Source of the DNA: a phage
Sequence record: PZ402305.1
Reading direction: 5' to 3' (one strand)
DNA length: 64,000 bases
This document shows positions 1 to 64,000 of the stretch, in pieces. The translations under genes and the position numbers were made by a program. The notes beneath the pieces are model-generated. The model ran no database searches and was not told where the DNA came from. It was given only the letters and a program-made list of their open reading frames with translations. How positions within the stretch are numbered: the stretch's first letter is position 1; every line of letters begins with the position of its first letter.

Positions 1-262
1 CCAAAACCTTCTGTATGCCATTCTGACAAGCTTTTTGGCAGTATCTGTGTCATTGCCATGTGTTTGCTTAAAATCCCCGCCAAGAGATCCCTGTGCGTGT
101 TAACGAGGTGGGAAGGTTTGTTTGCATTCTCTCTAGTGTATGTTTCTGAAGTGCGATCTAAAAAAGAAAAAACATCTTGGTACAAATCTTTCATTATTAA
201 TCCTTATTTTGTGAGTAGAACTATTATTCTACCTCTTCTAACCGAAAAAAGCTTTGAGGAAA

Positions 263-293
263 ATCAAAAAAGGCGCAAAGTGCGCCTTTAAGT
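263..293 (-). terminator. Rho-independent terminator hairpin closing the minus-strand operon
   Basis: GC stem GGCGCAAAGTGCGCC flanked by A-run and T-run immediately 3' of the gene ending at 295; coordinates approximate. Confidence 0.5.
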
Positions 294-294
294 T

Positions 295-1683
295 TTATCG
301 TTTGGAGAGGAATTGTCTTCCCATGATCTTACCGTTCTTTACAGCGGTCCCATCGTGTCCATTATAATCCCAAGTTCCATCAATGTTACGCAAGAAGCTA
401 TCACGAACAGTGTAGGCTTTACCGTTCTCTACTTTACTTTCTTCAACAATGATTGCCATAACAAGCTTATTTTCAATTTCGGTAGTAACCGATTCTTTAA
501 TACCCTCTGTAACTTCACGATCATATTGGATATAAACTCGCTCCTCGGTCACTTGCACGTCTACCACATTTTTAAATGTGTATGTCTGCTGTGTAGTGTA
601 AAGGACACGAACAACACTCTTCTTACCTACTGGCGGCTTCTTACGAGGCTTACGGTAACGTGGTTTAGGGTTGTTAGTTGGAAGCCAACCAACAATATCC
701 CGATCATATCCAACATGACCCCAAGTGAAATGCGTAGCCGATCCACTATCCGTAGTTCCGTCACGAAAGAGAACTTCTACGTGACCACCACAAGGGCGGT
801 GTCCACCATTATTATAGTTGTATTTTGCCGTGCGCGGGAGAATGAAGTATTCTTTAATCGCCCACTCTTCCAGATTGTCGATATTCCAAGTGAATACTGT
901 TCCCTTAGCAACATCTGTTTGACCATTGTTGAAGCGAACCTGCACGAAATCTTCTGAAGGCATAACACCTGTGTTCGGCAGATATTCAAATGCAGTATCT
1001 TCCGCTACAAACTGTTCTTCCTCTTGCTCCTCAATACTTGGCACAGGCGCAGCTTCATCGTATTTCGCAGCAAACATATTTTTAAATTCTTGGGCCGTGA
1101 CTTCTACAAGGCCGCGATCACCAGTAGCAGCAGAGTGTGGGCGTGGTAAATCCCCAACTTCAATATGCATTGCATCTAAACCTGCTTGACGATCAAAGAA
1201 GATAACCTTGCGGAATTGTTTATCTTTATATTGTGGTAGTTCATACATACTTGGGTCGATTGTCTTTAAACGTTCAGCATCTTCTGGCTTCCAGAAGCTT
1301 TTACCTGTTGCAAATCTAAAGTCTACCAGTAGTTTAACAACATCTCCTAATGATAAACTATCTGCATCTACGAAAACGTCTTCGATTCCCAATAACCCTG
1401 ATTTCTTAAGAATCAGATCTAACATGTAACCTCCTGTGGTTTGTTCTGCGTCTGGATAACGATCAACACTGGTGCTGGTTACACCGTTTATTTCACCAGT
1501 GGAGGCATTGTAGGAAATATATGGGAAGGTCATATCGTTCATTGCAAAATCACCTGAACAGGTTGGATCATCTTCTCCCTCCCAGCCATACACCTTCACA
1601 ATACCTTCACACAATTTGTCATACACACCAGCGCGACGTGCTGCTTCAGCAACTTCCTGTTTACGGGCAAATTTATTAATCAT
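295..1683 (-). CDS. hypothetical protein (462 aa)
   Basis: Track ORF 295..1713; start moved to in-frame ATG at 1683 preceded by AGGAGG; basic PRYRKPRKKPP linker; no motif recognised. Confidence 0.65.
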   Translation of the reverse strand: MINKFARKQEVAEAARRAGVYDKLCEGIVKVYGWEGEDDPTCSGDFAMNDMTFPYISYNASTGEINGVTSTSVDRYPDAEQTTGGYMLDLILKKSGLLGIEDVFVDADSLSLGDVVKLLVDFRFATGKSFWKPEDAERLKTIDPSMYELPQYKDKQFRKVIFFDRQAGLDAMHIEVGDLPRPHSAATGDRGLVEVTAQEFKNMFAAKYDEAAPVPSIEEQEEEQFVAEDTAFEYLPNTGVMPSEDFVQVRFNNGQTDVAKGTVFTWNIDNLEEWAIKEYFILPRTAKYNYNNGGHRPCGGHVEVLFRDGTTDSGSATHFTWGHVGYDRDIVGWLPTNNPKPRYRKPRKKPPVGKKSVVRVLYTTQQTYTFKNVVDVQVTEERVYIQYDREVTEGIKESVTTEIENKLVMAIIVEESKVENGKAYTVRDSFLRNIDGTWDYNGHDGTAVKNGKIMGRQFLSKR

Positions 1684-2233
1684 GATTCCTCCTGTTAATT
1701 GCCATAGATGCACGAGGTTCGGCTATGGCTGTTGCATAAATATATGGATGACCTTGTGGGGACAATCTTGTTCCGAATGACCCTAATTCTAAACCATTCA
1801 TGTCTTCCACGTCAAGCCCTATTTCTGTTTCTACAATTCTTGTTTGGACTTTGTAGTAGGTCCAGAAGAAGTATCGCATTTCTTCGGCATACTCTTTCAC
1901 TTCACCAAAGCTGGGATAGAACTCAATCAACTCCAGTTTCAAGAAGATGTTGAAGTGAGAATCATCCAACACTTCCTCTGTGCGGTAACATGGTGTCAGG
2001 GCCATGTAGGGATGACCAGCGATAAACTCGTAGCCATCCTTTTCCATTTGCAAGAATGATTGCTCGGCACTGGCAACATAAAACTTCCCATTAGGATGCC
2101 CCAAAGGAGCATCTTCTTTGCCAGGTGGCAGTGTGAATGCCAAAATATCTGCATCCACTAAATAAGGAACATCTAACATTTCAGCAAAGCGTCCATAACT
2201 CTGGATGGCTTCGGCAATCACACCTGTGTTCAT
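1676..2233 (-). CDS. hypothetical protein (185 aa)
   Basis: Track ORF; ends 8 nt inside the next gene start; no motif recognised. Confidence 0.6.
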   Translation of the reverse strand: MNTGVIAEAIQSYGRFAEMLDVPYLVDADILAFTLPPGKEDAPLGHPNGKFYVASAEQSFLQMEKDGYEFIAGHPYMALTPCYRTEEVLDDSHFNIFLKLELIEFYPSFGEVKEYAEEMRYFFWTYYKVQTRIVETEIGLDVEDMNGLELGSFGTRLSPQGHPYIYATAIAEPRASMAINRRNHD

Positions 2234-2481
2234 GACCTTCCTCCTGTGCGAAACGCACGTTTAGTAATGTTTGACATAATGATCAAATCTTGTAAAGTCA
2301 TATCTGGGAACTGTTGTTCTAAAACTCCCTCGACAGCACCTATAATATCTGACAATTCAACAAGTTGCATTATTTTGCAATCCTGCTCAACAGCATCAAA
2401 AAGTTCTTCTACTTCCTCTTTAATCTTTTCTATGCTGCCATAAGGTTGTTTCTTAATGTCTGTTATGTGATACCCCGCCAT
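2230..2481 (-). CDS. hypothetical protein (83 aa)
   Basis: Track ORF with start/stop overlap to both neighbours. Confidence 0.55.
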   Translation of the reverse strand: MAGYHITDIKKQPYGSIEKIKEEVEELFDAVEQDCKIMQLVELSDIIGAVEGVLEQQFPDMTLQDLIIMSNITKRAFRTGGRS

Positions 2482-4074
2482 TTAACGATCCTCTCTGATT
2501 TGATTAATCTTACGAGCAAGGGCAGCTATAAGCTTATCTTCTTCGGATACAGGAGCCGTGCTCTTACCTAAACGATGCATGTCTAAAATCTCTTGAACAG
2601 TCCGGTTCCATTGCAGACATTTAATACAACGTGTATGTGCAACATACAGAAGATTTCGTTCTGATTCTTCAAGACCTACCCACTCACCCTTCTTATCATA
2701 ATTGGAAGGGAAGTCATTTGCAACAATAACCTGATCCCACTCCAAACCTTTTGATTTGTGGGCTGTAGTTAAAGTAACTTTAGCCGTTGGAGAGTTACGG
2801 TGCATACGTAAAGTATATGCAATATTATTAGCTTTACCAGAAACAACAATGTTTAAAAGTCGTTTTGCATCAGGATCTGATTCTGCACACTCTACAAATT
2901 CTTCCCAAGAAGTGTAAGGGAGAACTGTCTCATGCTTAACTTTGTCCAAATCACCTCTACGTAAAGCATTAACACTATCAACCATAGAAATGAAATCTTT
3001 GGTATCTACGTTAATAATAATCTCTTCTCCGTTAGCGATTCGGTCCATAGCTTCGAGCAACAGAGTCAAATTCTTACGGAAAATAATGGTGTAAGGTTTA
3101 CTATAATCTACCACATCAGAATGAAAACTTCCAGTGACAGTATCATAACCTTTGCCTACCAGCGGATGCTTCAGAGGTGAACGATCAGAAAGGATCGCAT
3201 TAGCAATTTCCGCAACTTTAGGACCAAAGCGAAAACAAGCTGTCAGAGGCAACTCAACCCCATATGTAGCCGTTTGCTTCATCATGTTCTGGCTTCCACG
3301 GAACTGATAAATACTCTGAAATTCATCACCCACAACAACAATACGTTTAGCCGATTTAGCATTGCGAAGGATAGACAGGAATGCAGGGTTAACATCCTGG
3401 AATTCATCTCCAAAAATAATATCGTATCCTAAGTCTTCTTTGCTCAATTCAAAGAGTTTCACATAGGTGTCATGAGTCATAATGGTTTCTGATTTAGGAT
3501 CAATACGCTCACGCCAAAGTTGCTTTGCATATTTAACAACTTCGTTAATAAGTTTTTGTTCGTTGATGTTCTTACGTTTAAGATCTGACATATGCACTTT
3601 AGGAAAATGTTTATGTCCAATATGTTCATCGTCAGAAAACTCGTATTTAGCTAGAGTTTGTTTTACCATTAACCCGATCATTGCACGAGTCAGTAGCACT
3701 TTACCATTCTTATCGATCAAGTTTTGAATCTTGAATTTCTTGGCAATCTCACTACCAGTTCCAGCTACGTTAACATATTGACCTTCTGGACGAGATAATT
3801 TGTGTCGAAGGTTTTGTGGAAGACGCTGGTAACAGATTGAATGTAGCGTTCGGCACATAACGTTAGGCGGCATTTTACGTCGAGCTTCCTCTGCCATACT
3901 TTTGTTAAATGCCAAATATAGAATACTATCATTTGTGCCATTAGCCAACATATACAGTGTTGACGTTTTACCTGATCCAGATTTAGCTTGAATTGTAACG
4001 AAACGATTTTCTTTATACCCGCTTTCAATAGCGTATTGTTCATCAGTAGGTGTAAAACTCAATTGTGTAGACAC
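2482..4074 (-). CDS. UvrD/PcrA-like superfamily 1 DNA helicase
   Basis: Walker A AKSGSGKTST; FGDEFQDV (motif II); VVVGDEFQSIYQFRGS (motif III); TAHKSKGLEWDQVIV and LLYVAHTRC (motifs V/VI). Confidence 0.75.
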   Translation of the reverse strand: MSTQLSFTPTDEQYAIESGYKENRFVTIQAKSGSGKTSTLYMLANGTNDSILYLAFNKSMAEEARRKMPPNVMCRTLHSICYQRLPQNLRHKLSRPEGQYVNVAGTGSEIAKKFKIQNLIDKNGKVLLTRAMIGLMVKQTLAKYEFSDDEHIGHKHFPKVHMSDLKRKNINEQKLINEVVKYAKQLWRERIDPKSETIMTHDTYVKLFELSKEDLGYDIIFGDEFQDVNPAFLSILRNAKSAKRIVVVGDEFQSIYQFRGSQNMMKQTATYGVELPLTACFRFGPKVAEIANAILSDRSPLKHPLVGKGYDTVTGSFHSDVVDYSKPYTIIFRKNLTLLLEAMDRIANGEEIIINVDTKDFISMVDSVNALRRGDLDKVKHETVLPYTSWEEFVECAESDPDAKRLLNIVVSGKANNIAYTLRMHRNSPTAKVTLTTAHKSKGLEWDQVIVANDFPSNYDKKGEWVGLEESERNLLYVAHTRCIKCLQWNRTVQEILDMHRLGKSTAPVSEEDKLIAALARKINQIREDR

Positions 4075-4088
4075 GTATTTCTCCTCTC

Positions 4089-4604
4089 TTAATAAAAACT
4101 CTTGACAATCCTCATCATTTCCTTAGCTCTGCTGGCGTAAGGTTCTTTTAGATTAGGTGGCAAATGTGCATTAATGTACCCCATTTGTTTTTCCCATGTC
4201 CACTTATCTTTAAATCTTGGCATGGTGTCTCCTGCTAAACTGTTTTCTTTTCGTGTTTGAATAATCCAATTACATGGAAAATGCACACCACCTTTACGGA
4301 AGGGAATATAATGTCCCAATGTGAATGCCTTATTGTTCTTTAAACGTCCAGCTAAATTAAGATTAACAATAAGACTACGAAACACGTAGTATTGATAAAG
4401 ATTGTCAACAGTATATACAGAGTAGTATGCTCTAAGTGCATTATCTCGACTAAGATTACCAACATCCAAACTACACCAGTTTAAATTACTTGGATCATAG
4501 TTGTGATTATCAATCCATTCTTCTCTTTCCTCAAATTCTGCATTAACAGCAGATTGCCCTGCTGTAGATACAAAAAGAGAATTTGCATCAAAGAACATAC
4601 TCAC
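4089..4604 (-). CDS. hypothetical protein (171 aa)
   Basis: Track ORF in co-directional operon. Confidence 0.6.
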   Translation of the reverse strand: MSMFFDANSLFVSTAGQSAVNAEFEEREEWIDNHNYDPSNLNWCSLDVGNLSRDNALRAYYSVYTVDNLYQYYVFRSLIVNLNLAGRLKNNKAFTLGHYIPFRKGGVHFPCNWIIQTRKENSLAGDTMPRFKDKWTWEKQMGYINAHLPPNLKEPYASRAKEMMRIVKSFY

Positions 4605-4612
4605 TCCCTCCT

Positions 4613-4966
4613 TTAGTTTACATCGTTTAAAGCATTACCAATCTTTAAGATAATAACATCGTTAAGAGCTTCTTCTCCATTAAGGCCAGAGAAAGCAGGA
4701 GTAACGAAAGTTACCATGTAATAATGGTCTTCTTGTAGGATTGCGATAACGCCGTCTAGTTTAACATCTCCTGTGAAACGAAAAACTTTCAACTTTTGTT
4801 CTAAAGGAAGATCTCCTTCAACATTTAAAACCATATCTCCGACACCAAACTTTTCTGCCCCGATGTAGATGTAAGCTTGGTCCTCTTTTTTATGATAATA
4901 CAGTGTTGCTTGTTTGTCTTGTAGTGTTGTGATACCAAACACATCCACATCAATAATATTTTTCAA
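4613..4966 (-). CDS. hypothetical protein (start uncertain)
   Basis: Track ORF 4613..5023 overlaps upstream gene by 60 nt; in-frame TTG at 4966 preceded by GGGAGGAG and overlapping the upstream TGA is the more plausible start. Confidence 0.5.
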   Translation of the reverse strand: MKNIIDVDVFGITTLQDKQATLYYHKKEDQAYIYIGAEKFGVGDMVLNVEGDLPLEQKLKVFRFTGDVKLDGVIAILQEDHYYMVTFVTPAFSGLNGEEALNDVIILKIGNALNDVN

Positions 4967-5331
4967 AAATTCTCCTCCCAAATCCAATAATTGTCTACAT
5001 AAGTAGGATGCCTTTTGTCCCACTCTTTTCTAGCCCAAGCTACGGCTGCTACCAATACATCTCCATGACAAGGTTGAGGTGAGCAGAAGCAAACTAAATC
5101 TTTCCCTTCTAACTCTAATAAATCTTCAAGAGTGATCTTACCACAACGAATTTGCTCCCACAACCACTCTTTATACCTTTGTATAGTTGATCCTCGTGGT
5201 TCATCATCTTTTAACTTAAAAGGGTTTGCAAACTTGGAGGCTTTTAGCCCCATGTGTGGCATTGCTCTACCAATATAAACAGCACCTTCTGGGATTGTTT
5301 TGCCTAAATGGTAAAAGTTTAATACCTTCAT
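4963..5331 (-). CDS. DUF4326-family protein
   Basis: VYIGRAMP...KASKFANPF...CFCSPQPCHGDVL matches the DUF4326 signature as recalled. Confidence 0.7.
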   Translation of the reverse strand: MKVLNFYHLGKTIPEGAVYIGRAMPHMGLKASKFANPFKLKDDEPRGSTIQRYKEWLWEQIRCGKITLEDLLELEGKDLVCFCSPQPCHGDVLVAAVAWARKEWDKRHPTYVDNYWIWEENF

Positions 5332-5332
5332 A

Positions 5333-5695
5333 TTAACCTAAACACATACGTGCGATCAGACCCTGGATGAGCTTATCTGCTTCTTCACGATCATAGTCGG
5401 TATCTTCTATACCACCATCTTCGTCACGATAAACTTTACCTTCCAGGTACCCAGCATCGATCAAACCAATAATCAAATCGAACTGCCAGCAAGAGTTACC
5501 GAAAGGGCGTTTTCCACTGAAACTATCTTCTTCTTCCCAAAGCGTAGAGAGCAGTCGTCTGAAATATTCACGTACAGTAACAGTGCCAAGATCATCGTCT
5601 TCAAAAACAACATCTAAAGCATCTGGTTCAGCTTTCTCTACAACAGGCACATAACGTTGACCATTAATAACAACATCTACGATTGTTTCTCTCAT
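5333..5695 (-). CDS. hypothetical acidic protein (120 aa)
   Basis: Track ORF, ATGA-type overlap with downstream gene. Confidence 0.6.
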   Translation of the reverse strand: MRETIVDVVINGQRYVPVVEKAEPDALDVVFEDDDLGTVTVREYFRRLLSTLWEEEDSFSGKRPFGNSCWQFDLIIGLIDAGYLEGKVYRDEDGGIEDTDYDREEADKLIQGLIARMCLG

Positions 5696-6054
5696 TTTTC
5701 CTCCTTTTTGTATTCAATGAACATATCTGCATAGTAAGCTTTACGTTCTTCAAATTTAGCAGGGTTTACCACAATGAACAACACCTTTCTGTTGTCTTGT
5801 GGTTCTTTGACTGTAATATATAAATCTTTTGTGCAATAGAAACCTGTGGCTTTGTAAGCGTCACCCCAATTATCCACTCCACGATCTATACGATCAAACT
5901 TACAGTTATACTTTTTATCATCCACCTGGTAGACAGCTTCACCACCATACCAAGTGAAGAATTGGCTACCTTCCACCCCAATCTTGAAACCATCACGGGC
6001 GGCTGTAGCATTGGTGGCAATCATCAACATCAGGACACAAAGTAGCCTTTTCAT
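5692..6054 (-). CDS. secreted/periplasmic protein with N-terminal signal peptide
   Basis: MKRLLCVLMLMIATNATAARDG: basic N-terminus, hydrophobic core, AxA-like cleavage site. Confidence 0.6.
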   Translation of the reverse strand: MKRLLCVLMLMIATNATAARDGFKIGVEGSQFFTWYGGEAVYQVDDKKYNCKFDRIDRGVDNWGDAYKATGFYCTKDLYITVKEPQDNRKVLFIVVNPAKFEERKAYYADMFIEYKKEEK

Positions 6055-6360
6055 TTAGAATTCCTCTTCAGTCTTCTGTCGGTTTTTGAAGAATACTACG
6101 TCATATACCTCTCCGTAACCATCATTTACACAGAACATAATAAAACGATCATCTTCTGCTGTTGGTGCGCGATGTTCAAGTTCAAAACTTTCAATAAAAC
6201 CGCGTGAATTTACGTAGTAGATTTCATCCTCACCAGAGAACATCCAATCCCTGTCTATCAGATGGAAAGCTAAACTCACAGGCGACAACTCATCCTTCAC
6301 AGAATCATTGTACAGCATGTGGGCTGCAACTGCCAAACTTAAAGTCGTATTGTGCCGCAT
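6055..6360 (-). CDS. hypothetical protein, tandem paralog 1
   Basis: Shares LSLAV..H..Y...VKD...P......YELE.RAP..EDD..IM..VN.G.GE...VVF with adjacent ORF. Confidence 0.6.
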   Translation of the reverse strand: MRHNTTLSLAVAAHMLYNDSVKDELSPVSLAFHLIDRDWMFSGEDEIYYVNSRGFIESFELEHRAPTAEDDRFIMFCVNDGYGEVYDVVFFKNRQKTEEEF

Positions 6361-6671
6361 TACATTTCCTCGTCGGACTTCAAGGCTTTAGAGAATACTA
6401 CATTAAACGTTTCACCGCAACCATTATTAACATAATACATGATGTAATTATCATCTTCGTCTACAGGCGCACGATACTCCAATTCATAACTATACAAATT
6501 AGAATTACTTGTGCAACCTTGTGGATACCAAAAGTAAAGTTCACCACAAGATTCTACCCACTTAAGACCGGTCCGATCTTCAAATACTAATGTAGATGGA
6601 TTTTCTGAATCTTTTACAGCTTCTTCGTAATACTGGTGCACCGTAACTGCTAATGATAATGTACTCATCAC
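6360..6671 (-). CDS. hypothetical protein, tandem paralog 2
   Basis: Paralog of 6055..6360; 1-nt stop/start overlap. Confidence 0.6.
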   Translation of the reverse strand: MMSTLSLAVTVHQYYEEAVKDSENPSTLVFEDRTGLKWVESCGELYFWYPQGCTSNSNLYSYELEYRAPVDEDDNYIMYYVNNGCGETFNVVFSKALKSDEEM

Positions 6672-6844
6672 GCCTCCAAATAGTGTTTACAAATGACAAA
6701 ACGCCATGTTTGTTTGTAATAGTCTCTTTTTTCAAGAGCCTCTTTGTAAGAGGGTATACGTTGCGACAGAAGCATCCATTCACAATCTGCACCCATTCTT
6801 CCATAAAGCGCGTAACGGATGTTACTTTGTTTATCTCCCATAAA
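6671..6844 (-). CDS. small hypothetical protein (~57 aa)
   Basis: Not in track (<60 aa); ATG preceded by AAGGAGG, fills gap, stop overlaps next start; coordinates approximate. Confidence 0.4.
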
Positions 6845-6884
6845 CGCCTCCTTAATCTTGTTTACAAGTATACCCTCTAATTAG

Positions 6885-7082
6885 TTACACTTTTTCCCAA
6901 GTACCAAAAGCACAGGAAGGGTAGATTCCAACTTGAGGGTTTCCGTTATCATCTTTGAAAGTAAAACTGTTGTTGTCTTTATCAAGAACTGTAGAATAAA
7001 TCTTACCAACAGTAACGCAGTTGGAAGCTTGACCCAGTTCAGTGAGAGTAAGACATTTCATTTTCTGTTTCTTTGTAGCCAT
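6885..7082 (-). CDS. hypothetical protein (65 aa)
   Basis: Track ORF; AAGGAG upstream of ATG. Confidence 0.55.
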   Translation of the reverse strand: MATKKQKMKCLTLTELGQASNCVTVGKIYSTVLDKDNNSFTFKDDNGNPQVGIYPSCAFGTWEKV

Positions 7083-7164
7083 TTATAAAATCTCCTTAGT
7101 AAGTGAATCTTTATTCTACACAAAGAGCTTTGCACATGTCAAGTAACTCTTTGTCAGATTAGTC

Positions 7165-7434
7165 TTAATGATTAGTGATGTTGATGACAATCTTAGTTTC
7201 AACCTTAGCCCAACAGTAATCTGCTTCATTAAAACGACTAGTCACAATGTATTCTCCTGCACGAGAACCTGTTAAGCACACTGCACCTGTATCTGTAGCT
7301 AAGTAGTAGTCCCGTTCTTGTTCACTTACTTCTGAATCGTAGTAGTAGAAAACAGACATAGGTTCAATTTCAGATAAACGGTATAACTTTGGAACAGGGG
7401 ATTTCTCGATAAACTCAACAGAAGTTTTACTCAT
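7165..7434 (-). CDS. hypothetical protein (89 aa)
   Basis: Track ORF. Confidence 0.6.
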   Translation of the reverse strand: MSKTSVEFIEKSPVPKLYRLSEIEPMSVFYYYDSEVSEQERDYYLATDTGAVCLTGSRAGEYIVTSRFNEADYCWAKVETKIVINITNH

Positions 7435-7667
7435 TTGTTTTCTCCTAGATCTAAACTAATTAAGAAGTCACGAAGGATGATCATTTGTTCTGTAGACAAT
7501 GATAATACACCTTCTCCATAAATATCACCAGACCATTCAGCAGTTAGATCTAGCGTACCAGTACCAGGAAACCAATCAATAGTGATCTGATTACCATTAG
7601 AGTCAGGTAGTATTTCACTGACTAACATAACACACTCTCCTATTATTGTTCTTGATCTTACGATCAT
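7431..7667 (-). CDS. hypothetical protein (78 aa)
   Basis: Track ORF, ATGA overlap with downstream gene. Confidence 0.6.
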   Translation of the reverse strand: MIVRSRTIIGECVMLVSEILPDSNGNQITIDWFPGTGTLDLTAEWSGDIYGEGVLSLSTEQMIILRDFLISLDLGENK

Positions 7668-7744
7668 CTACCGATAAGAACAAGTACTTAAATCTCTGTT
7701 CTTCGAACATCTAACGATAGAGATTAATCTATTACATAATCTAT

Positions 7745-7801
7745 ACTCGCTATCGCTCGACCCTTCGGGGTTAGGGTAGCATATTTTTTGAAAAAAGTCA
7801 A
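7745..7801. repeat. Conserved ~55 bp intergenic element, copy A
   Basis: ACTCGCTATCGCTCG + hairpin (ACCC-TTCG-GGGT) + TTAGGGTAGCATATTTTTTGAAAAAAGTCAA; near-identical flanks recur at 42215..42271. Confidence 0.6.
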
Positions 7802-8121
7802 CACTTATTTTTGGTAAGTAGATAAATCAATTGTTCACCTGCCTCTGGTGCATATAGTGCTTTAGTATCGAAGTCAAAGAAGTGAGTGACCCCTGTTACT
7901 TTGGATGCCTGAATAGATAATCGTGCAAGCTTAAGCAGATTATCCATTTCCGCAATCTTTGCACGAAACACTGCACGTGTAGCGTCAAAAGCTGCATGTG
8001 GCATGTATTTACGATTTAGACTACTACGTTTAAATTTACGATAATCTGCAATGATCCTGTTACGTTCTTTGTTCAAGTGCTTTACCAGTGCAGTATATAC
8101 GTGTGGTTCTTTGTTAGCCAT
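7798..8121 (-). CDS. hypothetical basic protein (107 aa)
   Basis: Track ORF 7798..8154; start moved to ATG at 8121 just past upstream stop. Confidence 0.55.
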   Translation of the reverse strand: MANKEPHVYTALVKHLNKERNRIIADYRKFKRSSLNRKYMPHAAFDATRAVFRAKIAEMDNLLKLARLSIQASKVTGVTHFFDFDTKALYAPEAGEQLIYLLTKNKC

Positions 8122-8326
8122 TGTTAATCTCCTCTTCATATGTTGGTAGTGCATGGTATGCGATCACAGGTGCCAAGTCAAAATAAAAATGACCATTGAT
8201 AACAGCTATCGTGCCATTGCGTGTTTTGTTAACTTCACAGAATCCCTTCTTGCCGTTTGCCATGATTACAAGCCACTCTCCGATAGGAACATCCTCGGTA
8301 CCAGATACTTTAATCCATCCACTCAC
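8114..8326 (-). CDS. hypothetical protein (70 aa)
   Basis: Track ORF. Confidence 0.6.
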   Translation of the reverse strand: MSGWIKVSGTEDVPIGEWLVIMANGKKGFCEVNKTRNGTIAVINGHFYFDLAPVIAYHALPTYEEEINNG

Positions 8327-8583
8327 TTTACTTCCCCTTTGTAATCGGACACTACACCAGGTCTTACTTTTGCCTTAAGATGTTTCAACTCTGCCATAGG
8401 AGTTGCCACTTGTATAAGGTTAATAATTTCAACCTCGTAGATAGTATACTCATAACCCGCATACTTCCCGATGGAATGCAGGTATTTGATAGCATGTTCA
8501 GGTGAATCTGCTTCAACATACCCCAAATCTTTTGTAGTGCGGCCTTCACAGTCGCCTTCTGTAGTTACGTGATAAAGTGTCAT
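8323..8583 (-). CDS. hypothetical protein (86 aa)
   Basis: Track ORF. Confidence 0.6.
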   Translation of the reverse strand: MTLYHVTTEGDCEGRTTKDLGYVEADSPEHAIKYLHSIGKYAGYEYTIYEVEIINLIQVATPMAELKHLKAKVRPGVVSDYKGEVK

Positions 8584-8729
8584 AAAACCTCCTCATAGTA
8601 AGGTAAAGCCTTGATCAGTTGTTCTGAAGTGCCATTTTGCACCCACGTAACACCCTTGTCAAGAGAAACATACCCTTTCTTATTGATAAATTTACGGAGA
8701 CAACCAGTGAACTTGTTTTTGTAGATCAT
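8580..8729 (-). CDS. small hypothetical protein (49 aa)
   Basis: Not in track; exactly bridges neighbours with ATGA overlaps at both ends. Confidence 0.45.
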   Translation of the reverse strand: MIYKNKFTGCLRKFINKKGYVSLDKGVTWVQNGTSEQLIKALPYYEEVL

Positions 8730-9169
8730 TTCTTCTTTCCTTTCTTTAATTTGTTGTGACCTTTACCCTTATAAAGCTTGTGATTACGAGCAGACGGGTT
8801 ATTTAGGTTCTCCAGTCGGCTAACAGGTGTATTCCAAAGGTTTCCTGCTACAAAAGATGCTGCCACAAGTTCTTCCAGGTATACAAAATCCAAAGCAGGT
8901 ATCTTTGTTTCCCTCATCTCGCGTTCTACATTAGACAACACGCCTTCTTCCTTACTGTCTTCTTTTTCAATTACAGACCAACCCTCTTCCTGCCAAGCTT
9001 CCCCTCTGAACCAAGTTTCCATGTTATAACCTTGTTCGTCGAGAATAACACCATCTCGCATCTCAAACCATTCGCCACCACAAAAATGGCGGTGCTCAAC
9101 ACGTCTACCTTCCTTCATTGCTTCTTTAGCTTCGGGCCAAGTCAGTTTGATGTTTTGGATGTTTTGCAT
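8726..9169 (-). CDS. hypothetical protein with DUF2829-like N-terminal region and lysine-rich tail
   Basis: First gene of minus operon; N-terminus W.EA..A...G..V resembles DUF2829 as recalled (weak); C-terminal KGKGHNKLKKGKKK. Confidence 0.6.
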   Translation of the reverse strand: MQNIQNIKLTWPEAKEAMKEGRRVEHRHFCGGEWFEMRDGVILDEQGYNMETWFRGEAWQEEGWSVIEKEDSKEEGVLSNVEREMRETKIPALDFVYLEELVAASFVAGNLWNTPVSRLENLNNPSARNHKLYKGKGHNKLKKGKKK

Positions 9170-9194
9170 TTGTTTTCTCCTTTTGTTTGGTAGG

Positions 9195-9230
9195 AGTTGA
9201 TCTTAACAAGATTAAAAAGTATGTCAATAC
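9195..9230 (-). promoter_or_regulatory. sigma70-like promoter for the minus-strand operon
   Basis: Reverse complement reads TTGACA-N16/17-TAAGAT upstream of AAGGAGA and ATG at 9169; approximate. Confidence 0.5.
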
Positions 9231-9283
9231 TTGATCTGAAATTATTTTCAGGTATCATGTATGAACATTAACAAGAGAGGTAG

Positions 9284-9577
9284 ATGATGAACATTACTTT
9301 AGCAACTAAGAATATTTCTGAAACAATTAACGGTTTTGGTGTGATTGTAGCCTTGCACGGTAACAATGAGAAATGGTTGGCTTCTTTTGAAGAGGATCGT
9401 CAGCACAACATCATTTTAGACGCTCCTATAAAAGTTATGCATATTGTTGGTGAAAGCAAAGTGCTCACTTCCTCCCGTTCAAAGGAACAAATTACAAACG
9501 AATTAGTAAAACTGCTTGACAATGTTCTTAACATGTTTGATAATGCACCCATCGACACAAAACGTGTCTTAATGTGA
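9284..9577 (+). CDS. hypothetical protein (97 aa)
   Basis: Track ORF, first gene of plus operon. Confidence 0.6.
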   Translation: MMNITLATKNISETINGFGVIVALHGNNEKWLASFEEDRQHNIILDAPIKVMHIVGESKVLTSSRSKEQITNELVKLLDNVLNMFDNAPIDTKRVLM

Positions 9578-9590
9578 AAGGAGAAATACA

Positions 9591-10082
9591 ATGGCTTACC
9601 CTGACTACATCGACGAACGTGCTACTGGCTTCTTCCGTAACTTCTTAGTCGGTCGTTCTCACGGAGATGATGGTTCCAGTTATAAAACAAGCTGGGATAG
9701 TCAATGTGGCGCTAAGGCTACCAAAACTTTGAAAATGCCGGGTCGTCCGTTGTGCGCGTATTGTGGTAATGAAGCCTTAGCTCTTCAACCTGGTATTGAA
9801 CATGGTGATTATACTATTAAAGGTTACACTTGTGTCTGCAAAGGTGCAATGGACGAGGCGGATTGGGTAAAAGAAAAAGCAGAGATGGAGGAACGTCATA
9901 AACGAGAAGTTTATGAAATGGAAAAACGTATGCCTGTTCCAGATTTGCAAGTTAAGAAAAATATTGTTGCGAAAATGATGGAAAAAGTCCAGAAAGCAGA
10001 GACGGAAGAAGACCTAAACCGTGCACTGGAAAACTTGCGTAATTTTAAAGAAGAAAAAGAGTTGCGCGAGATTATGTGGTAA
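9591..10082 (+). CDS. hypothetical protein (163 aa)
   Basis: Track ORF; Cys cluster then charged helical C-terminus. Confidence 0.6.
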   Translation: MAYPDYIDERATGFFRNFLVGRSHGDDGSSYKTSWDSQCGAKATKTLKMPGRPLCAYCGNEALALQPGIEHGDYTIKGYTCVCKGAMDEADWVKEKAEMEERHKREVYEMEKRMPVPDLQVKKNIVAKMMEKVQKAETEEDLNRALENLRNFKEEKELREIMW

Positions 10083-10119
10083 GGTATACTATTTCCATCA
10101 ATTAAGAGAGGAGAACCAA

Positions 10120-10407
10120 ATGTATTATTCACAAGATGAAGTAGCAAACATTAAACTGGCAGTGGGCGATCTTATTGTGTCACCTAACTACTATTGGGAT
10201 AACACAGATTTGGTTGAAGTAGTAACCTATGTTGGAGTTGAAGGTATTGTGCTCTACACACTAGGTGGAGGTGTTGTTGGGGAAATGGAACGTTATACGA
10301 CAACGAAGAAACTGGTAAGCTCTTATCACATGTTTTTACACCAAGGTTCGGAAGAGTATACAGCTTTCTTGTTGAAATTAGATGCAGATCGGGAGAAGGC
10401 ACGATGA
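10120..10407 (+). CDS. hypothetical protein (95 aa)
   Basis: Track ORF 10021..; start moved to ATG at 10120 after GAGGAGAA. Confidence 0.6.
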   Translation: MYYSQDEVANIKLAVGDLIVSPNYYWDNTDLVEVVTYVGVEGIVLYTLGGGVVGEMERYTTTKKLVSSYHMFLHQGSEEYTAFLLKLDADREKAR

Positions 10408-10760
10408 AAATTGTACACGATGAAATTCAAATAGAAGAAAGTGACCTGATGGATTTGGATGCAGCTTTGGGGAAGGTAATCTATGCAGGAATTAAAGCCT
10501 TCCGTGAGAAGGCAAACAATAGCACGTTTGTCATGATCCCCACTAAACTGATGCGTGTTTTGTATCCAAATAGAAGTGCGCCGTATACAGATGAAGAAGA
10601 GGAGACAGGTAGAAGAGAGTGGTTAAATATTTTAGAAAAGATGGAGAATGCTTTTATTGATAGTGGTAATCCAGAAATCGTGTATGCTGAAGATCAAAGG
10701 AAGGCACGATTAGAGGGCCGTCTTTTATTCGCTAGTTATTTTGATAATCTTTGGAGCTAA
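10404..10760 (+). CDS. hypothetical protein (118 aa)
   Basis: Track ORF, ATGA overlap. Confidence 0.6.
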   Translation: MKIVHDEIQIEESDLMDLDAALGKVIYAGIKAFREKANNSTFVMIPTKLMRVLYPNRSAPYTDEEEETGRREWLNILEKMENAFIDSGNPEIVYAEDQRKARLEGRLLFASYFDNLWS

Positions 10761-10762
10761 AT

Positions 10763-10939
10763 ATGTCTGAATTCTTCACAATGGCTTTCTTAGGGATCTA
10801 TCTGATTATTAGTGCTGTTGGCTTAATCATGTCTCTAATAGAGGAAATGGGAATTAAGTGGAATTGTGTATTCGGTACAGCTCTTATGCTCACTCCAGTT
10901 TGGATTTACATTTGCAAATCGGTTGAACTAATTGGTTAA
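10763..10939 (+). CDS. small membrane protein (58 aa)
   Basis: Start set to ATG after upstream stop; single hydrophobic helix. Confidence 0.5.
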   Translation: MSEFFTMAFLGIYLIISAVGLIMSLIEEMGIKWNCVFGTALMLTPVWIYICKSVELIG

Positions 10940-10949
10940 TGGAGGTAAT

Positions 10950-11288
10950 ATGTTTAGTAAAGAAATGAGAGAGGTAATCGCTACTCTGGTAGTTGATCAT
11001 GGTGTTGAAGTTGAGCGTCACGTTTGGAAAGATGAGCCTCCTTTCTTTGATTTGGCATCACGGGCTAAAAGTCACATGTATCTCCTTGAAGATGATAAGG
11101 ATTTTATTCTGCGTATGCGTTATGATCGAGAGTTTAGAATTCCTCTTGACACAGATCCTGATGATGTAGTATTGTGGTTGGCAGAGCATTTCGCATTTAA
11201 CGCTCTACATGGAAGAAGTTTTGGTAATGAACGTTGGGATACCATTTGTCGTAAACATAATATTGAACCAGAATACGGGAGTATGTAA
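10950..11288 (+). CDS. hypothetical protein (112 aa)
   Basis: GGAGG then ATG at 10950. Confidence 0.6.
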   Translation: MFSKEMREVIATLVVDHGVEVERHVWKDEPPFFDLASRAKSHMYLLEDDKDFILRMRYDREFRIPLDTDPDDVVLWLAEHFAFNALHGRSFGNERWDTICRKHNIEPEYGSM

Positions 11289-11539
11289 TGTTAAGCGTTA
11301 AGCCTAAGATGATCAGTGAAGACCAGAAAGATTTCATTTACAAGTGTGGACGAATCTGGAGAGAGTATACCAAGGGTAACGAGGTCGTGGTGGTTACTGA
11401 ACACCAGATTGAAATCTCTGATCTTTTCGGTGATTATTTGCAAGTGATCAAATTAGGCATTGACAGAGGTTTGGTGCAGGTGTTAACATTATCCCAAGTT
11501 GAAGCAGAACACTTAGACAAAATCATTGTCGAATTCTAA
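11288..11539 (+). CDS. hypothetical protein (83 aa)
   Basis: Track ORF. Confidence 0.6.
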   Translation: MLSVKPKMISEDQKDFIYKCGRIWREYTKGNEVVVVTEHQIEISDLFGDYLQVIKLGIDRGLVQVLTLSQVEAEHLDKIIVEF

Positions 11540-11552
11540 GAGGAGAAAGAAT

Positions 11553-11717
11553 ATGATCTCTTTAGAATCAATAGCTTTTAAGAAGGGGTATACCGCAGGG
11601 TTCAAGTTTGGTATGTTTAATAAAGTAAATCCATATTGTCCAAAGACACACAAAAAGGAATTCGAAGAATGGGAAGATGGATTTTCTAAAGGCTACCAGG
11701 CAAAGGGTTGGTTGTAA
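11553..11717 (+). CDS. hypothetical protein (54 aa)
   Basis: GAGGAGAAAGAAT then ATG at 11553. Confidence 0.5.
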   Translation: MISLESIAFKKGYTAGFKFGMFNKVNPYCPKTHKKEFEEWEDGFSKGYQAKGWL

Positions 11718-11726
11718 GGAGAGAAT

Positions 11727-11891
11727 ATGATTTTAAACTTCATCATCAACTTGTGTTTGACATTGGGACTACTTTGTGCAATAGTATCCCCTCTGGTTGG
11801 TGAATATTGTTCTGAACTGGCGATGTTTATAGTTCTTGGTGCGGCTATTGCTAATATGTTTGTCGCTGCGATTTGTATGTTGTGGGAATAG
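11727..11891 (+). CDS. small membrane protein (54 aa)
   Basis: Not in track; hydrophobic; fills gap; approximate. Confidence 0.4.
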   Translation: MILNFIINLCLTLGLLCAIVSPLVGEYCSELAMFIVLGAAIANMFVAAICMLWE

Positions 11892-11902
11892 GAGGGAAGT
11901 TT

Positions 11903-12259
11903 ATGAAAAAATTAATCTTAGCCACATTGCTGGCTACCGTAAGCTTCACCACTTACGCTCAAAAATTTGTAGCAGTTAAAACAGATATTGGTAAAGATGT
12001 TGTGATCACAGGCAACAAGTTTTACTATACACCTGGAAATGGTGTTCTAGAAGAGTGTAAAGATGTTGAGGCATATACAGGAAAAGAAGATAACACGGAA
12101 CGTCCTTTTTATTCGATTATAGCCACTTGCAAAAATGAAATAGTAGCTATTAAACAGTATAAAGATGCCCCTGGAGGAGAATACTTATTAGTCAAGAATA
12201 TTAAGAGTGAAAAAACTGCAAAGTTTACAGTAATTATTTTAAAAGGAGAAACGTTCTAA
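11903..12259 (+). CDS. secreted protein with signal peptide
   Basis: MKKLILATLLATVSFTTYAQ signal-peptide-like N-terminus; GGAGGGAAG upstream. Confidence 0.6.
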   Translation: MKKLILATLLATVSFTTYAQKFVAVKTDIGKDVVITGNKFYYTPGNGVLEECKDVEAYTGKEDNTERPFYSIIATCKNEIVAIKQYKDAPGGEYLLVKNIKSEKTAKFTVIILKGETF

Positions 12260-13398
12260 TGAAATACACTATTTTTGGAGATGTGGCTGTTGTAAATAAG
12301 GAATATGGTGTTGAAGCTAATAAACTTCCTGCTGGAGTTTGGGTTGTCAACTGCGATCCGCACGGTAACTACTCTTTAGTGCGTGGCGAAAGTTTCTCTC
12401 TTCCGAACACTCTTTATGGGGAAACTAAAGACCGCGCCGCACATGTTATTAAAACATTTGCTCGTCGTAGTAAAGAAGGTAAAAATACTGGGGTGTTACT
12501 GACAGGCACAAAAGGCAGTGGTAAGACGATGTTAGCTAAACTAATTAGCATGTCCCTAATGTCCACAGAAGGTTTAGGTATTCCAACCATTTTGGTTACA
12601 CAGCCTTACACAGATGCTGGCTTCTTAGAATTTATGAGTAAAATTACAGATCGTGCTGTTGTTTTATTTGACGAATTTGATAAAGTGTACGCTAAGAAAG
12701 AAGATCAGGAAGCACTGTTGACCTTGTTGGATGGAACAGGAAGTGGGAATAAACTTTACATCCTAACTAAAAATAGTGGTTATATCTCGGAATATTTTGT
12801 AAACCGTCCTAGTCGTATCTATTACAGTTTCAATTACGATAAACTGTCTAGTGAAACTATGTTAGATTACTTGGATAAGAACTTGGTAAATAAAAAACAC
12901 GTAGATAACTTCCAACGTTTATGGGATGTTAGCACAGAGTTGTCTTTCGATGTTATTCAAGGTATTGTAGAAGAATTGAATTTCTATCCAAAAATGACTT
13001 TTAAAGAATGTCTTGAAATGATGGGTATTTCTTTAGGCAACGATGCTAAATGGAATGTGGCTTCTATCGTAGCTAATGGCAAAACGCTGAAGGTGAATTG
13101 GATCAATAACTGGCACGACTTCACCCCTACTAAGTTTTTGTCGGGTGCTTGTTCCCTGAACATCTATCTACAAAGTTTGAAAGATGATGAAGTGGAAGCA
13201 ATGGAAACCAACAGTTATGTTATCCTGGATGAAGATGGTGATCCACATATTGATCTATGTGCAACGGCTGATGGTCTAACTTGTGATCTGATTGAAGGTG
13301 GTAAGATTCTGGTTATGAGCACTACACCAGGAAACACTCTGCGAGTGGTGCTGGAGCCTGTAACACAACGTTCCACTACCCTGGGTAGCGTATTCTGA
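12259..13398 (+). CDS. AAA+ family ATPase
   Basis: Walker A LLTGTKGSGKTMLAK; Walker B VVLFDEFDK. Confidence 0.7.
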   Translation: MKYTIFGDVAVVNKEYGVEANKLPAGVWVVNCDPHGNYSLVRGESFSLPNTLYGETKDRAAHVIKTFARRSKEGKNTGVLLTGTKGSGKTMLAKLISMSLMSTEGLGIPTILVTQPYTDAGFLEFMSKITDRAVVLFDEFDKVYAKKEDQEALLTLLDGTGSGNKLYILTKNSGYISEYFVNRPSRIYYSFNYDKLSSETMLDYLDKNLVNKKHVDNFQRLWDVSTELSFDVIQGIVEELNFYPKMTFKECLEMMGISLGNDAKWNVASIVANGKTLKVNWINNWHDFTPTKFLSGACSLNIYLQSLKDDEVEAMETNSYVILDEDGDPHIDLCATADGLTCDLIEGGKILVMSTTPGNTLRVVLEPVTQRSTTLGSVF

Positions 13399-13404
13399 TA
13401 CAGT

Positions 13405-13437
13405 ACAAATAGCTAAACCCGCTTCGGCGGGTTTTGT
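13405..13437 (+). terminator. Rho-independent terminator
   Basis: AAACCCGCTTCGGCGGGTTTTGTT after the ATPase gene. Confidence 0.6.
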
Positions 13438-13476
13438 TATATTGATTTCAGTTTAACAGGGAGATAATTGTTAGAT

Positions 13477-14466
13477 ATGCCAGTAAAGAAGAGTATTGAA
13501 CAATATATTGAAGAGTGTCAACCTATTGCTGCTGCTAAAGGGATTGAGATTATTGGAATTGTTGAGCCGTTTACAGGACAACACACGAAAATGATCAATC
13601 GTTGTCAGTATGCTCATGAATGGAACACTACAACATTTAAAAACTTTAAAACTGGTCGTGCTGGTTGTCCTGTCTGTGCAATTGGGAAAGGATTTGGGAA
13701 AGGAGGTAAGACAGACGATCAGCACATAAAAGATTTCATTAACACAGGAAAGTTTAAACCTGGTACCATTTTCACCAATACAGGCAAACGTAAAGGGAGT
13801 CATATTCTCTGGATGGTTGAATGTCCTGTTTGTTCTCATGATGAATACGTACAAGCAGGAGTGTGTGATGGTAAATTTTACATTGCAGGGAACGATCTTA
13901 AAAAAGGGATTATCCCTTGTCGTTGTACTAGAGTTTACCGTTATACAAAAGATCAGATCACTTACAAGGTGAGAAAAGGTTTAGAAAGTAAAGGATATAT
14001 CTGGATAGAGTGGATTAGTAAACCTTCCTCAACAGGAGAGTTTAAATATGGATGTAAGGATCACGGGGAGCAAATAGGGAATGCTGACCACTTATTACAT
14101 AAGGGGCGTGGTTGTCCGAAGTGTAAAGGGCATACACAACAACAGGCATACATCAACTATATCTACGATGAACAAAATCTTCTCTGTGCTTTGAAGTTTG
14201 GTATTGCCAATAGTAGTGATCGCCGTATCAAAGAACAAAATAGTCATAATGTGTTTACTATGAAACAGAGCCAAGTGTGGCACTTCCCTACTGTGAAGCA
14301 ATGCAAAGATGCAGAAAAGCGTTGTAAGCGTGTCCTTCACACGGAAGCAGTGAGCAAATATTCTATGCCAGATGGCTACACAGAAACAGTAGAGTTATCT
14401 TGCATGGCCTCAATACAAAACATTTATAAACTTTATGGTGGAACATTACAGGAGGAAACATGTTAG
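13477..14466 (+). CDS. Cys-rich putative multi-zinc-ribbon protein
   Basis: Repeated CPVC/CPxC/GRGCPKCKG pairs; start moved to ATG at 13477. Confidence 0.6.
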   Translation: MPVKKSIEQYIEECQPIAAAKGIEIIGIVEPFTGQHTKMINRCQYAHEWNTTTFKNFKTGRAGCPVCAIGKGFGKGGKTDDQHIKDFINTGKFKPGTIFTNTGKRKGSHILWMVECPVCSHDEYVQAGVCDGKFYIAGNDLKKGIIPCRCTRVYRYTKDQITYKVRKGLESKGYIWIEWISKPSSTGEFKYGCKDHGEQIGNADHLLHKGRGCPKCKGHTQQQAYINYIYDEQNLLCALKFGIANSSDRRIKEQNSHNVFTMKQSQVWHFPTVKQCKDAEKRCKRVLHTEAVSKYSMPDGYTETVELSCMASIQNIYKLYGGTLQEETC

Positions 14467-14825
14467 TTGACGTTCAAATTATGCGCAACGAAAGAATGGA
14501 CTTCTTTGAAGCAGTAGAGAAACATCTGATCAGATGGGACTATGAATTTGTTCCTGCTGGATGTGGACCAGTAGAGCATTTAGCGGAAGACGACGATGTA
14601 TACATGATCATTCGTCAAGTGTACCAGACAGACCAGTGTGAAGAAACTCCCGAACTAATTTTGTTTGAGTGCAAAGATCTTGCAAAATATTTTGACTATG
14701 GCGGAAAAGAGGGTCATAATCTCTCCAGATACAATAAACGCCTACTTATCTTAGACTACATGCGGAACAACAAACACAAACTAATCGACGCAGACGCAGT
14801 TTATGGCTACTGGTGGATGGATTAA
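14460..14825 (+). CDS. hypothetical protein (121 aa)
   Basis: Track ORF. Confidence 0.6.
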   Translation: MLVDVQIMRNERMDFFEAVEKHLIRWDYEFVPAGCGPVEHLAEDDDVYMIIRQVYQTDQCEETPELILFECKDLAKYFDYGGKEGHNLSRYNKRLLILDYMRNNKHKLIDADAVYGYWWMD

Positions 14826-14838
14826 CAAAGGAGAAACT

Positions 14839-15018
14839 ATGGCACGTTTAGCAGATCATGAAATCTTTAAACCTATTCTGAACCACTATGATGAACTTAA
14901 AGCAGTGTTGGATTGTTATAAAGAGGATGAAGAACGCTTGGAAGTCAATCTTAAGATAGTTCTGATGAAAGCTTTTCAAGACGGGCAAGCTAAAGTCTTA
15001 GAAGGTATGAAAAAATGA
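14839..15018 (+). CDS. hypothetical protein (59 aa)
   Basis: AAGGAGAAACT then ATG. Confidence 0.5.
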   Translation: MARLADHEIFKPILNHYDELKAVLDCYKEDEERLEVNLKIVLMKAFQDGQAKVLEGMKK

Positions 15019-15557
15019 GAATAACTGACGAATATGTATTCTTCTTTTCACATAAAGATGTTTTTAGTAATTGGTATATTGCACCCTTTACAGAAACCGA
15101 ACCAGGTTACAATCAGACATTTAATTGTGTCGAACAATACATGATGTGGCGTAAAGCTTTGCTTTTTAATGACCACAACACTGCACAGGCTATTCTGACT
15201 CATAGTTTGATACGGAAAGATGAGAAGATCCAAGCTTATTACAAACGTATGGGTAGGGCAGTGTCGGATTTTGATAACAACGTATGGGAAGAGAACCGTG
15301 AGCGTATTGTTATGCGAGGTTTATGCTTGAAATATGTACAGAATCCAGATTTGTATGCAGACTTACACCTTTACCAATACAAAACGTTTGTTGAAGCAAG
15401 CCCCTACGATAAGGTTTACGGAATTGGAATGGGGATGTATGAACCAGGGGTGCTAAACCCTGCCACCTGGAAAGGGCAGAATCTTTTAGGCAAATATCAT
15501 AACAAACTGATCGAAATACTTTTCCCAGACAAAATACCGCAAAGACGATATTTGTGA
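15015..15557 (+). CDS. NADAR-domain (DUF1768/YbiA-like) protein
   Basis: FFFSHKDVFSNWY, NCVEQYMMWRKALLFND, ASPYDKVYGIG fit the NADAR fold signature. Confidence 0.7.
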   Translation: MRITDEYVFFFSHKDVFSNWYIAPFTETEPGYNQTFNCVEQYMMWRKALLFNDHNTAQAILTHSLIRKDEKIQAYYKRMGRAVSDFDNNVWEENRERIVMRGLCLKYVQNPDLYADLHLYQYKTFVEASPYDKVYGIGMGMYEPGVLNPATWKGQNLLGKYHNKLIEILFPDKIPQRRYL

Positions 15558-15604
15558 TATTTTAACTTTTTTCATTTTTAGAACAAAGGTGTCACTTTGT
15601 AGCA

Positions 15605-15660
15605 CAGAAATAAGGCTCCTACAACACTGTAGAGAGCCTATTATTTTGTCCTATACAAAC
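15605..15660 (+). terminator. Hairpin terminator after NADAR gene
   Basis: Nested inverted repeat AGGCTC-CTACA-ACAC-TGTAG-GAGCCT followed by T-rich tract; approximate. Confidence 0.45.
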
Positions 15661-15779
15661 ACTTATCTTTTTCAGTTTGCATCATTAGGATTCGATCTAG
15701 GTGGGTTCCTGAAGGTCTGCCAATAAGATTAAAGGTTATCTCAAATTACCCCTACTTGTTATCTCAAAAATTCCTCAAA

Positions 15780-15990
15780 TTATTTAAACTTTTTAAGAAT
15801 TTACAAAAGTGAAAGTTGAAAACCAAAATTTAAAGTTTAGGAAAATTATCTTAAAATGTTAGATACAAAACAAAACTCAAAAGTCAAGGAAAATTTTAAA
15901 AATTTTGCGCGCCCACAGTATTTAAAGTTTTTTTGCTTTTACAAAAATGAAAGTACAAAAGCAAAATTTAAAGTTTACAAAAATTTATGC
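15780..15990. repeat. A-rich direct repeats (iteron-like)
   Basis: Two ~45 bp near-copies ACAAAAGTGAAAGTTGAAAACCAAAATTTAAAGTTTAGGAAAATT and ACAAAAATGAAAGTACAAAAGCAAAATTTAAAGTTTACAAAAATT plus shorter relatives. Confidence 0.55.
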
Positions 15991-16025
15991 AGATGGGAAT
16001 GAGAAGAGTTCTCATATGGAAATGC

Positions 16026-16046
16026 AAATGATAATGATTCGCATTT
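16026..16046. promoter_or_regulatory. Fur-box-like palindrome 1
   Basis: AAATGATAATGATTCGCATTT resembles Fur consensus GATAATGATAATCATTATC. Confidence 0.4.
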
Positions 16047-16083
16047 AGGTTTATAAATGAGATTGATTCTTATTCGATAAGGT

Positions 16084-16104
16084 AAATGATAATCATTCTC
16101 ATTT
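16084..16104. promoter_or_regulatory. Fur-box-like palindrome 2
   Basis: AAATGATAATCATTCTCATTT; 12 contiguous core matches to Fur consensus. Confidence 0.45.
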
Positions 16105-16362
16105 AGAGAATGACGCGCAGGGGCGGTGTTTGTCTCGCGTTCCCGTGTCCCCTCGCCATGTAATAAGAATAACAGATCCAGCCAGGAAAGCAAGCGATTA
16201 TTTCATCTTTACATTTCTTTACAAATATATAGCGCCCAGCCTACCGGCGATCAACCTTCCAACCAGTGCCCCTGGTATGTTAGCCCCGCCTTTACGCCGT
16301 GGGGTGGCGCTTCCTCTTCTGTATGTAAAACAGTATAAGCCCGATCCCTGGGCTTGTCAAGA

Positions 16363-16629
16363 TTATTTTTTGTTTTCTTGCCAGGATAGGACACCTAACC
16401 AAAAATACATATCGCCCCGCGCCCCTGGCGGGATCTTGCTTTCCCCGCCGCCACTGCAAGCCCATAGATAACCATTTGCGAACGTATCAAAATGATCTAT
16501 CTCTTCCACCTTATGATCGCCCAGGTTGAGAACGGTTTCAACCTTTAAGCCCGTTGCGCTTGCTACCTGGTGCACCGTGCCGCCTTGCCAGCCCAATGAG
16601 TGCATAAGGTGTAATGTAGTAGTTGTCAT
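16363..16629 (-). CDS. hypothetical protein (88 aa) in GC-rich island
   Basis: Only minus-strand ORF inside the plus-strand region; local GC clearly above surrounding phage DNA. Confidence 0.4.
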   Translation of the reverse strand: MTTTTLHLMHSLGWQGGTVHQVASATGLKVETVLNLGDHKVEEIDHFDTFANGYLWACSGGGESKIPPGARGDMYFWLGVLSWQENKK

Positions 16630-16736
16630 GGTATCGCCCTTTCTTTGTTGTGCGCCCTGGTTGGCGCGGTAGAAAGATGATAGCCCTTTCCTTTATATAT
16701 AGCAAGCAAAAAGAAAATAAAAAGATTGAAAAAGTG

Positions 16737-16795
16737 GTTGACGTTCGCCAGGTGGCGGCATAATATTTACCACGTAGGGCGGCAATGGTGCCGCT
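16737..16795 (+). promoter_or_regulatory. Early-type promoter + 5' hairpin module
   Basis: TTGACG-N17-TAATAT then CACGTAGGGCGGCAATGGTGCCGCTC. Confidence 0.6.
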
Positions 16796-16815
16796 CACTA
16801 TTTGGAGTTAAGATC

Positions 16816-17013
16816 ATGGCAACATTGCACATTGTGGCGAAAGCTGGACAAATCAACGTAATAGTAAACGGTTTTACTGAGTTCAGTCATCCCCAGGATG
16901 ATCATGAAACGGTTTTATCTTTCATTGATTCACTGTTAGAAATGGGAGTAATTACAGAAGATCAGCATACTGCAAAATGCAAGCGCGTTAAGCAGATTGC
17001 AGGAATAGAATAA
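16816..17013 (+). CDS. small hypothetical protein (65 aa)
   Basis: Start moved to ATG downstream of promoter/hairpin. Confidence 0.6.
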   Translation: MATLHIVAKAGQINVIVNGFTEFSHPQDDHETVLSFIDSLLEMGVITEDQHTAKCKRVKQIAGIE

Positions 17014-17018
17014 AAGTC

Positions 17019-17076
17019 TTGACAACAAGCCACAACCTGATAAGATGTATCACATAGGGGCGACAAGCGCCCCGCC
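17019..17076 (+). promoter_or_regulatory. Early-type promoter + 5' hairpin module
   Basis: TTGACA-N16-TAAGAT; hairpin GGGGCGACAAGCGCCCCGCC. Confidence 0.55.
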
Positions 17077-17097
17077 TAACAGAAGAGAGAAATCATC

Positions 17098-17370
17098 ATG
17101 GCATCATATAGCGCAACAATGATCGTAACTGGCACCACTGGTAAACCGATGAGCGGTGGCGGATCTTTCGCTAATATCAATATTGACGGGCGTTTATCCC
17201 TGGACGCAGCGATTGCCATTGCACGGGAAACATTTAAGAAAGAATGTAATTTCAACAAGCAAGATTATCTCGGTTTCGCTATTGAAAAAACCGCGCGCTT
17301 TGTTGATTATAAAAGCCCGAAAATGGTTGATACTACACTAAAAGCGCAAGATGTAGCGTTTTTGCTTTAA
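17098..17370 (+). CDS. small hypothetical protein (90 aa)
   Basis: Track ORF. Confidence 0.6.
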   Translation: MASYSATMIVTGTTGKPMSGGGSFANINIDGRLSLDAAIAIARETFKKECNFNKQDYLGFAIEKTARFVDYKSPKMVDTTLKAQDVAFLL

Positions 17371-17373
17371 GGC

Positions 17374-17429
17374 TTGACATTAACGAATAATTTGTTAATA
17401 TGTTACATAAAGCGGGAATAGTTCCCGCT
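17374..17429 (+). promoter_or_regulatory. Early-type promoter + 5' hairpin module
   Basis: TTGACA ... TAATAT; hairpin GCGGGAATAGTTCCCGC. Confidence 0.55.
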
Positions 17430-17446
17430 ATTTGTAAGGTGGTAGA

Positions 17447-17704
17447 ATGTTTTACATCAAATTAAAAGGTCACGTGATCGCGTTCAAAGATAACGCTTTT
17501 TACAGATTAGCAAAATATGCGTTAATACATCCCCACTATGTTTATATAAGGGGGCGTGACGAAATAAATATTTTTGATCAAACAACATGCGAAAACATCG
17601 AGATCCGCAAGGTTGGCGTACGTGATTATCGTACATCTTTCTACCCTTGCAAGGATTCAGCAAGTCTTTTTAAGGTATGTCAATTGTTGAAAAAAGGTGG
17701 TTAA
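17447..17704 (+). CDS. small hypothetical protein (85 aa)
   Basis: Track ORF. Confidence 0.6.
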   Translation: MFYIKLKGHVIAFKDNAFYRLAKYALIHPHYVYIRGRDEINIFDQTTCENIEIRKVGVRDYRTSFYPCKDSASLFKVCQLLKKGG

Positions 17705-17705
17705 T

Positions 17706-18263
17706 ATGGGCCGCGAATATGTGATCCAGTCTTGGGTAAAACATGAAGCAGATGATCCGCGCATCATTCCCGATCATCTTATCGATGAATCCACGGGATA
17801 TAGCGGTGAGCAAATAGGTAGCAGATTAGCACGTAGTAACGGCAACGTAAAAGCGCGTTATGTGCGCCCTGGCTGGCTGGCAAATGGTAACGCTGATTTA
17901 TCCAGTGCGGAAGATGCGAGCGACGGCGCGAAAGATAATCCTTTGTACAAAGTTGATCCGGCTTTTCGTGTCCTGGATGAATACCCCAGCAAGATAGCGG
18001 CGCTCGATCAGGCCCTGGAAAGTAAGCGCATCACCTGGACCGCTTACAACATGGCAAAAAACGTACTTGATGGTAAATTGATTCAAGCTGAAAGAAAATT
18101 AGCCAAAATTGCAGCCATAGCCCAGGAGGAAGACGAGGAGACAACGGAAGAGGAAGAGTACGAAGAGATCCCGCCGTTGTTGTGCGTTGATGCTTTTCCT
18201 GATTATCAGCCGACAGAGGAAGAAAAAAGGATCGCACTAGAAAACTTTGAAAATAGTCTTTGA
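17706..18263 (+). CDS. hypothetical protein with acidic C-terminus (185 aa)
   Basis: Start moved to ATG after AAAGGTGG; C-terminal EEDEETTEEEEYEE. Confidence 0.6.
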   Translation: MGREYVIQSWVKHEADDPRIIPDHLIDESTGYSGEQIGSRLARSNGNVKARYVRPGWLANGNADLSSAEDASDGAKDNPLYKVDPAFRVLDEYPSKIAALDQALESKRITWTAYNMAKNVLDGKLIQAERKLAKIAAIAQEEDEETTEEEEYEEIPPLLCVDAFPDYQPTEEEKRIALENFENSL

Positions 18264-18316
18264 CATATCGCCGCCACTGGCATAATATTTACCACGTAGG
18301 GCGGCAATGGTGCCGC
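18260..18316 (+). promoter_or_regulatory. Early-type promoter + 5' hairpin module
   Basis: TTGACA overlapping upstream stop; CATAAT; CACGTAGGGCGGCAATGGTGCCGC. Confidence 0.55.
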
Positions 18317-18345
18317 TCATAGTGAAATTATGCAAGAGGCTTACA

Positions 18346-18441
18346 ATGATTAATAAAGAAAATAGCTTGACGGTTGGAACGATTAACGCTATCATTTTCG
18401 CCGTTCCATTTTGGGTTGTATTAGCGGCTATTATTTTCTAA
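18346..18441 (+). CDS. small membrane peptide (31 aa)
   Basis: Not in track; only ORF behind this promoter; hydrophobic; approximate. Confidence 0.35.
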   Translation: MINKENSLTVGTINAIIFAVPFWVVLAAIIF

Positions 18442-18451
18442 AAAAATATTC

Positions 18452-18511
18452 TTGACAACGTTTTTTAATCTGATAAGATGTATCACATAGGGCGGCGGAA
18501 TACTTCCCCGC
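18452..18511 (+). promoter_or_regulatory. Early-type promoter + 5' hairpin module
   Basis: TTGACA ... TAAGAT; hairpin GGCGGCGGAATACTTCCCCGCC. Confidence 0.55.
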
Positions 18512-18533
18512 CAAAACAAAAAAGGGTAACACA

Positions 18534-18896
18534 ATGAGCAAGCAAATCAATACTATCATGTTTAATCTGGTATCTTTCCGCGATGATATGAAAAATTTAC
18601 CACGTGAAACGGTTGATATTCATGTTTCAGCTTATCGCGCCCTTATTGATATGTTACCGCTAAAACGTGATCAACATGCCGCTAATATGATGCTTAATGC
18701 TATGCTTAAAAAGATGATTCAAACGGATCTTACTCTGGCGTATGAGTATCAAGGGCGCTTATATGCTACTTACAACAAAGCGGTACCTGGTCTGGGAAGT
18801 ACCGAAGAGTTGCACGGCTTAAACCTGGATCAAAACACTTGGGATAGTATGCGCCGCGTTATGGTATGGGCCGAAAGCGGTAAAATTTACGAATAA
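18534..18896 (+). CDS. small hypothetical protein (120 aa)
   Basis: Track ORF. Confidence 0.6.
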   Translation: MSKQINTIMFNLVSFRDDMKNLPRETVDIHVSAYRALIDMLPLKRDQHAANMMLNAMLKKMIQTDLTLAYEYQGRLYATYNKAVPGLGSTEELHGLNLDQNTWDSMRRVMVWAESGKIYE

Positions 18897-18902
18897 AAAC
18901 GG

Positions 18903-18958
18903 TTGACACTGTTTAAAATTCTGGTATAGTTTATCACGTAGGGCGGCAATGGTGCCGC
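18903..18958 (+). promoter_or_regulatory. Early-type promoter + 5' hairpin module
   Basis: TTGACA ... TATAGT; CACGTAGGGCGGCAATGGTGCCGCC. Confidence 0.55.
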
Positions 18959-18979
18959 CAATAATAAAAGGTTAACATC

Positions 18980-19159
18980 ATGGCTATCATTGCAAAAACT
19001 GAGATTATAGGTTTAGATTCGATCCTCCTGGCTTATGAGGAAACTTTAAAAATGTATGTAGTGACCTATGGTGATTATGTGCGTGAATACGAATACATTG
19101 ATCTTGCTTTCGAATGTTACATTCGCCAGGTCAATAAAGCCTATAACGATTATCGTTAA
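18980..19159 (+). CDS. small hypothetical protein (59 aa)
   Basis: Not in track; sole ORF behind promoter; approximate. Confidence 0.45.
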   Translation: MAIIAKTEIIGLDSILLAYEETLKMYVVTYGDYVREYEYIDLAFECYIRQVNKAYNDYR

Positions 19160-19178
19160 AAGTTTTAGTCTTATACTA

Positions 19179-19236
19179 TTGACAATGAGTGATAGTATAA
19201 GCATAATAACTTTTATCGGGAATACTTCCCACTAAC
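19179..19236 (+). promoter_or_regulatory. Early-type promoter + 5' hairpin module
   Basis: TTGACA-N17-CATAAT; hairpin GGGAATACTTCCC. Confidence 0.5.
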
Positions 19237-19256
19237 CAAAAAGAGAGAGTGACACC

Positions 19257-19622
19257 ATGGCTATTAATATCAATGTTTCCGTTTATGCTACCCTGGCTGA
19301 CACGGCTAAAATTGAATTATCCAGCATTGAGGCGGTGCATATTAGCGCCCGTCGCTGGTTTCAACAGTCCTACGGTAACACATATTTTTCTTTAATAGTT
19401 GACGTTGAGATCGGCGGTAAACTGATCGAGGTGGTTAACGTTCCGTTTCAATATGGCTATGGTGATCATTTTGATACCGTCGCCCTGGAAGAATTTAGCA
19501 AGGTTATCAACCTTGAGGGCAAGGAATTTTCACGCGGCGCGTATCTTTCCCGTTTTTGCCGTGACAATGGGATCACTGTATACAGTCATGCAAGCGATGT
19601 AAAACGTAAAAAAGATTTATAA
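19257..19622 (+). CDS. small hypothetical protein (121 aa)
   Basis: Track ORF. Confidence 0.6.
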   Translation: MAININVSVYATLADTAKIELSSIEAVHISARRWFQQSYGNTYFSLIVDVEIGGKLIEVVNVPFQYGYGDHFDTVALEEFSKVINLEGKEFSRGAYLSRFCRDNGITVYSHASDVKRKKDL

Positions 19623-19627
19623 AAGTA

Positions 19628-19690
19628 TTGACAGCACGAATAAAAAGAGTAAACTGTATTACATAGAGAGCGGGAACACTTCCCGCCTCA
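19628..19690 (+). promoter_or_regulatory. Early-type promoter + 5' hairpin module
   Basis: TTGACA-N16-TAAACT; hairpin GCGGGAACACTTCCCGCC. Confidence 0.55.
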
Positions 19691-19710
19691 CTGAAAAAGA
19701 GAGAAAAATC

Positions 19711-19950
19711 ATGGCTAAATCTAAAATGTACAACGGTCACAAAAACAAAACTCATTGGAATGTAAGCCTTTGGATTAATAACGATGAATCATTATATCGG
19801 TTGGCGAAAGAATTTATCGCCGCTAATACTAATCGTAATGATGCTGCGCGGGATATGATGCTTTTTCTGGAACAAACTGGACAAGATAAAACGCCAGACG
19901 GTTTCAAATATAGCACTACTGCGATCCGCGCCGCGATGGTTGGAATGTAA
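19711..19950 (+). CDS. small hypothetical protein (79 aa)
   Basis: Track ORF. Confidence 0.6.
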   Translation: MAKSKMYNGHKNKTHWNVSLWINNDESLYRLAKEFIAANTNRNDAARDMMLFLEQTGQDKTPDGFKYSTTAIRAAMVGM

Positions 19951-19959
19951 TAAAAACAG

Positions 19960-20017
19960 TTGACAACGTTTAAAATTAGTGTAAGATGTATCACATAGGG
20001 CGGGAAGTGGTTTCCCG
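19960..20017 (+). promoter_or_regulatory. Early-type promoter + 5' hairpin module
   Basis: TTGACA ... TAAGAT; hairpin GGGCGGGAAGTGGTTTCCCGCC. Confidence 0.55.
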
Positions 20018-20041
20018 CCAACAACAGAGAGATTAAAGATT

Positions 20042-20269
20042 ATGGCTATCAATATTGTTCGCGTATCCGGCACCGTTGGCACTTCCCAGGTTATTGCAGT
20101 TGTAACAAACAAAAAGATTAATGATGTATGTGAGATCTTGAATAAGTGGGCTATTGCTAATTTTGGGGAATATGCAAGCGTCGAGTACATCGAATCCTAC
20201 CAGGTGCCAACCATCAGCCTAACCGATCTCAACGTTGATCGCCTGTTATGCCTGGATGAATTAATCTGA
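20042..20269 (+). CDS. small hypothetical protein (75 aa)
   Basis: Track ORF. Confidence 0.6.
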   Translation: MAINIVRVSGTVGTSQVIAVVTNKKINDVCEILNKWAIANFGEYASVEYIESYQVPTISLTDLNVDRLLCLDELI

Positions 20270-20278
20270 AAAAGATTG

Positions 20279-20335
20279 TTGACACGGGAAAGAAAAAGAG
20301 TAAACTATATTACGTAGGGCGGCAATGGTGCCGCT
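20279..20335 (+). promoter_or_regulatory. Early-type promoter + 5' hairpin module
   Basis: TTGACA-N16-TAAACT; ACGTAGGGCGGCAATGGTGCCGC. Confidence 0.55.
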
Positions 20336-20359
20336 CACAACAGAAGAGAGATTATCACG

Positions 20360-20572
20360 ATGGCTAATATCCGCACACTGTTAAAAAATGCAAAACAAGT
20401 TTTATTTTCTGATCACAATCATTTTAATAAAGATATTACAGGCGTGAAGAATATCAAAGATGTAAAAAGTGTTATGGGTATATATTGCAATGTTAAACGT
20501 GTTGGAACGTTCGGTGACAAGGTATTGTATCAATCAGGTGATTACAATTTTACTTTGACGATTATTTCATAA
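20360..20572 (+). CDS. small hypothetical protein (70 aa)
   Basis: Track ORF. Confidence 0.6.
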   Translation: MANIRTLLKNAKQVLFSDHNHFNKDITGVKNIKDVKSVMGIYCNVKRVGTFGDKVLYQSGDYNFTLTIIS

Positions 20573-20577
20573 AACGC

Positions 20578-20639
20578 TTGCAATACTGCAAAAATAAAGT
20601 AAACTGTATTACATCAAGGCGGGGAATGGTCCACCGCCT
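20578..20639 (+). promoter_or_regulatory. Early-type promoter + 5' hairpin module
   Basis: TTGCAA ... TAAACT; hairpin GGCGGGGAATGGTCCACCGCC. Confidence 0.5.
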
Positions 20640-20662
20640 AACAAAGAGAAGAGGAAAACATC

Positions 20663-20830
20663 ATGATTACTTTTACTACCCGTGAAGCCGCTCGCAACGT
20701 TGCACGTAAAGTTAACGCCGCCAACCTGGGTGCTACGCTTAAAGCCCCTGTAAAAGATGAATCAGGCAAATGGATCTTCCCTGGTCTGCGTCATGCTGAC
20801 AAGTTAGGTACTTTAAGCCTTAAAAAATAA
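20663..20830 (+). CDS. small hypothetical protein (55 aa)
   Basis: Not in track; approximate. Confidence 0.45.
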   Translation: MITFTTREAARNVARKVNAANLGATLKAPVKDESGKWIFPGLRHADKLGTLSLKK

Positions 20831-20833
20831 TCG

Positions 20834-20880
20834 TTGACTTTTCGTTATAGCGCCTTATAATGGGCGCTATAGAGAAGAGA
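20834..20880 (+). promoter_or_regulatory. Promoter with -10 embedded in a palindrome
   Basis: TTGACT-N16-TATAAT inside inverted repeat ATAGCGCC/GGCGCTAT. Confidence 0.5.
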
Positions 20881-20908
20881 AACCAATCACCAGAAAGAGA
20901 GAAAGAAA

Positions 20909-21127
20909 ATGGCAATCCGTAAAATTAAAGTTGTTTGCATTGAATCAACTGGTGGCGCGTTTGTAGTTGGTCAGAAGTATAATGCGGTTTTAATGGGCGT
21001 GGATTGGAAGGTTAAAGGTCTTGACGGTTACGAATACGGCACTACTCGCGGCTTGCGTGGTCGAATCGGATACGTGAGCTTTGACAACAAAGAAAAATTT
21101 GTTTTCGATACTGTTATGAGTAAATAG
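20909..21127 (+). CDS. small hypothetical protein (72 aa)
   Basis: Track ORF. Confidence 0.6.
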   Translation: MAIRKIKVVCIESTGGAFVVGQKYNAVLMGVDWKVKGLDGYEYGTTRGLRGRIGYVSFDNKEKFVFDTVMSK

Positions 21128-21200
21128 CACGAATTGCTAAAAACTAATCTGCGAATTGCTGTAATATCAACTAATCGAAACACATAAAGAGAAAAACATC

Positions 21201-21422
21201 ATGATCACTTTCGCTATTGTCACCGTTGTCGCTGGTCAAGTTTACGTAAATGAGACATTTACTACAGAAGACAAAGCAGCAGGAGATATAACCGCCGTTT
21301 ACAACGAGTGCAAGGCAGTAGAAAGGATGTTAGCGCCTTGTATGCTAATGAGTGAACGCCAGGACGGGATAACAGTGTTTAGCAACATTGAAACAGGGTA
21401 CCAAATGGTAGTAACAAAATAA
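21201..21422 (+). CDS. small hypothetical protein (73 aa)
   Basis: Track ORF. Confidence 0.6.
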   Translation: MITFAIVTVVAGQVYVNETFTTEDKAAGDITAVYNECKAVERMLAPCMLMSERQDGITVFSNIETGYQMVVTK

Positions 21423-21426
21423 AACT

Positions 21427-21485
21427 TGACACAGATTTAATTTTCAGTAAACTGTTACACATAGGGCGGGAATAGTTCCCGCTAA
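21427..21485 (+). promoter_or_regulatory. Early-type promoter + 5' hairpin module
   Basis: TTGACA ... TAAACT; hairpin GCGGGAATAGTTCCCGC. Confidence 0.55.
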
Positions 21486-21500
21486 AAAGAGAGAAAGACC

Positions 21501-21854
21501 ATGAAAGCACAAAATGCAATTAAAGAGTACATCCTTGCCGCTATCGATTTTAATGATTATGGTATTACAACCGAAAAAGAGAAGATCGCGGAATTGATGC
21601 GCCGTTTTAATTCCGAGTACTGGTACCCTGATAATCAATCACGTTTTAATTATAGTATTGTTAAAGCACTTGCATCATGGTTACAAGGTTTGCCATCAGA
21701 CATTAATATCGCTTTCGAATATTGGGAAATTGATCGTTTGTTAACATCCTGGGGATACATTAAAGAGAATAGCAGCGATGATAAAATCCAACGAGAAAGG
21801 GAAAATTATTGGCTTTATATTGCAGGCGTGATCCTTGCTTGCTCTTATGAATGA
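21501..21854 (+). CDS. small hypothetical protein (117 aa)
   Basis: Track ORF. Confidence 0.6.
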   Translation: MKAQNAIKEYILAAIDFNDYGITTEKEKIAELMRRFNSEYWYPDNQSRFNYSIVKALASWLQGLPSDINIAFEYWEIDRLLTSWGYIKENSSDDKIQRERENYWLYIAGVILACSYE

Positions 21855-21860
21855 TAAACC

Positions 21861-21918
21861 TTGACAATTTTACAAAACAGCTTAAATTAATAATATAGCG
21901 GCAATGGTGCCGCTCATA
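21861..21918 (+). promoter_or_regulatory. Early-type promoter + 5' hairpin module
   Basis: TTGACA ... TAATAT; hairpin GCGGCAATGGTGCCGC. Confidence 0.55.
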
Positions 21919-21933
21919 TAAAGAGGAAACAAA

Positions 21934-22080
21934 ATGAATACATCTAATCGCGCAGAAAAAATTCAATCTCCCAAGATCCGCAAGGCCTGGAACGAGGAAG
22001 TGATCCGCAAAGGCGACAAGCGTAATAAAACAAAGCGCGGGAAGAGTGACAAATATAATTGGATGGATTTAGAGGATTAA
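21934..22080 (+). CDS. small basic protein (48 aa)
   Basis: Not in track; Lys/Arg-rich; followed by terminator; approximate. Confidence 0.45.
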   Translation: MNTSNRAEKIQSPKIRKAWNEEVIRKGDKRNKTKRGKSDKYNWMDLED

Positions 22081-22084
22081 CATA

Positions 22085-22115
22085 ACAAGGGCGCACCAAG
22101 CGCCCTTTCTTTTTA
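22085..22115 (+). terminator. Rho-independent terminator
   Basis: AAGGGCGCACCAAGCGCCCTTTCTTTTT; same hairpin recurs at 27172. Confidence 0.6.
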
Positions 22116-22135
22116 CATGTAGAGGATAAACAAAA

Positions 22136-22321
22136 ATGACTTTAAACGAGCTTAAAACAGCCTACAACGCAACGTTAAAAATAGCCGTGCGTTACCGTGA
22201 CGAATACGGTTTTATTGCGCAGGGCGTGATCCTGGGCTTTTCTGACGATGGTTTGATTTATGTTGATGCACATCACAACAAGGTTAAACCGGAAAACGTT
22301 ATCAGTATAAAATATCTTTAA
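22136..22321 (+). CDS. small hypothetical protein (61 aa)
   Basis: Track ORF. Confidence 0.55.
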   Translation: MTLNELKTAYNATLKIAVRYRDEYGFIAQGVILGFSDDGLIYVDAHHNKVKPENVISIKYL

Positions 22322-22327
22322 AAGTGG

Positions 22328-22390
22328 TTGACACCATAACCGGACCTGTTAAACTGTATTACATCAGGCGGGGGAATAGTTCCCCACCAT
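22328..22390 (+). promoter_or_regulatory. Early-type promoter + 5' hairpin module
   Basis: TTGACA ... TAAACT; hairpin GGCGGGGGAATAGTTCCCCACC. Confidence 0.55.
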
Positions 22391-22407
22391 ACAAAAAGGT
22401 AAATATT

Positions 22408-22614
22408 ATGATCACCGCAAAACAAGAAAAAATCATTATCGACGTTGCAGCCGTTGCCGCTATTGCTATTATTGGATCTTATTATGATACCCGTTTCCCG
22501 TCGGCTATGCATGAGGTCGCCGCCGTTGCATCAGTTGGCGTACTGTTTTACGTTGGTAAACGCTATTTATCACCAATGATTAACAAGCTGACACCGTGGA
22601 AAAATAAAGGTTGA
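22408..22614 (+). CDS. small membrane protein (68 aa)
   Basis: Start moved to ATG after promoter; two hydrophobic segments. Confidence 0.55.
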   Translation: MITAKQEKIIIDVAAVAAIAIIGSYYDTRFPSAMHEVAAVASVGVLFYVGKRYLSPMINKLTPWKNKG

Positions 22615-22685
22615 TCCTGTTTTATATTGTGTTATAGTTATCGTGTAGGGCGGCAATGGTGCCGCGCCCCTTTGAGGATGCAATC

Positions 22686-22970
22686 ATGAGTAAAGCTAAC
22701 ACCGTGCTAATGTTTTCCCTGATTAATGATCCCGCTTACTTGTCCAACATGACGCAGGAGGGTAACACATTAACGGCAACATTCACCAATAAGCTTGACC
22801 GAGTGATCATCATCTCACTGAAAACAGTTAGTAAAGGCTTTTACTCGTTAGCTTATCATTGGATCACTGATACCGATGAGACAAGCCAGGACTATAGCGC
22901 CCCTTTCCCTGAATCAATGGCACGGGAGATCATCGCCGCCGTTGTAAATGATGGTTTGTTTACTGCATAA
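22686..22970 (+). CDS. small hypothetical protein (94 aa)
   Basis: Start moved to ATG after GAGG; hairpin GGGCGGCAATGGTGCCGC in leader. Confidence 0.55.
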   Translation: MSKANTVLMFSLINDPAYLSNMTQEGNTLTATFTNKLDRVIIISLKTVSKGFYSLAYHWITDTDETSQDYSAPFPESMAREIIAAVVNDGLFTA

Positions 22971-22985
22971 AAATTTAGAAAAGGC

Positions 22986-23045
22986 TTGCAATAATTTTGA
23001 GATAGTGTATATTTAATTCATAGGGCGGCGGGAATAGTTCCCAAA
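22986..23045 (+). promoter_or_regulatory. Early-type promoter + 5' hairpin module
   Basis: TTGCAA ... TATATT; hairpin GGGAATAGTTCCC. Confidence 0.5.
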
Positions 23046-23065
23046 GCAAACGAGAGGATTACACG

Positions 23066-23185
23066 ATGAGCAAGTACACAGTAGAATACACGGTAGAGAA
23101 TCCGGCAGTATCCGAAGGTAAAAAGATGACATTTGCCATCAGTATAATCGCTTTCGTTGTCACTATCTTATCAATCATCTTATAA
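23066..23185 (+). CDS. small membrane peptide (39 aa)
   Basis: Not in track; hydrophobic C-terminal half; approximate. Confidence 0.4.
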   Translation: MSKYTVEYTVENPAVSEGKKMTFAISIIAFVVTILSIIL

Positions 23186-23195
23186 GGTGCACACC

Positions 23196-23357
23196 ATGAA
23201 AATAACAGACATTATCAAAGAGATCGCCCTTGCCGCTGGCGTTGAAGTCGAGGAAGTGATCGCGCTCAATCTTACAGAAAACGATCTGCGCAACTATGAA
23301 GCGGAAAGCGTGAAAGCAAGCGGCGCGGTCCTGGTATATGATCCGGCTAACAAGTAA
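23196..23357 (+). CDS. small hypothetical protein (53 aa)
   Basis: In-frame ATG within track ORF 23157..23357. Confidence 0.5.
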   Translation: MKITDIIKEIALAAGVEVEEVIALNLTENDLRNYEAESVKASGAVLVYDPANK

Positions 23358-23366
23358 GGGGATAAC

Positions 23367-23477
23367 ATGAATCCGAAAGATATGCAAGCATGGAAAGGGT
23401 ACGACGATCTAAGCGCCTTGCGCAATAAGTCAAGCCGTAACCTTAGACGGTTGGAAGCAAAGAAAAAGAAAAAATAG
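23367..23477 (+). CDS. small basic peptide (36 aa)
   Basis: Not in track; AAGGGGA upstream; C-terminal KKKKK; approximate. Confidence 0.35.
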   Translation: MNPKDMQAWKGYDDLSALRNKSSRNLRRLEAKKKKK

Positions 23478-23478
23478 T

Positions 23479-23535
23479 TTGACAAGTCCGCGTAGTCTGA
23501 TAATATGTATCTTGTAGGGCGGCAATGGTGCCGCT
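23479..23535 (+). promoter_or_regulatory. Early-type promoter + 5' hairpin module
   Basis: TTGACA-N17-TAATAT; TTGTAGGGCGGCAATGGTGCCGC. Confidence 0.55.
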
Positions 23536-23555
23536 CACAAGAAGAGAGAAAAATC

Positions 23556-23840
23556 ATGAAAATTACAAAAAGCCTAACTAATTATGCAGCACGTCGCGGA
23601 TTATGTTTAACCGTTGAAAACTTAGGGAAAGAAGACTTTTTGTGTTTTTGGGAGCTTGAAAATGATTGCGAGTGGATGTTTTCTTATTCTATCTGCGAAG
23701 ATCAAAACGGTTGTTTGTTAACCTGGCGCGGTAATATCTATTTACCGGAAGAAATCAAAGAGGAACTACCAGGCACGATCATGACTGAGAAACAGCTTAA
23801 GGAAGTGATCAATTTTGTAGGGCAAAACATTAAAAAATAA
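23556..23840 (+). CDS. small hypothetical protein (94 aa)
   Basis: Start moved to ATG after promoter/hairpin. Confidence 0.6.
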   Translation: MKITKSLTNYAARRGLCLTVENLGKEDFLCFWELENDCEWMFSYSICEDQNGCLLTWRGNIYLPEEIKEELPGTIMTEKQLKEVINFVGQNIKK

Positions 23841-23841
23841 T

Positions 23842-23905
23842 TTGACAGTAGGCAAACAACGTAGTAAAGTTTATTACATAGAGCGGCGGAATGGTCCACC
23901 GCTCA
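23842..23905 (+). promoter_or_regulatory. Early-type promoter + 5' hairpin module
   Basis: TTGACA ... TAAAGT; hairpin GCGGCGGAATGGTCCACCGCTC. Confidence 0.55.
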
Positions 23906-23925
23906 CAACAGAAGAGAAACAAATC

Positions 23926-24096
23926 ATGATCCCGACTATGTTTTATGTATCGCGCAAAGGTCACAATATTTTTTGGTCTGAAGATTTAAATGAAGCTATG
24001 ACGTTTGCCCGTAATCGTGTTGCTATCGGTGGCGTTAACATCACCGTAACCGATGAAAATGGCATTGAATACTATAACGGCGACGATGAAGAATAA
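23926..24096 (+). CDS. small hypothetical protein (56 aa)
   Basis: Start moved to ATG after promoter/hairpin. Confidence 0.55.
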   Translation: MIPTMFYVSRKGHNIFWSEDLNEAMTFARNRVAIGGVNITVTDENGIEYYNGDDEE

Positions 24097-24174
24097 TTAA
24101 TGAGGCGGGGGGAGTATTCCCCGCCGTCAATATGGCGGGGCAATAAGGCAACGCCCATTAATGAGGGTAAAATC

Positions 24175-24279
24175 ATGTTAGAGAAAATTTTCACGGTTGC
24201 AGTGGTTGGCCTGGCGTTATCGGTTGGAGTGGTTGCAACTATGGCTAACATGATCCTATCTTCCCACGGTATCGGTTAA
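24175..24279 (+). CDS. small membrane peptide (34 aa)
   Basis: Not in track; preceded by two GC hairpins; approximate. Confidence 0.35.
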   Translation: MLEKIFTVAVVGLALSVGVVATMANMILSSHGIG

Positions 24280-24289
24280 GGTGAAACAA

Positions 24290-24505
24290 ATGATCACGAA
24301 CAAAACAGGCAAAACGGAATTTTTACGCGGCTTACAAGTTGGTAAGCCTGAGATCTGGCATTGCACGAAGTCCGCGCATAATGAAATGAAAGATTTCACC
24401 GCTACTTTACAACGTGTTAAAATATCTATTACACAGAAAAAAGCCTTGTTAGTAGTAGAAAACGAGATCCCACAAACTATTATTATTGTCGAGCGTACAG
24501 CATGA
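24290..24505 (+). CDS. small hypothetical protein (71 aa)
   Basis: AGGTGA then ATG at 24290. Confidence 0.55.
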   Translation: MITNKTGKTEFLRGLQVGKPEIWHCTKSAHNEMKDFTATLQRVKISITQKKALLVVENEIPQTIIIVERTA

Positions 24506-24888
24506 AAACAGAAATCATTATTGAAATCATCAACGGCTATAAAGAAGCTTTTATTTTTGCTGAATCAGCAAGGGATCATGAAGGTAATTTTATTGATAAC
24601 TTAGACGATTATGATTTTTCTCCTAGCGCGGACGAACGGATCGCCCAGGATGTAACAGCCTTTATTAATGCTAATCTTGCCGCTATCTCTGAGGCAATGA
24701 GCGACGGCGCAACAGCCAACCAGATCGGGAATGATTTACATTTTACCCGTAACAGTCACGGCGTAGGCTTTTGGGATCGCCCTGAAATATACACCACTAA
24801 CACGGCGAACCGCCTAACCAATGCAGCTAAGTTTATGCCGAACGTGTCGGCTTACATTGGTGAAGATAATTTGATTTATATTGAATAA
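24502..24888 (+). CDS. small hypothetical protein (128 aa)
   Basis: Track ORF, ATGA overlap. Confidence 0.6.
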   Translation: MKTEIIIEIINGYKEAFIFAESARDHEGNFIDNLDDYDFSPSADERIAQDVTAFINANLAAISEAMSDGATANQIGNDLHFTRNSHGVGFWDRPEIYTTNTANRLTNAAKFMPNVSAYIGEDNLIYIE

Positions 24889-24894
24889 AAAGTA

Positions 24895-24950
24895 TTGACA
24901 CAGATCGCCAGTGTGCTAATATTTACCACGTAGGGCGGCAATGGTGCCGC
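24895..24950 (+). promoter_or_regulatory. Early-type promoter + 5' hairpin module
   Basis: TTGACA ... TAATAT; CACGTAGGGCGGCAATGGTGCCGC. Confidence 0.55.
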
Positions 24951-24971
24951 TCCCCGAAAAAGGTAAACATT

Positions 24972-25163
24972 ATGGAAACCATCTCCTACCTGGAATCGAA
25001 TAACATGTTTTTTGCGCCCGTTGATGAAATCATCGAAGCATTAAACAACGAGGAAGGGATCAAAGGTTTATCTTATAGCCAACTTTTAGGAATGGTTGCA
25101 GCAAATGAAGAGCTTGCTTACTATGTTGAAAATTTTGATGAAGCTGTAATCTTTACAAAATAA
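24972..25163 (+). CDS. small hypothetical protein (63 aa)
   Basis: Track ORF. Confidence 0.6.
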   Translation: METISYLESNNMFFAPVDEIIEALNNEEGIKGLSYSQLLGMVAANEELAYYVENFDEAVIFTK

Positions 25164-25166
25164 TCC

Positions 25167-25225
25167 TTGATCTAATCTCTTAGATAACTTATATTTAATG
25201 CGTAGGGCGGCAATGGTGCCGCCGA
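25167..25225 (+). promoter_or_regulatory. Early-type promoter + 5' hairpin module
   Basis: TTGATC ... TATATT; GCGTAGGGCGGCAATGGTGCCGCC. Confidence 0.5.
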
Positions 25226-25241
25226 TAATGAGGAAAGTAAA

Positions 25242-25541
25242 ATGGAAACTATCGCTATTGTTACCGTAGAAAAACTGGTTGTTGGTGATGTATTCGCGTT
25301 AATGGTGCCTAACAGCAGCAAACTGGGCGCTTATGAAGTAATGGATCATAAAAATGAATCATTTGGCGACGGTTGCACAATGGCGGTAAAATCTTTAAAG
25401 GATGGAATCATCCGCCAGGCTAACTGGCACAAAGGGAATCAAGTCGGTTTAATATCAGCTAATTTCTTGCCAGAAGAGCAAACGTTAGACCAACTATCAG
25501 GCGGTAAGACGTTAGCCGAGCTACTGGAAACAGCGATCTAA
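25242..25541 (+). CDS. small hypothetical protein (99 aa)
   Basis: Track ORF. Confidence 0.6.
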   Translation: METIAIVTVEKLVVGDVFALMVPNSSKLGAYEVMDHKNESFGDGCTMAVKSLKDGIIRQANWHKGNQVGLISANFLPEEQTLDQLSGGKTLAELLETAI

Positions 25542-25585
25542 TCAACAAAGGGGCGGCAACGCCCCACATCAGAAAGGAAAAGATT

Positions 25586-25822
25586 ATGAGTATTGCAACA
25601 GTATTAAACGCCGTTAAAACCGCTGAATCATCCGGCTTGCATGTTGAGCTTATAGATCAACCAGGTGGCGATCTCCTTGTCCAGGTTTACCCGCCGAAAG
25701 TAGGGGATGATCATTATTGGTGCTATTCTGATACGTTCGAACAAGTAGACACGAAAGCGATCACGGCTTTTATTTTAAAAGCTATTGAAGAAAATAACTT
25801 TCATTATAACATCAATCAATAA
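25586..25822 (+). CDS. small hypothetical protein (78 aa)
   Basis: Track ORF; leader hairpin GGGGCGGCAACGCCCCAC. Confidence 0.6.
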   Translation: MSIATVLNAVKTAESSGLHVELIDQPGGDLLVQVYPPKVGDDHYWCYSDTFEQVDTKAITAFILKAIEENNFHYNINQ

Positions 25823-25879
25823 ACTTTAAGCAGGGGGCGGTAACGCCCTATTAAACGCAATAGGAAGAGGATAGAAAGC

Positions 25880-26170
25880 ATGAAAAAGATGATCGCAGTA
25901 GTTGCCCTGGTTGTTGGTATTAACGCGCCTGTAATGGCTAATGATTTGCCTGAATCCATCGCGTTAACCGATATCAACGCGGTAAACCGGATCGGCGTTA
26001 ATTATCGCCTATGCCTTGCCGCTAAAACTTTCCAGGACGGCACGACAGAATACCACGGATTCGAGGGTGTCCGGTGCGGTGAGCTTGCACGCGACCTTAA
26101 GGAAGATCCAGACCTTGAGGCCATACCGATGACCGTAAACGGTAAAGCTTACGTAAACCGCCAACAATGA
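25880..26170 (+). CDS. small secreted protein with signal peptide (96 aa)
   Basis: MKKMIAVVALVVGINAPVMAND; leader hairpin GGGGGCGGTAACGCCC. Confidence 0.6.
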   Translation: MKKMIAVVALVVGINAPVMANDLPESIALTDINAVNRIGVNYRLCLAAKTFQDGTTEYHGFEGVRCGELARDLKEDPDLEAIPMTVNGKAYVNRQQ

Positions 26171-26181
26171 GAAAGGTAATC

Positions 26182-26409
26182 ATGACAATGGGGATCATAG
26201 TAGCAACGCTGGCGCTGATCCCCTTCCTGGTTGAATATGTGCTGATTAGTGTTGTCCTGGTAGTCAGTGACTTATTGGAAACGGTTGGCACCTGGGAGCA
26301 GGGGAAGATAATCACCGGACGACCCCGCTATATATTGATAGCTAACATCTATCAAACAACAAAACATCAAAGAGATAAACTATCAAATCTTTACAATCCT
26401 ACCTATTGA
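26182..26409 (+). CDS. small membrane protein (75 aa)
   Basis: Start moved to ATG after AAAGG; hydrophobic N-terminal half. Confidence 0.55.
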   Translation: MTMGIIVATLALIPFLVEYVLISVVLVVSDLLETVGTWEQGKIITGRPRYILIANIYQTTKHQRDKLSNLYNPTY

Positions 26410-26465
26410 CACCGGATCACGCTTACATTATCATTTATCACGTAGGGCGGGAATGTTTCCCGCCT
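26406..26465 (+). promoter_or_regulatory. Early-type promoter + 5' hairpin module
   Basis: TTGACA ... CATTAT; CACGTAGGGCGGGAATGTTTCCCGCC. Confidence 0.55.
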
Positions 26466-26482
26466 GATTTAGGAGTCATATC

Positions 26483-26716
26483 ATGATCGAACAAATTAAA
26501 AGCACTAAACCAAATGTTAACGGTAATGTTTCTCACTTTATCGGGGATAATGAAAGAGGTACACCGTACGCCGCCGTAACCGTTCAACCGAACGGGGATT
26601 ATTGGTTTACCGTGTACGGATCTTACTCTTTTGGACGTTCGGCACATGATAAGATCTTGCAAGTGGTTAAGCCTACTGGGAAGAATATCACAGCAGAAAA
26701 ATTTTATAAAAAATAA
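26483..26716 (+). CDS. small hypothetical protein (77 aa)
   Basis: Track ORF. Confidence 0.6.
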   Translation: MIEQIKSTKPNVNGNVSHFIGDNERGTPYAAVTVQPNGDYWFTVYGSYSFGRSAHDKILQVVKPTGKNITAEKFYKK

Positions 26717-26717
26717 C

Positions 26718-26775
26718 TTGCTTTATAGCTCCTGTTAACTTATAGTTATTGCGTAGGGCGAGCAATACAGCAAGC
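26718..26775 (+). promoter_or_regulatory. Early-type promoter + 5' hairpin module
   Basis: TTGCTT ... TATAGT; GCGTAGGGCGAGCAATACAGCAAGCCC. Confidence 0.5.
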
Positions 26776-26794
26776 CCACAAAGAGGAAAAGAAG

Positions 26795-27163
26795 ATGAGC
26801 AAATCAGCAATTAAAGCACTTGAAAAAGCACAAGAAGTGATCGCAACGTCAACCACTGGCGCAAAGGTTAATCTCGTTGGTTATCTGACAGATGAAACTA
26901 TCCGTAAAAATTGGCGTAATGCTGATTTACTGGCTTGCTTATTGATTAATAGTGTCGCTAATGCTTTCCAGTGTGAAACAGCCGAGAGCCTGGAGGAAAA
27001 CTTGTTTGATAATATGGATCAAGCCATTGAAACCTATATACAATCAAACATGGATAGCTGGAACAGTAAAACATGGCCCGACAATTTACGCGATACAACT
27101 GATCAACTGATCCGCCTTGCCTTGATGGTTGAACGCGATAACGTTCACAACCGCACAAAGTAA
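26795..27163 (+). CDS. small hypothetical protein (122 aa), last gene of array
   Basis: Track ORF followed by terminator. Confidence 0.6.
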   Translation: MSKSAIKALEKAQEVIATSTTGAKVNLVGYLTDETIRKNWRNADLLACLLINSVANAFQCETAESLEENLFDNMDQAIETYIQSNMDSWNSKTWPDNLRDTTDQLIRLALMVERDNVHNRTK

Positions 27164-27171
27164 GATTATAC

Positions 27172-27200
27172 AAGGGGCGCACCAAGCGCCCTTTCTTTTT
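27172..27200 (+). terminator. Rho-independent terminator ending the small-gene array
   Basis: GGGGCGCACCAAGCGCCCTTTCTTTTTG; same hairpin as at 22086. Confidence 0.6.
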
Positions 27201-28273
27201 GCCCGAATAATGTTGATAGATTCCGCCTATGGAAAACCGACACAGAACAAAACTGAATAAATAGCGGTATCGAGCTAATCAACCATTAAACGAATAACCA
27301 TACCTCCCAGGGTAACAGGCTGTTAGAGAGCCATTTAGAGCGGTTAAAATCGATCAACAACCAACAAAAAACCATCAAAAACACCCTTTTACCTCCTTTC
27401 TAGTGCAATGATAACCATTATCATCTATCCATGTTTATCTATGCAATATAAGTGCATAACTATAATGTTGATAATAGTTCGCAACAACTAACTAACCAAC
27501 AACCTAAAACAATAAGCAAACTAATCATAATCAAAGGAATAATAGCAAGATGATTGATAACGACAAACAATCAAACCATGATGAATACTAAGCAAGATAA
27601 CGATAACACGACAAAACAACCAACTAACGAACAATAACAAACGAAACCATTAAAATAATAACTATTAGCAAAATAGTGCCTGAATGAAATCATTACAAAA
27701 CGAATCATTCACAGGATCATCATTAGCACGCTATGCCGGACACATAGCGAGCTAATAATAAGCCAACTACACCCCAACAATCATAACCATCGGTGATGGT
27801 TATTTCTTGTTACTGCGTAGCTTGCAATAATTGCAAGCGTAATACGCTTACACTTATTGCGCTGGCTTATTATTAGCATTATATGTAATTACCAAGATCA
27901 TAACATTAGCGCAATAACAATAATCATTGTGGTAATTACAAGATGAAATAATCGCTATCGCTCAAAGATCATTAGCAAGATGAATAATTGCACGTAGCAA
28001 CATGAGCGAATAGCGACAGGTTGCATAGTGTGCACATAGATGTACACGTAGTGTATAAACATACAGGAAAATAAAGGCTAATCTTTTGGGGGCGAATACT
28101 ATCGCGTAGCGATATGTTGAGCACTAAGAGAAGAGATAAACCTTAATCATGGGGGCGTAAATATCCGCAGGATTGCCAACGGCGATCCGGTAGGATGTTG
28201 AGCATCTTCTCTTAAACGTAAATAAAATCAGAAAATTCTTGATTTATTTTAGTTTTTATGTTAATAAACGTTT

Positions 28274-28301
28274 AAATAATAATCATTCTCATATGAATAA
28301 T
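28274..28301. promoter_or_regulatory. Fur-box-like palindrome 3
   Basis: AATAATAATCATTCTCATATGAATAAT shares ATAATCATTCTCAT core with 16084 site. Confidence 0.4.
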
Positions 28302-28450
28302 AGTCTGCTTGTCATGAGCGGGATCAGTTGACAATGTTCCGTCATATGATGAAGTTGCCAAACCATTGATAAATAAGTGTTTGTGTGATTTATAATCAAG
28401 TGGCCCACCTTGTCGCTATGTTGGCATGAGCCTTGCATAAGTCATTGAAT

Positions 28451-28480
28451 ACGAATGATAATTATTCTCATTCGCATGAT
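28451..28480. promoter_or_regulatory. Fur-box-like palindrome 4
   Basis: ACGAATGATAATTATTCTCATTCGCATGAT, near-perfect inverted repeat. Confidence 0.4.
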
Positions 28481-28813
28481 ATTTGAGAATTGTCGCTGCG
28501 TGGACCTGACGGCCCGAAAATTCGCGTTAAGCACTTCTTACGTATGCGCCATGATTTTTGCCATATGATATTGATTCTATTAGATATTCTTGCCATGATT
28601 GCCATGAAACAGGGTGTCCCGAAATAATCTCTCCCCGTAGATATTTTGGGTTACTTTTTATACAAGAGTGGGGTGTCAAAAATAATCGGTATATATGGGA
28701 TAATTGATAGGAATCCCCTATGATAATTCGATTGTAATTCCCTGAGATTGATCGTATGATGTTGGTGATTGATGATTGCCATGAAAGATGGCTAACAATG
28801 AGAGGAGATTATC

Positions 28814-29158
28814 ATGCAAGAGAGTAAAAATGTTCCGTTGAGTAGTTTACGTCTAATGAAGTTTTACAAAGCTTGGCTTGCTGGTGAGGTAGAAGGTCAC
28901 ACAACGAGTGGTTTGTGCATATGTTTGATTAAGTATGTAGAGGGAACATATCCTGATGAACTGTTACCTCGTCTACAACAGGAGATGAAATCACAGTTTA
29001 TTGGTGCAGGACTGGATTACAATTTCCCGTTTAATGAAGGTGGTTATGAGGAATACACCTTCGAACATAAAAAACATATTTGCCATAAAAACAAACATCG
29101 TATACAATGGGTGCTAGATAGAATTCAAGATTACGAAGGAGAGAAAAATGACAAATAG
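28814..29158 (+). CDS. Paralog family member 1 (FYxxWL / GLC / PFN / WVKDR family)
   Basis: FYKAWLAG, TSGLCICL, GLDYNFPFNE, RIQWVLDRI; GAGGAG RBS. Confidence 0.65.
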   Translation: MQESKNVPLSSLRLMKFYKAWLAGEVEGHTTSGLCICLIKYVEGTYPDELLPRLQQEMKSQFIGAGLDYNFPFNEGGYEEYTFEHKKHICHKNKHRIQWVLDRIQDYEGEKNDK

Positions 29159-29516
29159 TATTCCGTTGAGCAGTGCAACATTGCTTCGCTTCTATAAAGC
29201 ATGGATTGCCAACTATCCTGCAATGAATCGCACAACGAGTGGCTTATGTGGTTGTCTGGTAGATTATGTAAATGATTTTGTTGGTGAGACAACCAGAGAA
29301 GAAGATAGAAGATGGCGGGATAGTTTGTTGGACCGTTTGAAATATGAAATGAGGAAACAATTTACATGTGCAGGGCTGGACTACAATCTTCCGTTCAATA
29401 CAGATTGCATGGATTACCTTTCAGAGTGTATAAACTTGGCGTGTCATACCAACACGTTACGTCTTCAATGGGTGAAAGACAGAATTGAAGATGCAAATAA
29501 TGCTTGCATTGAATAA
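29148..29516 (+). CDS. Paralog family member 2
   Basis: FYKAWIAN, TSGLCGCL, GLDYNLPFN, RLQWVKDRI. Confidence 0.65.
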   Translation: MTNSIPLSSATLLRFYKAWIANYPAMNRTTSGLCGCLVDYVNDFVGETTREEDRRWRDSLLDRLKYEMRKQFTCAGLDYNLPFNTDCMDYLSECINLACHTNTLRLQWVKDRIEDANNACIE

Positions 29517-29566
29517 AGATGTTTGTATAATGGATGACATAACAGATAGCCAATGAGGAGATTGAA

Positions 29567-29776
29567 ATGTCAAATATGAAAACTGTATCCTTGTATTTAG
29601 CTAACACGGATCGTGTGCACACCCTTGCTAATGCAAGTCGTGTACTCGTGCAGTTCCGAAACTTTGCACCGTCCGTTGTGACAGGCAGTGAAACGTGTGT
29701 TATCGATTTCATTAACGAATACTTCCGAGGGAATCCGGTTGGTCGTTATTTCATTAAGGGTCTGAAGGATGCATAA
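29567..29776 (+). CDS. hypothetical protein (69 aa)
   Basis: Track ORF. Confidence 0.6.
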   Translation: MSNMKTVSLYLANTDRVHTLANASRVLVQFRNFAPSVVTGSETCVIDFINEYFRGNPVGRYFIKGLKDA

Positions 29777-29777
29777 T

Positions 29778-29999
29778 ATGAAACGCATGAAAATTCGTAT
29801 TGAGAATGATGGTGGTTATAAAGGATTGGCACATGCAAAATTTCCACTTGTGCTGGAAGCTACGGTGGAATACAGTGGGCTTGCTCATGTGCGATTCTCG
29901 AAGATGATGGAAGTGCAGGAATGGTTTTGGGACGAGATAGATGCACGAGAAGGGGAAGATTATGTTTTCTTTCCTCACGAATATGAAATTGTTTATTAA
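29778..29999 (+). CDS. hypothetical protein (73 aa), paralog of 33374..33595
   Basis: Shares MKIR / EWF / EG.DYVFF motifs with 33374..33595. Confidence 0.55.
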   Translation: MKRMKIRIENDGGYKGLAHAKFPLVLEATVEYSGLAHVRFSKMMEVQEWFWDEIDAREGEDYVFFPHEYEIVY

Positions 30000-30011
30000 A
30001 GGTTGTGTGCA

Positions 30012-30251
30012 ATGATCACACCACAACAGAATGAAGCAGCAATGGATCTTCTTGACAGTTTGTATTTCGATAATTGGTACTCTGAATGTGAATGGATGAA
30101 TATGCAAACTCTGAAAGAGAAGACAAAAGCGTTGATTACAGTAGATCAATTTCTTACAGAGACGGAAAGAATGAATTATGATATGGCATCTCGCGCACGA
30201 CGCGTTTCCATTTTCAATAAAATGTTAGCATTATGGGGAGGTAGAAAATGA
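30012..30251 (+). CDS. hypothetical protein (79 aa)
   Basis: Start set to first ATG. Confidence 0.55.
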   Translation: MITPQQNEAAMDLLDSLYFDNWYSECEWMNMQTLKEKTKALITVDQFLTETERMNYDMASRARRVSIFNKMLALWGGRK

Positions 30252-30709
30252 GACAACCATCTATACTGGAAGCGCATGTGCAATGTGTTGTAGATTATGT
30301 CAAAGAACACTCAAGTTTGTTGAATGTAACCTGTGCAGTGCAAAACGATGTAGGTATTGTCTGTGTGCAACATATCTTATCTGAAACTCGTTATGAAGTA
30401 TTTCGTGCCACGTTGTTTGGATGTGATCGAGTGCATGTAAACTTCCTGGACTCCAATTATCGTTATGCTTTAGAAAATATTGATGATTATCTTCCTTGCT
30501 CTCCGACAGGATATGTAATGGTAACAGCAAACGAAGTAACACCGAGCAACAGTGAACAGGAAGCTTTGTTACGGAAGAAAATACGCCAACTGCAAGTGTT
30601 GAATGAACTGAAAGAAGAGATTGAAAAAGAACTAAAAGAAGATTTTGGTATGCTTCCAAAAGACGCTTTGAAATGGTATGATGAGTTAGGAGGAGAGAAC
30701 AATGTTTAA
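30248..30709 (+). CDS. hypothetical protein (153 aa)
   Basis: Track ORF, ATGA overlap. Confidence 0.6.
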   Translation: MRQPSILEAHVQCVVDYVKEHSSLLNVTCAVQNDVGIVCVQHILSETRYEVFRATLFGCDRVHVNFLDSNYRYALENIDDYLPCSPTGYVMVTANEVTPSNSEQEALLRKKIRQLQVLNELKEEIEKELKEDFGMLPKDALKWYDELGGENNV

Positions 30710-31160
30710 AGAAGGTCATGTCTACCGTTTCCAGGATGAGGATTATATGCGATTATATTCTACCTTTGATAACAGTATTGCTGCTATCATTGGAGAGAAT
30801 TTTTTCGAGGTGTTGAGCACTGATGCAAATGGTAATATCTTGTCAATGGTTGTGATAGGTATGAGAGATGGTATTATCACTGCTAGTGATGGGGATCGTT
30901 ACATAATCAATTCTGCTCATATAGATTATTTTGTTGACGGTGGTATTCGTGGTGGTCGTGGAAAACCACAAGAAGAACCTGTTGATACAACAAAAGAAGA
31001 GTGGTATGTTGTAATGACTGATGACACCTGTATTTCTGGATTTGAAAGTTATGAAGAAGCTTTGAAAGAGGCAGCAGAGCATAAAATGTCTAATCCTACA
31101 GAAGAGGTTGAAGTTTATAAACGTTTGGTTGTTGCTACCATCGGCGTATCTTTTGTTTAA
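30702..31160 (+). CDS. hypothetical protein (152 aa)
   Basis: Track ORF. Confidence 0.6.
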   Translation: MFKEGHVYRFQDEDYMRLYSTFDNSIAAIIGENFFEVLSTDANGNILSMVVIGMRDGIITASDGDRYIINSAHIDYFVDGGIRGGRGKPQEEPVDTTKEEWYVVMTDDTCISGFESYEEALKEAAEHKMSNPTEEVEVYKRLVVATIGVSFV

Positions 31161-31173
31161 AAAGGGGAATGTT

Positions 31174-31611
31174 ATGTTTAAAGTTAATGCTGTTTATTGT
31201 TTCAAAAGTAAAGCTGCCTGTGAAGCTTTCTCTATGATCTCTGATGAAAATTTCAAAATGGCAGCTTTGATTGAAGGGTCTTGTTTCCGCGTCGAGGATG
31301 TTAGTGAATCAGGGTCTGTTTGCTCATTGACTTTATTGGACAGCGGGGATATTATTGAAGCTGGACAGTATCCGTTCAGGAGTTGGGAGATATTGTTAGC
31401 TCGCGGAGAGCGTAACTTTTTTATGTGCGTGTCTGCGGGGGAAGTTGTGAAAGAAACTAAGGATGTTTCTGTTTACAATTCTGAATTTATAAGTTATAGT
31501 GAGTATCAACATCTGGAAGGCATTGTTGGTCACTTGTTATCTCTGATTGACATTGAATGTGACCTGCCTGAATCATTGAAAGAAGAGTTGAAAGCATTAG
31601 ATCTGCTGTAA
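31174..31611 (+). CDS. hypothetical protein (145 aa)
   Basis: Start moved to ATG after AAGGGGAA. Confidence 0.6.
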   Translation: MFKVNAVYCFKSKAACEAFSMISDENFKMAALIEGSCFRVEDVSESGSVCSLTLLDSGDIIEAGQYPFRSWEILLARGERNFFMCVSAGEVVKETKDVSVYNSEFISYSEYQHLEGIVGHLLSLIDIECDLPESLKEELKALDLL

Positions 31612-31638
31612 TGTTTCGCACAACGAAAGGAGAATAAG

Positions 31639-31938
31639 ATGAATCTGACCGAACAGTTACGCCGTATTGCAAAAGAAGCTTCCTTCAACTTCCCTGTTGA
31701 AGAAGTGATCGAGACATGTTTTGCTGAAGCACGAGCGGGAAACTCTTCAAGAAATTTCACGCCATCTGATTTTGGTCTGAATAATTCTCCCACCCACCCA
31801 GAGCAGATCTACAATCAGGTGAAGTGGATGGATGAAGCAGTAGCAATTCTTCGTGAGCGTGGGCTTATTGTTTATAAAGAAATGGATCTGAACGGGGCAT
31901 ACGAGTGGATCACTATTGATTGGTCCGAGGTGAAATGA
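31639..31938 (+). CDS. hypothetical protein (99 aa)
   Basis: Track ORF. Confidence 0.6.
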   Translation: MNLTEQLRRIAKEASFNFPVEEVIETCFAEARAGNSSRNFTPSDFGLNNSPTHPEQIYNQVKWMDEAVAILRERGLIVYKEMDLNGAYEWITIDWSEVK

Positions 31939-32171
31939 TGAAAGGTAACAAGATGAAAGTTAATCAAGTGCCGAGCGCATACACTTTGTGGCTTGCGCGA
32001 GCGTTACACCAGACGATCAAAGACCCTAAGAAGCCAATGAAGAGTGGGAAGAAGTTTATGTCTAAGGGCAAAACAACCTTTGGCTTCACTCGTATGTCTA
32101 TCAAGATGAAAAGGCTGGGGTACAAGCCAAACTACGCTCGTTACCCTTCTGAATACAACTGGTTTGACTAA
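31935..32171 (+). CDS. hypothetical basic protein (78 aa)
   Basis: ATGA overlap; GAGGTGA upstream; Lys-rich. Confidence 0.55.
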   Translation: MMKGNKMKVNQVPSAYTLWLARALHQTIKDPKKPMKSGKKFMSKGKTTFGFTRMSIKMKRLGYKPNYARYPSEYNWFD

Positions 32172-32186
32172 AGAGGAGAACAAAAC

Positions 32187-32471
32187 ATGAAAACATCTAT
32201 TCGCGTAAAACATGATCCAAACAGCAGTTACCCATACGCGGATGTTGAACGTCACGAAGGAGACTATTACACCATAAAACGTAAAGTCCCAACTGATACA
32301 GGGTTTAACTTTGATGTTATTGCGCTGGATGATCAAGGTGTTGATAATCTGGTGAATGCATTACTCGCATTGAAGGAAGTACGATATGAAAATCAGACTA
32401 AAGGTAAAGTGGCTTTCGATTCTTGTGATCGTTTAGCCGAAGAGATTGCCGAATGGCGCGACACTCACTAA
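32187..32471 (+). CDS. hypothetical protein (94 aa)
   Basis: Track ORF. Confidence 0.6.
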   Translation: MKTSIRVKHDPNSSYPYADVERHEGDYYTIKRKVPTDTGFNFDVIALDDQGVDNLVNALLALKEVRYENQTKGKVAFDSCDRLAEEIAEWRDTH

Positions 32472-32486
32472 AACAGGAGAAAGACT

Positions 32487-32663
32487 ATGGCTACTTTTCA
32501 ACAATTGAAAGATGTTTCACGTTTAGTAAGAAAAATCCGAGAAGCAGACGCTGCTGTGCGGAATGCACTAACGCCAGCAGAGCGTGAAGATCTTGAAGAG
32601 GAGGTGAAAACAGCCGAGAATGCTTTTGCTGTGTATCTTTCAACCCTGTACACAGGAGGTTAA
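32487..32663 (+). CDS. small hypothetical protein (58 aa)
   Basis: Not in track; ACAGGAGA upstream; stop abuts next ATG. Confidence 0.45.
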   Translation: MATFQQLKDVSRLVRKIREADAAVRNALTPAEREDLEEEVKTAENAFAVYLSTLYTGG

Positions 32664-32978
32664 ATGTCAGAAGAACTTAAAGAATTTTATCAAGCATATC
32701 ATAACTGGCTGTTAGCTGGTGCTCCAGATAATAATCCTTTCTGGCATGATAAAGGATTATGTAGTTGCCTCTACCTTTGGACTGGAGGTTATGATGATCT
32801 AAATTATGAAATGCAAATGCAATTCCGTGAGGCAGGATTGTCTGAAGAATACCCGTTTGATGACGGAGACTGGTTTAAATATGATTTTGCACAAAGAAAC
32901 GGGCTATTGCATTTGAATGCTGCCCGTATAAAATGGGTAAAAGACCATGCTACACAGGAGGATGTGCAATGCCAATAG
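32664..32978 (+). CDS. Paralog family member 3
   Basis: FYQAYHNWLLAGAP, KGLCSCL, AGLSEEYPFD, RIKWVKDH. Confidence 0.65.
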   Translation: MSEELKEFYQAYHNWLLAGAPDNNPFWHDKGLCSCLYLWTGGYDDLNYEMQMQFREAGLSEEYPFDDGDWFKYDFAQRNGLLHLNAARIKWVKDHATQEDVQCQ

Positions 32979-33169
32979 TGTTTAGTTTCTTAGTAATTGT
33001 TATGGTTGTTCTTTTCGCGGCATGGCTTTGGGATTTTGACCCAGGAGCAGCGCAGCAAAGAGCTACAGACTGGAAAGAACAATGTATTGTGCTCAAACAT
33101 GAACGAAATGCGGAGAAATTTCTTGACCTGGAGTGTGATCGCCTTGTAAGATACAAGCAAGATAAATAA
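32969..33169 (+). CDS. small membrane protein (66 aa)
   Basis: Start moved to ATG after AGGAGG; N-terminal hydrophobic helix. Confidence 0.55.
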   Translation: MPIVFSFLVIVMVVLFAAWLWDFDPGAAQQRATDWKEQCIVLKHERNAEKFLDLECDRLVRYKQDK

Positions 33170-33183
33170 CCTTGAGGTGCAAA

Positions 33184-33372
33184 ATGGTAATTGAGATTAA
33201 ACTTGAATATGCTGGGGCTGTTGCTCTGATCGCACAAACGCTTGGAGCAAAGATTGAAGAAGTGTATATCAATGCCTGGAGCGTAGAGATTGATGTTCCT
33301 ATGGACAACATTGCTAATCGCTTGCTGGTGGCAGAGTGTGAACGCACCAACATAATCTACAAAGGAGCATAA
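33184..33372 (+). CDS. hypothetical protein (62 aa)
   Basis: GAGGTG then ATG. Confidence 0.55.
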   Translation: MVIEIKLEYAGAVALIAQTLGAKIEEVYINAWSVEIDVPMDNIANRLLVAECERTNIIYKGA

Positions 33373-33373
33373 T

Positions 33374-33595
33374 ATGAAAATTAGAGTTTGTGATGTATTG
33401 GGTTATGTTGGTTTTGAGAATGTTCAGATTCCTTTTGTTGTTGAAGCACATCTTGTTAGCGATGACATGACAACATTCTTTGTTACGATAGAAGAAATGT
33501 CCAAAGTTGAGGGATGGGAGTGGTTTGAAGAAGATGTTTGGGAAGGTTGTGATTACGTATTTTTCTCTGATGAAGTGAATATTCTTGCGGAGTAG
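33374..33595 (+). CDS. hypothetical protein (73 aa), paralog of 29778..29999
   Basis: Shared motifs with 29778..29999. Confidence 0.55.
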   Translation: MKIRVCDVLGYVGFENVQIPFVVEAHLVSDDMTTFFVTIEEMSKVEGWEWFEEDVWEGCDYVFFSDEVNILAE

Positions 33596-33597
33596 GT

Positions 33598-33804
33598 ATG
33601 TCTTGTTTTACAAAAGCAGTGTCCATATGTAAGAAACAGTATGAAAGCGATTACGGAATATTTAATATTCCAGCAGATCATACGGAGTATTGTTCATGTG
33701 GTGGCAGAATGAAGAAAACAGTGATTTATGCGGATAGTGGAGACGAACTTGTTCCGGTTATGGTTTGCAAAGCTTGTCATTCTGTTAAAACATTAAAAGC
33801 GTAA
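33598..33804 (+). CDS. zinc-ribbon protein (68 aa)
   Basis: CSCGGRMKK ... CKACH. Confidence 0.55.
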   Translation: MSCFTKAVSICKKQYESDYGIFNIPADHTEYCSCGGRMKKTVIYADSGDELVPVMVCKACHSVKTLKA

Positions 33805-33885
33805 GGAGTCGGGACACCCGACGATTGGAGCTAAAAATTTTGCGTACAACCCTTTCCGCCCAACAGGGGCGCGTCGGGTAAATAA
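33805..33885 (+). terminator. Tandem GC hairpins after operon
   Basis: GAGTCGGGACACCCGAC and GCCCAACAGGGGCGCGTCGGG; approximate. Confidence 0.4.
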
Positions 33886-33899
33886 AGAGGAGAGTTTAT

Positions 33900-34298
33900 A
33901 TGAAAAAGATCATCGTAGGTTTATTGTTACTCATTGCATCACTTGGAACAGCAAATGCGTCTCAAGTTTATGAGTGTGTGTCAGATGTGGTTGTTAAAAA
34001 TCTGAAAGGTGAAGTTATTTCTGGTCCTAAGAAAATGGCTTCTGTTGTCATTAATAAAGATAACTCCTTTATCCTTAAAAATTCAGGTGGTGCTTTGATG
34101 AGTGGCATTCTGCAACACACGGGAGAAAAAAGTAAAGATGGTAGTGCTATGTACGGTTCACAACAGTTTATTGGCACTACTGAAGTTGTGATGATGCGCA
34201 CAGAGTATCGAGACACTTTGGCTTGGTTTGCATTTCTAAAAAATGATAAAACAATAACGAATGTTCTTACTCTAGAAGCTGATTGTACGCAACGGTAA
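33900..34298 (+). CDS. secreted protein with signal peptide (132 aa)
   Basis: MKKIIVGLLLLIASLGTANASQ. Confidence 0.6.
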   Translation: MKKIIVGLLLLIASLGTANASQVYECVSDVVVKNLKGEVISGPKKMASVVINKDNSFILKNSGGALMSGILQHTGEKSKDGSAMYGSQQFIGTTEVVMMRTEYRDTLAWFAFLKNDKTITNVLTLEADCTQR

Positions 34299-34308
34299 GG
34301 GGGATATT

Positions 34309-34557
34309 ATGCTGAATGTTTTTACTGCTGATCGTGTAGGAACACCGATTACCGAAGAAGAACGTGCAGAGATTACAAAAGAGTTGGAAGATCTTTACCG
34401 TGTTTTCTCTGATGAAGAAAGCATTAAAAAAGATGCTGAAAAGATGACAGATCTGTTGGGTTTTACTTGGTCCCCAGAATGGACCGCTGTTGCTCTTAGT
34501 GCAGATATTTGGGGGTATGAAGAAACCCTACGCACTGGGGTAGTGGCAGCTTGGTAA
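34309..34557 (+). CDS. hypothetical protein (82 aa)
   Basis: Track ORF. Confidence 0.6.
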   Translation: MLNVFTADRVGTPITEEERAEITKELEDLYRVFSDEESIKKDAEKMTDLLGFTWSPEWTAVALSADIWGYEETLRTGVVAAW

Positions 34558-34629
34558 TATGATAGAGACTATCATTTTCATTGTTCTGGCTATTATTTTG
34601 GGTTTCTTAATATATGAATAGAGGTATTT

Positions 34630-35085
34630 ATGACTAAAATGAGACATTACGCTGTAAACTGCAACGATGCTTGGCGTTTGTGTCCTGATGATCCGACAGA
34701 AGGCACATTTGTAAGATATGAGGATTATAAAGAGTTATCGGATGCTGTAATCGCATTGTTAACTGATATCCGTTCACGTTATCCAGGACAAGATTTCACT
34801 TGCCCTCACATCAAACTTCTTGCTTGCTTGGTAGAAGGTGAGAAAGAAGTGGAAGATGGCTTCAAGCGTGTAGAGTATCAAGGTGAAACTTTAGATGTTC
34901 CTGAATTTGTTAATTATATTGCAACAGATTCAAGTGGCGAGCGTTATGGTTACACTCATAAACCGGAGATTCCAGATTTCGCTTATGCGTGGCGTATTCC
35001 TTATGAAGTTTTTAATGTTGCAGATTGCTGGTATTTAGGAGAAGGAAACAACCTTAATTGGCGTGATTCCTTGGTTCAGGTTTAA
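34630..35085 (+). CDS. hypothetical protein (151 aa)
   Basis: Track ORF. Confidence 0.6.
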   Translation: MTKMRHYAVNCNDAWRLCPDDPTEGTFVRYEDYKELSDAVIALLTDIRSRYPGQDFTCPHIKLLACLVEGEKEVEDGFKRVEYQGETLDVPEFVNYIATDSSGERYGYTHKPEIPDFAYAWRIPYEVFNVADCWYLGEGNNLNWRDSLVQV

Positions 35086-35089
35086 CAAT

Positions 35090-35353
35090 ATGAAAGAGAC
35101 ATTGCCAGCAGCATACCGTTTGAATGATGAACGTATTTGGGAGTGGACCGACGTTTCTTGTTTTTACCCTGAAATAGTTCAATATTGGCGAGCAAAAGGG
35201 TGTGTTGTAGTTATCAACCCATGTGGACCAGTGGATGAAGATTGCTTGTATCTCGATGGAAAGTGGCACAGTTATTGTCGCTGGCCTTTTGAGTGGATGT
35301 GTAAAGAAGATCTCCCAGAGGGTTGGGAGTATCCAAAAGCAAATAGGAGATAA
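35090..35353 (+). CDS. hypothetical protein (87 aa)
   Basis: Start moved to ATG after upstream stop. Confidence 0.55.
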   Translation: MKETLPAAYRLNDERIWEWTDVSCFYPEIVQYWRAKGCVVVINPCGPVDEDCLYLDGKWHSYCRWPFEWMCKEDLPEGWEYPKANRR

Positions 35354-35354
35354 T

Positions 35355-35717
35355 ATGTCTAAAGATTTTGTTGAAATGTTTGTCAAAGATGAAGAAACTG
35401 GTTTAGGCACAGGTTTCATTTGTGAAGAAACCTTTAAGCGTGAACAAGAAAAAGCTATTCTTATGCGAAACTATGATCACGCATTAGAACAATGGAAAAA
35501 TGCAGAACAAAAATGCAAAAACCTTTATGCAGAAAATAGAAAACTACAAGATCAAATGGAGTTGTTAGCTATCAGTTTACGATCTCTCATTTTGGCTGTA
35601 GAAGATGGTTTTAAAAATCCAGATGGTTTTCCTGTGAGCGATATTGAACATGATTTGTATCTTGCTCGTGGTGCTTACTTCTATGTTAAACAGAAGTCTG
35701 TAGAAGGAGAGAAGTGA
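35355..35717 (+). CDS. hypothetical coiled-coil protein (120 aa)
   Basis: Start moved to ATG after upstream stop; track ORF 35223.. overlaps upstream gene. Confidence 0.55.
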   Translation: MSKDFVEMFVKDEETGLGTGFICEETFKREQEKAILMRNYDHALEQWKNAEQKCKNLYAENRKLQDQMELLAISLRSLILAVEDGFKNPDGFPVSDIEHDLYLARGAYFYVKQKSVEGEK

Positions 35718-35914
35718 TGGAAGAAAAACTGGAACGTATTATCGAGTTAGCTATGTCTATTGGCTACGACGATTGTTTTCTCCAAACTATTGGAGAAACA
35801 GAGAACGATTACGACTCTTGGGTGAAAGAGTTGGAAGAACTTAAAACTTCCTTGATTGCTGACTTTGCTGAAGCAGAGGATAAAGCAGATCGTTACAACT
35901 ATCTGTGTCGATAA
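35714..35914 (+). CDS. hypothetical acidic protein (66 aa)
   Basis: Track ORF. Confidence 0.6.
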   Translation: MMEEKLERIIELAMSIGYDDCFLQTIGETENDYDSWVKELEELKTSLIADFAEAEDKADRYNYLCR

Positions 35915-35917
35915 GCC

Positions 35918-35950
35918 TTGACATTTATTTTATGTATGGTATACATACAT
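35918..35950 (+). promoter_or_regulatory. sigma70-like promoter
   Basis: TTGACA-N17-ATACAT; approximate. Confidence 0.4.
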
Positions 35951-35976
35951 TATCAACGTGAGCAAGGTGGTGTAAT

Positions 35977-36249
35977 ATGAATAAAGATCGGTTTCTTTCT
36001 TTAGTCGCGGAAGCTCCTTTTGATGTTCTTGGAGTGAGATTATGGAAAGACAGAAACTATGGGTTAGATGTTCAAACATACTCTCTTTGGTTGGTTGGGG
36101 AGCACAGCTTAGATGAAAGCTTGTGCATGGGTAGGGATTCTCGTTCCCTCTGTTTAAAGTTCAGAAGCTTAGAACGCGCAAACAAAGAGCAAGAAAAACT
36201 AACGAGGTGGCTAAATGAAAACAAGCGCAAGGTTGATGGAGTTTTATAA
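35977..36249 (+). CDS. hypothetical protein (90 aa)
   Basis: Track ORF. Confidence 0.6.
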   Translation: MNKDRFLSLVAEAPFDVLGVRLWKDRNYGLDVQTYSLWLVGEHSLDESLCMGRDSRSLCLKFRSLERANKEQEKLTRWLNENKRKVDGVL

Positions 36250-36541
36250 AATTTATCTAGCATGGATTGATGTTGGTGCTCCTGATGGTAAACCTTTTCG
36301 GCGGGATTGCGGTTTGTGTGCCAACTTATTCGACTATGTGCACAGAGGCAATTACAACCCCATTATAACAACCTTATCAGATGAAATGCACGCGCAGTTC
36401 CACTATAAAGGGTTGAGTCAAGAACTCCCTTTCAATGAGAACTATGATGCATATGTTTTAGAGTCAGATGCAGATGCCTGTCACCTGAACGTGGACAGGA
36501 TTAATTGGGTGAAAGATCGTATTGCAGAGGAGAATGAATAG
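36215..36541 (+). CDS. Paralog family member 4
   Basis: FYKIYLAWIDVGAP, CGLCANL, KGLSQELPFNE, RINWVKDRI; GAGGTGG RBS; start may instead be ATG at 36236. Confidence 0.6.
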   Translation: MKTSARLMEFYKIYLAWIDVGAPDGKPFRRDCGLCANLFDYVHRGNYNPIITTLSDEMHAQFHYKGLSQELPFNENYDAYVLESDADACHLNVDRINWVKDRIAEENE

Positions 36542-36768
36542 TGGCTGCTTATAATTGGTATGAACTTGAAGCTGTTTGTCAGTTTTATGACTCAATAGTT
36601 CTGCGTGATCCAATCTGTCAAGAATTGAGTCGCCGTGCAAGTGCATTGGCAATCCGTGTTAAAATAAACGGTTGGAACGCAGATTTGGAAAAAGAGTTGG
36701 AATTTCTCTTAGAAAACACGCGGGTCTTCCGCAAAGTGTTCCCTGAATGGTTTGAGATGGAAGAATGA
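36541..36768 (+). CDS. hypothetical protein (75 aa)
   Basis: Track ORF. Confidence 0.6.
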   Translation: MAAYNWYELEAVCQFYDSIVLRDPICQELSRRASALAIRVKINGWNADLEKELEFLLENTRVFRKVFPEWFEMEE

Positions 36769-36986
36769 TCATGTGGATTGTGCGTCTTAAGTATGATGGC
36801 CCTAATCCTTGGGTGAGAACAGTTTGCGGATGTGATACTAAAGAGTCAGCAGATAAAGCTGGAAGAATGATAAGTGCCTTTTATAATAGTAAACCTCTTT
36901 GTTTAGAAATGTCTGGTGTGGTTTGTATGAGCATGTTCGAATACTACTCTTATGAGATCAAAGAACACCAAGGGGAATGGAAATAA
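36765..36986 (+). CDS. hypothetical protein (73 aa)
   Basis: Track ORF. Confidence 0.6.
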   Translation: MIMWIVRLKYDGPNPWVRTVCGCDTKESADKAGRMISAFYNSKPLCLEMSGVVCMSMFEYYSYEIKEHQGEWK

Positions 36987-36990
36987 ATAG

Positions 36991-37020
36991 TTGACAGAAG
37001 GATCTGTCTTTGTCATAATC
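36991..37020 (+). promoter_or_regulatory. sigma70-like promoter
   Basis: TTGACA-N17-CATAAT. Confidence 0.5.
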
Positions 37021-37048
37021 ATCTCATCGAAACAAAGAGGAGAAAATC

Positions 37049-37462
37049 ATGAAAAAGTTTATTTGCACCCGTTCCACTAACAGTGATATCCTTGTAGGTA
37101 AGGTTATCAAAGGAGAACTCTTCCATGCAAACGGTAAGAAATATATTTTGCTGAAAGATTCTTTCAACGGGGAATATCCGCGCTGCACTTTCTTCAATTA
37201 CAACACTCCATTTGCTTTAGAAGGAGATGCTTGGGACTGGGCTGAACTCAATCCTTGTTGTGAGGAAGAAGAATCTATGTTCTTGGGTTTAAACGTTTAC
37301 CGTGTAGATTACACCATGTGCGGAGCGGAACATTCTGTTCGCGTAGAAGCCGAATCCAAACTACAAGCACCTTTCAAGGCGGGATTGACTTTGGGTCATT
37401 GTTTGGCAAACATTGAAGATGTTGTGATCCAAAGGGTTGTTTTAGAGAAAGAGGCTATTTGA
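37049..37462 (+). CDS. hypothetical protein (137 aa)
   Basis: Track ORF. Confidence 0.6.
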   Translation: MKKFICTRSTNSDILVGKVIKGELFHANGKKYILLKDSFNGEYPRCTFFNYNTPFALEGDAWDWAELNPCCEEEESMFLGLNVYRVDYTMCGAEHSVRVEAESKLQAPFKAGLTLGHCLANIEDVVIQRVVLEKEAI

Positions 37463-37514
37463 GAGAAGACGGCACAATATTTAAATATAAAGATTAACCA
37501 CAAAGGAGATAGAT

Positions 37515-37814
37515 ATGCAAGTTGAAGACCTGATCAAAATTTTGAATGAAGCCAAAGAGAAAGGTGCTATCAAAGACTGGAAACGTGAAACAAGTGAAGA
37601 TCTATCTCACTGTTGCCGAGAATTTTACATCGAAGGTATTGCTGACGATCATTATATTATCGAATGGTATATCAACTTAATGACTCTTAAGCACGGTTCG
37701 TTTGAGGTTTGGTTTGATGACATTGATGTAAATGGTTTTCATCCTGGCTATAAAATCGCTATGCAGTTATCTTATCGTAGAGAAGTTGTAGCACATTTAG
37801 GTTTACATAACTAA
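37515..37814 (+). CDS. hypothetical protein (99 aa)
   Basis: Track ORF. Confidence 0.6.
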   Translation: MQVEDLIKILNEAKEKGAIKDWKRETSEDLSHCCREFYIEGIADDHYIIEWYINLMTLKHGSFEVWFDDIDVNGFHPGYKIAMQLSYRREVVAHLGLHN

Positions 37815-37824
37815 GGAGAAAAGA

Positions 37825-38148
37825 ATGCAAGCAGTTGTTAACGAAGCTATTATGAACTTATCCTTCTTGTTAGCTGGTTTAGGAGGTGTTCTCATAGGTT
37901 TGGCTCTTATCTGGTGTATTCGTCGATTAATCGGGTACCGACAAAAAGGTGTTTCATGTTTTGTATCTTACAATTTTACAACTGCTTACAGCAATGAAGT
38001 TGGATCTGGCAATGCTCAAGCATTTTTACCAACATATCCTCCTACGGTGGAAGATATTCGAAACTTGGAAGTAGAACTTATGGGACTAAGTGATAACTAT
38101 ACATCTCTAGTTATTCAAAATATTTTTCGACTAAAACAGGAGGCGTGA
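37825..38148 (+). CDS. membrane protein (107 aa)
   Basis: Hydrophobic N-terminal helix. Confidence 0.6.
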   Translation: MQAVVNEAIMNLSFLLAGLGGVLIGLALIWCIRRLIGYRQKGVSCFVSYNFTTAYSNEVGSGNAQAFLPTYPPTVEDIRNLEVELMGLSDNYTSLVIQNIFRLKQEA

Positions 38149-38361
38149 ATGAAGGTACATTACCCTCATCCATTTGATCCTAAAAACAAAGCCGTAATTC
38201 TTCGTCAGTGGCAACGGGTTTGTCGTACTAAATGTCCAATCAATAGCCCACACAATGTAGACAAGGACTATCTTGGGACATTTGTTGAATACACTTACAT
38301 AGACAAAAACAAGCGTAAACAACATGTCGAGGAATACTGCTTAAGAGTAGAATGGCTGTAA
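38149..38361 (+). CDS. hypothetical protein (70 aa)
   Basis: Track ORF. Confidence 0.6.
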   Translation: MKVHYPHPFDPKNKAVILRQWQRVCRTKCPINSPHNVDKDYLGTFVEYTYIDKNKRKQHVEEYCLRVEWL

Positions 38362-38374
38362 ATAATAAATACCT

Positions 38375-38405
38375 TGACAAGTGTTTATTCGTTTTGTAAA
38401 GTGAG
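38375..38405 (+). promoter_or_regulatory. sigma70-like promoter of recombinase gene
   Basis: TTGACA-N17-TAAAGT; approximate. Confidence 0.45.
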
Positions 38406-38431
38406 AATACAGCAATGGTTTAGGAGTGGTT

Positions 38432-39103
38432 ATGAAAAAGTTTGTTGTTTACAGTCGTCTTTCTAAACAGAAAAAAGGTGAGGCACAATATGGTATGGAG
38501 AGCCAAGAGAATGATATCCGTTACTTCTTAGACTCTGTGCCTGATGCGGAAGTTATTGGTCAATTTTCTGAATACTATTCGGGTAAGGGCGATTGGAAGC
38601 AACGTAAGGAACTGGTTAAAGCGGTTGAAATGTGTAAAGCTACCGGAGCAACTTTATTGGTAGCTAAAGTTGACCGCTTGGGTCGTAATAACGCCTCCGT
38701 AGCAACTCTTCTAGAAATGATTGATGTTAAGATAGCCATCATGCCAGACGCAGATAAAATGGTTATACAGCTTCTGTCTGTTCTGGCTGAACAAGAAGTT
38801 AGAGGTATTGCTGATCGTATTAAAAAGGGTCTTGCTGTAGCAAAAAGCAAAGGTGTTTTATTAGGCAGTGCCAATCCTAAAACTGCCGCTGCACGTAGAA
38901 AAGGAAAAATGGAATACAACTCTGTTAAAGCAGACGCTTTTGCAGAGACATTCCGTGAACGCTTGGAGATCCTTAGAGATTTAAATACACCTTACAAAAC
39001 TATTGCTGAAAAATTCAATAGTAAGAAAATAGCAACAGCACGTGGTGGTAAATGGGATGCTAAAACTGTTTCTCGTTTGTGTGCCAGACTGAACATTAAA
39101 TAG
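38432..39103 (+). CDS. Serine recombinase (resolvase/invertase family)
   Basis: VYSRLSK, TLLVAKVDRLGRNNASVATLLEMI, LLSVLAEQEVRGIADRIKKGLAVAKSKG align with Hin/Gin catalytic domain; C-terminal GGKWDAKTVSRL; start ATG after AGGAG. Confidence 0.75.
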   Translation: MKKFVVYSRLSKQKKGEAQYGMESQENDIRYFLDSVPDAEVIGQFSEYYSGKGDWKQRKELVKAVEMCKATGATLLVAKVDRLGRNNASVATLLEMIDVKIAIMPDADKMVIQLLSVLAEQEVRGIADRIKKGLAVAKSKGVLLGSANPKTAAARRKGKMEYNSVKADAFAETFRERLEILRDLNTPYKTIAEKFNSKKIATARGGKWDAKTVSRLCARLNIK

Positions 39104-39111
39104 GAGAGGAT

Positions 39112-39534
39112 ATGAAACAAGAAAATGAACCTGTAGATCACTTAATCATGCTGTCAGCCCTTTTTGCCGGATGGGACGTATTTTTTGAAAATTTGTTCAA
39201 TTCTGCTACAGATGGTTCCGATTTTATGCGCCAGTTTAAACGACGAACTGTTGAGGACTATGCTTTCTATTCAGGTCGGATTGAAAAAGGTTACGAAGAT
39301 ACAAATACAACACTCACCATTAAAGTTTTAGATGTGATGTTTAGTGTTATAGATGCTATCGACGAAAGTCTTCCGATCCTAGATAATTGTAATACGAAAG
39401 TCTATGTTTACAAAATAGCTCGTGCTTATGTGTCTGCAAACAGTTGTCTTCTTTCCACCCAGATTGCCGTGAACAATCTTGCCAACTTGTTTGATGAAGG
39501 AGAAACTTTTTATGACAATCGATTTGAAGTGTAA
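39112..39534 (+). CDS. hypothetical protein (140 aa)
   Basis: Track ORF. Confidence 0.6.
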   Translation: MKQENEPVDHLIMLSALFAGWDVFFENLFNSATDGSDFMRQFKRRTVEDYAFYSGRIEKGYEDTNTTLTIKVLDVMFSVIDAIDESLPILDNCNTKVYVYKIARAYVSANSCLLSTQIAVNNLANLFDEGETFYDNRFEV

Positions 39535-39877
39535 GAGGATTCTTTTAGATTTCTATAATAATTGGTTAGAACACCTCCGGCTCTTTCCAAGAGAAAGTGG
39601 TTACGCTGATGTTGGCTTATGCCGAGGTCTACGTATGTATATAAGTGATGAATTTCGGGCCGAGCATTCTTTAGCATATTCTGTTTATGGTATGCAATTA
39701 GCCAGTTTTGAAAACGCTGGCTTAGATACAACTTTCCCATTTAACACAGCAAAATCTTTTGAGCAAGAGTGTAAGGAAAAACGTTGCATGTTTAATGAAA
39801 AACGTGTACAGTGGGTTAAGGATCGAGTTAAACAACTGGAACAAGAGTTGGATTTCTTCTATGATGAGGCAGAATAA
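39512..39877 (+). CDS. Paralog family member 5
   Basis: FYNNWLEH, VGLCRGL, AGLDTTFPFN, RVQWVKDRV; GAAGGAGAAA RBS. Confidence 0.6.
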   Translation: MTIDLKCKRILLDFYNNWLEHLRLFPRESGYADVGLCRGLRMYISDEFRAEHSLAYSVYGMQLASFENAGLDTTFPFNTAKSFEQECKEKRCMFNEKRVQWVKDRVKQLEQELDFFYDEAE

Positions 39878-40149
39878 TGGATAGACAAACCTTAAAAACA
39901 ATGGCAGATGCCACTAATTCCCCGTACTTTGAAAAAGTAAGTAAATTGGTAGCTCAAGCCGCAGAGGAAGGATATTATAACATAAACATCCACAACCCAA
40001 GTCTTATACTAGAAATGCCAAGTGATAAGAAGATACAAGAGAGTATCTGTGAAGGTATTGTTAGTTACTGGCGCGAGCGTGGGTGTGGTGCAAACATGGC
40101 TTTAGACAGTGCAAACATTGTAAGATATATAAATATTTCTTGGGGGTGA
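39877..40149 (+). CDS. hypothetical protein (90 aa)
   Basis: Track ORF. Confidence 0.6.
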   Translation: MDRQTLKTMADATNSPYFEKVSKLVAQAAEEGYYNINIHNPSLILEMPSDKKIQESICEGIVSYWRERGCGANMALDSANIVRYINISWG

Positions 40150-40153
40150 TTTT

Positions 40154-40765
40154 ATGATTCAATGCACTCATATCCAAATTACTTGGAGAGATGAACTTTA
40201 CCATTTGGGACAATTTACTGTAGGGGAAACATACCCTGTCATTAAACATAATCCTAACATCGCAAACTTTGATAGGATGGTTCTTGTTGAGGACGATCTG
40301 GGTCAAACTTATTCTTTAGATCTAAAATATCCGTTTTCTTACGGCTACGATTGGATCGTTACTTTTGAAGACGTGGAGGAAAATAAAACAATGAACGAAA
40401 AAAATTCTTGGTATTATCGTTGTGAACTGCCGCCAGTAGGTGAAAAGGTTATCTTTGTTCCTGATTTGGAAAGATATTCTTGGGACAGTTCTTATTCTGT
40501 TCCTAAAGAAGGCACCGAAGTTGAAGTTATTGCACATCGCACGACTTCGCATGGTAACGATGTAGCAGTTGTTTTCTGGGATGATGAAGGCGCTGCTTGT
40601 GCAGGTGGCTTTGTTGCAGGTAACTTTGAACCCCTGCCAGATCCTTTGAAGGAGGCAATTTTAGGCGTAGCTTCTTTTGGACTCTCTTACACGTCTGCAC
40701 AGGAGATCGTAGAAGGTATTTTAAACGGTACTGTTCCAAACGAAATTTTCAAACAGATTAAATAA
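40154..40765 (+). CDS. hypothetical protein (203 aa)
   Basis: Track ORF. Confidence 0.6.
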   Translation: MIQCTHIQITWRDELYHLGQFTVGETYPVIKHNPNIANFDRMVLVEDDLGQTYSLDLKYPFSYGYDWIVTFEDVEENKTMNEKNSWYYRCELPPVGEKVIFVPDLERYSWDSSYSVPKEGTEVEVIAHRTTSHGNDVAVVFWDDEGAACAGGFVAGNFEPLPDPLKEAILGVASFGLSYTSAQEIVEGILNGTVPNEIFKQIK

Positions 40766-40800
40766 CAGTTGCACCCCGTTCTGCGGGGTGTTATTGTATA
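40766..40800 (+). terminator. Rho-independent terminator
   Basis: GCACCCCGTTCTGCGGGGTGTTATTG. Confidence 0.5.
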
Positions 40801-40816
40801 TGTAAAGGAGGCGCTA

Positions 40817-41155
40817 ATGTATTACACTGAAGACTACATATTGTATAACTTTTTTAAAGGTTGGTTGAAATGGGCGGAACAAGCTCCTGTCGGAGATTGT
40901 GTTTTTCCTTGGGATTCTCGTCAAGGCTTGTGTCGTTGTTTGGAAGATTGGCTTATAACCACAAACTACAATTCAGAAACTAAGAAATCTACATCAAACA
41001 GATTAAAAATGTTGTTTGAAGAAGATGGTTTAGATCCAATTTATCCTTTCGGTGAGGAAAGTTTCCACAATGGTCTTTTCCTTGGCACTCAACATTATGA
41101 TAAAGATCGTGTAGATTGGGTAAAAGAAAAGGTAGCACAGTATGAATGGGGTTAA
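40817..41155 (+). CDS. Paralog family member 6
   Basis: FFKGWLKWAEQAP, QGLCRCL, DGLDPIYPFGE, RVDWVKEKV; AAAGGAGG RBS. Confidence 0.6.
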   Translation: MYYTEDYILYNFFKGWLKWAEQAPVGDCVFPWDSRQGLCRCLEDWLITTNYNSETKKSTSNRLKMLFEEDGLDPIYPFGEESFHNGLFLGTQHYDKDRVDWVKEKVAQYEWG

Positions 41156-41345
41156 GAATTATCACCGCTGGTTAGAAAGCTATCTTAAGAAATGTGAACT
41201 TGGTGTTCCAGGTTATACTTACGACACGGATGAGATTCTTGACGAAATGGAAGTTTGGTTTAAAGAGCCTCGTGAACTATTGGAAAACATTCTAATGGCT
41301 TGGGATGGTACGGCACAAAGCATTGAAGGAGGTAGAAATGAGTAA
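41142..41345 (+). CDS. hypothetical protein (67 aa)
   Basis: Track ORF. Confidence 0.6.
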   Translation: MNGVKNYHRWLESYLKKCELGVPGYTYDTDEILDEMEVWFKEPRELLENILMAWDGTAQSIEGGRNE

Positions 41346-41472
41346 GAAATTGTTTAATATTCGTGAGAACCGTGATGGATCGTTCTCTGTAGTCAATGAG
41401 TTTAACGTTTCGGTTGGGACTTTTATTACTAAACGTCAAGCAGAACAAGTAAGAGATACTTTAAACAAGTAA
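41338..41472 (+). CDS. small hypothetical protein (44 aa)
   Basis: Not in track; GGAGGTAGAA upstream; overlaps previous stop. Confidence 0.4.
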   Translation: MSKKLFNIRENRDGSFSVVNEFNVSVGTFITKRQAEQVRDTLNK

Positions 41473-41489
41473 ATTTTTAAGGGGGACTT

Positions 41490-41909
41490 ATGTTAGGTAA
41501 GATCAAAGCTTTTTTCAAACGTATTGTTGAAGGAAGTCCAACAGAAGGTGCATTAGGAAGATCTCTAACAGGAGAACCACTTGCCATAATTTCTATCAGT
41601 CGGCATGGGGGATATTCCATTCGACAAACACCTTTAGGTATAAAAGGTAGTATGCTTTCTTGGACAATATCTCAAGTTGGTGATAACAGACTTGCAGCTA
41701 TAGCATTGCTTCGTGGGGAGTATGACTATTGTTTATCAGCATCTTGTAAAAAGCACCTTATAGAGCACATTAAAGACAGAGTAGAAAGAGAAGGCGGATA
41801 CTTTTTCGAAACTAAGAGAAACGAACAAGGAACTCTTGACTTCACTAAGGTTTACTGGGACAATCATACTCGTCAAACTGTTGAACAACTTCTGGAGGAA
41901 AGATGTTAA
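41490..41909 (+). CDS. hypothetical protein (139 aa)
   Basis: Track ORF. Confidence 0.6.
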   Translation: MLGKIKAFFKRIVEGSPTEGALGRSLTGEPLAIISISRHGGYSIRQTPLGIKGSMLSWTISQVGDNRLAAIALLRGEYDYCLSASCKKHLIEHIKDRVEREGGYFFETKRNEQGTLDFTKVYWDNHTRQTVEQLLEERC

Positions 41910-42112
41910 AAGCTTTTGCTGTATACTCTACTGTAGGATTCTTTTATTGGATTATAGTTGTTGTTGGATGTTGGTTGGGTTCTTCTGTTGTGATGGGAGA
42001 ATGGTTAACATACAATGTATTTGAATGGGATGTAGTTTGTAGATCATTACTTGTTATATGGACTGCTATTGTTTGTTGGATAACTGTTAGTCTAACATTA
42101 GATCTATATTGA
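41903..42112 (+). CDS. small membrane protein (69 aa)
   Basis: Two hydrophobic helices. Confidence 0.6.
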   Translation: MLKAFAVYSTVGFFYWIIVVVGCWLGSSVVMGEWLTYNVFEWDVVCRSLLVIWTAIVCWITVSLTLDLY

Positions 42113-42214
42113 TTAATAGATGGTAGATAGATGATCATAGTTTATCTACCTTCACTTACGTTTCATACCTCACTATCGTGAGTAACATGAAACATTATTA
42201 TATAGAAATCTACT

Positions 42215-42271
42215 ACTCGCTATCGCTCGTAAACATATGTTTAGGGTACCATATTTTTTTGAAAAAGTCAA
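42215..42271. repeat. Conserved ~55 bp intergenic element, copy B
   Basis: ACTCGCTATCGCTCG + hairpin (TAAACA-TA-TGTTTA) + TAGGGTACCATATTTTTTTGAAAAAGTCAA; same orientation as copy A. Confidence 0.6.
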
Positions 42272-42404
42272 TGCTGACTCACCTATCAATTATCTGTTTA
42301 AGATAAGTCTTACCTATCAATCTAACTCTTAACTAGTATTGTACCTATAGTAAGACTATTCCTATAGTTATTAACCATCTTCTTCTGTAGAATGTAATTA
42401 GATC

Positions 42405-42435
42405 CTTGACAAACTCACAAAGCTTGTGTTACATT
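42405..42435 (+). promoter_or_regulatory. sigma70-like promoter
   Basis: TTGACA-N17-TTACAT upstream of AGGAGG and ATG at 42473. Confidence 0.45.
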
Positions 42436-42472
42436 GTGTCTCACAGGTGAATAATACCGAACAGGAGGAAGA

Positions 42473-42688
42473 ATGAGTTCCAATTTTCTATACAAAGCAA
42501 AAGATTCACGAGATGGAGAGAACCATTGGTGGTTGATCACAGTAGATGGTGTTATCATCCTACCGTGGGACGGAGAGACGAAAGTTCAAATACTAGAGAA
42601 AGTAAAAGGTGTTAGTTTTAATGTTAGTCATGACATAACAACTTTCAAAGCTTTTGCTATGAATCCTAGTCTTGTTGCTGAATGGTAA
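42473..42688 (+). CDS. hypothetical protein (71 aa)
   Basis: Track ORF. Confidence 0.6.
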   Translation: MSSNFLYKAKDSRDGENHWWLITVDGVIILPWDGETKVQILEKVKGVSFNVSHDITTFKAFAMNPSLVAEW

Positions 42689-42701
42689 TCCAGGAGAAAA
42701 T

Positions 42702-42920
42702 ATGACTAAAATGTATGCAGCCGTTGATAAGCTGGATGGGTCTGATTCTGTTTTTATTTTGAATAAAATGGGTGTCTTAGTTTATGCCCGAACTTCTCAA
42801 AACATAGAGCACCAAGTGGAAGCAGCGCAAATTTTAGAGCAAATAACCCCTCCATACCTATATTCAAATGTTGAGCGTTTTAACGATGCACTTGGTCTGA
42901 CATTAATAGCGGAGTGGTAA
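42702..42920 (+). CDS. hypothetical protein (72 aa)
   Basis: Start moved to ATG after AGGAGAAAAT. Confidence 0.55.
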   Translation: MTKMYAAVDKLDGSDSVFILNKMGVLVYARTSQNIEHQVEAAQILEQITPPYLYSNVERFNDALGLTLIAEW

Positions 42921-42922
42921 TA

Positions 42923-43120
42923 ATGGCGAAAATGTTAGCAATTGATGATGTTGTAACAATTACTACGTCCATACCTTGTCCTCCTATGCCTTGCCCCTAT
43001 TGTGGTGGTGCAGGGTATGTTATGGCGGATGTAGGTCAAATCTACGAGTGTAATCCGTGCAAAACCACGGGCTATATCCAAACAGAGTCAGAGGAGAAAT
43101 ACTATGAGCCAAAACGCTAA
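42923..43120 (+). CDS. Cys-rich zinc-finger-like protein (65 aa)
   Basis: CPPMPCPYCGGAGY ... CNPCKTTGY (CxxCxGxG-like). Confidence 0.55.
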   Translation: MAKMLAIDDVVTITTSIPCPPMPCPYCGGAGYVMADVGQIYECNPCKTTGYIQTESEEKYYEPKR

Positions 43121-43553
43121 AGAAAGAGAAGTAATCACGGTAATCCGTCAGATGGAAGGTGCAGAAAACAATGCATTTGTTACTAAGATTCTTCTTAATA
43201 TTTTTGAAGATGTTGTTTTAAACAATCCTGGTCATAAAGATTATCAGTATGATGTTATGATGGGTGCTTTGCTTGAGATTAACAAAAACACTTTTGCTGA
43301 ATATGAGCAACACATGCTTTTACCAGAGGAAGATCAGGATTATTTGTTATCTGGTGCTTTAAGTGCACAAGAAAATTTCTACCACGTTCTTAATATGGCT
43401 TATGCAGATGAACTTGCTGTCTCCCTTGAAGAGCGGATTCAAATGGTTCGTGACGTAATGAATGAACAAATCCAAGAAGTTGAAGATCTGGTAGCAGAGC
43501 CTTTAGCAGAAATTCGTGCAGCTATTGAAAAACAAAAAGGAACTCAATCATGA
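43104..43553 (+). CDS. hypothetical protein (149 aa)
   Basis: Track ORF. Confidence 0.6.
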   Translation: MSQNAKEREVITVIRQMEGAENNAFVTKILLNIFEDVVLNNPGHKDYQYDVMMGALLEINKNTFAEYEQHMLLPEEDQDYLLSGALSAQENFYHVLNMAYADELAVSLEERIQMVRDVMNEQIQEVEDLVAEPLAEIRAAIEKQKGTQS

Positions 43554-43717
43554 TGCAAGTAGGTGATGTGGTTTGTCTTAAAGGTGCAAACAAACAAATG
43601 ACAGTAATAGAAAGTTATGGTGAATCTTGTAAAGTAACTTGGTTTGATGAAAACGGGGAGTTGCAACACGCTATATTCGATCAAAAAGCTTTGAGGAAGG
43701 TTGAAGAAAAAGAATGA
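43550..43717 (+). CDS. DUF2158-like small protein (55 aa)
   Basis: Not in track; VGDVVCLKGANKQMTV...CKVTWFDENGEL fits DUF2158 pattern as recalled; ATGA overlaps both ends. Confidence 0.5.
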   Translation: MMQVGDVVCLKGANKQMTVIESYGESCKVTWFDENGELQHAIFDQKALRKVEEKE

Positions 43718-43977
43718 GCCATCCGTCAATATTTTTCTGTTTTGTAGATCTTGAAAACGAGTCTTTAATCGTTGATAGTGAGGGTTACTTCACTTATTGG
43801 GAATCCGAGCACGAAACTATAAGTGTAGTGAAAGAAATTATGCAAACCAATCCAAACCTACCAGCGCATAAGTACGGTATTGCAAAAGTGTTTGTTACTA
43901 AAACAGAGTACACAAAAGAGCGAAGCACTTTGTACCATAATATTGAAGTGATTCACTATTTCAAAGATGTTATTTAG
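43714..43977 (+). CDS. hypothetical protein (87 aa)
   Basis: Track ORF. Confidence 0.6.
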   Translation: MSHPSIFFCFVDLENESLIVDSEGYFTYWESEHETISVVKEIMQTNPNLPAHKYGIAKVFVTKTEYTKERSTLYHNIEVIHYFKDVI

Positions 43978-43985
43978 GAGGTTAT

Positions 43986-44594
43986 ATGGAAGAGAAGATT
44001 TGGGATGGTAAAGATCCTTTAGAAGTTGGACACGTAGCGCGTGTCAAAAAATCTACTACAGGTCCTGGTTTTTCTGGTTTGTATCATATACCAGAAGAAG
44101 GTCAGCACGTTACAATTTTGGCTCGTGACAAACAAAACGGAGCAACGCCTGTGTGGATTGTTCGTTGGTATGACAAAGATCTTAACATTTGCTTGTCACC
44201 TATTATGGCTCATTTGCTGGAAGCCCCTTGCTCTGAAGAAGCTCTAATTTTTGTTTCGGCTTTTCAGAAAGCCACAGGTTTAACATTAGATGCAAAAGAT
44301 GTGCAAAAAGCATTTGACATTATTCAGGAAGACAACGATACTACATCTAACGACGAACTGGTTGAAGTTACAATCTTATCTTCAGCAGATATCCGAGAGA
44401 TTGATAATTGTGATTTTCCAATCACATTTAAAATGTCGCAGAAAGACATGCAGTCATCTGGAAGTTGTTTTGGTATACCTCGTTGGTTTTTTGATTCTAT
44501 CGAAAATTCTACTACAGAGGGATCAGACTATGATCAAGATGACATGCTTTGGTTCTTAAAAAACCGAGAGATTGTTCTCTCACCACTTAAATAA
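43986..44594 (+). CDS. hypothetical protein (202 aa)
   Basis: Track ORF. Confidence 0.6.
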   Translation: MEEKIWDGKDPLEVGHVARVKKSTTGPGFSGLYHIPEEGQHVTILARDKQNGATPVWIVRWYDKDLNICLSPIMAHLLEAPCSEEALIFVSAFQKATGLTLDAKDVQKAFDIIQEDNDTTSNDELVEVTILSSADIREIDNCDFPITFKMSQKDMQSSGSCFGIPRWFFDSIENSTTEGSDYDQDDMLWFLKNREIVLSPLK

Positions 44595-44603
44595 GGAGAA
44601 ATA

Positions 44604-44705
44604 ATGGTTTCATTTATCGTAGGTGTAGTTGTAGGCTATCTTATTAACAAATATCAAGACGTTATCACGGCAAAAGTAAAAGACATTTTAGACTCATCTA
44701 AATAA
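44604..44705 (+). CDS. small membrane peptide (33 aa)
   Basis: Not in track; AAGGAGAAATA upstream; followed by hairpin. Confidence 0.4.
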   Translation: MVSFIVGVVVGYLINKYQDVITAKVKDILDSSK

Positions 44706-44707
44706 TC

Positions 44708-44745
44708 TATCAAAGCTGCATCTTCAATAGGTGCAGCCTTTTAAA
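44708..44745 (+). terminator. Hairpin terminator
   Basis: GCTGCATCTTCAATAGGTGCAGCCTTTT. Confidence 0.45.
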
Positions 44746-44757
44746 AGGAGATATGGC

Positions 44758-44931
44758 ATGACTAAACGCACTGATTTTAAATGTATGCATTGTGGGAAAT
44801 CTTTTGGGGATCATCAAGCTCGCACATTCAACTGTCCACGTAAAGGTCGCGGAAATTTTAAAGGTTTTAATCCCGCACATGTTTATTCTCCAGATTACGA
44901 TAAGCCAGAAGAAGAAAAATTTGTTATTTAA
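44758..44931 (+). CDS. small zinc-ribbon protein (57 aa)
   Basis: CMHCGK ... NCPRKG; start moved to ATG at 44758. Confidence 0.5.
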   Translation: MTKRTDFKCMHCGKSFGDHQARTFNCPRKGRGNFKGFNPAHVYSPDYDKPEEEKFVI

Positions 44932-44943
44932 TAAGGAGGTCAT

Positions 44944-53735: not shown

Positions 53736-54326
53736 TCAAATTATTAACGAAACCGCATGACTAAATCTTGGTTCAGATATAACCTCTGCTACAGTCACAT
53801 ATGTATCGTGCAGCCAAAAAGATTCTACTCTACAAACACAAATACCGTTGATAATGAAATCTACACAGGCTTTATTATTTTCGCACACTTGTTGACTATA
53901 AACAACCCCTAAAGAGTCATAAAGTGATCTCACTGTTGCTACCATTTCATCTGTTTCGTCTTCCTGTGAAACAAAGAAAACGAATACAGACAAGTTATTA
54001 GCGAAAGTATTGCTATTCTCTACTTCAACCGACTTACAAGGTAAAAAGGAGTAATATTTACCGTTAGGTATCAATTTCGCCTCAACCTGGTTAAGTATGC
54101 TTTGAGATGGTTTTGTTACATAAAAAAGATTTTCTGTTGGGTTTTCAACATTGCTCCTTACTATGCAACGAGTGGGGTTCGAAGGATCAAAAACATGATC
54201 GAAATCGACACACACAGGTAAGTTAACAACTTTAAACTTTTTGCTAAGAATGCTTACTGCTGTAAAAATCAAACCAGCATTTATTTTGCCAGTGAAAGTT
54301 GAACGCATAACTACTCCTCGGATCAT
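53736..54326 (-). CDS. hypothetical protein (196 aa)
   Basis: Track ORF. Confidence 0.6.
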   Translation of the reverse strand: MIRGVVMRSTFTGKINAGLIFTAVSILSKKFKVVNLPVCVDFDHVFDPSNPTRCIVRSNVENPTENLFYVTKPSQSILNQVEAKLIPNGKYYSFLPCKSVEVENSNTFANNLSVFVFFVSQEDETDEMVATVRSLYDSLGVVYSQQVCENNKACVDFIINGICVCRVESFWLHDTYVTVAEVISEPRFSHAVSLII

Positions 54327-54517
54327 TCTACCAAAGAGAATTCCGCCTCTTCCAGGTAGATTACAGACCTTGTTGCATGATATTTAACGCTCCAGAAATT
54401 ACCTTCGCGCCGTAAAAGTATCTCATTCACATCAAGATTGCTTAGAAAAACCATATAACTTAAAGCTTGTTGACGCGTTGAGAATTGTTTCTCTAAAAGT
54501 TCTTCTCCGCTCTGCAT
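54323..54517 (-). CDS. hypothetical protein (64 aa)
   Basis: Track ORF. Confidence 0.55.
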   Translation of the reverse strand: MQSGEELLEKQFSTRQQALSYMVFLSNLDVNEILLRREGNFWSVKYHATRSVIYLEEAEFSLVE

Positions 54518-54562
54518 AATCCCTCCTTAAAATACTCCCTCCGAAAAGGGAGTATAAGTATA

Positions 54563-54766
54563 TCACGTAGTTGTTATGTTGTCTTCTTGGATTCTAGAAT
54601 CCACTTCTGCAAACATATCTTCTGCACTGTAATTATTTCCAGTCCAGCGTGATAAAAGGATAGCACCAATCTCTTTTGCATGAGATTCGGACTCCGCATA
54701 AACGTTAGTCCCAGTGTCACCTTTTTTCTTTTCATGTGCATAAATGCAGTAATAATTGTAAGCCAT
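54563..54766 (-). CDS. hypothetical protein (67 aa)
   Basis: Track ORF. Confidence 0.55.
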   Translation of the reverse strand: MAYNYYCIYAHEKKKGDTGTNVYAESESHAKEIGAILLSRWTGNNYSAEDMFAEVDSRIQEDNITTT

Positions 54767-55002
54767 TAATCTTCCCAGTCATTGCCCTCGGTAGAGTGAA
54801 CTAAAGCTCGCACGATACCACCGTAATCTACTGCCTGATTTGCAGCATGTTCGGCATAAACTTCAATGGCTTTTTTGAAGAAAAGAGCAGTAGCTGCTTC
54901 AATATTATCCATTTCGCCATCTACGTCAGTAGAAAGTGAAAGGTTGAGGCTTTCATCTACTTCATCAAAATCAATAGCCACTGTCATAATTAGTTTACCC
55001 AT
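54766..55002 (-). CDS. hypothetical acidic protein (78 aa)
   Basis: Track ORF. Confidence 0.55.
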   Translation of the reverse strand: MGKLIMTVAIDFDEVDESLNLSLSTDVDGEMDNIEAATALFFKKAIEVYAEHAANQAVDYGGIVRALVHSTEGNDWED

Positions 55003-55014
55003 AGTTCACACTCC

Positions 55015-55524
55015 TTAAACAAAATAAAATGGTTGAGAGAGGCCCAAACGATTCTTTGGGTCGTATACATACCAAGCGTATGCTGTCTTATCTGTTCCAC
55101 CTGCAACAAACGAAGGCCGTTCTGAAAGGACTATAAGGTTTGTTGGTGGATTCTTTTGATGGAACTCTCGTCGTTTCTTTGACTCCAAGAAGCCCAACCG
55201 AAGAAGATAAATACAAACATCCGCCTCTTTTAAGCTCTTTTCCAAGAACTCCATTGCTAACTTAAATGGAGGATTTGTGATTATAATGTCGGGACGATTT
55301 TCCCATTCATGACTAAAATAATCTTTACCTTCTTCAAGTTCGCAATATTCTGAACCTTCAGGAAAATGGCGATAAATCGCTTCAGCTTCACCTCTGCAAG
55401 GTTCTGCAAAAACCCAACCTTCTTCCTTTAGATTTTTGAAATCTATAACACTAAACAAACTATTGATTGCTTTTTGCGGTGTTGGATAATAATCGCTCGT
55501 TGGGCGATCATAATCTAATGCCAT
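55015..55524 (-). CDS. Putative amino-methyltransferase-like protein (NPPF motif)
   Basis: IIITNPPFKLA matches N6-adenine/N4-cytosine methyltransferase motif IV; only 169 aa, assignment tentative. Confidence 0.45.
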   Translation of the reverse strand: MALDYDRPTSDYYPTPQKAINSLFSVIDFKNLKEEGWVFAEPCRGEAEAIYRHFPEGSEYCELEEGKDYFSHEWENRPDIIITNPPFKLAMEFLEKSLKEADVCIYLLRLGFLESKKRREFHQKNPPTNLIVLSERPSFVAGGTDKTAYAWYVYDPKNRLGLSQPFYFV

Positions 55525-55942
55525 CTAAAATCTCCTCTTTTGTAATATTATCCAACTCTTTAAAGGATGAAATCTCGTTTAATAATCCTATTTGATCAGC
55601 TTCTAGAGGATAAGTGTTTTTATCTGTTTTTCTAGACAGAATATCTTCAACAAACTTATCAATAGCCAAAGAAGAATCATAAAATTTTAAAAGTTGGTAA
55701 TCCATAGGAGATATTTTGTCATCTCTTAGAAATATTTCTAACATGTTTTCAGGAGTATCGTGGTTTAGTTTATGTTCACCAAAAATATTAACTTCGTAAA
55801 CATCTTTGCCAAACCAACGTTTCTTCTTTTCAACAGTATAGGTTTTTGCCACCAGACCATCTAAACAGTTTCTTGCCCTCTTACATGTTTGACGGTAAGA
55901 GTGGATAGCGCCTTCAACAAACTTAGCAGGAACTTGTAACAT
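55508..55942 (-). CDS. hypothetical protein (144 aa)
   Basis: Track ORF. Confidence 0.6.
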   Translation of the reverse strand: MLQVPAKFVEGAIHSYRQTCKRARNCLDGLVAKTYTVEKKKRWFGKDVYEVNIFGEHKLNHDTPENMLEIFLRDDKISPMDYQLLKFYDSSLAIDKFVEDILSRKTDKNTYPLEADQIGLLNEISSFKELDNITKEEILDGIRL

Positions 55943-55959
55943 TATTAATCTCCTATGTT

Positions 55960-55986
55960 TAAGAAATGCCCCCGAAGGGGCAGTTT
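55960..55986 (-). terminator. Hairpin terminator
   Basis: Reverse complement GCCCCTTCGGGGGCATTTCTT. Confidence 0.45.
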
Positions 55987-55987
55987 G

Positions 55988-56680
55988 TTAAATAGCGGTT
56001 CCTTCGAAATCCGCCACATTTACGAGATTAATATTTTCAGATTTAGAAGTCAAGTTGTTTTCTGCAACAGATTTTTCTTCAGTATCCGCCTCGTTACCTG
56101 CCACGTTACGAGGTTCTTCTTCACCGTAGGGATTACCGAATTTCAAAAGATTGATCAATTCTTCTTTGGAGAAGTTTTCTAAATCATCGTCTGTTAATTC
56201 AATAATCTCGTCTTGTTCTTCAATAAATGTTTCACCACCAGAAAAAGCATCTCGCTTTTTAGCTACTTCCATAGCCTGTTCTGGTGTTGCCCCTGCATCA
56301 AGAGCAGCTAAAGCAAAGTCTGACCCACTCCCTACTGCATAATATTCTTCATCAATCGGATATGCACGTGTTGGGTTGTTACCCTCGTGCAGGAAAATAC
56401 GTCCGTCTGGATGAACAACAAGTGCAATAAACTCTTCATCTTCTTTGTCTGGATCAGAGTGAATCATCAAACCAGGGACAGCATCACGTGCTGCTTCGCA
56501 CTGTAGATTTTGTTCAAACCATTGAAAGAAAGAAAGCACGGAGGTCAGACGACCAGCACCACCTACAAGGTAATCTCCAATTTTTCGGACCTTTTTGAAA
56601 TTAATAGAATCTACACGTCCACCAAAAGTTACCTTACCGTCACTCAAAATCTTATTTTTGGTTGCAATAATTGTCGTCAC
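55988..56680 (-). CDS. HslV-like Ntn-hydrolase peptidase with acidic C-terminal extension
   Basis: N-terminal MTTIIATK (Thr nucleophile at +2 as in HslV MTTIVSV), GGR, YAVGSGSDFALAA (HslV GSGG box). Confidence 0.7.
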   Translation of the reverse strand: MTTIIATKNKILSDGKVTFGGRVDSINFKKVRKIGDYLVGGAGRLTSVLSFFQWFEQNLQCEAARDAVPGLMIHSDPDKEDEEFIALVVHPDGRIFLHEGNNPTRAYPIDEEYYAVGSGSDFALAALDAGATPEQAMEVAKKRDAFSGGETFIEEQDEIIELTDDDLENFSKEELINLLKFGNPYGEEEPRNVAGNEADTEEKSVAENNLTSKSENINLVNVADFEGTAI

Positions 56681-57183
56681 TATTCTTCCTCCTCTGTTAA
56701 TGTTTTAAGAACCGCTTTCCCGCCATTCACATATTTGCAGATGTATTCTATCGCACGTAGTGTCTCTTTGTCAACAAAAATTTGATCAGACGTTGCGAGC
56801 GGGTTATTAAGAAGATCACTGCAATCACGAACAAGCAGTGCTTTCTTATTAAACAAATTACTTAAGAACAGTAACTTCGCCTCTTCTTCTGTTATGTGCA
56901 GAAGGCTAGGATCGGAGCCAGCTATTCCTATTATACAATCAAACAAGCTTTCTTTACTATCAGAAAGTTCTTGAAAATGGTTTAAAAGCCAATCTTCTCC
57001 TAGACACCAACATTTAAACATTTCCAGCTTATCTCGGAGGGTCATATTCTCTAAAGTAAGAGCAATCTCTTTTTCAATATGGTTTACACAAATTTGACGA
57101 AATTCGTTAGGTTTTACGAGTCCCGTTTGATAGCACTCATCTATACCGCTTCTTCCGATAGCTATTGTTGCTACACCCATCAA
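56680..57183 (-). CDS. hypothetical protein (167 aa)
   Basis: Track ORF. Confidence 0.6.
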   Translation of the reverse strand: MMGVATIAIGRSGIDECYQTGLVKPNEFRQICVNHIEKEIALTLENMTLRDKLEMFKCWCLGEDWLLNHFQELSDSKESLFDCIIGIAGSDPSLLHITEEEAKLLFLSNLFNKKALLVRDCSDLLNNPLATSDQIFVDKETLRAIEYICKYVNGGKAVLKTLTEEEE

Positions 57184-57215
57184 TCCTCCTTATAAATGGC
57201 TTCCCTGCCATGTTA

Positions 57216-57974
57216 TTAAATAAACACTTCAGTAATCAGTTTAGACAAACGTCCACGTTTATTATCGTCCGTTGTCAGTTCAACGTATCCAATAAAATCT
57301 ACAATTGGCTCACGAACACCTTCTTCATTTTCTGGATATAAAAGTTCCAAAATTTGATGCAGACCATTGCTACGTTTTTTAATTGCATATGTCTGGCGAA
57401 CATCGCCTAATACAATAACATGCGTATTAATACCTGCACGTTCAATAAGAAGTTTAAGTGTTTCTGTTGACATAAGTTGTGCTTCGTCAATAATGACGAT
57501 TGTATTATCCAGGGTGGCCCCCAACAAATAGTTAGGAATATTCAATTCGATCTTACCTGATCCAATATCGTTTTCCAATTTGTTGGCTGTCATGAATTGC
57601 TGGAAAATACGTTTTGTAGATTCATAGTGTGCTGCTAGTTTATCTGTTTTATCTCCAGACAAGAAACCAATCTGGTCATCTCCGACTTCAGTAGGGTTCT
57701 TGATAAAAAGTAGTTTACGGAAGTCTCCTGAACGAAGCATCTGCAAAGCTTTCCATAAAGCAACAGAGGTTTTACCAGTCCCTGCCGGAGCATTTACAAC
57801 AGTCAGATCATTCCAAATCATGCTTTGAACAATCTTATTTTGGTCCCCTTCAGGCATAAATTCATCTAAACGGTAATCGTCATTACCTACCGCTTTTGCT
57901 GCATAACGGCTTTCAATCTTTGCTGAATTAGCCAGTTTCTGCCGTTGTGTTTTAGCTGCGGTTTTATTTCCCAT
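57216..57974 (-). CDS. phoH: PhoH-like ATPase
   Basis: Walker A NAPAGTGKTSVA, Walker B IVIIDEAQ; start moved to ATG after AAGGAG, downstream of hairpin. Confidence 0.8.
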   Translation of the reverse strand: MGNKTAAKTQRQKLANSAKIESRYAAKAVGNDDYRLDEFMPEGDQNKIVQSMIWNDLTVVNAPAGTGKTSVALWKALQMLRSGDFRKLLFIKNPTEVGDDQIGFLSGDKTDKLAAHYESTKRIFQQFMTANKLENDIGSGKIELNIPNYLLGATLDNTIVIIDEAQLMSTETLKLLIERAGINTHVIVLGDVRQTYAIKKRSNGLHQILELLYPENEEGVREPIVDFIGYVELTTDDNKRGRLSKLITEVFI

Positions 57975-57984
57975 AGTAGCACTC

Positions 57985-58010
57985 CTTTTAGAAGGGGCCG
58001 AAGCCCCTTT
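57985..58010. other. GC hairpin between lysozyme and phoH
   Basis: GAAGGGGCCGAAGCCCCTT; U-tract only on plus-strand side. Confidence 0.4.
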
Positions 58011-58011
58011 A

Positions 58012-58512
58012 TTAGTTGTAAGCATCTAAAGTTCCAGAAGTCAGAACTTTAATTACTCGTTCAGCACGGTTTGGCGTCTGGCTATACCATCGGCTTTTAC
58101 GCATGTTTTTACCTGCTTGAGTATAATATGCATTGCTGATTAAAGTCAAGCTATTTTGAAACCCTTCAGCACCTTTTAATCCCAACTGGAAAACCATGTT
58201 GATTATTCCCAATTTACGAGTATCACTAACCTTATCATAGATTGGTGATAAGATAGCACTGTTTTTTATGTCTCTCTTCACTTTTGCAACATCGTCAGCA
58301 AAGATTTGACGGGCTTCTTTTTCTGTGATAACTCCATTAGTCTTACGACCAAGAAGATTATCTAAGATTTGAATAGCCTTTGCTTTATCTTTTATTTTAG
58401 TCAGAAGGTGTCCTATGCCGACTGTCCAATAACCAAGATGGTCTTGATAAACAGTAAGCTTCAGTCCTTCATCGACTCGTAGCATATCGAACTCATCTAC
58501 TACTTTAGCCAT
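58012..58512 (-). CDS. e: T4-type lysozyme (endolysin)
   Basis: MLRVDEGLKLTVYQDHLGYWTVGIGHLLTK and SRWYSQTPNRAERVIKVLTSGTLDAY align with T4 lysozyme incl. catalytic Glu/Asp/Thr. Confidence 0.9.
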   Translation of the reverse strand: MAKVVDEFDMLRVDEGLKLTVYQDHLGYWTVGIGHLLTKIKDKAKAIQILDNLLGRKTNGVITEKEARQIFADDVAKVKRDIKNSAILSPIYDKVSDTRKLGIINMVFQLGLKGAEGFQNSLTLISNAYYTQAGKNMRKSRWYSQTPNRAERVIKVLTSGTLDAYN

Positions 58513-58519
58513 TTACTTC

Positions 58520-58669
58520 CTATTCGTCGTCTCCTACTCCGTGATCCAACTCGTTAAACAACAGATGTTCTGGAGAAGTTTCACGTTTTGGTTTCGTTTT
58601 CTTTATGTTGGACTTCAGCTCATTTGCCAAAGCACGAGAAAAGATCTTACGTTTCTGTTTACTTTTCAT
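58520..58669 (-). CDS. small basic protein (49 aa)
   Basis: Not in track; fills gap between glutaredoxin and lysozyme; approximate. Confidence 0.35.
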   Translation of the reverse strand: MKSKQKRKIFSRALANELKSNIKKTKPKRETSPEHLLFNELDHGVGDDE

Positions 58670-58674
58670 AATTG

Positions 58675-58935
58675 TTACTCCGCAATTTGAGCCATGAGAT
58701 CACGCAGTTCGGTAAAACCGCCTACGTATGTTACCTCCCCGTTCACTTCGGACAGAATTTGTGGAAATGTGCGTGGAGGAACTCCGGTAAGATCAACAAC
58801 TGTTTTAGTCATTGATTCTAAATCATAGTCTTGATCAAGACTTAAATATTCAAACTGTTTATTGCGCATGGTTAATAGTTGTTTTGACATTTCACAAAAT
58901 TGACAGTTAGGTTTACCAAAAATTACAAATTCCAT
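58675..58935 (-). CDS. Glutaredoxin/thioredoxin-like protein (NrdC-like)
   Basis: N-terminal FGKPNCQFCEMSK (CxxC active site), C-terminal GGFTELRDL; near nrdB. Confidence 0.7.
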   Translation of the reverse strand: MEFVIFGKPNCQFCEMSKQLLTMRNKQFEYLSLDQDYDLESMTKTVVDLTGVPPRTFPQILSEVNGEVTYVGGFTELRDLMAQIAE

Positions 58936-59777
58936 TACCTCTCCTTATTAAGTAATACTGCTAAAGACTGTTCAATACCTTTATTTAAATCTGATTTTGT
59001 AAGATAGTGACTGGTTACTAGTTGTGACTTCACCGGACGTGCTGCTGGAGCATTATAGGTTGAAGCTGATACCGCCGATATCTTAACAGGTTCTGGCATC
59101 TGTGTCAAGATCTTTTCCGCAAACTCCGCCCAAGAAATAAGATGGCTTCCTGCAAAATGGTAAGTCTTAACAGACCTTGACCAACCTGTTTTTAATACTT
59201 CAAAAATAGCTTCTGCTAAATCTGGAGCATATGTTGGACAAGAGAACTGATCAGCAACAATAATAAAATCACGTTGTCCATCATTATAGCGAGACAACAT
59301 GGTTTTTAGAAAGTTATTTCCAAATTCGCTATATACCGAGGCTGTTCGAATAATATATGCATTTGGGTTAACTCCTCGCACCATTTTTTCACCAAGTTCT
59401 TTCGTATACCCATAATTGTTTATTGGGTTAGGTGTAGTATCTTCAAAAATAGGATGAGAATAATTAAAAATATAGTCTGTAGAAATATGCACAAAATCAA
59501 TTTTAAGTTTGCTGCACACTGCCGCAATATTTGCAGGTCCATACGCATTAACAGCCAAAGCAGTAGCAAAATCATGTTCTGCTTTATCTACAGCCGTATA
59601 AGCGGCGCAATTAATAACACCATCTACATAATCTTCAATAATAGCGTTTCGCACAGCTTCAAAATTTGTAATATCTACACGTTCTTTAGGATAAATTAAA
59701 GATACATTTGAAGGAGCCACTTTACGTAAAGCTTGTCCCAGTTGTCCATTACCGCCCAATACCAGATATGTTAGCAT
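58935..59777 (-). CDS. rmlD: dTDP-4-dehydrorhamnose reductase
   Basis: N-terminal LVLGGNGQLG Rossmann motif; last gene of rml cluster. Confidence 0.8.
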   Translation of the reverse strand: MLTYLVLGGNGQLGQALRKVAPSNVSLIYPKERVDITNFEAVRNAIIEDYVDGVINCAAYTAVDKAEHDFATALAVNAYGPANIAAVCSKLKIDFVHISTDYIFNYSHPIFEDTTPNPINNYGYTKELGEKMVRGVNPNAYIIRTASVYSEFGNNFLKTMLSRYNDGQRDFIIVADQFSCPTYAPDLAEAIFEVLKTGWSRSVKTYHFAGSHLISWAEFAEKILTQMPEPVKISAVSASTYNAPAARPVKSQLVTSHYLTKSDLNKGIEQSLAVLLNKER

Positions 59778-60337
59778 ACACCCTCGCTACGTAACTGTTG
59801 AAAAGATTTAGCCATTGCATCTTTTGTTGATAGAATAGGTTTAAAACCTTCGTCAAAAATCATATCGAAGCCCCAATCGATCCCTATATCAGGATCATCC
59901 CAACGTAAACTTTGTTCACTAGAAGGGTCGTATGGAGTTGTGCATTTGTATTCAAAGATAGCATCCATACTCAAAACTATAAAACCATGAGCCAAACCAG
60001 GCGGAAGCCAAAACTGCGTATGGTGTCGTGCACGAAGAACAACACCGTCCCAAGCACCGTAAGTTGGACTATCTTTACGTAAATCTACAGCGAAATCCAA
60101 TACTTCCCCACTTACACAACGAACTAGCTTACCTTGCGGGTTATTTGTTTGAAAGTGCATTCCTCGCAAAACACCGAAGTTTGATTTAGACATGTTATCT
60201 TGAACGAAAGTTTGTCTACCAATAATATCTTCGTATTTTTGTTCATTATATGTTTCTAGAAAGAAACCACGATCATCTTTATAAACGTCTGGTTTGATAA
60301 TTACCGCACCTTCAATTTTTGTTTTTTCTACTTTCAT
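59771..60337 (-). CDS. rmlC: dTDP-4-dehydrorhamnose 3,5-epimerase
   Basis: RGMHFQ and cupin-type motifs; start moved to ATG overlapping rmlA stop. Confidence 0.8.
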
Positions 60338-61212
60338 TTTCTCTCCGCTAATTTGAGTAGGTATTGCCCGTACTCTGTTTTCTTCAGTGAGTTTCCATGA
60401 TACACCAAAGTCTCTAAAGAAATCCACCCTTTTTTGAAAGCAATTTCTTCCAGGCACGCAATCTTCAATCCTTGACAGTTCTCAATAGTCTGCACGAATT
60501 GACCAGCTTCCATCAGACTGGCGTGTGTTCCTGTGTCAAGCCAAGTAAATCCTCGTCCGAGAACTTCCACTTGTAACTTCCTGTCTTCTAGGTAGCTGCG
60601 ATTGATATCAGTGATCTCCAGTTCTCCACGCGCGGAAGGGGTTACTTCTAATGCACGTTGAATAACAGAGTTATCATAGAAATACAAACCTGTGACAGCA
60701 TAATCTGATTTAGGATTTTCAGGTTTCTCTTCAATAGAAATAGCTTGACGATTACTCCCAAATTCAACCACACCGAATCGTTCAGGATCTTTCACCAAAT
60801 ACCCGAAAATACAAGCTCCGCCCCAAACATCTACCATCTCACTGGCGTTAATCAGTAGTTTACCAAAGCTTTGTCCGAAGAATAGGTTGTCACCTAAAAT
60901 AAGAGCAACAGAGTCTTCTCCGATAAAATCTTTACCTATGATGAAAGCTTCCGCAAGACCTCGTGGCTCGGATTGGATTGCGTAAGTGAGTTTTATCCCA
61001 AACATAGATCCATCTCCGAGAAGATACTCAAAGTCTTCCTGATCGCCTGGTGTGGTGATTATTAAAATATCCTTAATGTCAGCCAACATCAATACCGATA
61101 AAGGGTAGTAGATCATGGGTTTGTCATACACAGGGAGTAATTGCTTGCTCACACTGCGTGTTACTGGATGAAGGCGGGTTCCACTTCCTCCCGCCAAAAT
61201 AATACCTTTCAT
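60334..61212 (-). CDS. rmlA: Glucose-1-phosphate thymidylyltransferase
   Basis: [18 protein letters not shown] ... [16 protein letters not shown]. Confidence 0.85.
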
Positions 61213-61220
61213 AACCCTCC

Positions 61221-62213
61221 TTAAATTTTCTCACTCCACCATTGAGGGTTGTTTAAGTACCATTCAATCGTTGAGTAGAGATCTTGTTCAAATGTAGAGT
61301 TTGCACTCCAACCCAGTTCAGACTCTATTTTAGAAGGATTGATTTCATAACGCAAGTCATGTCCTTTACGATCTTCAACAAAAGTTATCAAGTTGGAAGA
61401 AGGGTAGGTTCCTGCCTCTGGATGTACAGCATCCATGTAGTCACAAACCATATAGATGATCTCCATATTGGTTTTGGGATTACGTGTTCCAACATTATAC
61501 GTTTGACCTGGTTCTCCACCTGTTGCCACTTGAAGAATAGCTCGCGCATGATCCTCAACAAAAAGCCAGTCTCGCACCTGATCGCCTTTACCATACACCG
61601 GAATCTCTTTATTCGTCAAGATACTTGTGATGATTTTTGGGATCAGCTTTTCTGGATGTTGATAAGGCCCAAAGTTATTGGAGCAGTTGGTTATCACAAC
61701 AGGCAAATCGTAGGTACGGTGCCAAGCTTTCACAAGATGGTCAGATGCTGCCTTAGACGCGCTGTACGGGCTTGAAGGGGCATAAGCTGTCTCTTCAGTA
61801 AAGGGAACGCCAGAGTCTGCCATATCGCCGTACACTTCGTCTGTGGAGACGTGTACGAACATCTTCAGTTTATTTTTTGGGAGGAGCCTTGCAGCTTCCA
61901 ATAAATTGTATGTACCAATAATATTGGAGTCGATGAAAACTCGTGGATTCTTGATAGAATTATCCACATGACTTTCTGCCGCTAAGTGAATGATGAAGTC
62001 AGGATTGCACTCTACTACTAAACTTTTGACCTGGGTTTCGTTTGCCAAATCTGTTATGCTTAGTTTAACGTGAGTGATATCGCCTACATTCTCAATGTCT
62101 GCTGCATAGCCCATCTTATCAACGACAAAAACTTCGTTATTGGGATCTTGACAAAGAGAGCGCACCACGGCACTCCCAATAAAACCAAGACCACCTGTTA
62201 CCAGATAGCGCAT
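61221..62213 (-). CDS. rmlB: dTDP-glucose 4,6-dehydratase
   Basis: [35 protein letters not shown] short-chain dehydratase motifs. Confidence 0.85.
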
Positions 62214-62222
62214 CAGTTCTCC

Positions 62223-62549
62223 TTACCAAACATGTTGAGAAATAATAGTTTCCGTTTTAATGTTATATTTTTCAAGTAGCTTTGCATAGGCTTCTTTTGC
62301 ATTCTCATTCAATTGCTCAAGATCTACAGCTATGCTTCCTTCTCCGCCTTCTAAATCAAGGCCATATATGCAATAAGACTCATCCGCATCGTAGAAAGGA
62401 GAGATGCGGCTTAAGTCAAGACCTTCTTGTAAGAACCAGTTAAAATCTCCGTCAAATTCTTCTTCAATTCTAGGATCTTCTCCTACAGCCTCTTCCCACT
62501 TATTAAAAGGTGCACCCTGTAACATACGCCATTCGATATCAATACCCAT
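62223..62549 (-). CDS. hypothetical acidic protein (108 aa)
   Basis: Track ORF. Confidence 0.6.
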   Translation of the reverse strand: MGIDIEWRMLQGAPFNKWEEAVGEDPRIEEEFDGDFNWFLQEGLDLSRISPFYDADESYCIYGLDLEGGEGSIAVDLEQLNENAKEAYAKLLEKYNIKTETIISQHVW

Positions 62550-62703
62550 TTTTCATCTCCTCCTCTTCTTGAGCAGCTTTAATAATTGCTTCATAAATAT
62601 CGTAAGCAATGCCTCCACAACATCTAGCTTCGAAAGCTATTGCTTCTGCAATGTGATCTGTTAATTCTCGTGGAATGCGAACATACTCTTTTTCACTCTC
62701 CAT
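62539..62703 (-). CDS. small hypothetical protein (54 aa)
   Basis: Not in track; overlaps both neighbours by 11 nt; approximate. Confidence 0.4.
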   Translation of the reverse strand: MESEKEYVRIPRELTDHIAEAIAFEARCCGGIAYDIYEAIIKAAQEEEEMKNGY

Positions 62704-62845
62704 CTTCTACCTCCAACCCTTCTTTTTCAAAGATTACTACTCGTCCTTCACCATGACAATTCAGGCAAGGAAATGTTACCATAATTTCCACTTCCATCTG
62801 TCCAGTCCCACCGCACACAGGACAAAAAATAAGTTTTTCAGCCAT
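62693..62845 (-). CDS. small zinc-ribbon protein (50 aa)
   Basis: Not in track; CPVCGG ... CLNCHG; TAATG overlap with upstream gene. Confidence 0.4.
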   Translation of the reverse strand: MAEKLIFCPVCGGTGQMEVEIMVTFPCLNCHGEGRVVIFEKEGLEVEDGE

Positions 62846-63054
62846 TATTCCTCCTTAATTATTTCAAACTTGGCAACACCATTTACAATAATATGACCAC
62901 AAGACATAACTCCTAGCCAAGGATCGCCGTTTTTCTTCGGGCGTTTACCGAATACATCACAAAAACCATTCTTCATTTCGGAGGCTTCATAAGAAGCCTC
63001 TTTGTCAAAAACGTCTTTGAATGTGTCGATTATACCAACACATCTCAAAATCAT
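62845..63054 (-). CDS. hypothetical protein (69 aa)
   Basis: Track ORF. Confidence 0.55.
   Translation of the reverse strand: MILRCVGIIDTFKDVFDKEASYEASEMKNGFCDVFGKRPKKNGDPWLGVMSCGHIIVNGVAKFEIIKEE

Positions 63055-64000: not shown

Follow-up and report, generated by a model that had tools for sequence, protein, structure and literature searches.

Here, we present an analysis of a repeated element in PZ402305.1, a 64,000-nt stretch of phage DNA (hereafter, the window) that we assign to Phapecoctavirus, i.e., to the phAPEC8-like myoviruses of Escherichia coli. Based on comparisons with relatives in several lineages, we find it probable that the element is a phage-specific cassette that couples a σ70-type promoter with an extended −10 to a leader hairpin and is present three times per genome. 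On the minus strand of the window, each copy reads as four parts: a −35 hexamer, a 17-nt spacer, an extended −10 element, and a 13-nt variable segment followed by a 14-nt box. Each would be a σ70-type extended −10 promoter on this strand, and we infer that the host RNA polymerase starts transcription at the cassettes. The first 20 to 25 transcribed nt would then carry the invariant 14-nt hairpin CGAGC-GATA-GCGAG.

A first-pass annotation of the window had described two same-orientation copies, at 7745..7801 and 42215..42271, and the sequence confirms both at precisely these positions. ACTCGCTATCGCTCG is present as an exact match at 7745–7759 and 42215–42229; as a pattern with up to three mismatches, it has three matches in the window versus 0.46 expected. 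The right-hand 30-mer TAGGGTA(G/C)CATATTTTTT(G/T)(A/G)AAAAAGTCAA, for which 0.2 chance matches are expected, lies at 7772–7801 and 42242–42271, and the two occurrences are identical at 27 of 30 positions. In copy A, the palindrome that separates the two halves of the element is ACCCTTCGGGGT, and in copy B, it is the unlike TAAACATATGTTTA, bearing out the description of different hairpins between shared halves. Using a covariance model built on 17 family members (R1), we obtained scores of 72.7 bits for copy A (7739–7805, minus strand) and 72.8 bits for copy B (42209–42275, minus strand); the next-best match in the window scored 14.7 bits. A search for further copies had been proposed as a check, and the number of copies detected by R1 is exactly two for the window and exactly three for either of the complete genomes of ESCO13 and alia, which belong to different genera. 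Across the window and these two genomes, true copies score 59–76 bits and all other matches at most 15.6 bits. Thus, the count of two holds for the window but not for the genome, which carries three copies. The third (class C) falls outside the window and is located at 56253–56308 on the plus strand in the relative ESCO13. Two further candidates were rejected: a 15-mer match at 27950 is strain-specific, scores 8.2 bits, and matches in the box part alone, and the sequence at 44579–44661, a candidate fourth copy, has neither a −10 element nor a box. No copy of the element was found in 5,426 E. coli genomes, on which basis we rejected a host origin, and no Rfam family matches it at gathering or permissive thresholds. 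A search of the window for tRNA and tmRNA genes returned none.

The minus-strand elements are a −35 hexamer TTGACT and an extended −10 element TGn-TACCCT-A. We aligned 17 members of the family, which represent at least six lineages (alignment A2). Of these, 14 have TTGACx as the −35 hexamer (13 of them TTGACT), two have TTTACT, and one has TTGATT; the TTGACT of both window copies matches TTGACA at five of six positions. The spacer is 17 nt long in both window copies and 17–18 nt across the 17 members, and its sequence is unlike between classes. By comparison with the consensus form TAnnnT, TACCCT has the conserved A−11 and T−7, and both the TG at −15/−14 and TACCCTA are invariant (17/17). A promoter was among the roles that the first-pass annotation had considered, and this part of the suggestion stands, albeit for the opposite strand: the TTTTTTGAAAAAAGTCAA noted there corresponds to the −35 box and spacer, and the TAGGGTA to the complement of the −10 element. 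We also considered TATGCT as the −10 hexamer, which would put hairpin 1 at the 5′ end of the RNA. This alternative was rejected; it leaves a spacer of 12 nt, and the hexamer is unconserved, with CATGCT, TGTGCT, and TGTGAT at this position in other members. The promoter core without the box, TTGACTTT-N12-TGCTACCCTA, is present in about 11 unrelated phage lineages, and in L278, it lies directly before a ribosome-binding site and ATG. A promoter pattern with the wrong spacer length, which served as a negative control, gave 100 chance matches, none of them with a box. Our literature search returned no promoter study or transcriptome of this phage group, nor the sequence string itself; the rV5 paper contains generic σ70 predictions and nothing more.

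Copy A (class A) spans 7746..7801 on the minus strand. Its −35 hexamer TTGACT (7796..7801) overlaps the TGA stop codon (7798–7800) of the upstream gene 7798..8154, which is on the same strand, and is separated by the 17-nt spacer from the extended −10 element at 7773..7781 (TG at 7780–7781, C, and TACCCT at 7773–7778). An inverted repeat, ACCC-CGAA-GGGT (7760..7771), straddles the expected start, which, at a distance of 7–8 nt from the −10 element, would be G7766 or A7765. The box CGAGC-GATA-GCGAG follows at 7746..7759, with the invariant arms and co-varying flanks described below, and then a predicted 5′ leader (7632..7745) that extends to the ATG at 7629–7631. This gene start is backed by a full-length PHROG match. 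Copy A is oriented toward the leftward genes, which start at 7631, and would initiate transcription into the leftward early and replication genes. Both copies had been described as lying in intergenic gaps at operon boundaries; this applies to copy B, but copy A is located between two genes on the same strand. In the phiWec186-like lineage, the cassette and the leader are kept, although the first downstream gene differs. Class A and the genes that flank it have the same direction by annotation in four lineages, including Klebsiella phi1_175008, phiWec186, and Citrobacter Tr1; in alia, they do so by the position of class A within the strand blocks. The copy A leader folds weakly better than shuffled sequences (z = −1.6). 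The terminator annotated in this leader in ASO2A lacks a U-run, and we rejected it.

Copy B (class B; 42216..42271, minus strand) has the −35 hexamer TTGACT at 42266..42271 and, after a 17-nt spacer, the extended −10 element at 42243..42251 (TG at 42250–42251, G, and TACCCT at 42243–42248). The AT-rich palindrome TAAACAT/ATGTTTA (42230..42243) overlaps the last base of the −10 element and the expected start, which would be A42236; it is identical in the phiWec186-like L158, and Tr1-B and L022 have other AT-rich palindromes. The stem of the box CGAGC-GATA-GCGAG (42216..42229) is lengthened by flanking TA/TA, and RNAfold predicts the hairpin. Copy B is back to back with a rightward promoter at 42406–42435 and faces leftward into the 3′ end of the plus-strand gene 41903..42112. 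It would transcribe against the end of the rightward early operon, and the product would probably be a short or antisense RNA. Copy B is separated from the end of the plus-strand operon upstream by two AT-rich hairpins at 42122..42193, which are possible terminators. The relative ASO2A has an annotated plus-strand terminator at this position, and both hairpins are kept in L158, with base changes at the foot of the stem; it is possible that they would cap the copy B transcript at roughly 45–115 nt. In contrast to class A, class B is antisense to its neighbors, and this orientation is kept in every lineage checked (L158, Tr1, alia, and L022). A search for a small RNA, based on folds of five lineages, revealed nothing in common beyond the box hairpin. 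The small ORFs called across the element, e.g., the 39-codon ORF at 42187–42306 in the annotation of some relatives, are probably spurious.

Class C is located in the divergent intergenic region ahead of gp130, the tRNAs (in ESCO13), and the late genes. Its orientation is opposite to that of A and B on the genome but the same relative to the downstream genes, and transcription of the tRNA and late block would begin at this third cassette. The alia genome has the three classes at the same places with respect to the four strand blocks. Position and orientation are conserved across genera, with A along the replication-gene block, B against its flanks, and C before the tRNA genes and the late genes. 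L090 retains an unaltered core, even though its proteins share only 27–37% identity with those of alia. The most AT-rich 60-nt stretch of the alia genome (95% AT) lies within 100–200 nt downstream of class C; the corresponding stretch in ESCO13 is the second most AT-rich of that genome, and GATC sites cluster there. In unrelated phages, we noticed similar modules of the type TACCCTA-N10-CGAGCG-N-AGCGAG as candidate counterparts: a soil phage group has a divergent pair of them 137 nt upstream of its terminase gene, and L116 has one upstream of a tRNA cluster. In one unrelated soil phage, a motif that is possibly related has neither a −35 box nor a TG motif.

The 13-nt segment between the −10 element and the box is variable in sequence and contains an inverted repeat. 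Such repeats are enriched: among 14 lineage-distinct members, the mean best stem is 3.64 versus 2.55 in shuffled sequences, and none of 2,000 shuffles reached the observed value. The arms of the 14-nt box, which is CGAGC-GATA-GCGAG in both window copies, never vary, while the loop is GATA, GCA, GAA, GGGA, GAAA, GAAT, or GGA. Folded as a mini-hairpin, the box combines two G-C pairs with tandem G.A/A.G mismatches and is closed by a C-G pair. The flanks extend this stem: the first extension position is paired in 19 of 22 sequences (AU in nine, CG in nine, and UA in one) and the third in all 22 (CG in eight, UA in eight, UG in five, and GU in one). Altogether, 85.7% of the flank cells are paired versus 30–45% when the partner columns are slid, and the co-variation score was reached by none of 500 shuffles. 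The G.U wobble pairs in the flanks are compatible with the sense strand alone. In the putative copy B transcript, RNAfold predicts the box hairpin with a 2 × 2 internal loop (fold z = −3.3 versus shuffles), and in L116, the stem extensions reach up to 6 bp. Because the arms are invariant, the loop varies, and the flanks co-vary such that the stem is lengthened, we suggest that the box acts as a sense-strand hairpin; the co-variation is equally compatible with RNA and with non-template DNA. GCG-N(N)-AGC describes the core of the box in 16 of the 17 members (both window copies read GCGATAGC), and the sole exception is Tr1-A with GCGAATGC. The corresponding sequence rule, i.e., two G-C pairs closing a G..A loop of three or four nt, was described for DNA mini-hairpins (PMC13037366), and because the box core obeys it, a reading of the box at the RNA level is not secure.

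In the model that we favor, the hairpin would be formed by the sense strand, either in the nascent RNA or in the displaced non-template DNA, and would serve as a cis signal by which the three transcription units are marked for a factor that acts shortly after initiation. Such a factor may affect transcript stability, elongation or antitermination, or priming. A more specific version, which we put forward tentatively and consider rather doubtful, builds on the analogy to DNA mini-hairpins. In this version, the box would be a hairpin in the DNA of the non-template strand rather than an RNA stabilizer, would be exposed as the RNA polymerase leaves the three promoters or in the R-loop behind it, and would be read by a phage factor for a terminator-resistant polymerase or for replication priming. 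In an RfaH/ops-like variant, the factor would make the polymerase processive and terminator resistant; in the priming variant, the hairpin would function like those of G4, ssiA, and N4.

Several observations do not fit easily with a promoter. TACCCT matches TATAAT at only three of six positions and, because of this, neither copy was listed by the promoter scan; at the same time, the invariance of TACCCTA exceeds what a −10 element needs. Copy B is directed against its neighboring genes, and the soil-phage motif, if related, lacks the −35 and TG elements. Moreover, the variable inverted repeat straddles the expected start and, therefore, cannot lie wholly within the RNA made from this promoter.

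One alternative retains the promoter. If the cassette were a promoter-coupled replication origin or priming site, transcription would open the DNA or form an R-loop, and the mini-hairpin on the displaced strand would be used by the phage primase-helicase as a signal for initiation on single-stranded DNA; because this explanation includes the promoter, it differs from the favored model solely in the purpose of the cassette. T4 oriF and oriG, the T7 origin, and the mini-hairpins of G4, RSF1010 ssiA, and N4 provide the analogies. We consider this explanation unlikely. The fit of the box core in 16/17 members to the consensus of extraordinarily stable DNA mini-hairpins (PMC13037366) argues for it, as do GNA triloops, which are more typical of DNA than of RNA hairpins, the purine-rich sense strand past the start (68% in copy A), and the L116 stem extensions, which exceed a normal transcription bubble (PMC5995543). 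The 95% AT stretch that follows class C in alia, and the second most AT-rich stretch and GATC cluster at the corresponding place in ESCO13, also count in its favor. However, no exceptional AT-rich stretch lies near copies A and B, the analogy is based on a short sequence rule, and the 1.6-kb ORF-free region at 27160–28800 is a rival candidate for the origin. As a test for an origin, GC skew was uninformative, since it tracks nothing but gene orientation and provides no independent signal. The same ORF-free region contains two box-like strings (27950–27964 and 28004–28016), which would be in line with a double-stranded operator, i.e., with a phage regulator that, bound to the duplex box from about +8 to +21, would block the three promoters or modulate their activity. 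The invariance of CGAGC and GCGAG is what sequence-specific recognition would predict, and a site just past the start suits a roadblock repressor. Nevertheless, the box-like strings are absent from ESCO13, and the arms form a mirror repeat, which is neither inverted nor direct. Their spacing shifts by one base between 3- and 4-nt loops, which duplex-binding dimers rarely tolerate, and a co-variation of the flanks that lengthens the stem is unpredicted by duplex recognition. We consider an operator very unlikely, and clearly less likely than an origin.

The other two alternatives have the least to recommend them. The first-pass annotation had named recombination or resolution sites first among the candidate roles of the copies and had noted that they bracket a serine recombinase. 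The latter is correct: a genuine small serine recombinase is encoded at 38426–39103 (Pfam Resolvase, E = 5e-18; PHROG DNA invertase, E = 1e-32), between the same-orientation copies of the window, and TTTTTTGAAAAAA, the spacer, comes close to a dyad. It is, however, improbable in the extreme that this enzyme excises or inverts the 34-kb segment. The copies number three in each genome, with one in inverted orientation; the central dyads ACCCTTCGGGGT and TAAACATATGTTTA are wholly unlike, so there is no common crossover core of the res, hix, or gix type; and neither class C nor other lineages preserve the A/T-tract spacer with its near-dyad. Moreover, the homologous recombinase of Justusliebigvirus alia (57% identity) is encoded on the other strand, in the interval from B to C, and the conserved positions are exactly those of the promoter. 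Among the top-ranked records of relatives, the A-B spacing (about 35 kb) and orientation are constant, with no inversion or deletion between the copies. A role in recombination or resolution is, accordingly, not supported by the unlike dyads, the number of copies, the location of the recombinase in alia, or the arrangement of the relatives. An intrinsic terminator on the plus strand, in which the hairpin and a T-run would end rightward transcripts, is no more credible. A scan gives a weak plus-strand candidate at 7760–7777 (five pairs and an 8-nt loop, followed by AGCATATTTT), and copy B lies directly past a plus-strand operon; but the scan finds none at copy B, the T-run begins 12 nt beyond the tight hairpin, and the plus strand at copy A is antisense to all neighboring genes. 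The third copy is opposite on the genome yet has the same orientation relative to its downstream genes. The terminator that had been proposed as an alternative to the promoter fails because the T-run is the promoter spacer; this spacer is unconserved in the family, and class C and other lineages have different sequences in its place.

The cassettes would constitute a three-member promoter class with an invariant −10 element and an equally invariant start-proximal hairpin that stayed unchanged while the proteins diverged to about 30% identity, and we suggest that this conservation marks a specific regulatory step. Transcription control in the phAPEC8-like phages and other Stephanstirmvirinae has not been studied, although these phages are widely isolated for therapy. 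If the modules in the soil phages and L116 are true counterparts, the signal would be a widespread, undescribed promoter-coupled single-strand signal. Should the hairpin function as single-stranded DNA, the few signals that are read on the non-template strand would be joined by one from a phage; should class C be an origin, it would show where replication starts in this phage group.

With the extended −10 promoters recognized by σ70 in E. coli (TGnTATAAT), the cassettes share TTGACT, a spacer of 17–18 nt, TG at −15/−14, A−11, and T−7. They differ by the unusual, invariant TACCCT followed by A, by the invariant hairpin in the initially transcribed region, and by the fact that one of the three copies would fire against neighboring genes. 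The λ nut sites (boxA and boxB) and the HK022 put sites are promoter-proximal RNA signals for antitermination and, like the box, are small hairpins just past the promoters of long phage transcription units. In contrast to these signals, the box has tandem G.A pairs and a loop of 3–4 nt, and we identified no N-, Q-, or Nun-like gene. For boxA (CGCUCUUUA-like), there is no match to CGCTCTTTA with up to two mismatches in the 340 nt downstream of either promoter. In T4 oriF and oriG and in the primary origin of T7, a promoter is combined with a downstream unwinding element; class C resembles them in that the promoter is followed by the AT-richest stretch, and there are several sites per genome, whereas copies A and B lack an AT-rich stretch of the unwinding type.

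The promoter-early stem-loop cassettes (PeSLs) of T4-type phages are likewise short, repeated, and located in the intergenic DNA of large lytic myoviruses (PMC2839356, PMC4122927), and, similarly, the genes downstream of class A differ between lineages. PeSLs are, however, numerous in each genome, lie in hyperplastic regions where they mark the boundaries of indels and gene swaps, and combine a strong early σ70-like promoter with a terminating stem-loop (PMC2839356, PMC4122927), while the cassettes described here are present in exactly three copies at fixed positions, with a hairpin that is downstream of the promoter and lacks a U-tail. There was no evidence of shuffling between the cassette copies. 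A closer analogue of the PeSLs in this genome is a set of roughly 17 early promoter/hairpin cassettes at 17019–26434.

The ops element GGCGGTAGnnTG, to which RfaH is recruited, forms a DNA hairpin on the non-template strand in the leaders of long operons (PMC5995543). The box is similarly a leader-region element and has a comparable GC-G..A-GC mini-hairpin core (GCGGTAGC in ops versus GCGATAGC here), and by eye, the window box matches ops at nine of 12 positions. The differences lie at critical positions: the box reads AGCGATAGCGAG, with A at position 5 and AG at positions 11–12, such that the pause T11-G12 is absent, and the ops G5A mutation abolishes the recruitment of RfaH (PMC5995543). In addition, G5 and T6 are in the loop of ops, whereas the loop of the cassette varies freely within the family, and the stem of the cassette with its extensions is too long for a transcription bubble of 10–11 nt (PMC5995543). 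Finally, DNA mini-hairpins of the types GCGNAGC and GCGNNAGC are present at the G4 origin, near ssiA of RSF1010, and at the early promoters of N4 (PMC13037366); the annotation of ESCO13 contains no N4-type virion RNA polymerase. The cassettes follow the mini-hairpin rule in 16 of 17 members, and do so in the region of the transcription start. In contrast to the known examples, the mini-hairpin here comes after a conventional, double-stranded promoter of the host type and carries extra tandem G.A pairs and a closing C-G pair.

The 2-kb segments around the two repeats are 98-99.5% identical to ~100 Escherichia phages of the genus Phapecoctavirus, phAPEC8-like myoviruses (subfamily Stephanstirmvirinae) whose genomes measure ~150 kb. 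Within the window, neither tRNA genes nor matches to any Rfam family at gathering score were found. The first-pass annotation had described a two-part repeat interrupted by unlike palindromes, and direct reading of the sequence bears this out: ACTCGCTATCGCTCG is located at 7745-7759 and 42215-42229, the 30-mer TAGGGTA(G/C)CATATTTTTT(G/T)(A/G)AAAAAGTCAA at 7772-7801 and 42242-42271 with 27 of 30 bases identical, and the palindromes separating the halves differ between copies A and B. The chance matches expected for each half are well below one. A promoter was among the roles proposed, and this proposal is the one supported; however, the promoter anatomy is on the strand (minus) opposite to the one that had been read. 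On this strand, copy A (7746-7801) reads TTGACT-TTTTTCAAAAAATATGC-TACCCT-A-ACCCCGAAGGGT-CGAGCGATAGCGAG and copy B (42216-42271) TTGACT-TTTTCAAAAAAATATGG-TACCCT-A-AACATATGTTTA-CGAGCGATAGCGAG. In both copies, the −35 hexamer matches the consensus at 5/6 positions, the spacer is 17 nt, a TG is present at −15/−14, and the −10 has the form TAnnnT; what had been taken for a T/A tract is the promoter spacer, and "TAGGGTA" is the complement of the −10. A promoter scan of the window listed neither copy A nor copy B because TACCCT fits TATAAT at only three of six positions, and this poor fit does weaken the promoter reading. The promoter core TTGACTTT-N12-TGCTACCCTA, without the downstream box (CGAGC-loop-GCGAG), is present in ~11 other phage lineages in IMG/VR; in one contig (L278), it immediately precedes a ribosome-binding site and ATG, supporting that TGnTACCCT may work as a −10. 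A control pattern with the wrong spacing gave 100 chance matches, and in no case did a box follow. Altogether, anatomy and comparison make the identification as a putative promoter well supported.

When the complete ESCO13 (Phapecoctavirus) and alia (Justusliebigvirus) genomes were scanned for TACCCTA, 12-16 nt, and CGAGCG-N(1-2)-AGCGAG, exactly three sites were returned in each. Similarly, with a covariance model built from an alignment of 17 distinct members, true copies in these two genomes scored 59-76 bits and everything else ≤15.6 bits. In the window, copies A and B scored 72.7 and 72.8 bits; the runner-up, at 14.7 bits, was rejected as a further copy, as direct reading shows neither a −10 nor a box. 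The genome-wide search suggested in the first-pass annotation adds a third copy (class C) in ESCO13 and alia, while the window itself has only two. BLAST with the 76-nt element finds two places per Phapecoctavirus record and three per Justusliebigvirus record, missing the third Phapecoctavirus copy because its spacer is too diverged. In the 17-member alignment, the TT and A of the −35, the TG, TACCCTA, and both box arms are invariant; variation is seen in the box loop, in the 12-16 nt separating the −10 from the box, and, between classes, in the sequence of the spacer. The cassette is unchanged in a contig (L090) whose proteins share only 27-37% identity with those of alia, indicating strong purifying selection.

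The box arms pair around the loop as C-G, G.A, A.G, G-C, and C-G, and the loop is GATA, GCA, GAA, GGGA, GAAA, GAAT, or GGA, depending on the member; this one-base variation in loop length and the mirror-repeat arms argue against recognition of the box as duplex DNA. The flanks lengthen the stem and co-vary (TTAA/TTAA in class C, TAC/GTA in alia-2 and L022, TA/TA in copy B). Among 22 aligned sequences, which are kin, so that the figures overstate independence, the first extension pair is formed in 19 (AU 9, CG 9, UA 1) and the third in all 22 (CG 8, UA 8, UG 5, GU 1), the observed flank co-variation score was reached by 0/500 shuffles, and 85.7% of cells are paired overall versus 30-45% with the partner columns slid, a control that is still clear. 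Because G.U pairs would be A.C mismatches on the opposite strand, the structure belongs to the sense strand, as RNA or non-template DNA. For the putative transcript from copy B, RNAfold predicts this hairpin. A role for the box hairpin is something that we only infer. In 12 of 14 lineage-distinct members, the segment separating the −10 from the box holds a short inverted repeat of variable sequence; the mean best stem is 3.64 bp versus 2.55 bp in shuffles, none of 2000 of which reaches the observed mean. This first hairpin is real and puzzling: it straddles the expected start, 7-8 nt past the −10, and therefore cannot lie wholly in RNA from this promoter.

The ESCO13 genome comprises four strand blocks, and in alia all three sites have the same positions relative to these blocks. 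Class A (copy A in the window) lies 1.7 kb inside a leftward block (helicase, ribonucleotide reductase, primase-helicase, and DNA polymerase genes) and points leftward, co-directional with the flanking genes in the window, Klebsiella phi1_175008, phiWec186, and Citrobacter Tr1. Class B (copy B in the window) is part of the rightward early block, ~3.3 kb short of where that block ends, and is opposed to the flanking genes, an antisense orientation also seen in alia, L158 (phiWec186-like), L022, and Tr1; copy B is back to back with a good rightward promoter (42406-42435). Class C is found between divergent genes, preceding gp130, the tRNA cluster, and the late genes, ~40 kb past the right end of copy B and therefore outside the window. 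A 39-codon open reading frame (ORF) crossing copy B (42187-42306, plus strand), annotated in some relatives (ASO2A_058, phAPEC8_0059), is probably spurious, given that this DNA is found again at two further non-coding sites, and the same probably applies to the 32-codon CDS annotated across class A in Klebsiella phi1_175008. The leader 3' of copy A (7632-7745, minus strand) is retained in the phiWec186-like L023, where a different first gene follows, and contains direct repeats (TATCGTTAGATG and TATCGGTAGATG) and nested inverted repeats (GTTCGAAGAAC and TTGTTCTT...AAGAACAA); its second hairpin, a terminator in the ASO2A annotation, lacks a U-run and was rejected as such. Perfect hairpins resembling bidirectional terminators are found at 45590-45613 (AAAGGCACCC...GGGTGCCTTT), where gene blocks converge, and at 269-289 (AAAGGCGC...GCGCCTTT), at the end of a leftward gene run.

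Copies A and B had also been proposed as recombination sites bracketing a serine recombinase. The gene between them (38426-39103, plus strand) indeed encodes a genuine small serine recombinase/invertase (Pfam Resolvase, E = 5e-18), here in a strictly lytic phage group. However, that the cassette is its site is very improbable: the element is present in three copies, the central dyads are unlike between copies, the conserved positions are promoter positions, and the A-B spacing (~35 kb) and orientation are unchanged in all relatives among the matches listed. Moreover, the alia homologue (57% identity, 112.2-112.8 kb) is on the other strand and between B and C. The main rival is a promoter-coupled origin or priming role, which builds on the promoter reading rather than replacing it and which we consider unlikely. 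In its favor, the 60 nt of highest AT content in the alia genome (95% AT) lie within 100-200 nt downstream of class C, and the stretch 3' of class C in ESCO13 is the second most AT-rich 60 nt of that genome, with clustered GATC sites; however, nothing comparable in AT-richness is found at copies A and B, and GC skew merely tracks gene orientation.

At class C (L004 6249-6560, corresponding to ESCO13 56249-56560; L008 40220-40500 in alia), the cassette is followed by a non-coding leader of 250-280 nt. This leader has GATC and AGATCT sites in clusters, together with another promoter-like site (TTGACT), and looks like a DNA unwinding element. Separately, a 1.6-kb ORF-free region (27160-28800) has at least four copies of the palindromic 18-mer AATGATAAyyATTmTCAT (27407, 27654, 28275, and 28454), which resembles the E. 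coli Fur box, as well as several inverted repeats. The 60 nt of highest AT content in the window are also here (28223), and many of the relatives' GenBank records begin nearby; the region may serve as an origin, in packaging, or in regulation. Two box-like strings face each other there (TGAGCGATAGCGATT at 27950-27964, minus strand; GAGCGAATAGCGA at 28004-28016, plus strand); both are missing from ESCO13 and hence strain specific and of doubtful meaning.

Scanning IMG/VR for TACCCTA-N(8-17)-CGAGCG-N(1-2)-AGCGAG gave 47 matches, 17 of which are in this phage group, while a same-composition control (ATCCCAT...) gave four, all within long ORFs. A single, unrelated soil-phage group (large terminase, SU10-type portal, 43% G+C) accounts for 26; the group comprises L136 (9940-10100), L129 (2132-2161), and ~25 related IMG/VR contigs. 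Its module, TACCCTA-TCCCCCCC(A/T)A-CGAGCG(A/C/G)AGCGAG-TGGG, is arranged as a divergent inverted pair, 137 nt ahead of the gene for the large terminase. Its stem is lengthened by a CCCA/TGGG extension of its own, the loop, which varies in the middle base, is GAA, GCA, or GGA, and both the −35 box and the TG motif are lacking. Either this is the same module, or the coincidence is striking. One further match, in L116, is non-coding and precedes a cluster of tRNA genes. No proteins common to this phage group and the soil phage or L116 were detectable in the segments compared, and the number of independent lineages among the matches is not above chance. The non-coding location and stem extensions of these modules are suggestive, and we regard the wider distribution as a lead. 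The element is absent from E. coli genomes, has no match in Rfam, and no description of it was found in a literature search. From sequence comparison, we conclude that the element is real, strongly conserved, present in three copies, and restricted to this phage subfamily, and that it is probably a cassette of promoter plus leader.

Comparisons with known systems suggest how the box may act but do not establish membership in a family. GCG-N(N)-AGC is the consensus of "extraordinarily stable" DNA mini-hairpins at the G4 origin, near RSF1010 ssiA, and in N4 early promoters (PMC13037366), and the box core obeys the same rule in 16 of 17 members. The RfaH ops element GGCGGTAGnnTG, a non-template-strand hairpin acting in operon leaders (PMC5995543), has the core GCGGTAGC in common with the box. 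Nevertheless, the box was rejected as an ops site: its position 5 is A, and the ops mutation G5A abolishes recruitment (PMC5995543); T11-G12 are also missing. No boxA-like sequence is present downstream of the copy A and copy B promoters. Elsewhere in the window, ~17 cassettes at 17019-26434 (plus strand), one ahead of each small early gene, consist of TTGACA, 16-17 nt, and TAnnnT followed by GTATCACRTAGGGCGG...CCGCYC, a G+C-rich hairpin beginning a few bases past the expected start site; of everything in this genome, these early cassettes come nearest to the PeSL cassettes of T4-type phages.

Follow-up and report, generated by a model that had tools for sequence, protein, structure and literature searches.

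A stand-alone NADAR protein of a phAPEC8-like coliphage is an orthologue of AdfN-Bas60 and a probable eraser of DarT1-type guanine ADP-ribosylation

The BASEL phages Bas60, Bas61 and Bas62 carry a NADAR protein, AdfN-Bas60, which neutralized DarT1 in uninfected E. coli when expressed ectopically (Johannesman et al., Nat Commun 2025, PMC11825919). It also brought the phages RB69, T5 and Bas25 back to full titre on DarTG1 cells, and DarTG2 was not countered (PMC11825919). The evidence for this protein comes from ectopic expression only, a deletion in the native phage not having been reported (PMC11825919). AdfN-T4 (gp30.3 of T-even phages) is likewise a phage orphan NADAR countering DarTG1 by removal of ADP-ribose from DNA, but it acts only in the T-even infection context, on which the Bas60 type does not depend. 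In vitro, every NADAR subfamily assayed removes ADP-ribose from guanine (G-ADPr) (PMC11125620; PMC12945103). E. coli YbiA and T4 gp30.3 both exhibit this activity in vitro, yet they gave no rescue from DarT1 in uninfected cells (PMC11125620), and thus in vitro G-ADPr activity is no guarantee of cellular protection. YbiA (PDB 2B3W) is a housekeeping, LexA-regulated chromosomal enzyme described as a riboflavin-intermediate N-glycosidase. Other members of the superfamily include the DarT1-associated antitoxin DarG1 (E. coli C7; G. lovleyi, PDB 8BAT) and the Phytophthora nicotianae protein PnNADAR (PDB 8BAU), which belongs to the 'NADAR proper' group and hydrolyzes guanine-ADPr.

We analyzed a stretch of phage DNA of 64,000 nucleotides (sequence record PZ402305.1), which is referred to here as the window. 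The 4 kb surrounding its NADAR gene share 99.3% identity with Escherichia phage vB_EcoM-P3322 and 98% with tuntematon, confirming a phage-borne copy; the source is a phAPEC8-like virulent coliphage of the genus Phapecoctavirus, subfamily Stephanstirmvirinae. Several near-identical genomes have been deposited as 'Campylobacter phage' or 'Acinetobacter phage', names which look like host mislabelling. The NADAR gene (adfN-like) occupies positions 15015..15557 on the + strand, from ATG to TGA, and encodes 180 amino acids, exactly as the sequence-only reading had placed it. That reading had also called a NADAR domain, and the call proved right by sequence, profile and fold: the protein matches Pfam NADAR PF08719 (DUF1768) with 124.2 bits (E=7.8e-36; gathering cut-off 35.1 bits), and the alignment spans positions 3-154 of the 163 in the profile. 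Further matches are to PHROG 1017 (E=5e-52), a family of unknown function, and to TIGR02464 ('riboflavin biosynthesis intermediates N-glycosidase'; 113.1 bits, NCBIfam cut-off 73.7), a model which covers the whole NADAR/COG3236 domain, so that this match does not separate subfamilies. A protein identical to the window NADAR is encoded by the Phapecoctavirus 536P1.

The AlphaFold2 model of the protein (mean pLDDT 95.8, pTM 0.89, from an input of 69 homologues) has the α+β fold of the superfamily, and only two significant Foldseek matches were found in the PDB. The best was the complex of PnNADAR with ADP-ribose (8BAU), and the second-best the E. coli YbiA structure. In PnNADAR, ADP-ribose is contacted by E43, K50, R79, W89, R93, E125, D130 and W133 (Schuller et al., PMC11543638; numbering of the 8BAU chain is +2 relative to that of the paper). 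Guanine de-ADP-ribosylation requires equivalents of E43 and K50, plus an Asp in DarG1 (Schuller et al., PMC11543638). In the phmmer alignment to 8BAU, the contact residues correspond to E40, K47, R81, W91, R95, E127, D132 and Y135 of the window protein, seven of the eight being the same and Y135 replacing W133. The codons of the catalytic set lie at 15132-15134 (E40), 15153-15155 (K47) and 15393-15395 (E127) on the + strand. E40, K47, W91, E127 and D132 are invariant in the alignment of 69 homologues, and R81 is retained in 67 of them. At position 135, 56 of the sequences have Trp and the other 13 have Tyr; the Bas60 AdfN, the active protein, also has Tyr there. PnNADAR further differs from the phage protein in being eukaryotic and in having extra N-terminal and internal extensions. 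The catalytic Glu and Lys are essential in AdfN-T4 and in the E. coli C7 DarG1, and the window protein retains both. From these conserved residues, the window protein is predicted to hydrolyze guanine-ADPr.

The closest described relative is AdfN-Bas60 itself. Bas60-62 (PaulScherrer, EmilieFrey and JohannJBalmer) are all members of Justusliebigvirus, a genus of the same subfamily as the window phage. The Bas60 gene was identified through the GenBank record, where bas60_0111 (QXV83846.1) is the only NADAR match; the sole NADAR gene of Bas61 is bas61_0107. The window NADAR is 59% identical to the bas60_0111 product over its full length (E=1e-69), after which the closest relatives come from other phages and bacteria, with identities of at most 48%. 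Both genera have a common slot with an AAA ATPase, an endonuclease-like gene, NADAR, a long intergenic region and a conserved 88-aa minus-strand ORF. Like AdfN-Bas60 (and phi92 gp223 and bas61_0107), the window protein is a stand-alone single domain of about 180 aa with the same catalytic residues and Tyr at the PnNADAR W133 position, and it is phage-encoded without an adjoining cognate toxin. It differs in 41% of residues, in its C-terminal tail and in the hairpin at residues 27-35, where six residues are deleted. In Phapecoctavirus, unlike Justusliebigvirus, NADAR is separated from the endonuclease-like gene by two extra ORFs, of 121 and 59 aa. Across the two genera, the flanking ATPase retains 64% identity, so that NADAR has diverged about as much as its neighbor, which fits vertical descent from a common ancestor; by this comparison, the divergence looks vertical. 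The window allele type occurs in 71 phage records at ≥80% identity and the Bas61 type in 56. The presence of both types in at least 127 phage records suggests that the gene was already in their common ancestor. At least 80% of the protein was covered in 711 of the 719 matching phage records.

Several comparisons bear on the NADAR subfamily. With the family profile, PnNADAR scored 124 bits and YbiA 62 bits, and DarG1 was not matched. With the single window protein as a phmmer query against PDB sequences, PnNADAR was found at E=4e-15 and YbiA was not found. BLASTP aligned only 96 residues to YbiA, with 29% identity, and YbiA is without the loop at residues 138-150; with T4 gp30.3, BLASTP gave no significant similarity (E=4.3). 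T4-type phage NADARs carry His in place of E127, which the window protein retains. The catalytic Asp specific to DarG1 (C7 D171, two residues before the conserved Glu) is replaced by Phe in the window protein. The profile scores, E127 and this Phe place the protein in the stand-alone 'NADAR proper' group and not in the DarG1, T4-phage or YbiA groups. The placement was made from the profile scores to PDB entries and the published tree, leaving aside the sigma-70-linked E. coli NADAR and AdfN-Bas32; Johannesman et al. placed the Bas60 type among the non-YbiA bacterial NADARs (PMC11825919).

Each of the other assignments was considered separately. A DarG1 or BC4488-type antitoxin was rejected, as both the catalytic Asp and the N-terminal basic extension are missing, and no ART or DarT gene is present in the neighborhood of the NADAR gene; DarG1 nevertheless belongs to the same superfamily, keeps the Glu/Lys pair and shares the predicted chemistry and the predicted target (guanine-N2-ADPr in DNA). 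The T4 type (gp30.3/AdfN-T4) was rejected on the retained E127 and the lack of detectable pairwise similarity, and the YbiA type on the profile scores and the absence of rib genes among the window ORFs scanned. The NCBIfam model NF053876 for the anti-phage defence NADAR DS32_2 gave 17.4 bits against a cut-off of 240. The 121-bit match to PADLOC PDC-M42C is explained by the common NADAR domain, the gene lying in a phage genome and not in a defence island.

We consider it probable, with a chance of roughly three in four, that this gene encodes a stand-alone NADAR which erases DarT1-type guanine ADP-ribosylation and so protects phage DNA from DarTG1. The sequence-only reading had named it as an anti-DarT candidate, a suggestion which is strengthened by the orthology and synteny with AdfN-Bas60 and by the conserved Glu/Lys pair. 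The NADAR protein would be produced early, from the last gene of an early gene string of the host RNA polymerase type. It would bind ADP-ribose on guanine N2 in DNA and cut the N-glycosidic bond, with E40, K47 and E127 as the predicted catalytic set and with the pyrophosphate and distal ribose probably held by R81, W91, R95, D132 and Y135. Continuous erasure of DarT1-type marks would keep phage DNA replicable in DarTG1 cells, the NADAR serving as an orphan antitoxin which should not require toxin binding. An allele that is 59% identical presumably shares the activity of AdfN-Bas60, early expression is likewise presumed, and DarT1-type modification is the supposed pressure which retains the gene.

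Three further explanations and one variant were weighed against this one. Other ADPr conjugates or soluble ADPr-derived immune signals may be the main targets, the anti-DarT1 effect being one facet or a side activity. The candidates are cytidine-ADPr (C-ADPr), RNA guanosine-ADPr and the cADPR-type signals of TIR/Thoeris-like systems. A context argument holds that phage NADARs mostly process low-molecular-weight ADPr derivatives (Iyer et al. 2022, PMC9503650). Moreover, C-ADPr on DNA and RNA is also a substrate of the 'NADAR proper' and YbiA families, though not of DarG1 or the T4 NADAR (PMC12945103), and the window protein groups with NADAR proper. However, the literature found documents neither a C-ADPr-writing defence nor a NADAR-sensitive small signal, and the anti-DarTG1 effect of the orthologue is strong, with full titre restored (PMC11825919). 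This explanation, which overlaps with erasure of DarT1 marks and does not exclude it, appears unlikely. We regard as rather unlikely the variant in which the Phapecoctavirus allele has diverged to follow a different target, either as a broader eraser of C-ADPr or RNA-ADPr or as a destroyer of an immune signal, countering a defence besides or instead of DarTG1. As part of that variant, the NADAR might cooperate with the two coupled, Phapecoctavirus-specific small ORFs.

A YbiA-like housekeeping N-glycosidase destroying reactive early intermediates of riboflavin biosynthesis is suggested by the TIGR02464 score (113 bits vs 73.7), by YbiA being the second-best fold match, and by the labels of relatives ('GTP cyclohydrolase II', 'N-glycosidase' and 'ribA/ribD-fused uncharacterized protein'). 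This role is nevertheless very improbable: the protein alone finds PnNADAR and not YbiA among PDB sequences, BLASTP similarity to YbiA is short and low, and the family profile favors PnNADAR by 62 bits. In addition, riboflavin genes are absent nearby, the Bas60 type falls among the non-YbiA NADARs (PMC11825919), and riboflavin damage control is of no evident use to a virulent phage. Finally, a self-regulatory reversal of ADP-ribosylation by the phage's own NAD-using enzymes, for which the SIR2-family protein encoded in the window (45933-46733) and the expression of NADAR genes along with phage ARTs in T4-like phages (PMC9503650) might speak, is the least probable, because the SIR2 gene lies at a distance of 30 kb, on the other strand and without an operon link, NADARs cut N-glycosidic base linkages and not protein linkages in all the assays consulted (PMC11125620; PMC12945103), and the orthologue is active without any phage factor (PMC11825919).

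The NADAR gene is the last of a tightly packed, co-directional string on the + strand, which as listed starts with the AAA ATPase (12259-13398). A hairpin (13415-13434) separates the ATPase from the endonuclease-like gene (13468-14466, +), which is the first after that hairpin. The product of the latter has a CapR homology domain (Pfam CapR E=4.7e-22; PHROG 681, endonuclease) with a treble-clef zinc finger and a weakly MUG113/GIY-YIG-like C-terminus. Its length is 332 aa here, 394 aa in phAPEC8, 325 aa in Bas61 and 467 aa in Bas60, and this variability suggests that the gene is mobile or rapidly remodelled. Two small ORFs of unknown function follow, encoding 121 aa (14460..14825, +; PHROG 24465, no Pfam match) and 59 aa (14839..15018, +; PHROG 22330). 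The 59-aa ORF occurs in Phapecoctavirus, where it is annotated in tuntematon and phAPEC8, and both ORFs are missing at this position in Bas60/61. The ATG of the NADAR gene shares the sequence ATGA with the stop of the 59-aa ORF, which suggests translational coupling. A sigma-70-like promoter match (TTGACT-17-CATAAT, 10/12) lies inside the 121-aa ORF at 14692..14720 on the + strand and could perhaps drive the 59-aa ORF and NADAR, in a region where promoter-like sites are no more frequent than in shuffled sequence.

An intrinsic terminator follows at 15614..15649 on the + strand, 57 nt past NADAR, as a 10-bp bulged hairpin and then UAUUAUUUUGU. The hairpin has a dG of -22.7 kcal/mol (z = -5.3) and is located where the phAPEC8 record has its ARNold terminator; a simple terminator scan missed it because the stem is bulged. 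The terminator is followed by about 800 nt without a conserved ORF. The earlier description of the gene as standing at the end of an operon thus agrees with its last place in the string and with this hairpin and U-tract. The ten neighbors scanned comprise the AAA ATPase, the CapR/endonuclease-like protein and small unknowns, and the Pfam, PHROGs and PADLOC scans of these ten revealed nothing NAD- or ADPr-related and no ART domain.

By sequence, the window NADAR is a further member of a class published in 2024-2025, and since both mechanism and class have already been published, the finding raises no new question. With this gene, the published AdfN-Bas60 class reaches beyond Justusliebigvirus into its sister genus Phapecoctavirus. 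Its practical value is in annotation and in the prediction that phAPEC8-like phages resist DarTG1-type DNA ADP-ribosylation, several of these Phapecoctavirus being candidate therapeutic coliphages. The gene, which is mostly a 'hypothetical protein' or mislabelled 'GTP cyclohydrolase II' in Phapecoctavirus records, can now be given a likely function. Across records, the labels of NADAR orthologues are 'hypothetical protein', 'GTP cyclohydrolase II', 'DNA methyltransferase', 'swarming motility protein' and 'YbiA-like N-glycosidase'; the labels 'GTP cyclohydrolase II' and 'YbiA-like N-glycosidase' are based on the YbiA-like riboflavin reading.

Two less usual features lie just downstream of the gene: Fur-box-like palindromes arranged in an array, and a block of GC-rich non-coding DNA kept across two phage subfamilies. 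Between the terminator and the palindrome array, positions 15776-15985 contain AT-rich direct repeats (24-27% GC), with a 72-nt unit present twice (82% identity) and a 29-nt unit three times. This region is possibly origin-like or a promoter cluster. The 'repeat_region' annotated in tuntematon is about 250 nt further downstream, at the position of the palindrome array. The palindrome AATGAkAATnATTmTCATT is present in seven copies in the window, where chance would give 0.45. Four copies stand in tandem with 29-nt spacing at 15998-16103, just past the NADAR terminator, and the last of them (16082-16100) agrees with the E. coli Fur-box consensus in 16 of its 19 positions. The other three (27407-27425, 28275-28293 and 28454-28472) are in or adjoining a second ORF-poor stretch (27164-28813), which comprises about 1.65 kb without an ORF of at least 51 aa. 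Several genera of the Vequintavirinae keep the palindrome in their homologous intergenic region, and to judge from its sequence, it may serve as an operator, either for Fur or for a phage regulator. A literature search found no paper describing it.

The block from ~16085 to 16760 has 47-54% GC, compared to 24-40% around it, and is GC-rich from about position 16100. It is ~97% identical between Phapecoctavirus and Justusliebigvirus, whereas the flanking proteins are only ~60% identical. Its first ~290 nt (~16085-16375) have no agreed ORF: a + strand ORF is annotated there in phAPEC8 but not in tuntematon, and in comparison with Bas61, the frame is interrupted by 1-nt indels. This part shares 70-76% DNA identity with Seunavirus, Mydovirus, Certrevirus, Henunavirus and, partly, Vequintavirus (at least five genera of the Vequintavirinae), where it is always unannotated DNA and never adjoins a NADAR. 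For the conserved GC-rich core, RNAalifold predicted a pair of stems with a U-rich tail. This prediction includes a single compensatory pair, and the sequences resemble one another too closely for it to prove a structure. No match at threshold came from the Rfam and tRNA scans, which covered the window and the intergenic region downstream, the sole sub-threshold match being FtrA (25.8 bits vs 134). The identity of the block with the pseudo-ToxI of phage phiTE was rejected, as pseudo-ToxI is located at 106.7 kb of phiTE and the match at 39.6 kb. A host origin of the GC-rich island was also discarded, since there was no megablast match in 5,426 E. coli genomes. From its conservation pattern, ~16085-16375 may be a candidate small RNA or a regulatory (promoter/operator) module, independent of NADAR.

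The remaining part of the block includes the 88-aa ORF of unknown function (16363-16629, - strand; PHROG 19316). It is 98% identical between the two genera, compared to 59% for NADAR and 64% for the ATPase, which suggests either recent exchange of the segment or a constraint of unusual strength. The region of this ORF had no match in the same 5,426 E. coli genomes.

Three other features of the window were noted. The SIR2-family protein (45933-46733, - strand; Pfam E=2e-19) is a further NAD-dependent enzyme of a virulent phage, unlinked to the NADAR gene. A serine recombinase (38426-39103; Resolvase N-terminal domain, E=5e-18) is encoded in the early region, though the phage is regarded as strictly virulent. 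RmlD-, RmlA- and RmlB-like genes of the dTDP-rhamnose pathway are located at 58935-62213 on the - strand, with a host surface sugar, or DNA or protein glycosylation, as possibilities for their role.

What the first reader, a model, noticed from the sequence alone, without database searches (positions are those of the whole stretch)
15780..15990. A-rich iteron-like direct repeats upstream of the early array
Two ~45 bp near-copies plus shorter relatives lie in a 0.5 kb non-coding stretch after the NADAR terminator and before the Fur-like boxes. The arrangement resembles origin iterons or clustered regulator-binding sites.
Basis: seen in the sequence. Interest (0 to 1): 0.45.

Follow-up and report, generated by a model that had tools for sequence, protein, structure and literature searches.

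The report
Conserved three-unit protein-binding repeat array
The A-rich repeats are real and are this phage family's version of a three-site DNA array, most likely bound by a protein, that lies in a conserved non-coding control region bordering the early genes; the same layout occurs in the enigmatic "injection stop" region of phage T5, and its function (replication origin, regulatory boundary or DNA-entry pause) remains untested.

Summary
The window is a phAPEC8-like coliphage (Phapecoctavirus, Stephanstirmvirinae).

**Observation.** The repeats exist. Two 72-nt copies (15776-15847 and 15914-15985) share 59 of 72 positions; 0 of 2000 shuffles reach this. They flank a degenerate middle copy, giving three ~69-bp units. 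The core, TTATTTAAAsTTTTT, is essentially unique to this locus in the ~150-kb genome.

**Conservation.**
- All Stephanstirmvirinae genera examined keep the array, with cores spaced 67+75 bp.
- Vequintavirinae-like phages keep the same three-site geometry (141-143 bp in most) with unrelated cores (GTTCTCGATCG; a W70-like group with AACTTGAGAGG has irregular spacing).
- A natural deletion mutant loses both flanks but keeps the array intact.

**Context.** The order is two TATCTCAAA motifs, the array, Fur-box palindromes, then a GC-rich element with leftward promoters. The locus lies 12.4 kb (8%) inside the right genome end, bordering the early-gene block. T5 Repeat Region 3 has the same motif classes in the same order, orientation and relative position.

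**What it is not.** RNA structure, promoters, coding sequence and a terminase site were tested and not supported.

**Reading.** It is an iteron-like array of binding sites for a lineage-specific protein. An origin-type role is my first guess (~0.3). A regulatory boundary (~0.28) and a T5-like entry pause (~0.1) remain open.

The parts
15547..15563 (+). Two GATATTTK motifs (GATATTTG, GATATTTT) at the stop codon of the NADAR gene. This is the left edge of the conserved non-coding module.
   Evidence: Read. Two to four copies of the same motif sit at the same place in Vequintavirinae-like, W70-like and rV5-like loci.
15612..15649 (+). Intrinsic terminator ending the upstream (+) operon. Its hairpin could also stop leftward transcripts.
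   Evidence: Annotated as a terminator in phAPEC8 and ASO2A at the equivalent position. Sequence read.
15737..15768 (+). Pair of TATCTCAAA motifs (15737-15745 and 15760-15768), 23 bp apart, at a predicted strong intrinsic bend.
   Evidence: Two of the three genome copies of the motif lie here. The second-highest predicted curvature peak of the 64-kb window is at 15765. The same pair occurs in T5 as direct repeat A copies 2 and 3, in HildyBeyeler and in several Vequintavirinae-like loci.
15776..15844 (+). Unit 1 of the array. Core site TTATTTAAACTTTTT at 15780-15794; second, weaker site ATTTAAAGTTT at 15828-15838.
   Evidence: 100% identical in five close relatives and 81% identical to phiWec181, against 53% for the neighbouring spacer.
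15845..15913 (+). Unit 2, degenerate in Phapecoctavirus. The core is replaced by TATCTTAAA (15847-15855). It ends in TTTTAAAAATTTTGCGCGCCCACAG, a junction shared with other lineages.
   Evidence: (D4). An intact middle core is present in Justusliebigvirus and in the Klebsiella phage phi1_175008. 61% identical to phiWec181.
15914..15990 (+). Unit 3 of the array. Core GTATTTAAAGTTTTT at 15918-15932; second site ATTTAAAGTTT at 15966-15976.
15998..16103 (.). Four Fur-box-like 19-bp palindromes in 29-bp register (15998, 16027, 16056, 16085). This is the neighbouring block of the same module.
   Evidence: D1; 16 of 19 to GATAATGATAATCATTATC. The number varies from 1 to at least 5 between lineages. 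blastn matches to T5-like phages.
16107..16360 (-). Conserved GC-rich element carrying two predicted leftward sigma-70 promoters that fire toward the Fur boxes and the array. P1: -35 at 16360-16355, -10 at 16337-16332. P2: -35 at 16193-16188, -10 at 16171-16166.
   Evidence: TTGACA-17-TATACT, 11 of 12. P1 is kept at 9-12 of 12 in 17 lineages; P2 in most. 91-99% identical to phiWec181. No Rfam family. Weak covariation, with G-U pairs only on the minus strand.
16363..16629 (-). Small conserved ORF (88 aa) abutting the element. Its terminator hairpin lies in the P1 spacer.

Best explanation
**What it is.** The A-rich repeats act as DNA, not as RNA or protein. They form a three-unit array of sequence-specific protein-binding sites.
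- Each ~67-75-bp unit carries a core centred on a short palindrome (TTATTTAAAsTTTTT, with TTTAAA at its heart).
- Each unit also carries a weaker related site about 45 bp downstream.
- A lineage-specific, presumably phage-encoded, protein is inferred to occupy the three cores cooperatively and build a fixed-geometry nucleoprotein complex.

**Where it sits.** The array is one block of a ~0.8-kb composite cis-acting region. The order is: GATATTTK motifs, terminator, a bent TATCTCAAA pair, the array, Fur boxes, a GC-rich element with leftward promoters, and a small conserved ORF. The region lies at the inner border of the terminal early-gene block, 12.4 kb (8%) from the right genome end.

**My committed guess for the role.** It is an origin-type initiation site. 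The complex would form on the most easily melted DNA of the region. It would be activated by leftward transcription from P1 and P2 and gated by Fur bound between the promoters and the array.

**Shown:** the repeat, its uniqueness in the genome, its conservation, geometry and concerted evolution, its position, and the T5 parallel.

**Inferred:** protein binding, the identity and source of the protein, the transcription, Fur binding, and above all the origin function.
For: **The repeat is real and confined to one locus.**

**The geometry is kept while the sequence is replaced.**
- Cores are spaced 67+75 bp in Justusliebigvirus and in the Klebsiella phage phi1_175008.
- First-to-third spacing is 138-139 bp in Phapecoctavirus.
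- Spacing is 74-78 + 63-68 bp (141-143 in total) in most phages whose core is GTTCTCGATCG; two metagenome loci have 85+71.
- Other core classes occur in W70-like phages and in L042.

**Concerted evolution within genomes.** Both second sites are TTCTAAAGTTTACG in phiWec181 and ATTTAAAGTTTA here. L041 has ATTATTAAAAGTTTTT in two units. This is the pattern of lambdoid ori iterons with their O proteins, and of operators with their repressors (established knowledge).

**Purifying selection.**
- Units 1 and 3 are 100% and 99% identical in close relatives, and 81% and 77% identical to phiWec181, against 53% for the spacer.
- EP57 has deletions of 123 bp and 66 bp that stop at the two edges of the array.

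**Origin-like traits.**
- It is a single site per genome.
- It is a composite of several repeat classes, including a host-factor class (Fur boxes).
- 15706-15905 is the least stable 200-bp window of the 64 kb, and a strong predicted bend lies at 15765.
- A conserved strong promoter points into the region, with no credible ORF downstream.
- The T5 counterpart carries DnaA boxes described as reminiscent of oriC.

**Not RNA.** No Rfam hit; folding z-scores of +0.75 and +1.33.
Against: **Against an origin role.**
- No DnaA box lies between 14 and 18 kb.
- No initiator-like gene is adjacent. The neighbours are an AAA ATPase of unknown role, a CapR/HNH-type endonuclease and NADAR. The helicase and polymerase genes are more than 30 kb away.
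- AT-richness and low stability are not conserved. The array is 56-67% A+T in the other lineages, so a DNA-unwinding role cannot be the conserved property.
- There is no general 10-11-bp A-tract phasing.
- T5 origins were mapped by electron microscopy near the genome centre, not at 8% (Davison preprint).
- A leftward transcript through the array would be U-rich, which is poor for a persistent R-loop (inference).

**Against a promoter-proximal role.** The distance from the array to the promoters varies, about 140-195 bp.

**General gaps.** No binding protein has been identified. All promoter calls are consensus matches only.
Confidence: 0.3

Rival explanations
1. **Regulatory boundary or operator array.** A phage regulator binds the three sites, possibly looping to the TATCTCAAA pair or the Fur boxes. 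It would control or insulate transcription at the junction between the upstream operon and the early-gene block. For example, it could block the leftward P1/P2 transcripts, or switch the face-to-face promoters in the Fur-box and GC-rich region.
For: - The array lies between a terminator and conserved leftward promoters, next to operator-like Fur boxes.
- In many lineages a plausible rightward promoter, TTGAAT-18-CAGAAT, has a Fur box in its spacer (read).
- Three cooperative sites whose specificity co-evolves is also the classic operator-repressor pattern.
- The site is unique in the genome.
- An adjacent small conserved ORF belongs to the module.
Against: - The distance to every candidate promoter varies by tens of bp between lineages, while the internal geometry is fixed.
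- The neighbouring small protein is nearly identical in its N-terminal half between lineages with different cores. It is therefore not the specificity partner, and it has no recognisable DNA-binding fold.
- No regulator gene has been identified.
- It is not obvious why a virulent phage would diversify operator specificity.
Confidence: 0.28
2. **T5-like DNA-entry pause (injection-stop region).** The terminal 12.4 kb with the early genes would enter first. Entry would pause at this module, for instance because a protein bound to the array inside the virion cannot pass the tail, or because host Fur captures the boxes. The array would be the counterpart of the T5 direct repeats D.
For: **Same motif classes, order and orientation as T5 Repeat Region 3.**
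- In T5 the order is: pre-early genes, DnaA-box inverted repeats, Fur-like palindromes E-J (9468-9666), direct repeats D (DRD), then two TATCTCAA motifs (10040, 10060).
- Here the order is: early genes, GC-rich element, Fur boxes, array, TATCTCAAA pair.

**Same relative position.**
- T5: 7.9% from the left end.
- Here: 8.2% from the right end (28529). That end is defined by at least seven records ending there with a 329-bp repeat.
- phiWec181: 9.5%.

**Other points.**
- blastn similarity between the Fur-box blocks.
Against: - No homologues of T5 A1, A2 or dmp exist in the genome (tblastn).
- The terminal repeat is 329 bp, not 10 kb.
- There are no DnaA-box inverted repeats.
- The T5 DRD copies are nine and irregularly spaced, unlike the fixed three-site array.
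- The module-to-end distance varies with gene content, 12.4-14.6 kb.
- These are contractile-tailed phages with no reported two-step transfer.
- Which end enters first is unknown.
Confidence: 0.1
3. **Cluster of sigma-70 promoters or UP-element-like A/T DNA.** The repeated units would be tandem early promoters or upstream activating DNA for the Fur-controlled promoter.
For: The consensus scan gives TTTACA-18-CAAAAT in units 1 and 3 and TTTAAA-17-TAAAAT at 15829-15857, each 9 of 12. Twelve sites were found in the region against 4.0 +/- 2.0 in shuffles.
Against: - The matches are weak and fall in A/T-rich DNA.
- The hexamers are not conserved at the same unit positions in Justusliebigvirus, in phi1_175008 or in the CGATCG-type units. 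The conserved part is the core motif.
- A promoter motif for a phage-modified polymerase would recur across the genome, but the core is confined to this locus.
- A fixed first-to-third spacing is not required of independent promoters.
Confidence: 0.05
4. **Neutral leftover.** The repeats would be a recent local duplication in low-complexity A-rich spacer DNA, with no function.
For: The region is AT-rich and non-coding. The middle copy has decayed in Phapecoctavirus.
Against: - The array is kept across genera and subfamilies with fixed geometry.
- It evolves in concert.
- It is better conserved than its flanks.
- It is spared by natural deletions.
Confidence: 0.02

Closest known systems
Phage T5 Repeat Region 3 (the non-coding 'injection stop signal' region, AY587007 9194-10409), in particular its direct repeats D
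   Same: - A non-coding block bordering the terminal early (pre-early) genes, about 8% from a genome end.
- The same motif classes in the same order and orientation: Fur-box-like palindromes, then a lineage-specific direct-repeat array, then a pair of TATCTCAA(A) motifs.
- The function is unknown in both.
   Different: - T5 has nine irregularly spaced 15-bp repeats (TGTGCAAATCCGACA), not three ~70-bp units.
- T5 has DnaA-box inverted repeats where this phage has a GC-rich promoter element.
- The T5 region lies inside a 10-kb terminal repeat and next to a site-specific nick.
- T5 encodes A1 and A2, which this phage lacks.
Iterons of lambdoid phage and theta-plasmid origins (lambda ori ITN1-4 with the O protein; R6K, P1, pSC101)
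   Same: - Several direct copies of a site with internal symmetry, at fixed spacing.
- One locus per replicon.
- Specificity that differs between relatives while the arrangement is kept.
- Nearby host-factor sites and bent or easily melted DNA.
   Different: - Units are about 70 bp rather than about 20 bp, and only three.
- No initiator gene overlaps or adjoins them.
- No DnaA boxes.
- The AT-rich character is not conserved in sister lineages.
- Origin activity is untested.
Positional counterparts in Vequintavirinae-like phages (PVP-SE1, CR3/CR8, Mydovirus, Av-05-like, W70-like, rV5-like)
   Same: - The same place in the same composite module.
- Three sites 141-143 bp from first to third in most of them.
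- The same A(n)T(n)-GC-rich junction before the last unit.
- The same neighbours: Fur boxes, the GC-rich element and the small ORF.
   Different: - The core sequence is unrelated: GTTCTCGATCG, AACTTGAGAGGTTTTTC or AGTACTCGATCT.
- The arrays are not A-rich, at 56-67% A+T.
- The W70-like and rV5-like arrays depart from the three-site spacing.
Lambda cosB (R3-I1-R2-R1), the terminase small-subunit sites
   Same: Three repeated protein sites combined with a bend.
   Different: cosB abuts the cut site. Here the genome end is 12.4 kb away.

Membership tests
Iteron-type replication origin | Several direct repeats of one specific sequence at regular spacing, at a single locus of the replicon | tested here: met
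   Three units. The cores are unique to the locus and the spacing is conserved.
Iteron-type replication origin | Adjacent AT-rich DNA-unwinding element | tested here: inconclusive
   The least stable 200 bp of the window is 15706-15905. However, homologous arrays in other lineages are only 56-67% A+T.
Iteron-type replication origin | Cognate initiator protein, usually encoded at or next to the iterons | tested here: not met
   The neighbours are an AAA ATPase of unknown role, an endonuclease, NADAR and an 88-aa protein of unknown fold. No Rep-, O- or DnaA-like gene is present.
Iteron-type replication origin | Host initiation-factor sites (DnaA boxes) | tested here: not met
   No TTWTNCACA motif between 14 and 18 kb. 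The T5 counterpart does have them.
Iteron-type replication origin | Replication starts there | not testable with these tools
   Needs marker-frequency or nascent-strand mapping.
T5 injection-stop region (Repeat Region 3) | Non-coding block with Fur-like palindromes, a direct-repeat array and a TATCTCAA pair, in that order, bordering the terminal early genes | tested here: met
T5 injection-stop region (Repeat Region 3) | Position about 8% from the genome end | tested here: met
   12.4 kb from the right end at 28529, in a genome of about 151.7 kb. 9.5% in phiWec181.
T5 injection-stop region (Repeat Region 3) | Lies within a ~10-kb terminal repeat | tested here: not met
   The terminal repeat is about 329 bp, at window 28201-28529.
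T5 injection-stop region (Repeat Region 3) | DnaA-box inverted repeats IRD'/IRC' | tested here: not met
T5 injection-stop region (Repeat Region 3) | A1 and A2 proteins needed for second-step transfer | tested here: not met
   tblastn of T5 A1, A2 and dmp against the window plus the rest of the P3322 genome gave only noise, E of 0.85 or more.
T5 injection-stop region (Repeat Region 3) | DNA entry pauses there | not testable with these tools
   Needs a blender or qPCR entry assay.
Sigma-70 promoter cluster / UP element | Conserved -35 and -10 hexamers at a fixed place in each unit | tested here: not met
   Only 9-of-12 matches in the window, and they are not conserved in other genera or core classes.
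Fur boxes | Match to GATAATGATAATCATTATC | tested here: not met
   No match of 14 of 19 or better inside 15776-15990. The matches start at 16024.
Structured non-coding RNA | Rfam family membership, or folding better than shuffled sequence | tested here: not met
   No relevant Rfam hit at E of 5 or less. Folding z-scores are +0.75 and +1.33.
Terminase recognition site (cos/pac) | Adjacent to the physical genome end | tested here: not met
   The ends map to 28201 and 28529.

The most novel reading that the evidence does not exclude
The composite module (TATCTCAAA pair, lineage-specific repeat array, Fur boxes) would be a widespread 'first-segment boundary'. Under this reading, phAPEC8-like and rV5-like myoviruses, like T5, deliver or expose the terminal ~8% of the genome with the early genes first. 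The repeat array, bound by a lineage-specific (possibly virion-borne) protein, would be the physical stop. The converse reading is also novel: the repeats in the T5 'injection stop' region would be a general origin or regulatory hub shared with unrelated phage families, and not the stop signal.
Probability: 0.12. Interest if true: 0.85.

Novelty: new variant of a known kind. Interest (0 to 1): 0.55.

Why it matters
**No annotation or paper found covers this.**
- None of the records inspected annotates these repeats. The only repeat features found (anhysbys, tuntematon) cover the neighbouring Fur-like palindromes.
- No paper found in the searched library describes the repeats or the module.

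**The comparative picture gives a defined target.** It delineates a roughly 0.8-kb cis-acting region conserved across two large subfamilies of therapeutic-candidate coliphages. It ties that region to the T5 Repeat Region 3, whose role in two-step injection has been unexplained for over 50 years.

**It makes specific experiments possible.**
- Swap the core classes between phages.
- Fish for the binding protein.
- Map replication starts.
- Run DNA-entry assays.

**It has practical value.** Knowing whether this is the origin or a control hub matters for engineering these phages and for interpreting insertion-free intergenic regions in transposon screens.

Tried and rejected
- **Tandem Repeats Finder:** nothing found. 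The good copies are not adjacent.
- **Rfam at permissive E-values:** no relevant family.
- **RNA folding of both strands of the array:** worse than shuffles. RNA element rejected.
- **Coding potential:** only chance ORFs, and a frameshift in ECO340P2. Rejected.
- **Helically phased A-tracts or DNA wrapping:** no 10-11-bp AA/TT periodicity except in PVP-SE1. Rejected as a conserved property.
- **A-richness as the functional property:** the arrays in sister lineages are 56-67% A+T. Rejected.
- **Terminase site or terminal-repeat boundary:** the ends map 12.4 kb away. The phiWec181 record ends are assembly breaks, so I mapped its repeat homologue instead.
- **DnaA boxes:** none.
- **T5 A1, A2 and dmp homologues:** none.
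- **Plasmid relatives that might reveal an origin:** the only hit is a 137.5-kb 'plasmid' that is really an rV5-like phage genome.
- **Bacterial genomes:** one metagenome-assembled contig only.
- **Link to the insertion-free ~2-kb intergenic region of Bas54:** I could not locate the Bas54 genome (a wrong accession guess). rV5 sensu stricto phages were not among the blast hits. Unresolved.
- **IMG/VR scan with the core plus flank:** mostly chance hits in unrelated AT-rich contigs.

Full report
**Identity of the window.** The region 15500-16400 matches 144 phage records. The best is 99.3% identical (Escherichia phage vB_EcoM-P3322), and phAPEC8 is 97.6% identical. The window is therefore part of a ~150-kb phAPEC8-like myovirus (Phapecoctavirus, Stephanstirmvirinae).

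- Two 72-nt copies lie at 15776-15847 and 15914-15985, 82% identical and 138 bp apart. A weaker 33-nt relative lies between them.
- 59 of 72 matches compares with 37.7 +/- 1.8 in 2000 dinucleotide-preserving shuffles of the local AT-rich DNA; none reached the observed value.
- The 11-mer ATTTAAAsTTT occurs four times in 64 kb, all here and all on the + strand, against 0.48 expected. Only one further copy occurs in the other ~88 kb of a near-identical genome.
- Tandem Repeats Finder sees nothing, because the two good copies are separated by a decayed one.
The best of these matches the E. coli Fur consensus at 16 of 19 positions.

**Anatomy of the array.** Aligning the units of four genera gives a unit of 67-77 bp. 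It starts with TTATTTAAAsTTTTT and carries a weaker related site, (G/C)AAAAnCAAAAnTTAAAnT, about 45 bp downstream.
- Justusliebigvirus (PHB05, phi92, Nernie and two metagenomic genomes) has three intact cores spaced 67 and 75 bp. So does the Klebsiella phage phi1_175008.
- In Phapecoctavirus and the phiWec181 group the first and third cores are 138-139 bp apart. The middle core has been replaced by TATCT(C/T)AAA.

**Evidence that the array is functional.**
- The copies evolve in concert. Both second sites read TTCTAAAGTTTACG in phiWec181 and ATTTAAAGTTTA here. A metagenomic relative has ATTATTAAAAGTTTTT in two units.
- Units 1 and 3 are 100% and 99% identical among five close relatives. They are 81% and 77% identical to phiWec181, where the adjacent spacer is 53%.
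- The isolate EP57 carries a 123-bp and a 66-bp deletion that end at the two edges of the array. The array itself is intact, with one substitution in 224 bp.

**The array has counterparts with unrelated sequence.** I scanned viral and metagenome collections for the conserved GC-rich element next to the Fur boxes.
- Every locus with enough flank shows the same layout: small GATATTTK repeats at the end of the upstream gene, often a TATCTCAAA pair, a repeat array, one to at least five Fur-like palindromes, then the GC-rich element.
- In PVP-SE1-, CR3/CR8-, Mydovirus- and Av-05-like phages the core is GTTCTCGATCG. The spacing is 74-78 plus 63-68 bp, or 141-143 bp in total, in most loci; two loci have 85+71. 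This is the same span as the 142 bp of Stephanstirmvirinae.
- W70-like phages use GAACTTGAGAGGTTTTTC, in four to five irregularly spaced copies.
- L042 has yet another repeat.
- The A(n)T(n)-GC-rich junction before the last unit is shared between the classes.

Fixed geometry with swapped specificity is what one expects of sites co-evolving with a dedicated DNA-binding protein.

**A-richness is not the conserved property.** The A+T content of the arrays ranges from 0.56 to 0.81, and 10-11-bp A-tract phasing is absent in most lineages.

**Readings that were tested and not supported.**
- Structured RNA: there is no relevant Rfam hit, and both strands fold worse than shuffles.
- Coding sequence: only chance ORFs are present, and the longest is frameshifted in a relative.
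- Conserved sigma-70 promoters: the 9-of-12 matches in units 1 and 3 are not kept in other genera. A phage-specific promoter motif would recur across the genome, but the core does not.
- Fur boxes: no match inside the array.
- Terminase site: see the next paragraph.

**Position in the genome.**
- Korf et al. reported a 328-bp terminal repeat for phage Schickermooser (PMC6563267). Its record ends map to window 28201 and 28529.
- At least seven records from several laboratories end or start at the same base and hold the segment twice.
- The array therefore lies 12.4 kb, or 8.2% of about 151.7 kb, inside the right genome end.
- The interval between holds the array of small early genes, each with its own promoter and 5' stem-loop.
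- In phiWec181 the distance is 14.6 kb, or 9.5%.
- Fur-like palindromes occur at only two places in the genome: this module, and the terminus region (27407, 28275 and 28454, the last two inside the repeat). The three terminal boxes are conserved in phiWec181.

**Parallel with T5.** The Fur-box block gives blastn matches to T5-like phages.
- In HildyBeyeler and T5 the block lies in Repeat Region 3, the non-coding region held to contain the injection stop signal.
- Going away from the nearest genome end, T5 has: pre-early genes, DnaA-box inverted repeats (9332-9462), Fur-like palindromes E-J (9468-9666), a site-specific nick at 7.9%, direct repeats D, then direct repeat A copies 2 and 3. The last two are two TATCTCAA motifs 20 bp apart.
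- This window has: early genes, small ORF, GC-rich element, Fur boxes, three-unit array, then two TATCTCAAA motifs 23 bp apart. The strand orientation is the same.
- The T5 papers I read do not mention Fur. They still describe the stop signal only as a repeat-rich non-coding region.
- Several features differ. T5 direct repeats D number nine and are irregularly spaced. T5 has a 10-kb terminal repeat and DnaA boxes, and it encodes A1 and A2. The window has no DnaA boxes and no A1, A2 or dmp homologues.

**Neighbours of the array.**
- The GC-rich element (16107-16360) is 91-99% identical even to phiWec181.
- It carries a leftward promoter, TTGACA-17-TATACT, conserved at 9-12 of 12 in 17 lineages. 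A second, weaker leftward promoter is present in most. Both point at the Fur boxes and the array, with no credible ORF downstream.
- Covariation is weak. G-U pairs occur only on the minus strand.
- The abutting 88-aa ORF belongs to the module in most lineages. It has no family annotation and no structural neighbour. Its N-terminal half does not vary with the core class.
- Physically, 15706-15905 is the least stable 200-bp stretch of the window. The second-highest predicted bend is at the TATCTCAAA pair (the wedge parameters were recalled from memory).

**Interpretation.**
- Well supported (about 0.85): the repeats are a cis-acting array of three phased binding sites for a lineage-specific protein, embedded in a conserved composite control region at the border of the terminal early block.
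- The role is inferred only. I commit to an origin-type initiation site as the single most likely role (about 0.3). The reasons are: one locus per genome; a composite of several site classes, including a host-factor class; specificity that co-evolves as in lambdoid ori-O pairs; promoters firing into non-coding DNA; local ease of melting; and DnaA boxes in the T5 version.
- Against an origin: no initiator gene or DnaA boxes here, non-conservation of AT-richness, and electron-microscopy mapping of T5 origins near mid-genome.
- A regulatory or insulating operator array is nearly as likely (about 0.28).
- A T5-like entry pause is possible but lacks the T5 machinery (about 0.1).
- Promoter-cluster and neutral readings are unlikely.

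**Novelty and value.** Neither the array nor the module is annotated in the records I inspected, or described in the library I searched. A transposon screen reports an insertion-free ~2-kb intergenic region in the Vequintavirus Bas54, but I could not tie it to this locus. As an iteron-like array this is a new variant of a known kind. The cross-family link to the T5 stop-signal region is the part a specialist would find surprising and testable.

Noticed in passing
window 15998-16103; 27407-27425; 28275-28293; 28454-28472: Fur-box-like palindromes (AATGAkAATnATTmTCATT, up to 16 of 19 to the E. coli Fur consensus) occur at only two places in the ~150-kb genome: four in exact 29-bp register next to the array, and three at or inside the 329-bp terminal repeat. 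The same palindromes make up T5 'palindromes E-J / direct repeat C'. The T5 papers I read never call them Fur boxes. Fur titration or Fur gating by a virulent phage is an open possibility.
   Followed up: partly
window 16107-16360 (minus strand): A highly conserved GC-rich non-coding element, shared by Stephanstirmvirinae, Vequintavirinae-like and Av-05-like phages. It has one strongly conserved and one weaker leftward sigma-70 promoter, no Rfam family, and weak covariation favouring a minus-strand RNA. One relative (L026, Raoultella phage Ro1-like) has an HNH-endonuclease gene inserted inside it.
   Followed up: partly
[not shown]
   Followed up: partly
window 28201-28529 and 27164-28200: The physical genome ends, a ~329-bp direct terminal repeat, map here. 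At least seven public records end or start at 28529 or 28201. The repeat is preceded by a 1-kb A/C-rich non-coding stretch. The least stable 100-bp window of the 64 kb starts at 28204.
   Followed up: partly
L065 (Escherichia phage EP57, OR544956.1), equivalent to window 15638-15760 and ~15985-16050: A natural isolate has a 123-bp and a 66-bp deletion. They remove the terminator's 3' half, the spacer, one TATCTCAAA motif and two Fur boxes, but stop at the edges of the three-unit array.
   Followed up: yes
window 16738 onward (for example L001 4276-4295, 4915-4934, 5804-5823, 6820-6839): Each small early gene has its own sigma-70-like promoter followed by a conserved 5' stem-loop (GTAGGGCGGCAATGGTGCCGCTCAC). 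In the phAPEC8 record these stem-loops are annotated as 'PHIRE promoters'. The cassette-like organisation recalls the promoter-early stem-loops of T4-type phages.
   Followed up: no
L061 (CP057073.1, E. coli 'plasmid' pRHB39-C03_2, 137.5 kb): This record in the plasmid collection appears to be an rV5-like phage genome. It carries a CGATC-type version of the repeat array and Fur-box module.
   Followed up: partly
window 15547-15563: GATATTTK motifs at the stop codon of the upstream gene recur (2-4 copies) at the left edge of the module in all lineages, even though the upstream gene differs between them.
   Followed up: no

Follow-up and report, generated by a model that had tools for sequence, protein, structure and literature searches.

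The DNA analysed here, called the window, is a stretch of 64,000 nucleotides from record PZ402305.1. It belongs to a virulent phAPEC8-like myophage (Phapecoctavirus, Stephanstirmvirinae) with E. coli as host; over positions 14000-18000 its identity is 98.7% with phage P3322 and 97.4% with tuntematon. The region under study contains an early array with nine promoter-linked 5' hairpin motifs, which makes up a right-terminal block of about 12 kb bracketed by predicted Fur boxes (Table 1). The hairpin motif TAGGGCGGCAATGGTGCCGCTC has 9 matches, on the + strand only, where 0 are expected, and such motifs are labelled as promoters in the annotation of phAPEC8. These annotated early promoters consist of TTGACA, 17 nt, TAAGAT or TAGAAT, a further 7 nt and then an A-TAGGGCGG hairpin. 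Functional annotation searched for the ORFs of the array assigned no function to any of them, and tRNA and Rfam searches of the window returned snoRNA noise only.

Table 1. Position of the predicted Fur boxes and neighbouring features in the window
Feature	Position	Strand	Description
Fur box 1 (AATGAGAAGAGTTCTCATA)	15998..16016		19.6 bits; first unit of 29-bp family D1
Fur box 2 (AATGATAATGATTCGCATT), originally predicted site 1	16027..16045		25.2 bits; exact core match
Fur box 3 (AATGAGATTGATTCTTATT)	16056..16074		21.7 bits; nearly identical to T5 box 9612-9630
Fur box 4 (AATGATAATCATTCTCATT), promoter-proximal, originally predicted site 2	16085..16103		28.3 of a possible 29.1 bits
Conserved non-coding element adjoining the boxes	16104..16335		68-92% DNA identity in Stephanstirmvirinae and Vequintavirinae
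Candidate Fur-occluded promoter	16106..16119	+	-10-like GAGAAT at 16106-16111, 7 nt, candidate start A16119 before GGGGCGG
Strong leftward sigma-70 promoter, TTGACA-17-TATACT	16332..16360	-	11/12 consensus positions; reads through the element towards the boxes
Early array with nine promoter-linked 5' hairpin motifs (TAGGGCGGCAATGGTGCCGCTC)	16775..25224	+	motif scan
Fur box in the A/C-rich non-coding kilobase before the terminal repeat	27407..27425		20.0 bits; 7-1-7 core with 1 mismatch
Weaker Fur box	27654..27672		18.6 bits; 20.6 bits in Schickermooser
Direct terminal repeat (physical genome ends)	28201..28529		329 bp, by mapping from Schickermooser
Fur box in the terminal repeat, originally predicted site 3	28275..28293		24.3 bits; 74 nt from the left boundary
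Extended Fur site in the terminal repeat, originally predicted site 4	28448..28472		28454-28472 at 28.3 bits

Four Fur-box-like sites had been predicted on the two sides of the array. All of them are real: those at 16028-16045, 16086-16103 and 28455-28472 match the core ATGATAATBATTCKCATT exactly, and the one at 28276-28293 carries 2 mismatches (ATAATAAT...CATA). Their number was understated, though, as the boxes at 15998, 16056, 27407 and 27654 had been missed; the window contains eight strong Fur boxes (Table 1). The four boxes on the left follow each other in exact 29-bp phase according to our repeat analysis (family D1), and they mark the inner limit of a segment at the right terminus, ~14 kb (9.3% of the genome) from the right end. 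Two of them overlap secondary sites shifted by 6 nt, at 16021 (13.8 bits, next to box 2) and at 16079 (next to box 4). Box 1 is kept in Schickermooser and tuntematon, and the annotation of tuntematon shows a 79-bp repeat_region at the position equivalent to the left sites first reported. In the same two phages, the 48-bp segment 16056-16103, which comprises box 3, the spacer and box 4, is inverted with its phasing preserved. Such an inversion would be tolerable for palindromic operators, but it shows that the segment contains no directional signal. The left array adjoins a 34%-GC stretch with 138-bp repeats. A host origin of this cluster was searched for across 5,426 E. coli genomes, with 0 matches. 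The original prediction placed its sites 1-4 nt upstream of the cores because flanking A's were included.

To score the boxes we used a weight matrix derived from 20 ChIP/MEME-supported E. coli Fur sites of 19 nt (Table S6 of PMC10219339), symmetrised and containing no phage sites. The host sites reach a leave-one-out median of 19.2 bits and at best 27.9 bits (gpmA), and the maximum of the matrix is 29.1 bits. On this independent, host-derived scale, the eight boxes of the window score 18.6-28.3 bits, within or above the host range, which bears out the proposed closeness to the Fur consensus. Host sites share the register of the phage boxes, for example TAATGATAACCATTCTCATAT of fecI, and positions 16082-16100 agree with the 19-bp Fur dyad GATAATGATAATCATTATC at 16/19 positions. 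The core ATGATAATBATTCKCATT, allowing at most 2 mismatches, has 6 matches in the window against 0.07 expected, and none of 100 shuffled sequences reached 6. With the same tolerance the Fur 7-1-7 core TGATAATNATTATCA gives 7 window matches (0.9 expected); five of these seven are in the two non-coding regions, and three of the five have at most 1 mismatch (0.1 expected). We also compared with the host frequency matrix boxes that had been chosen by position alone, at -29 from the proximal box. The correlation was r=0.92 in register, low-information positions included, and at most 0.35 when the register was shifted by 1-4 nt. Taken at the sequence level, the identity of these elements as Fur boxes is strongly supported.

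The boxes can thus be set beside the Fur operators of the E. coli chromosome (fecI, gpmA, fhuA, entC), with which they share the 19-bp dyad, the register and a score in the same range or above. Aerobactin iucA is a further operator of this chromosomal type. The window also has the 6-nt-shifted overlapping sites (at 28448, 16021 and 16079) and one box over a promoter-like element; overlapping sites of this kind are typical of natural Fur operators (PMC2189734). Unlike the chromosomal operators, the window boxes are separate at 29-bp spacing and are not contiguous runs of hexamers. They further differ in belonging to a virulent phage, in having no iron-related gene downstream and in that two of them are located in a terminal repeat.

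The sites had been described as lying in two non-coding regions that bracket the array. The bracketing is correct, with the nine hairpin motifs lying between the two groups, but the right-hand pair belongs to a terminal repeat and not to an ordinary spacer. In Schickermooser, the first 329 nt are exactly the last 329 nt and map to window positions 28201-28529 at 96.7% identity; Korf et al. give a terminal repeat of 328 bp for this phage (PMC6563267), and several records stop at about 28528. Since boxes 28275 and 28454 are inside this direct terminal repeat, they are present at both ends of the virion DNA. The 6-nt-shifted site at 28448 scores 18.2 bits, and the extended site to which it belongs is 57 nt from the right boundary of the repeat. 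In BME3, a phage of another genus, a 342-bp direct terminal repeat was determined with PhageTerm (PMC12210895). This repeat carries Fur boxes at both positions, the counterpart of the extended site scoring 28.3 bits, although the intervening sequence can hardly be aligned any more. No promoter is recognisable at the boxes of the terminal repeat. A terminal repeat of ~12 kb covering the whole early array, as the 161-kb WPEC1 record would imply, was rejected: WPEC1 is chimeric, made of ~155-bp pieces, and the real repeat is 329 bp long.

We then considered the distribution of such sites over a whole genome. The complete Schickermooser genome (151,194 bp) contains 12 sites of at least 18 bits, against ~0.4 in Markov controls, and all 12 belong to the four-box array, to two boxes ~1 kb from the right end or to the terminal repeats. 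One of the two, at 150186, is the counterpart of the 27407 box. A scan of IMG/VR for perfect-type boxes was not discriminating, with many unrelated contigs among the matches listed.

Sensitive BLAST showed that conserved DNA begins exactly at box 4 (about 16085-16330) and is found well beyond the genus. The identity of this non-coding element is ~91% in Justusliebigvirus and 68-76% in Vequintavirinae, where it is carried by phages of Escherichia, Cronobacter, Klebsiella, Pectobacterium, Serratia and Erwinia; in most of them no gene is annotated over it. It is phage-specific, and its + strand is rich in C (65 C vs 50 G). We ruled out that it is a protein gene, given indels of 1, 4 and 5 nt and annotations that conflict in strand and frame. 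Rfam gave no match to it, including in a permissive scan of 15900-16800, and the covariance term of RNAalifold was unfavourable for a structured RNA on both strands; hairpin z-scores ranged from -2.4 to +0.4 and were mostly weak.

An invariant 23-mer from the element, used to probe IMG/VR, yielded 14 additional loci, 22 in total (Justusliebigvirus, Certrevirus, Seunavirus and IMG/VR contigs), and every one of the 22 has adjacent Fur boxes. A box lies at a fixed offset in 21 loci (about -190 to -199 from the probe, -236 in L021), and in the remaining one a 29-bp-spaced pair of boxes is displaced upstream. In 110 kb of flanking DNA, 33 of the 36 sites with at least 20 bits are within 400 bp of the element. 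The relatives that we fetched have 1-5 Fur boxes of 19-29 bits before the element, often at 29-bp phase; in phage 4MG one box is a perfect consensus (29.1 bits), and in phage inoa the module of box plus GC hairpin is tandemly duplicated. The sequences of the boxes drift between phages, yet they stay within the limits of the motif, and the boxes are maintained across two phage subfamilies.

A conserved strong promoter and a candidate one face each other across the element. The hexamers of the leftward one are kept in relatives (TTGACG/TTGCAA and TATAnT/CATAAT), as is a spacing of 17-18 bp, and its spacer is a hairpin that varies among them. On the other side, the sequence (C/G)AGAAT, or at least GAAT, is invariant 2-4 nt past the proximal box in 17 distinct loci. 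It is followed by 7 nt and then by an A and a GC hairpin, the geometry seen in the early promoters of the array. A -35 hexamer TTGAAT with an 18-bp spacer accompanies it in Vequintavirinae; in the window there is only GTAAAT. This candidate promoter is weak, with 7-8 of 12 consensus positions, and falls below the threshold of our consensus scan. Its GAATGA could alternatively be an extra Fur half-site, and after the second module of phage inoa the promoter-like element is absent. In Vequintavirinae, the Fur box would fill the interval between the -35 and the spacer, which is the classical layout of a repressed promoter. RyhB and the tandem PrrF1/PrrF2 of Pseudomonas are Fur-repressed small-RNA genes. 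The window resembles them in having a Fur box over a candidate promoter for a short non-coding transcript, and phage inoa in having a tandem module. It differs from them in that its element has no sequence or Rfam similarity and no supported RNA structure, and in the strong convergent promoter that overlaps it. With its convergent promoters, this deeply conserved non-coding element is a target for transcript mapping.

Sensitive BLAST also showed that T5-like phages match the box cluster itself. EC142 has 3 boxes and HildyBeyeler 5, of up to 28.3 bits, beside DnaA boxes. In T5 (AY587007.1), boxes at 9473, 9577 and 9612 score 23.4, 28.3 and 23.4 bits; their positions are those annotated as 'direct repeat C' (copies 1-4) and 'palindromes E, G, I' (9468-9637), between the DnaA-box repeats and the 7.9% nick. 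By sequence, these repeats and palindromes of T5 are Fur boxes too. Davison places the shear point of first-step transfer at 9618, within the injection-stop region, and never mentions Fur (bioRxiv 10.1101/866236). In the 111.7 kb of non-redundant T5 sequence, five sites score 17 bits or more (~1.1 expected genome-wide); the terminal repeat holds all of them, and no recognisable promoter was found at these sites.

The likeness of the window to the T5 injection-stop (iss) region extends to a near-identical box 3 sequence, the 29-nt unit, a long non-coding region, a place at the inner limit of a terminal block of early genes and the absence of boxes elsewhere in the genome. The differences are as clear. 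T5 is from an unrelated family (Demerecviridae), its boxes are inside a 10-kb terminal repeat, it has no counterpart of the conserved element, and its paired DnaA boxes and 'direct repeat D' copies are both absent in the window phage. Two-step injection is established for T5-like phages only. BLASTP of Schickermooser against T5 identified just 11 shared proteins, namely RNR subunits, Sir2, PhoH, phosphatases, lysin, a weak endonuclease-like match and two small acidic unknowns. The two acidic proteins have no DNA-binding signature, and homologues of A1 and A2 are absent from these 11.

Because the shared proteins offer no box-binder, host Fur appears as the common factor that would read identical boxes in both lineages, and we consider it probable that host Fur binds the predicted boxes. 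The original prediction had left open host Fur or a phage regulator of similar specificity; host Fur is the one favoured, and for a phage regulator we found neither a Fur homologue nor a shared DNA-binding protein. A phage-encoded protein with Fur-like specificity, such as a repressor for early-gene shut-off, would make the likeness to Fur operators coincidental or mimetic. Most genes of the phage are without an assigned function, phased operator arrays heading an early region are typical of phage regulators, and remote homologues would evade searches at the BLAST level. Nevertheless, tblastn with E. coli Fur as query found no Fur homologue in any Stephanstirmvirinae record; in the same search the query matched a Salmonella fragment at 99.3%, and Fur was found in other phage records. 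Such a protein would also have to account for a host matrix that is matched position by position, even where the information content is low, and for T5-like and phAPEC8-like phages that have the same boxes and no plausible DNA-binding protein in common. Finally, phages of Escherichia, Cronobacter, Klebsiella, Pectobacterium and Serratia have all retained the boxes, and the factor common to them is the conserved host Fur. A phage-encoded reader is very unlikely in our view.

Our best explanation, to which we give a probability of roughly one half, is that the boxes are genuine, selectively maintained host-Fur operators, with a Fur-repressed promoter at the left cluster and Fur on the genome ends. 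Binding by Fur, the promoter and the regulatory outcome are what we infer here. Fur dimers loaded with Fe2+ would occupy each 19-bp box. Box 4 (16085-16103) would fill the interval from the -35 to the spacer of a weak sigma-70-type promoter that starts near A16119 and would read rightward into the conserved element heading the early-gene block, converging with the strong leftward promoter (16360 to 16332). In an iron-replete host, Fur would silence the rightward promoter and might block the leftward transcript as well; in an iron-starved host the rightward promoter would be released. The three upstream boxes, at their 29-bp phase, would raise the occupancy. Boxes 27407 and 27654, together with the terminal-repeat pair, would bring Fur to the two physical termini of the genome. 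Among concrete mechanisms, promoter repression at the left cluster has the best support and is plausible. The strong promoters of the array itself are without Fur boxes, so that control by Fur would not extend to the entire array.

Promoter repression nonetheless cannot account for everything, since neither T5 nor the terminal repeat has a recognisable promoter at its boxes. Taken with the constant 29-bp phasing and the parallel in T5, the boxes in the terminal repeat suggest a possible architectural role, either in addition or as an alternative, at the genome segment that enters first. On this account, arrays of Fur dimers would build a nucleoprotein structure on that terminal segment, which could pause DNA transfer as at the stop of T5, hold or synapse the terminal repeats, or shield the ends. 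It draws on several observations. The five T5 sites with 17 bits or more are confined to the terminal repeat, the three strongest being at the first-step-transfer stop; the five boxes of HildyBeyeler are at the same place; the window array bounds a terminal early-gene segment of comparable position (9.3% of the genome vs 7.9% in T5); further boxes are in both copies of the terminal repeat; the 29-bp unit is common to both lineages; and neither the terminal-repeat nor the T5 boxes are at a promoter. Against it, there is no evidence for two-step injection or for an order of end entry in phAPEC8-like and rV5-like phages, the DnaA-box pairs beside the T5 boxes are absent in the window phage, and it is not evident how a cytoplasmic protein on DNA that has already entered would halt further entry. 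The link of the boxes to genome ends is seen for Stephanstirmvirinae and T5 only. We regard a mainly architectural role as rather unlikely. A broader proposal would make host Fur a structural partner of large virulent coliphages, with arrays that mark the ends and the inner boundary of the first-entering takeover segment in two unrelated lineages, Fur acting as the long-sought host factor at the T5 stop and staged or iron-gated entry in phAPEC8-like and rV5-like phages; this is speculative and distinctly unlikely.

In the literature searched, we found neither a report of Fur boxes in these phages nor a transcriptome of the phage group; where a phage is mentioned at all, it is for the sit operons that lambdoid phages carry. 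Temperate phages do have Fur boxes, such as those of the sitABCD morons of lambdoid phages (PMC6969025). The stx1 promoter is another example. These boxes share with the window, where this is predicted, the wiring of phage DNA into the host Fur regulon. The temperate-phage boxes are single operators before cargo that benefits the lysogen, whereas those of the window are arrays in the non-coding and terminal DNA of a virulent phage. Fur operators are textbook knowledge; for strictly virulent phages, the literature searched reports no conserved, phased arrays of top-scoring sites in their non-coding and terminal DNA. If Fur binds, these broad-host-range phages, which are candidates for phage therapy, would read the iron status of their host. 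Laboratory media are very different in iron status from infected tissue or gut, so that the boxes could affect early expression or the efficiency of infection just where these phages would be applied. The relabelling of the T5 repeats makes the 50-year-old question of the first-step DNA transfer stop testable with a fur mutant.

We also weighed a role for the boxes as a sponge, in which replicating phage DNA would titrate Fur and de-repress host iron uptake for the benefit of the iron-dependent ribonucleotide reductases of the phage. De-repression of the regulon by multicopy Fur boxes is the principle of the Fur titration assay. This assay has been used in published work (PMC2189734). The window phage encodes NrdAB and NrdDG, as does T5, and with 7-9 boxes of top affinity (by matrix score) per genome it carries sites as strong as or above any chromosomal site in the set. 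However, a single incoming genome cannot titrate an abundant regulator, and the fixed phasing, the fixed place by the element and the placement in the terminal repeat would all be unneeded. T5 degrades host DNA within minutes (bioRxiv 10.1101/866236), which would make de-repression pointless there, yet its boxes are kept; a sponge is therefore unlikely to be general, and we consider it highly improbable for the window.

The left cluster could also be thought of as a replication origin: its four phased dyad iterons would adjoin an AT-rich region where the duplex unwinds, and the leftward promoter would provide the primer by transcribing a GC-rich element prone to R-loops. The four 19-bp dyad repeats do have constant spacing and lie beside the 34%-GC stretch with its 138-bp repeats, a conserved strong leftward promoter reads into the region, and the C-rich + strand of the element would make the leftward RNA rich in G. 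Origins of the lambda type likewise have four dyad-symmetric 19-bp repeats with regular spacing and an AT-rich neighbour. They differ in that the window motif is that of a host repressor, that no initiator gene is linked to it and that copies are found at the genome ends. The iterons of the window match this host motif instead of a private sequence, no linked initiator gene was identified, and the number of boxes varies from 1 to 5 among relatives. Boxes are also in the terminal repeat, and those of T5 are far from its mapped central origins (bioRxiv 10.1101/866236). We consider an origin at the left cluster highly improbable. DnaA boxes are not enriched in the window, with 18 matches against 20.6 expected; the sole match in either box-bearing region is at 27466-27474, with 1 mismatch.

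The left array holds four predicted sites for host Fur, of which box 3 and box 4 enclose a segment whose orientation differs among the relatives of the phage. Our comparison showed that this segment (box 3, spacer and box 4) is flipped in Schickermooser and tuntematon compared to the window and phAPEC8. The inversion measures 48 bp, is flanked by two mutually inverted palindromic boxes, and swaps which box is promoter-proximal. Immediately 5' of the array lies an AT-rich stretch containing a 138-bp direct repeat, with copies of 72 nt that are 82% identical, and a series of TTTACAAA-type motifs.

Beyond box 4, we identified a non-coding element with 68–92% DNA identity throughout Stephanstirmvirinae and Vequintavirinae. 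It contains three invariant stretches and is bounded by a conserved, predicted strong leftward promoter (TTGACA-17-TATACT). We looked for a matching Rfam family and for covariation within this element and found neither. One further motif pair of the TTTACAAA type is present inside it.

Boxes of the same kind occur in more distant phages. In inoa, an rV5-like Vequintavirus, a module made of a Fur box and a GC hairpin with loop GGTGnTTGTCTC is duplicated in tandem, and the second copy is without the GAAT motif. In the unrelated phage T5 (AY587007.1), predicted Fur boxes scoring 23.4–28.3 bits on the E. coli-derived Fur matrix, together with half-boxes, account for the injection-stop repeats that carry the annotations "direct repeat C copies 1-4" and "palindromes E, G, I". 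Every T5 site that reaches 17 bits falls within its terminal repeat; two of them are at 231 and at 6022, the latter at the start of inverted repeat C. The observation on this T5 region (L031) also covers loci L015 and L016.

Within the early array, each TAGGGCGGCAATGGTGCCGCTC copy forms a hairpin about 7 nt 3' of a strong sigma-70 promoter, and these promoters carry a "PHIRE" promoter annotation in phAPEC8. The hairpin is probably a 5' stabilising stem-loop on each early transcript.

Coordinates of the features (window unless stated)
Feature	Position	Detail
AT-rich stretch	15776-15985	~34% GC; five or six TTTACAAA-type motifs
Box 3–spacer–box 4 segment	16056-16103	
Conserved element	16104-16360	invariant: TCTTTACAnnTCTTTACAAA; ACCGGCGATCnACCTTCC; GTTAGCCCCGCCTTTnCGCCGTGGGGTGGCG
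TTTACAAA-type pair	16197-16225	
TAGGGCGGCAATGGTGCCGCTC hairpins	16775-25224	nine copies, + strand only
Last array gene's terminator	27172-27194	
Non-coding region	27200-28200	AT skew +0.24, GC skew -0.18
Third boundary-like copy	28113-28130	ATGTTGAGCACTAAGAG
Boundary motifs	28197-28213; 28526-28540	GTT(G/A)AGCA(T/C)(C)TTCT
20-nt direct repeats	28595-28614; 28772-28791	ATGATTGCCATGAAA(C/G)A(G/T)GG
First left-end gene	28814	
inoa module (L014)	672-960	
T5 boxes	9468-9637	

The array is followed by about 1 kb of non-coding DNA, between the terminator of its last gene and the terminal repeat. This region is of unusual composition, A/C-rich on the + strand, holds numerous short imperfect repeats and differs among relatives, with BLAST matches broken into 3–4 pieces. 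Both terminal-repeat boundaries share a common motif, the repeat starting and ending directly after its GTTG/GTTA, and a similar third copy lies ~85 nt upstream. This motif may be the terminase cutting signal. The 161-kb WPEC1 record (PV659873.1) is a scrambled assembly, many of its junctions measuring ~155 bp, roughly read length; a long terminal repeat as the source of its extra length was therefore rejected. Past the terminal repeat and ahead of the first left-end gene sits a 20-nt direct repeat, its copies 177 bp apart, the first of which overlaps a predicted promoter (TTGCCA-18-AATAAT).
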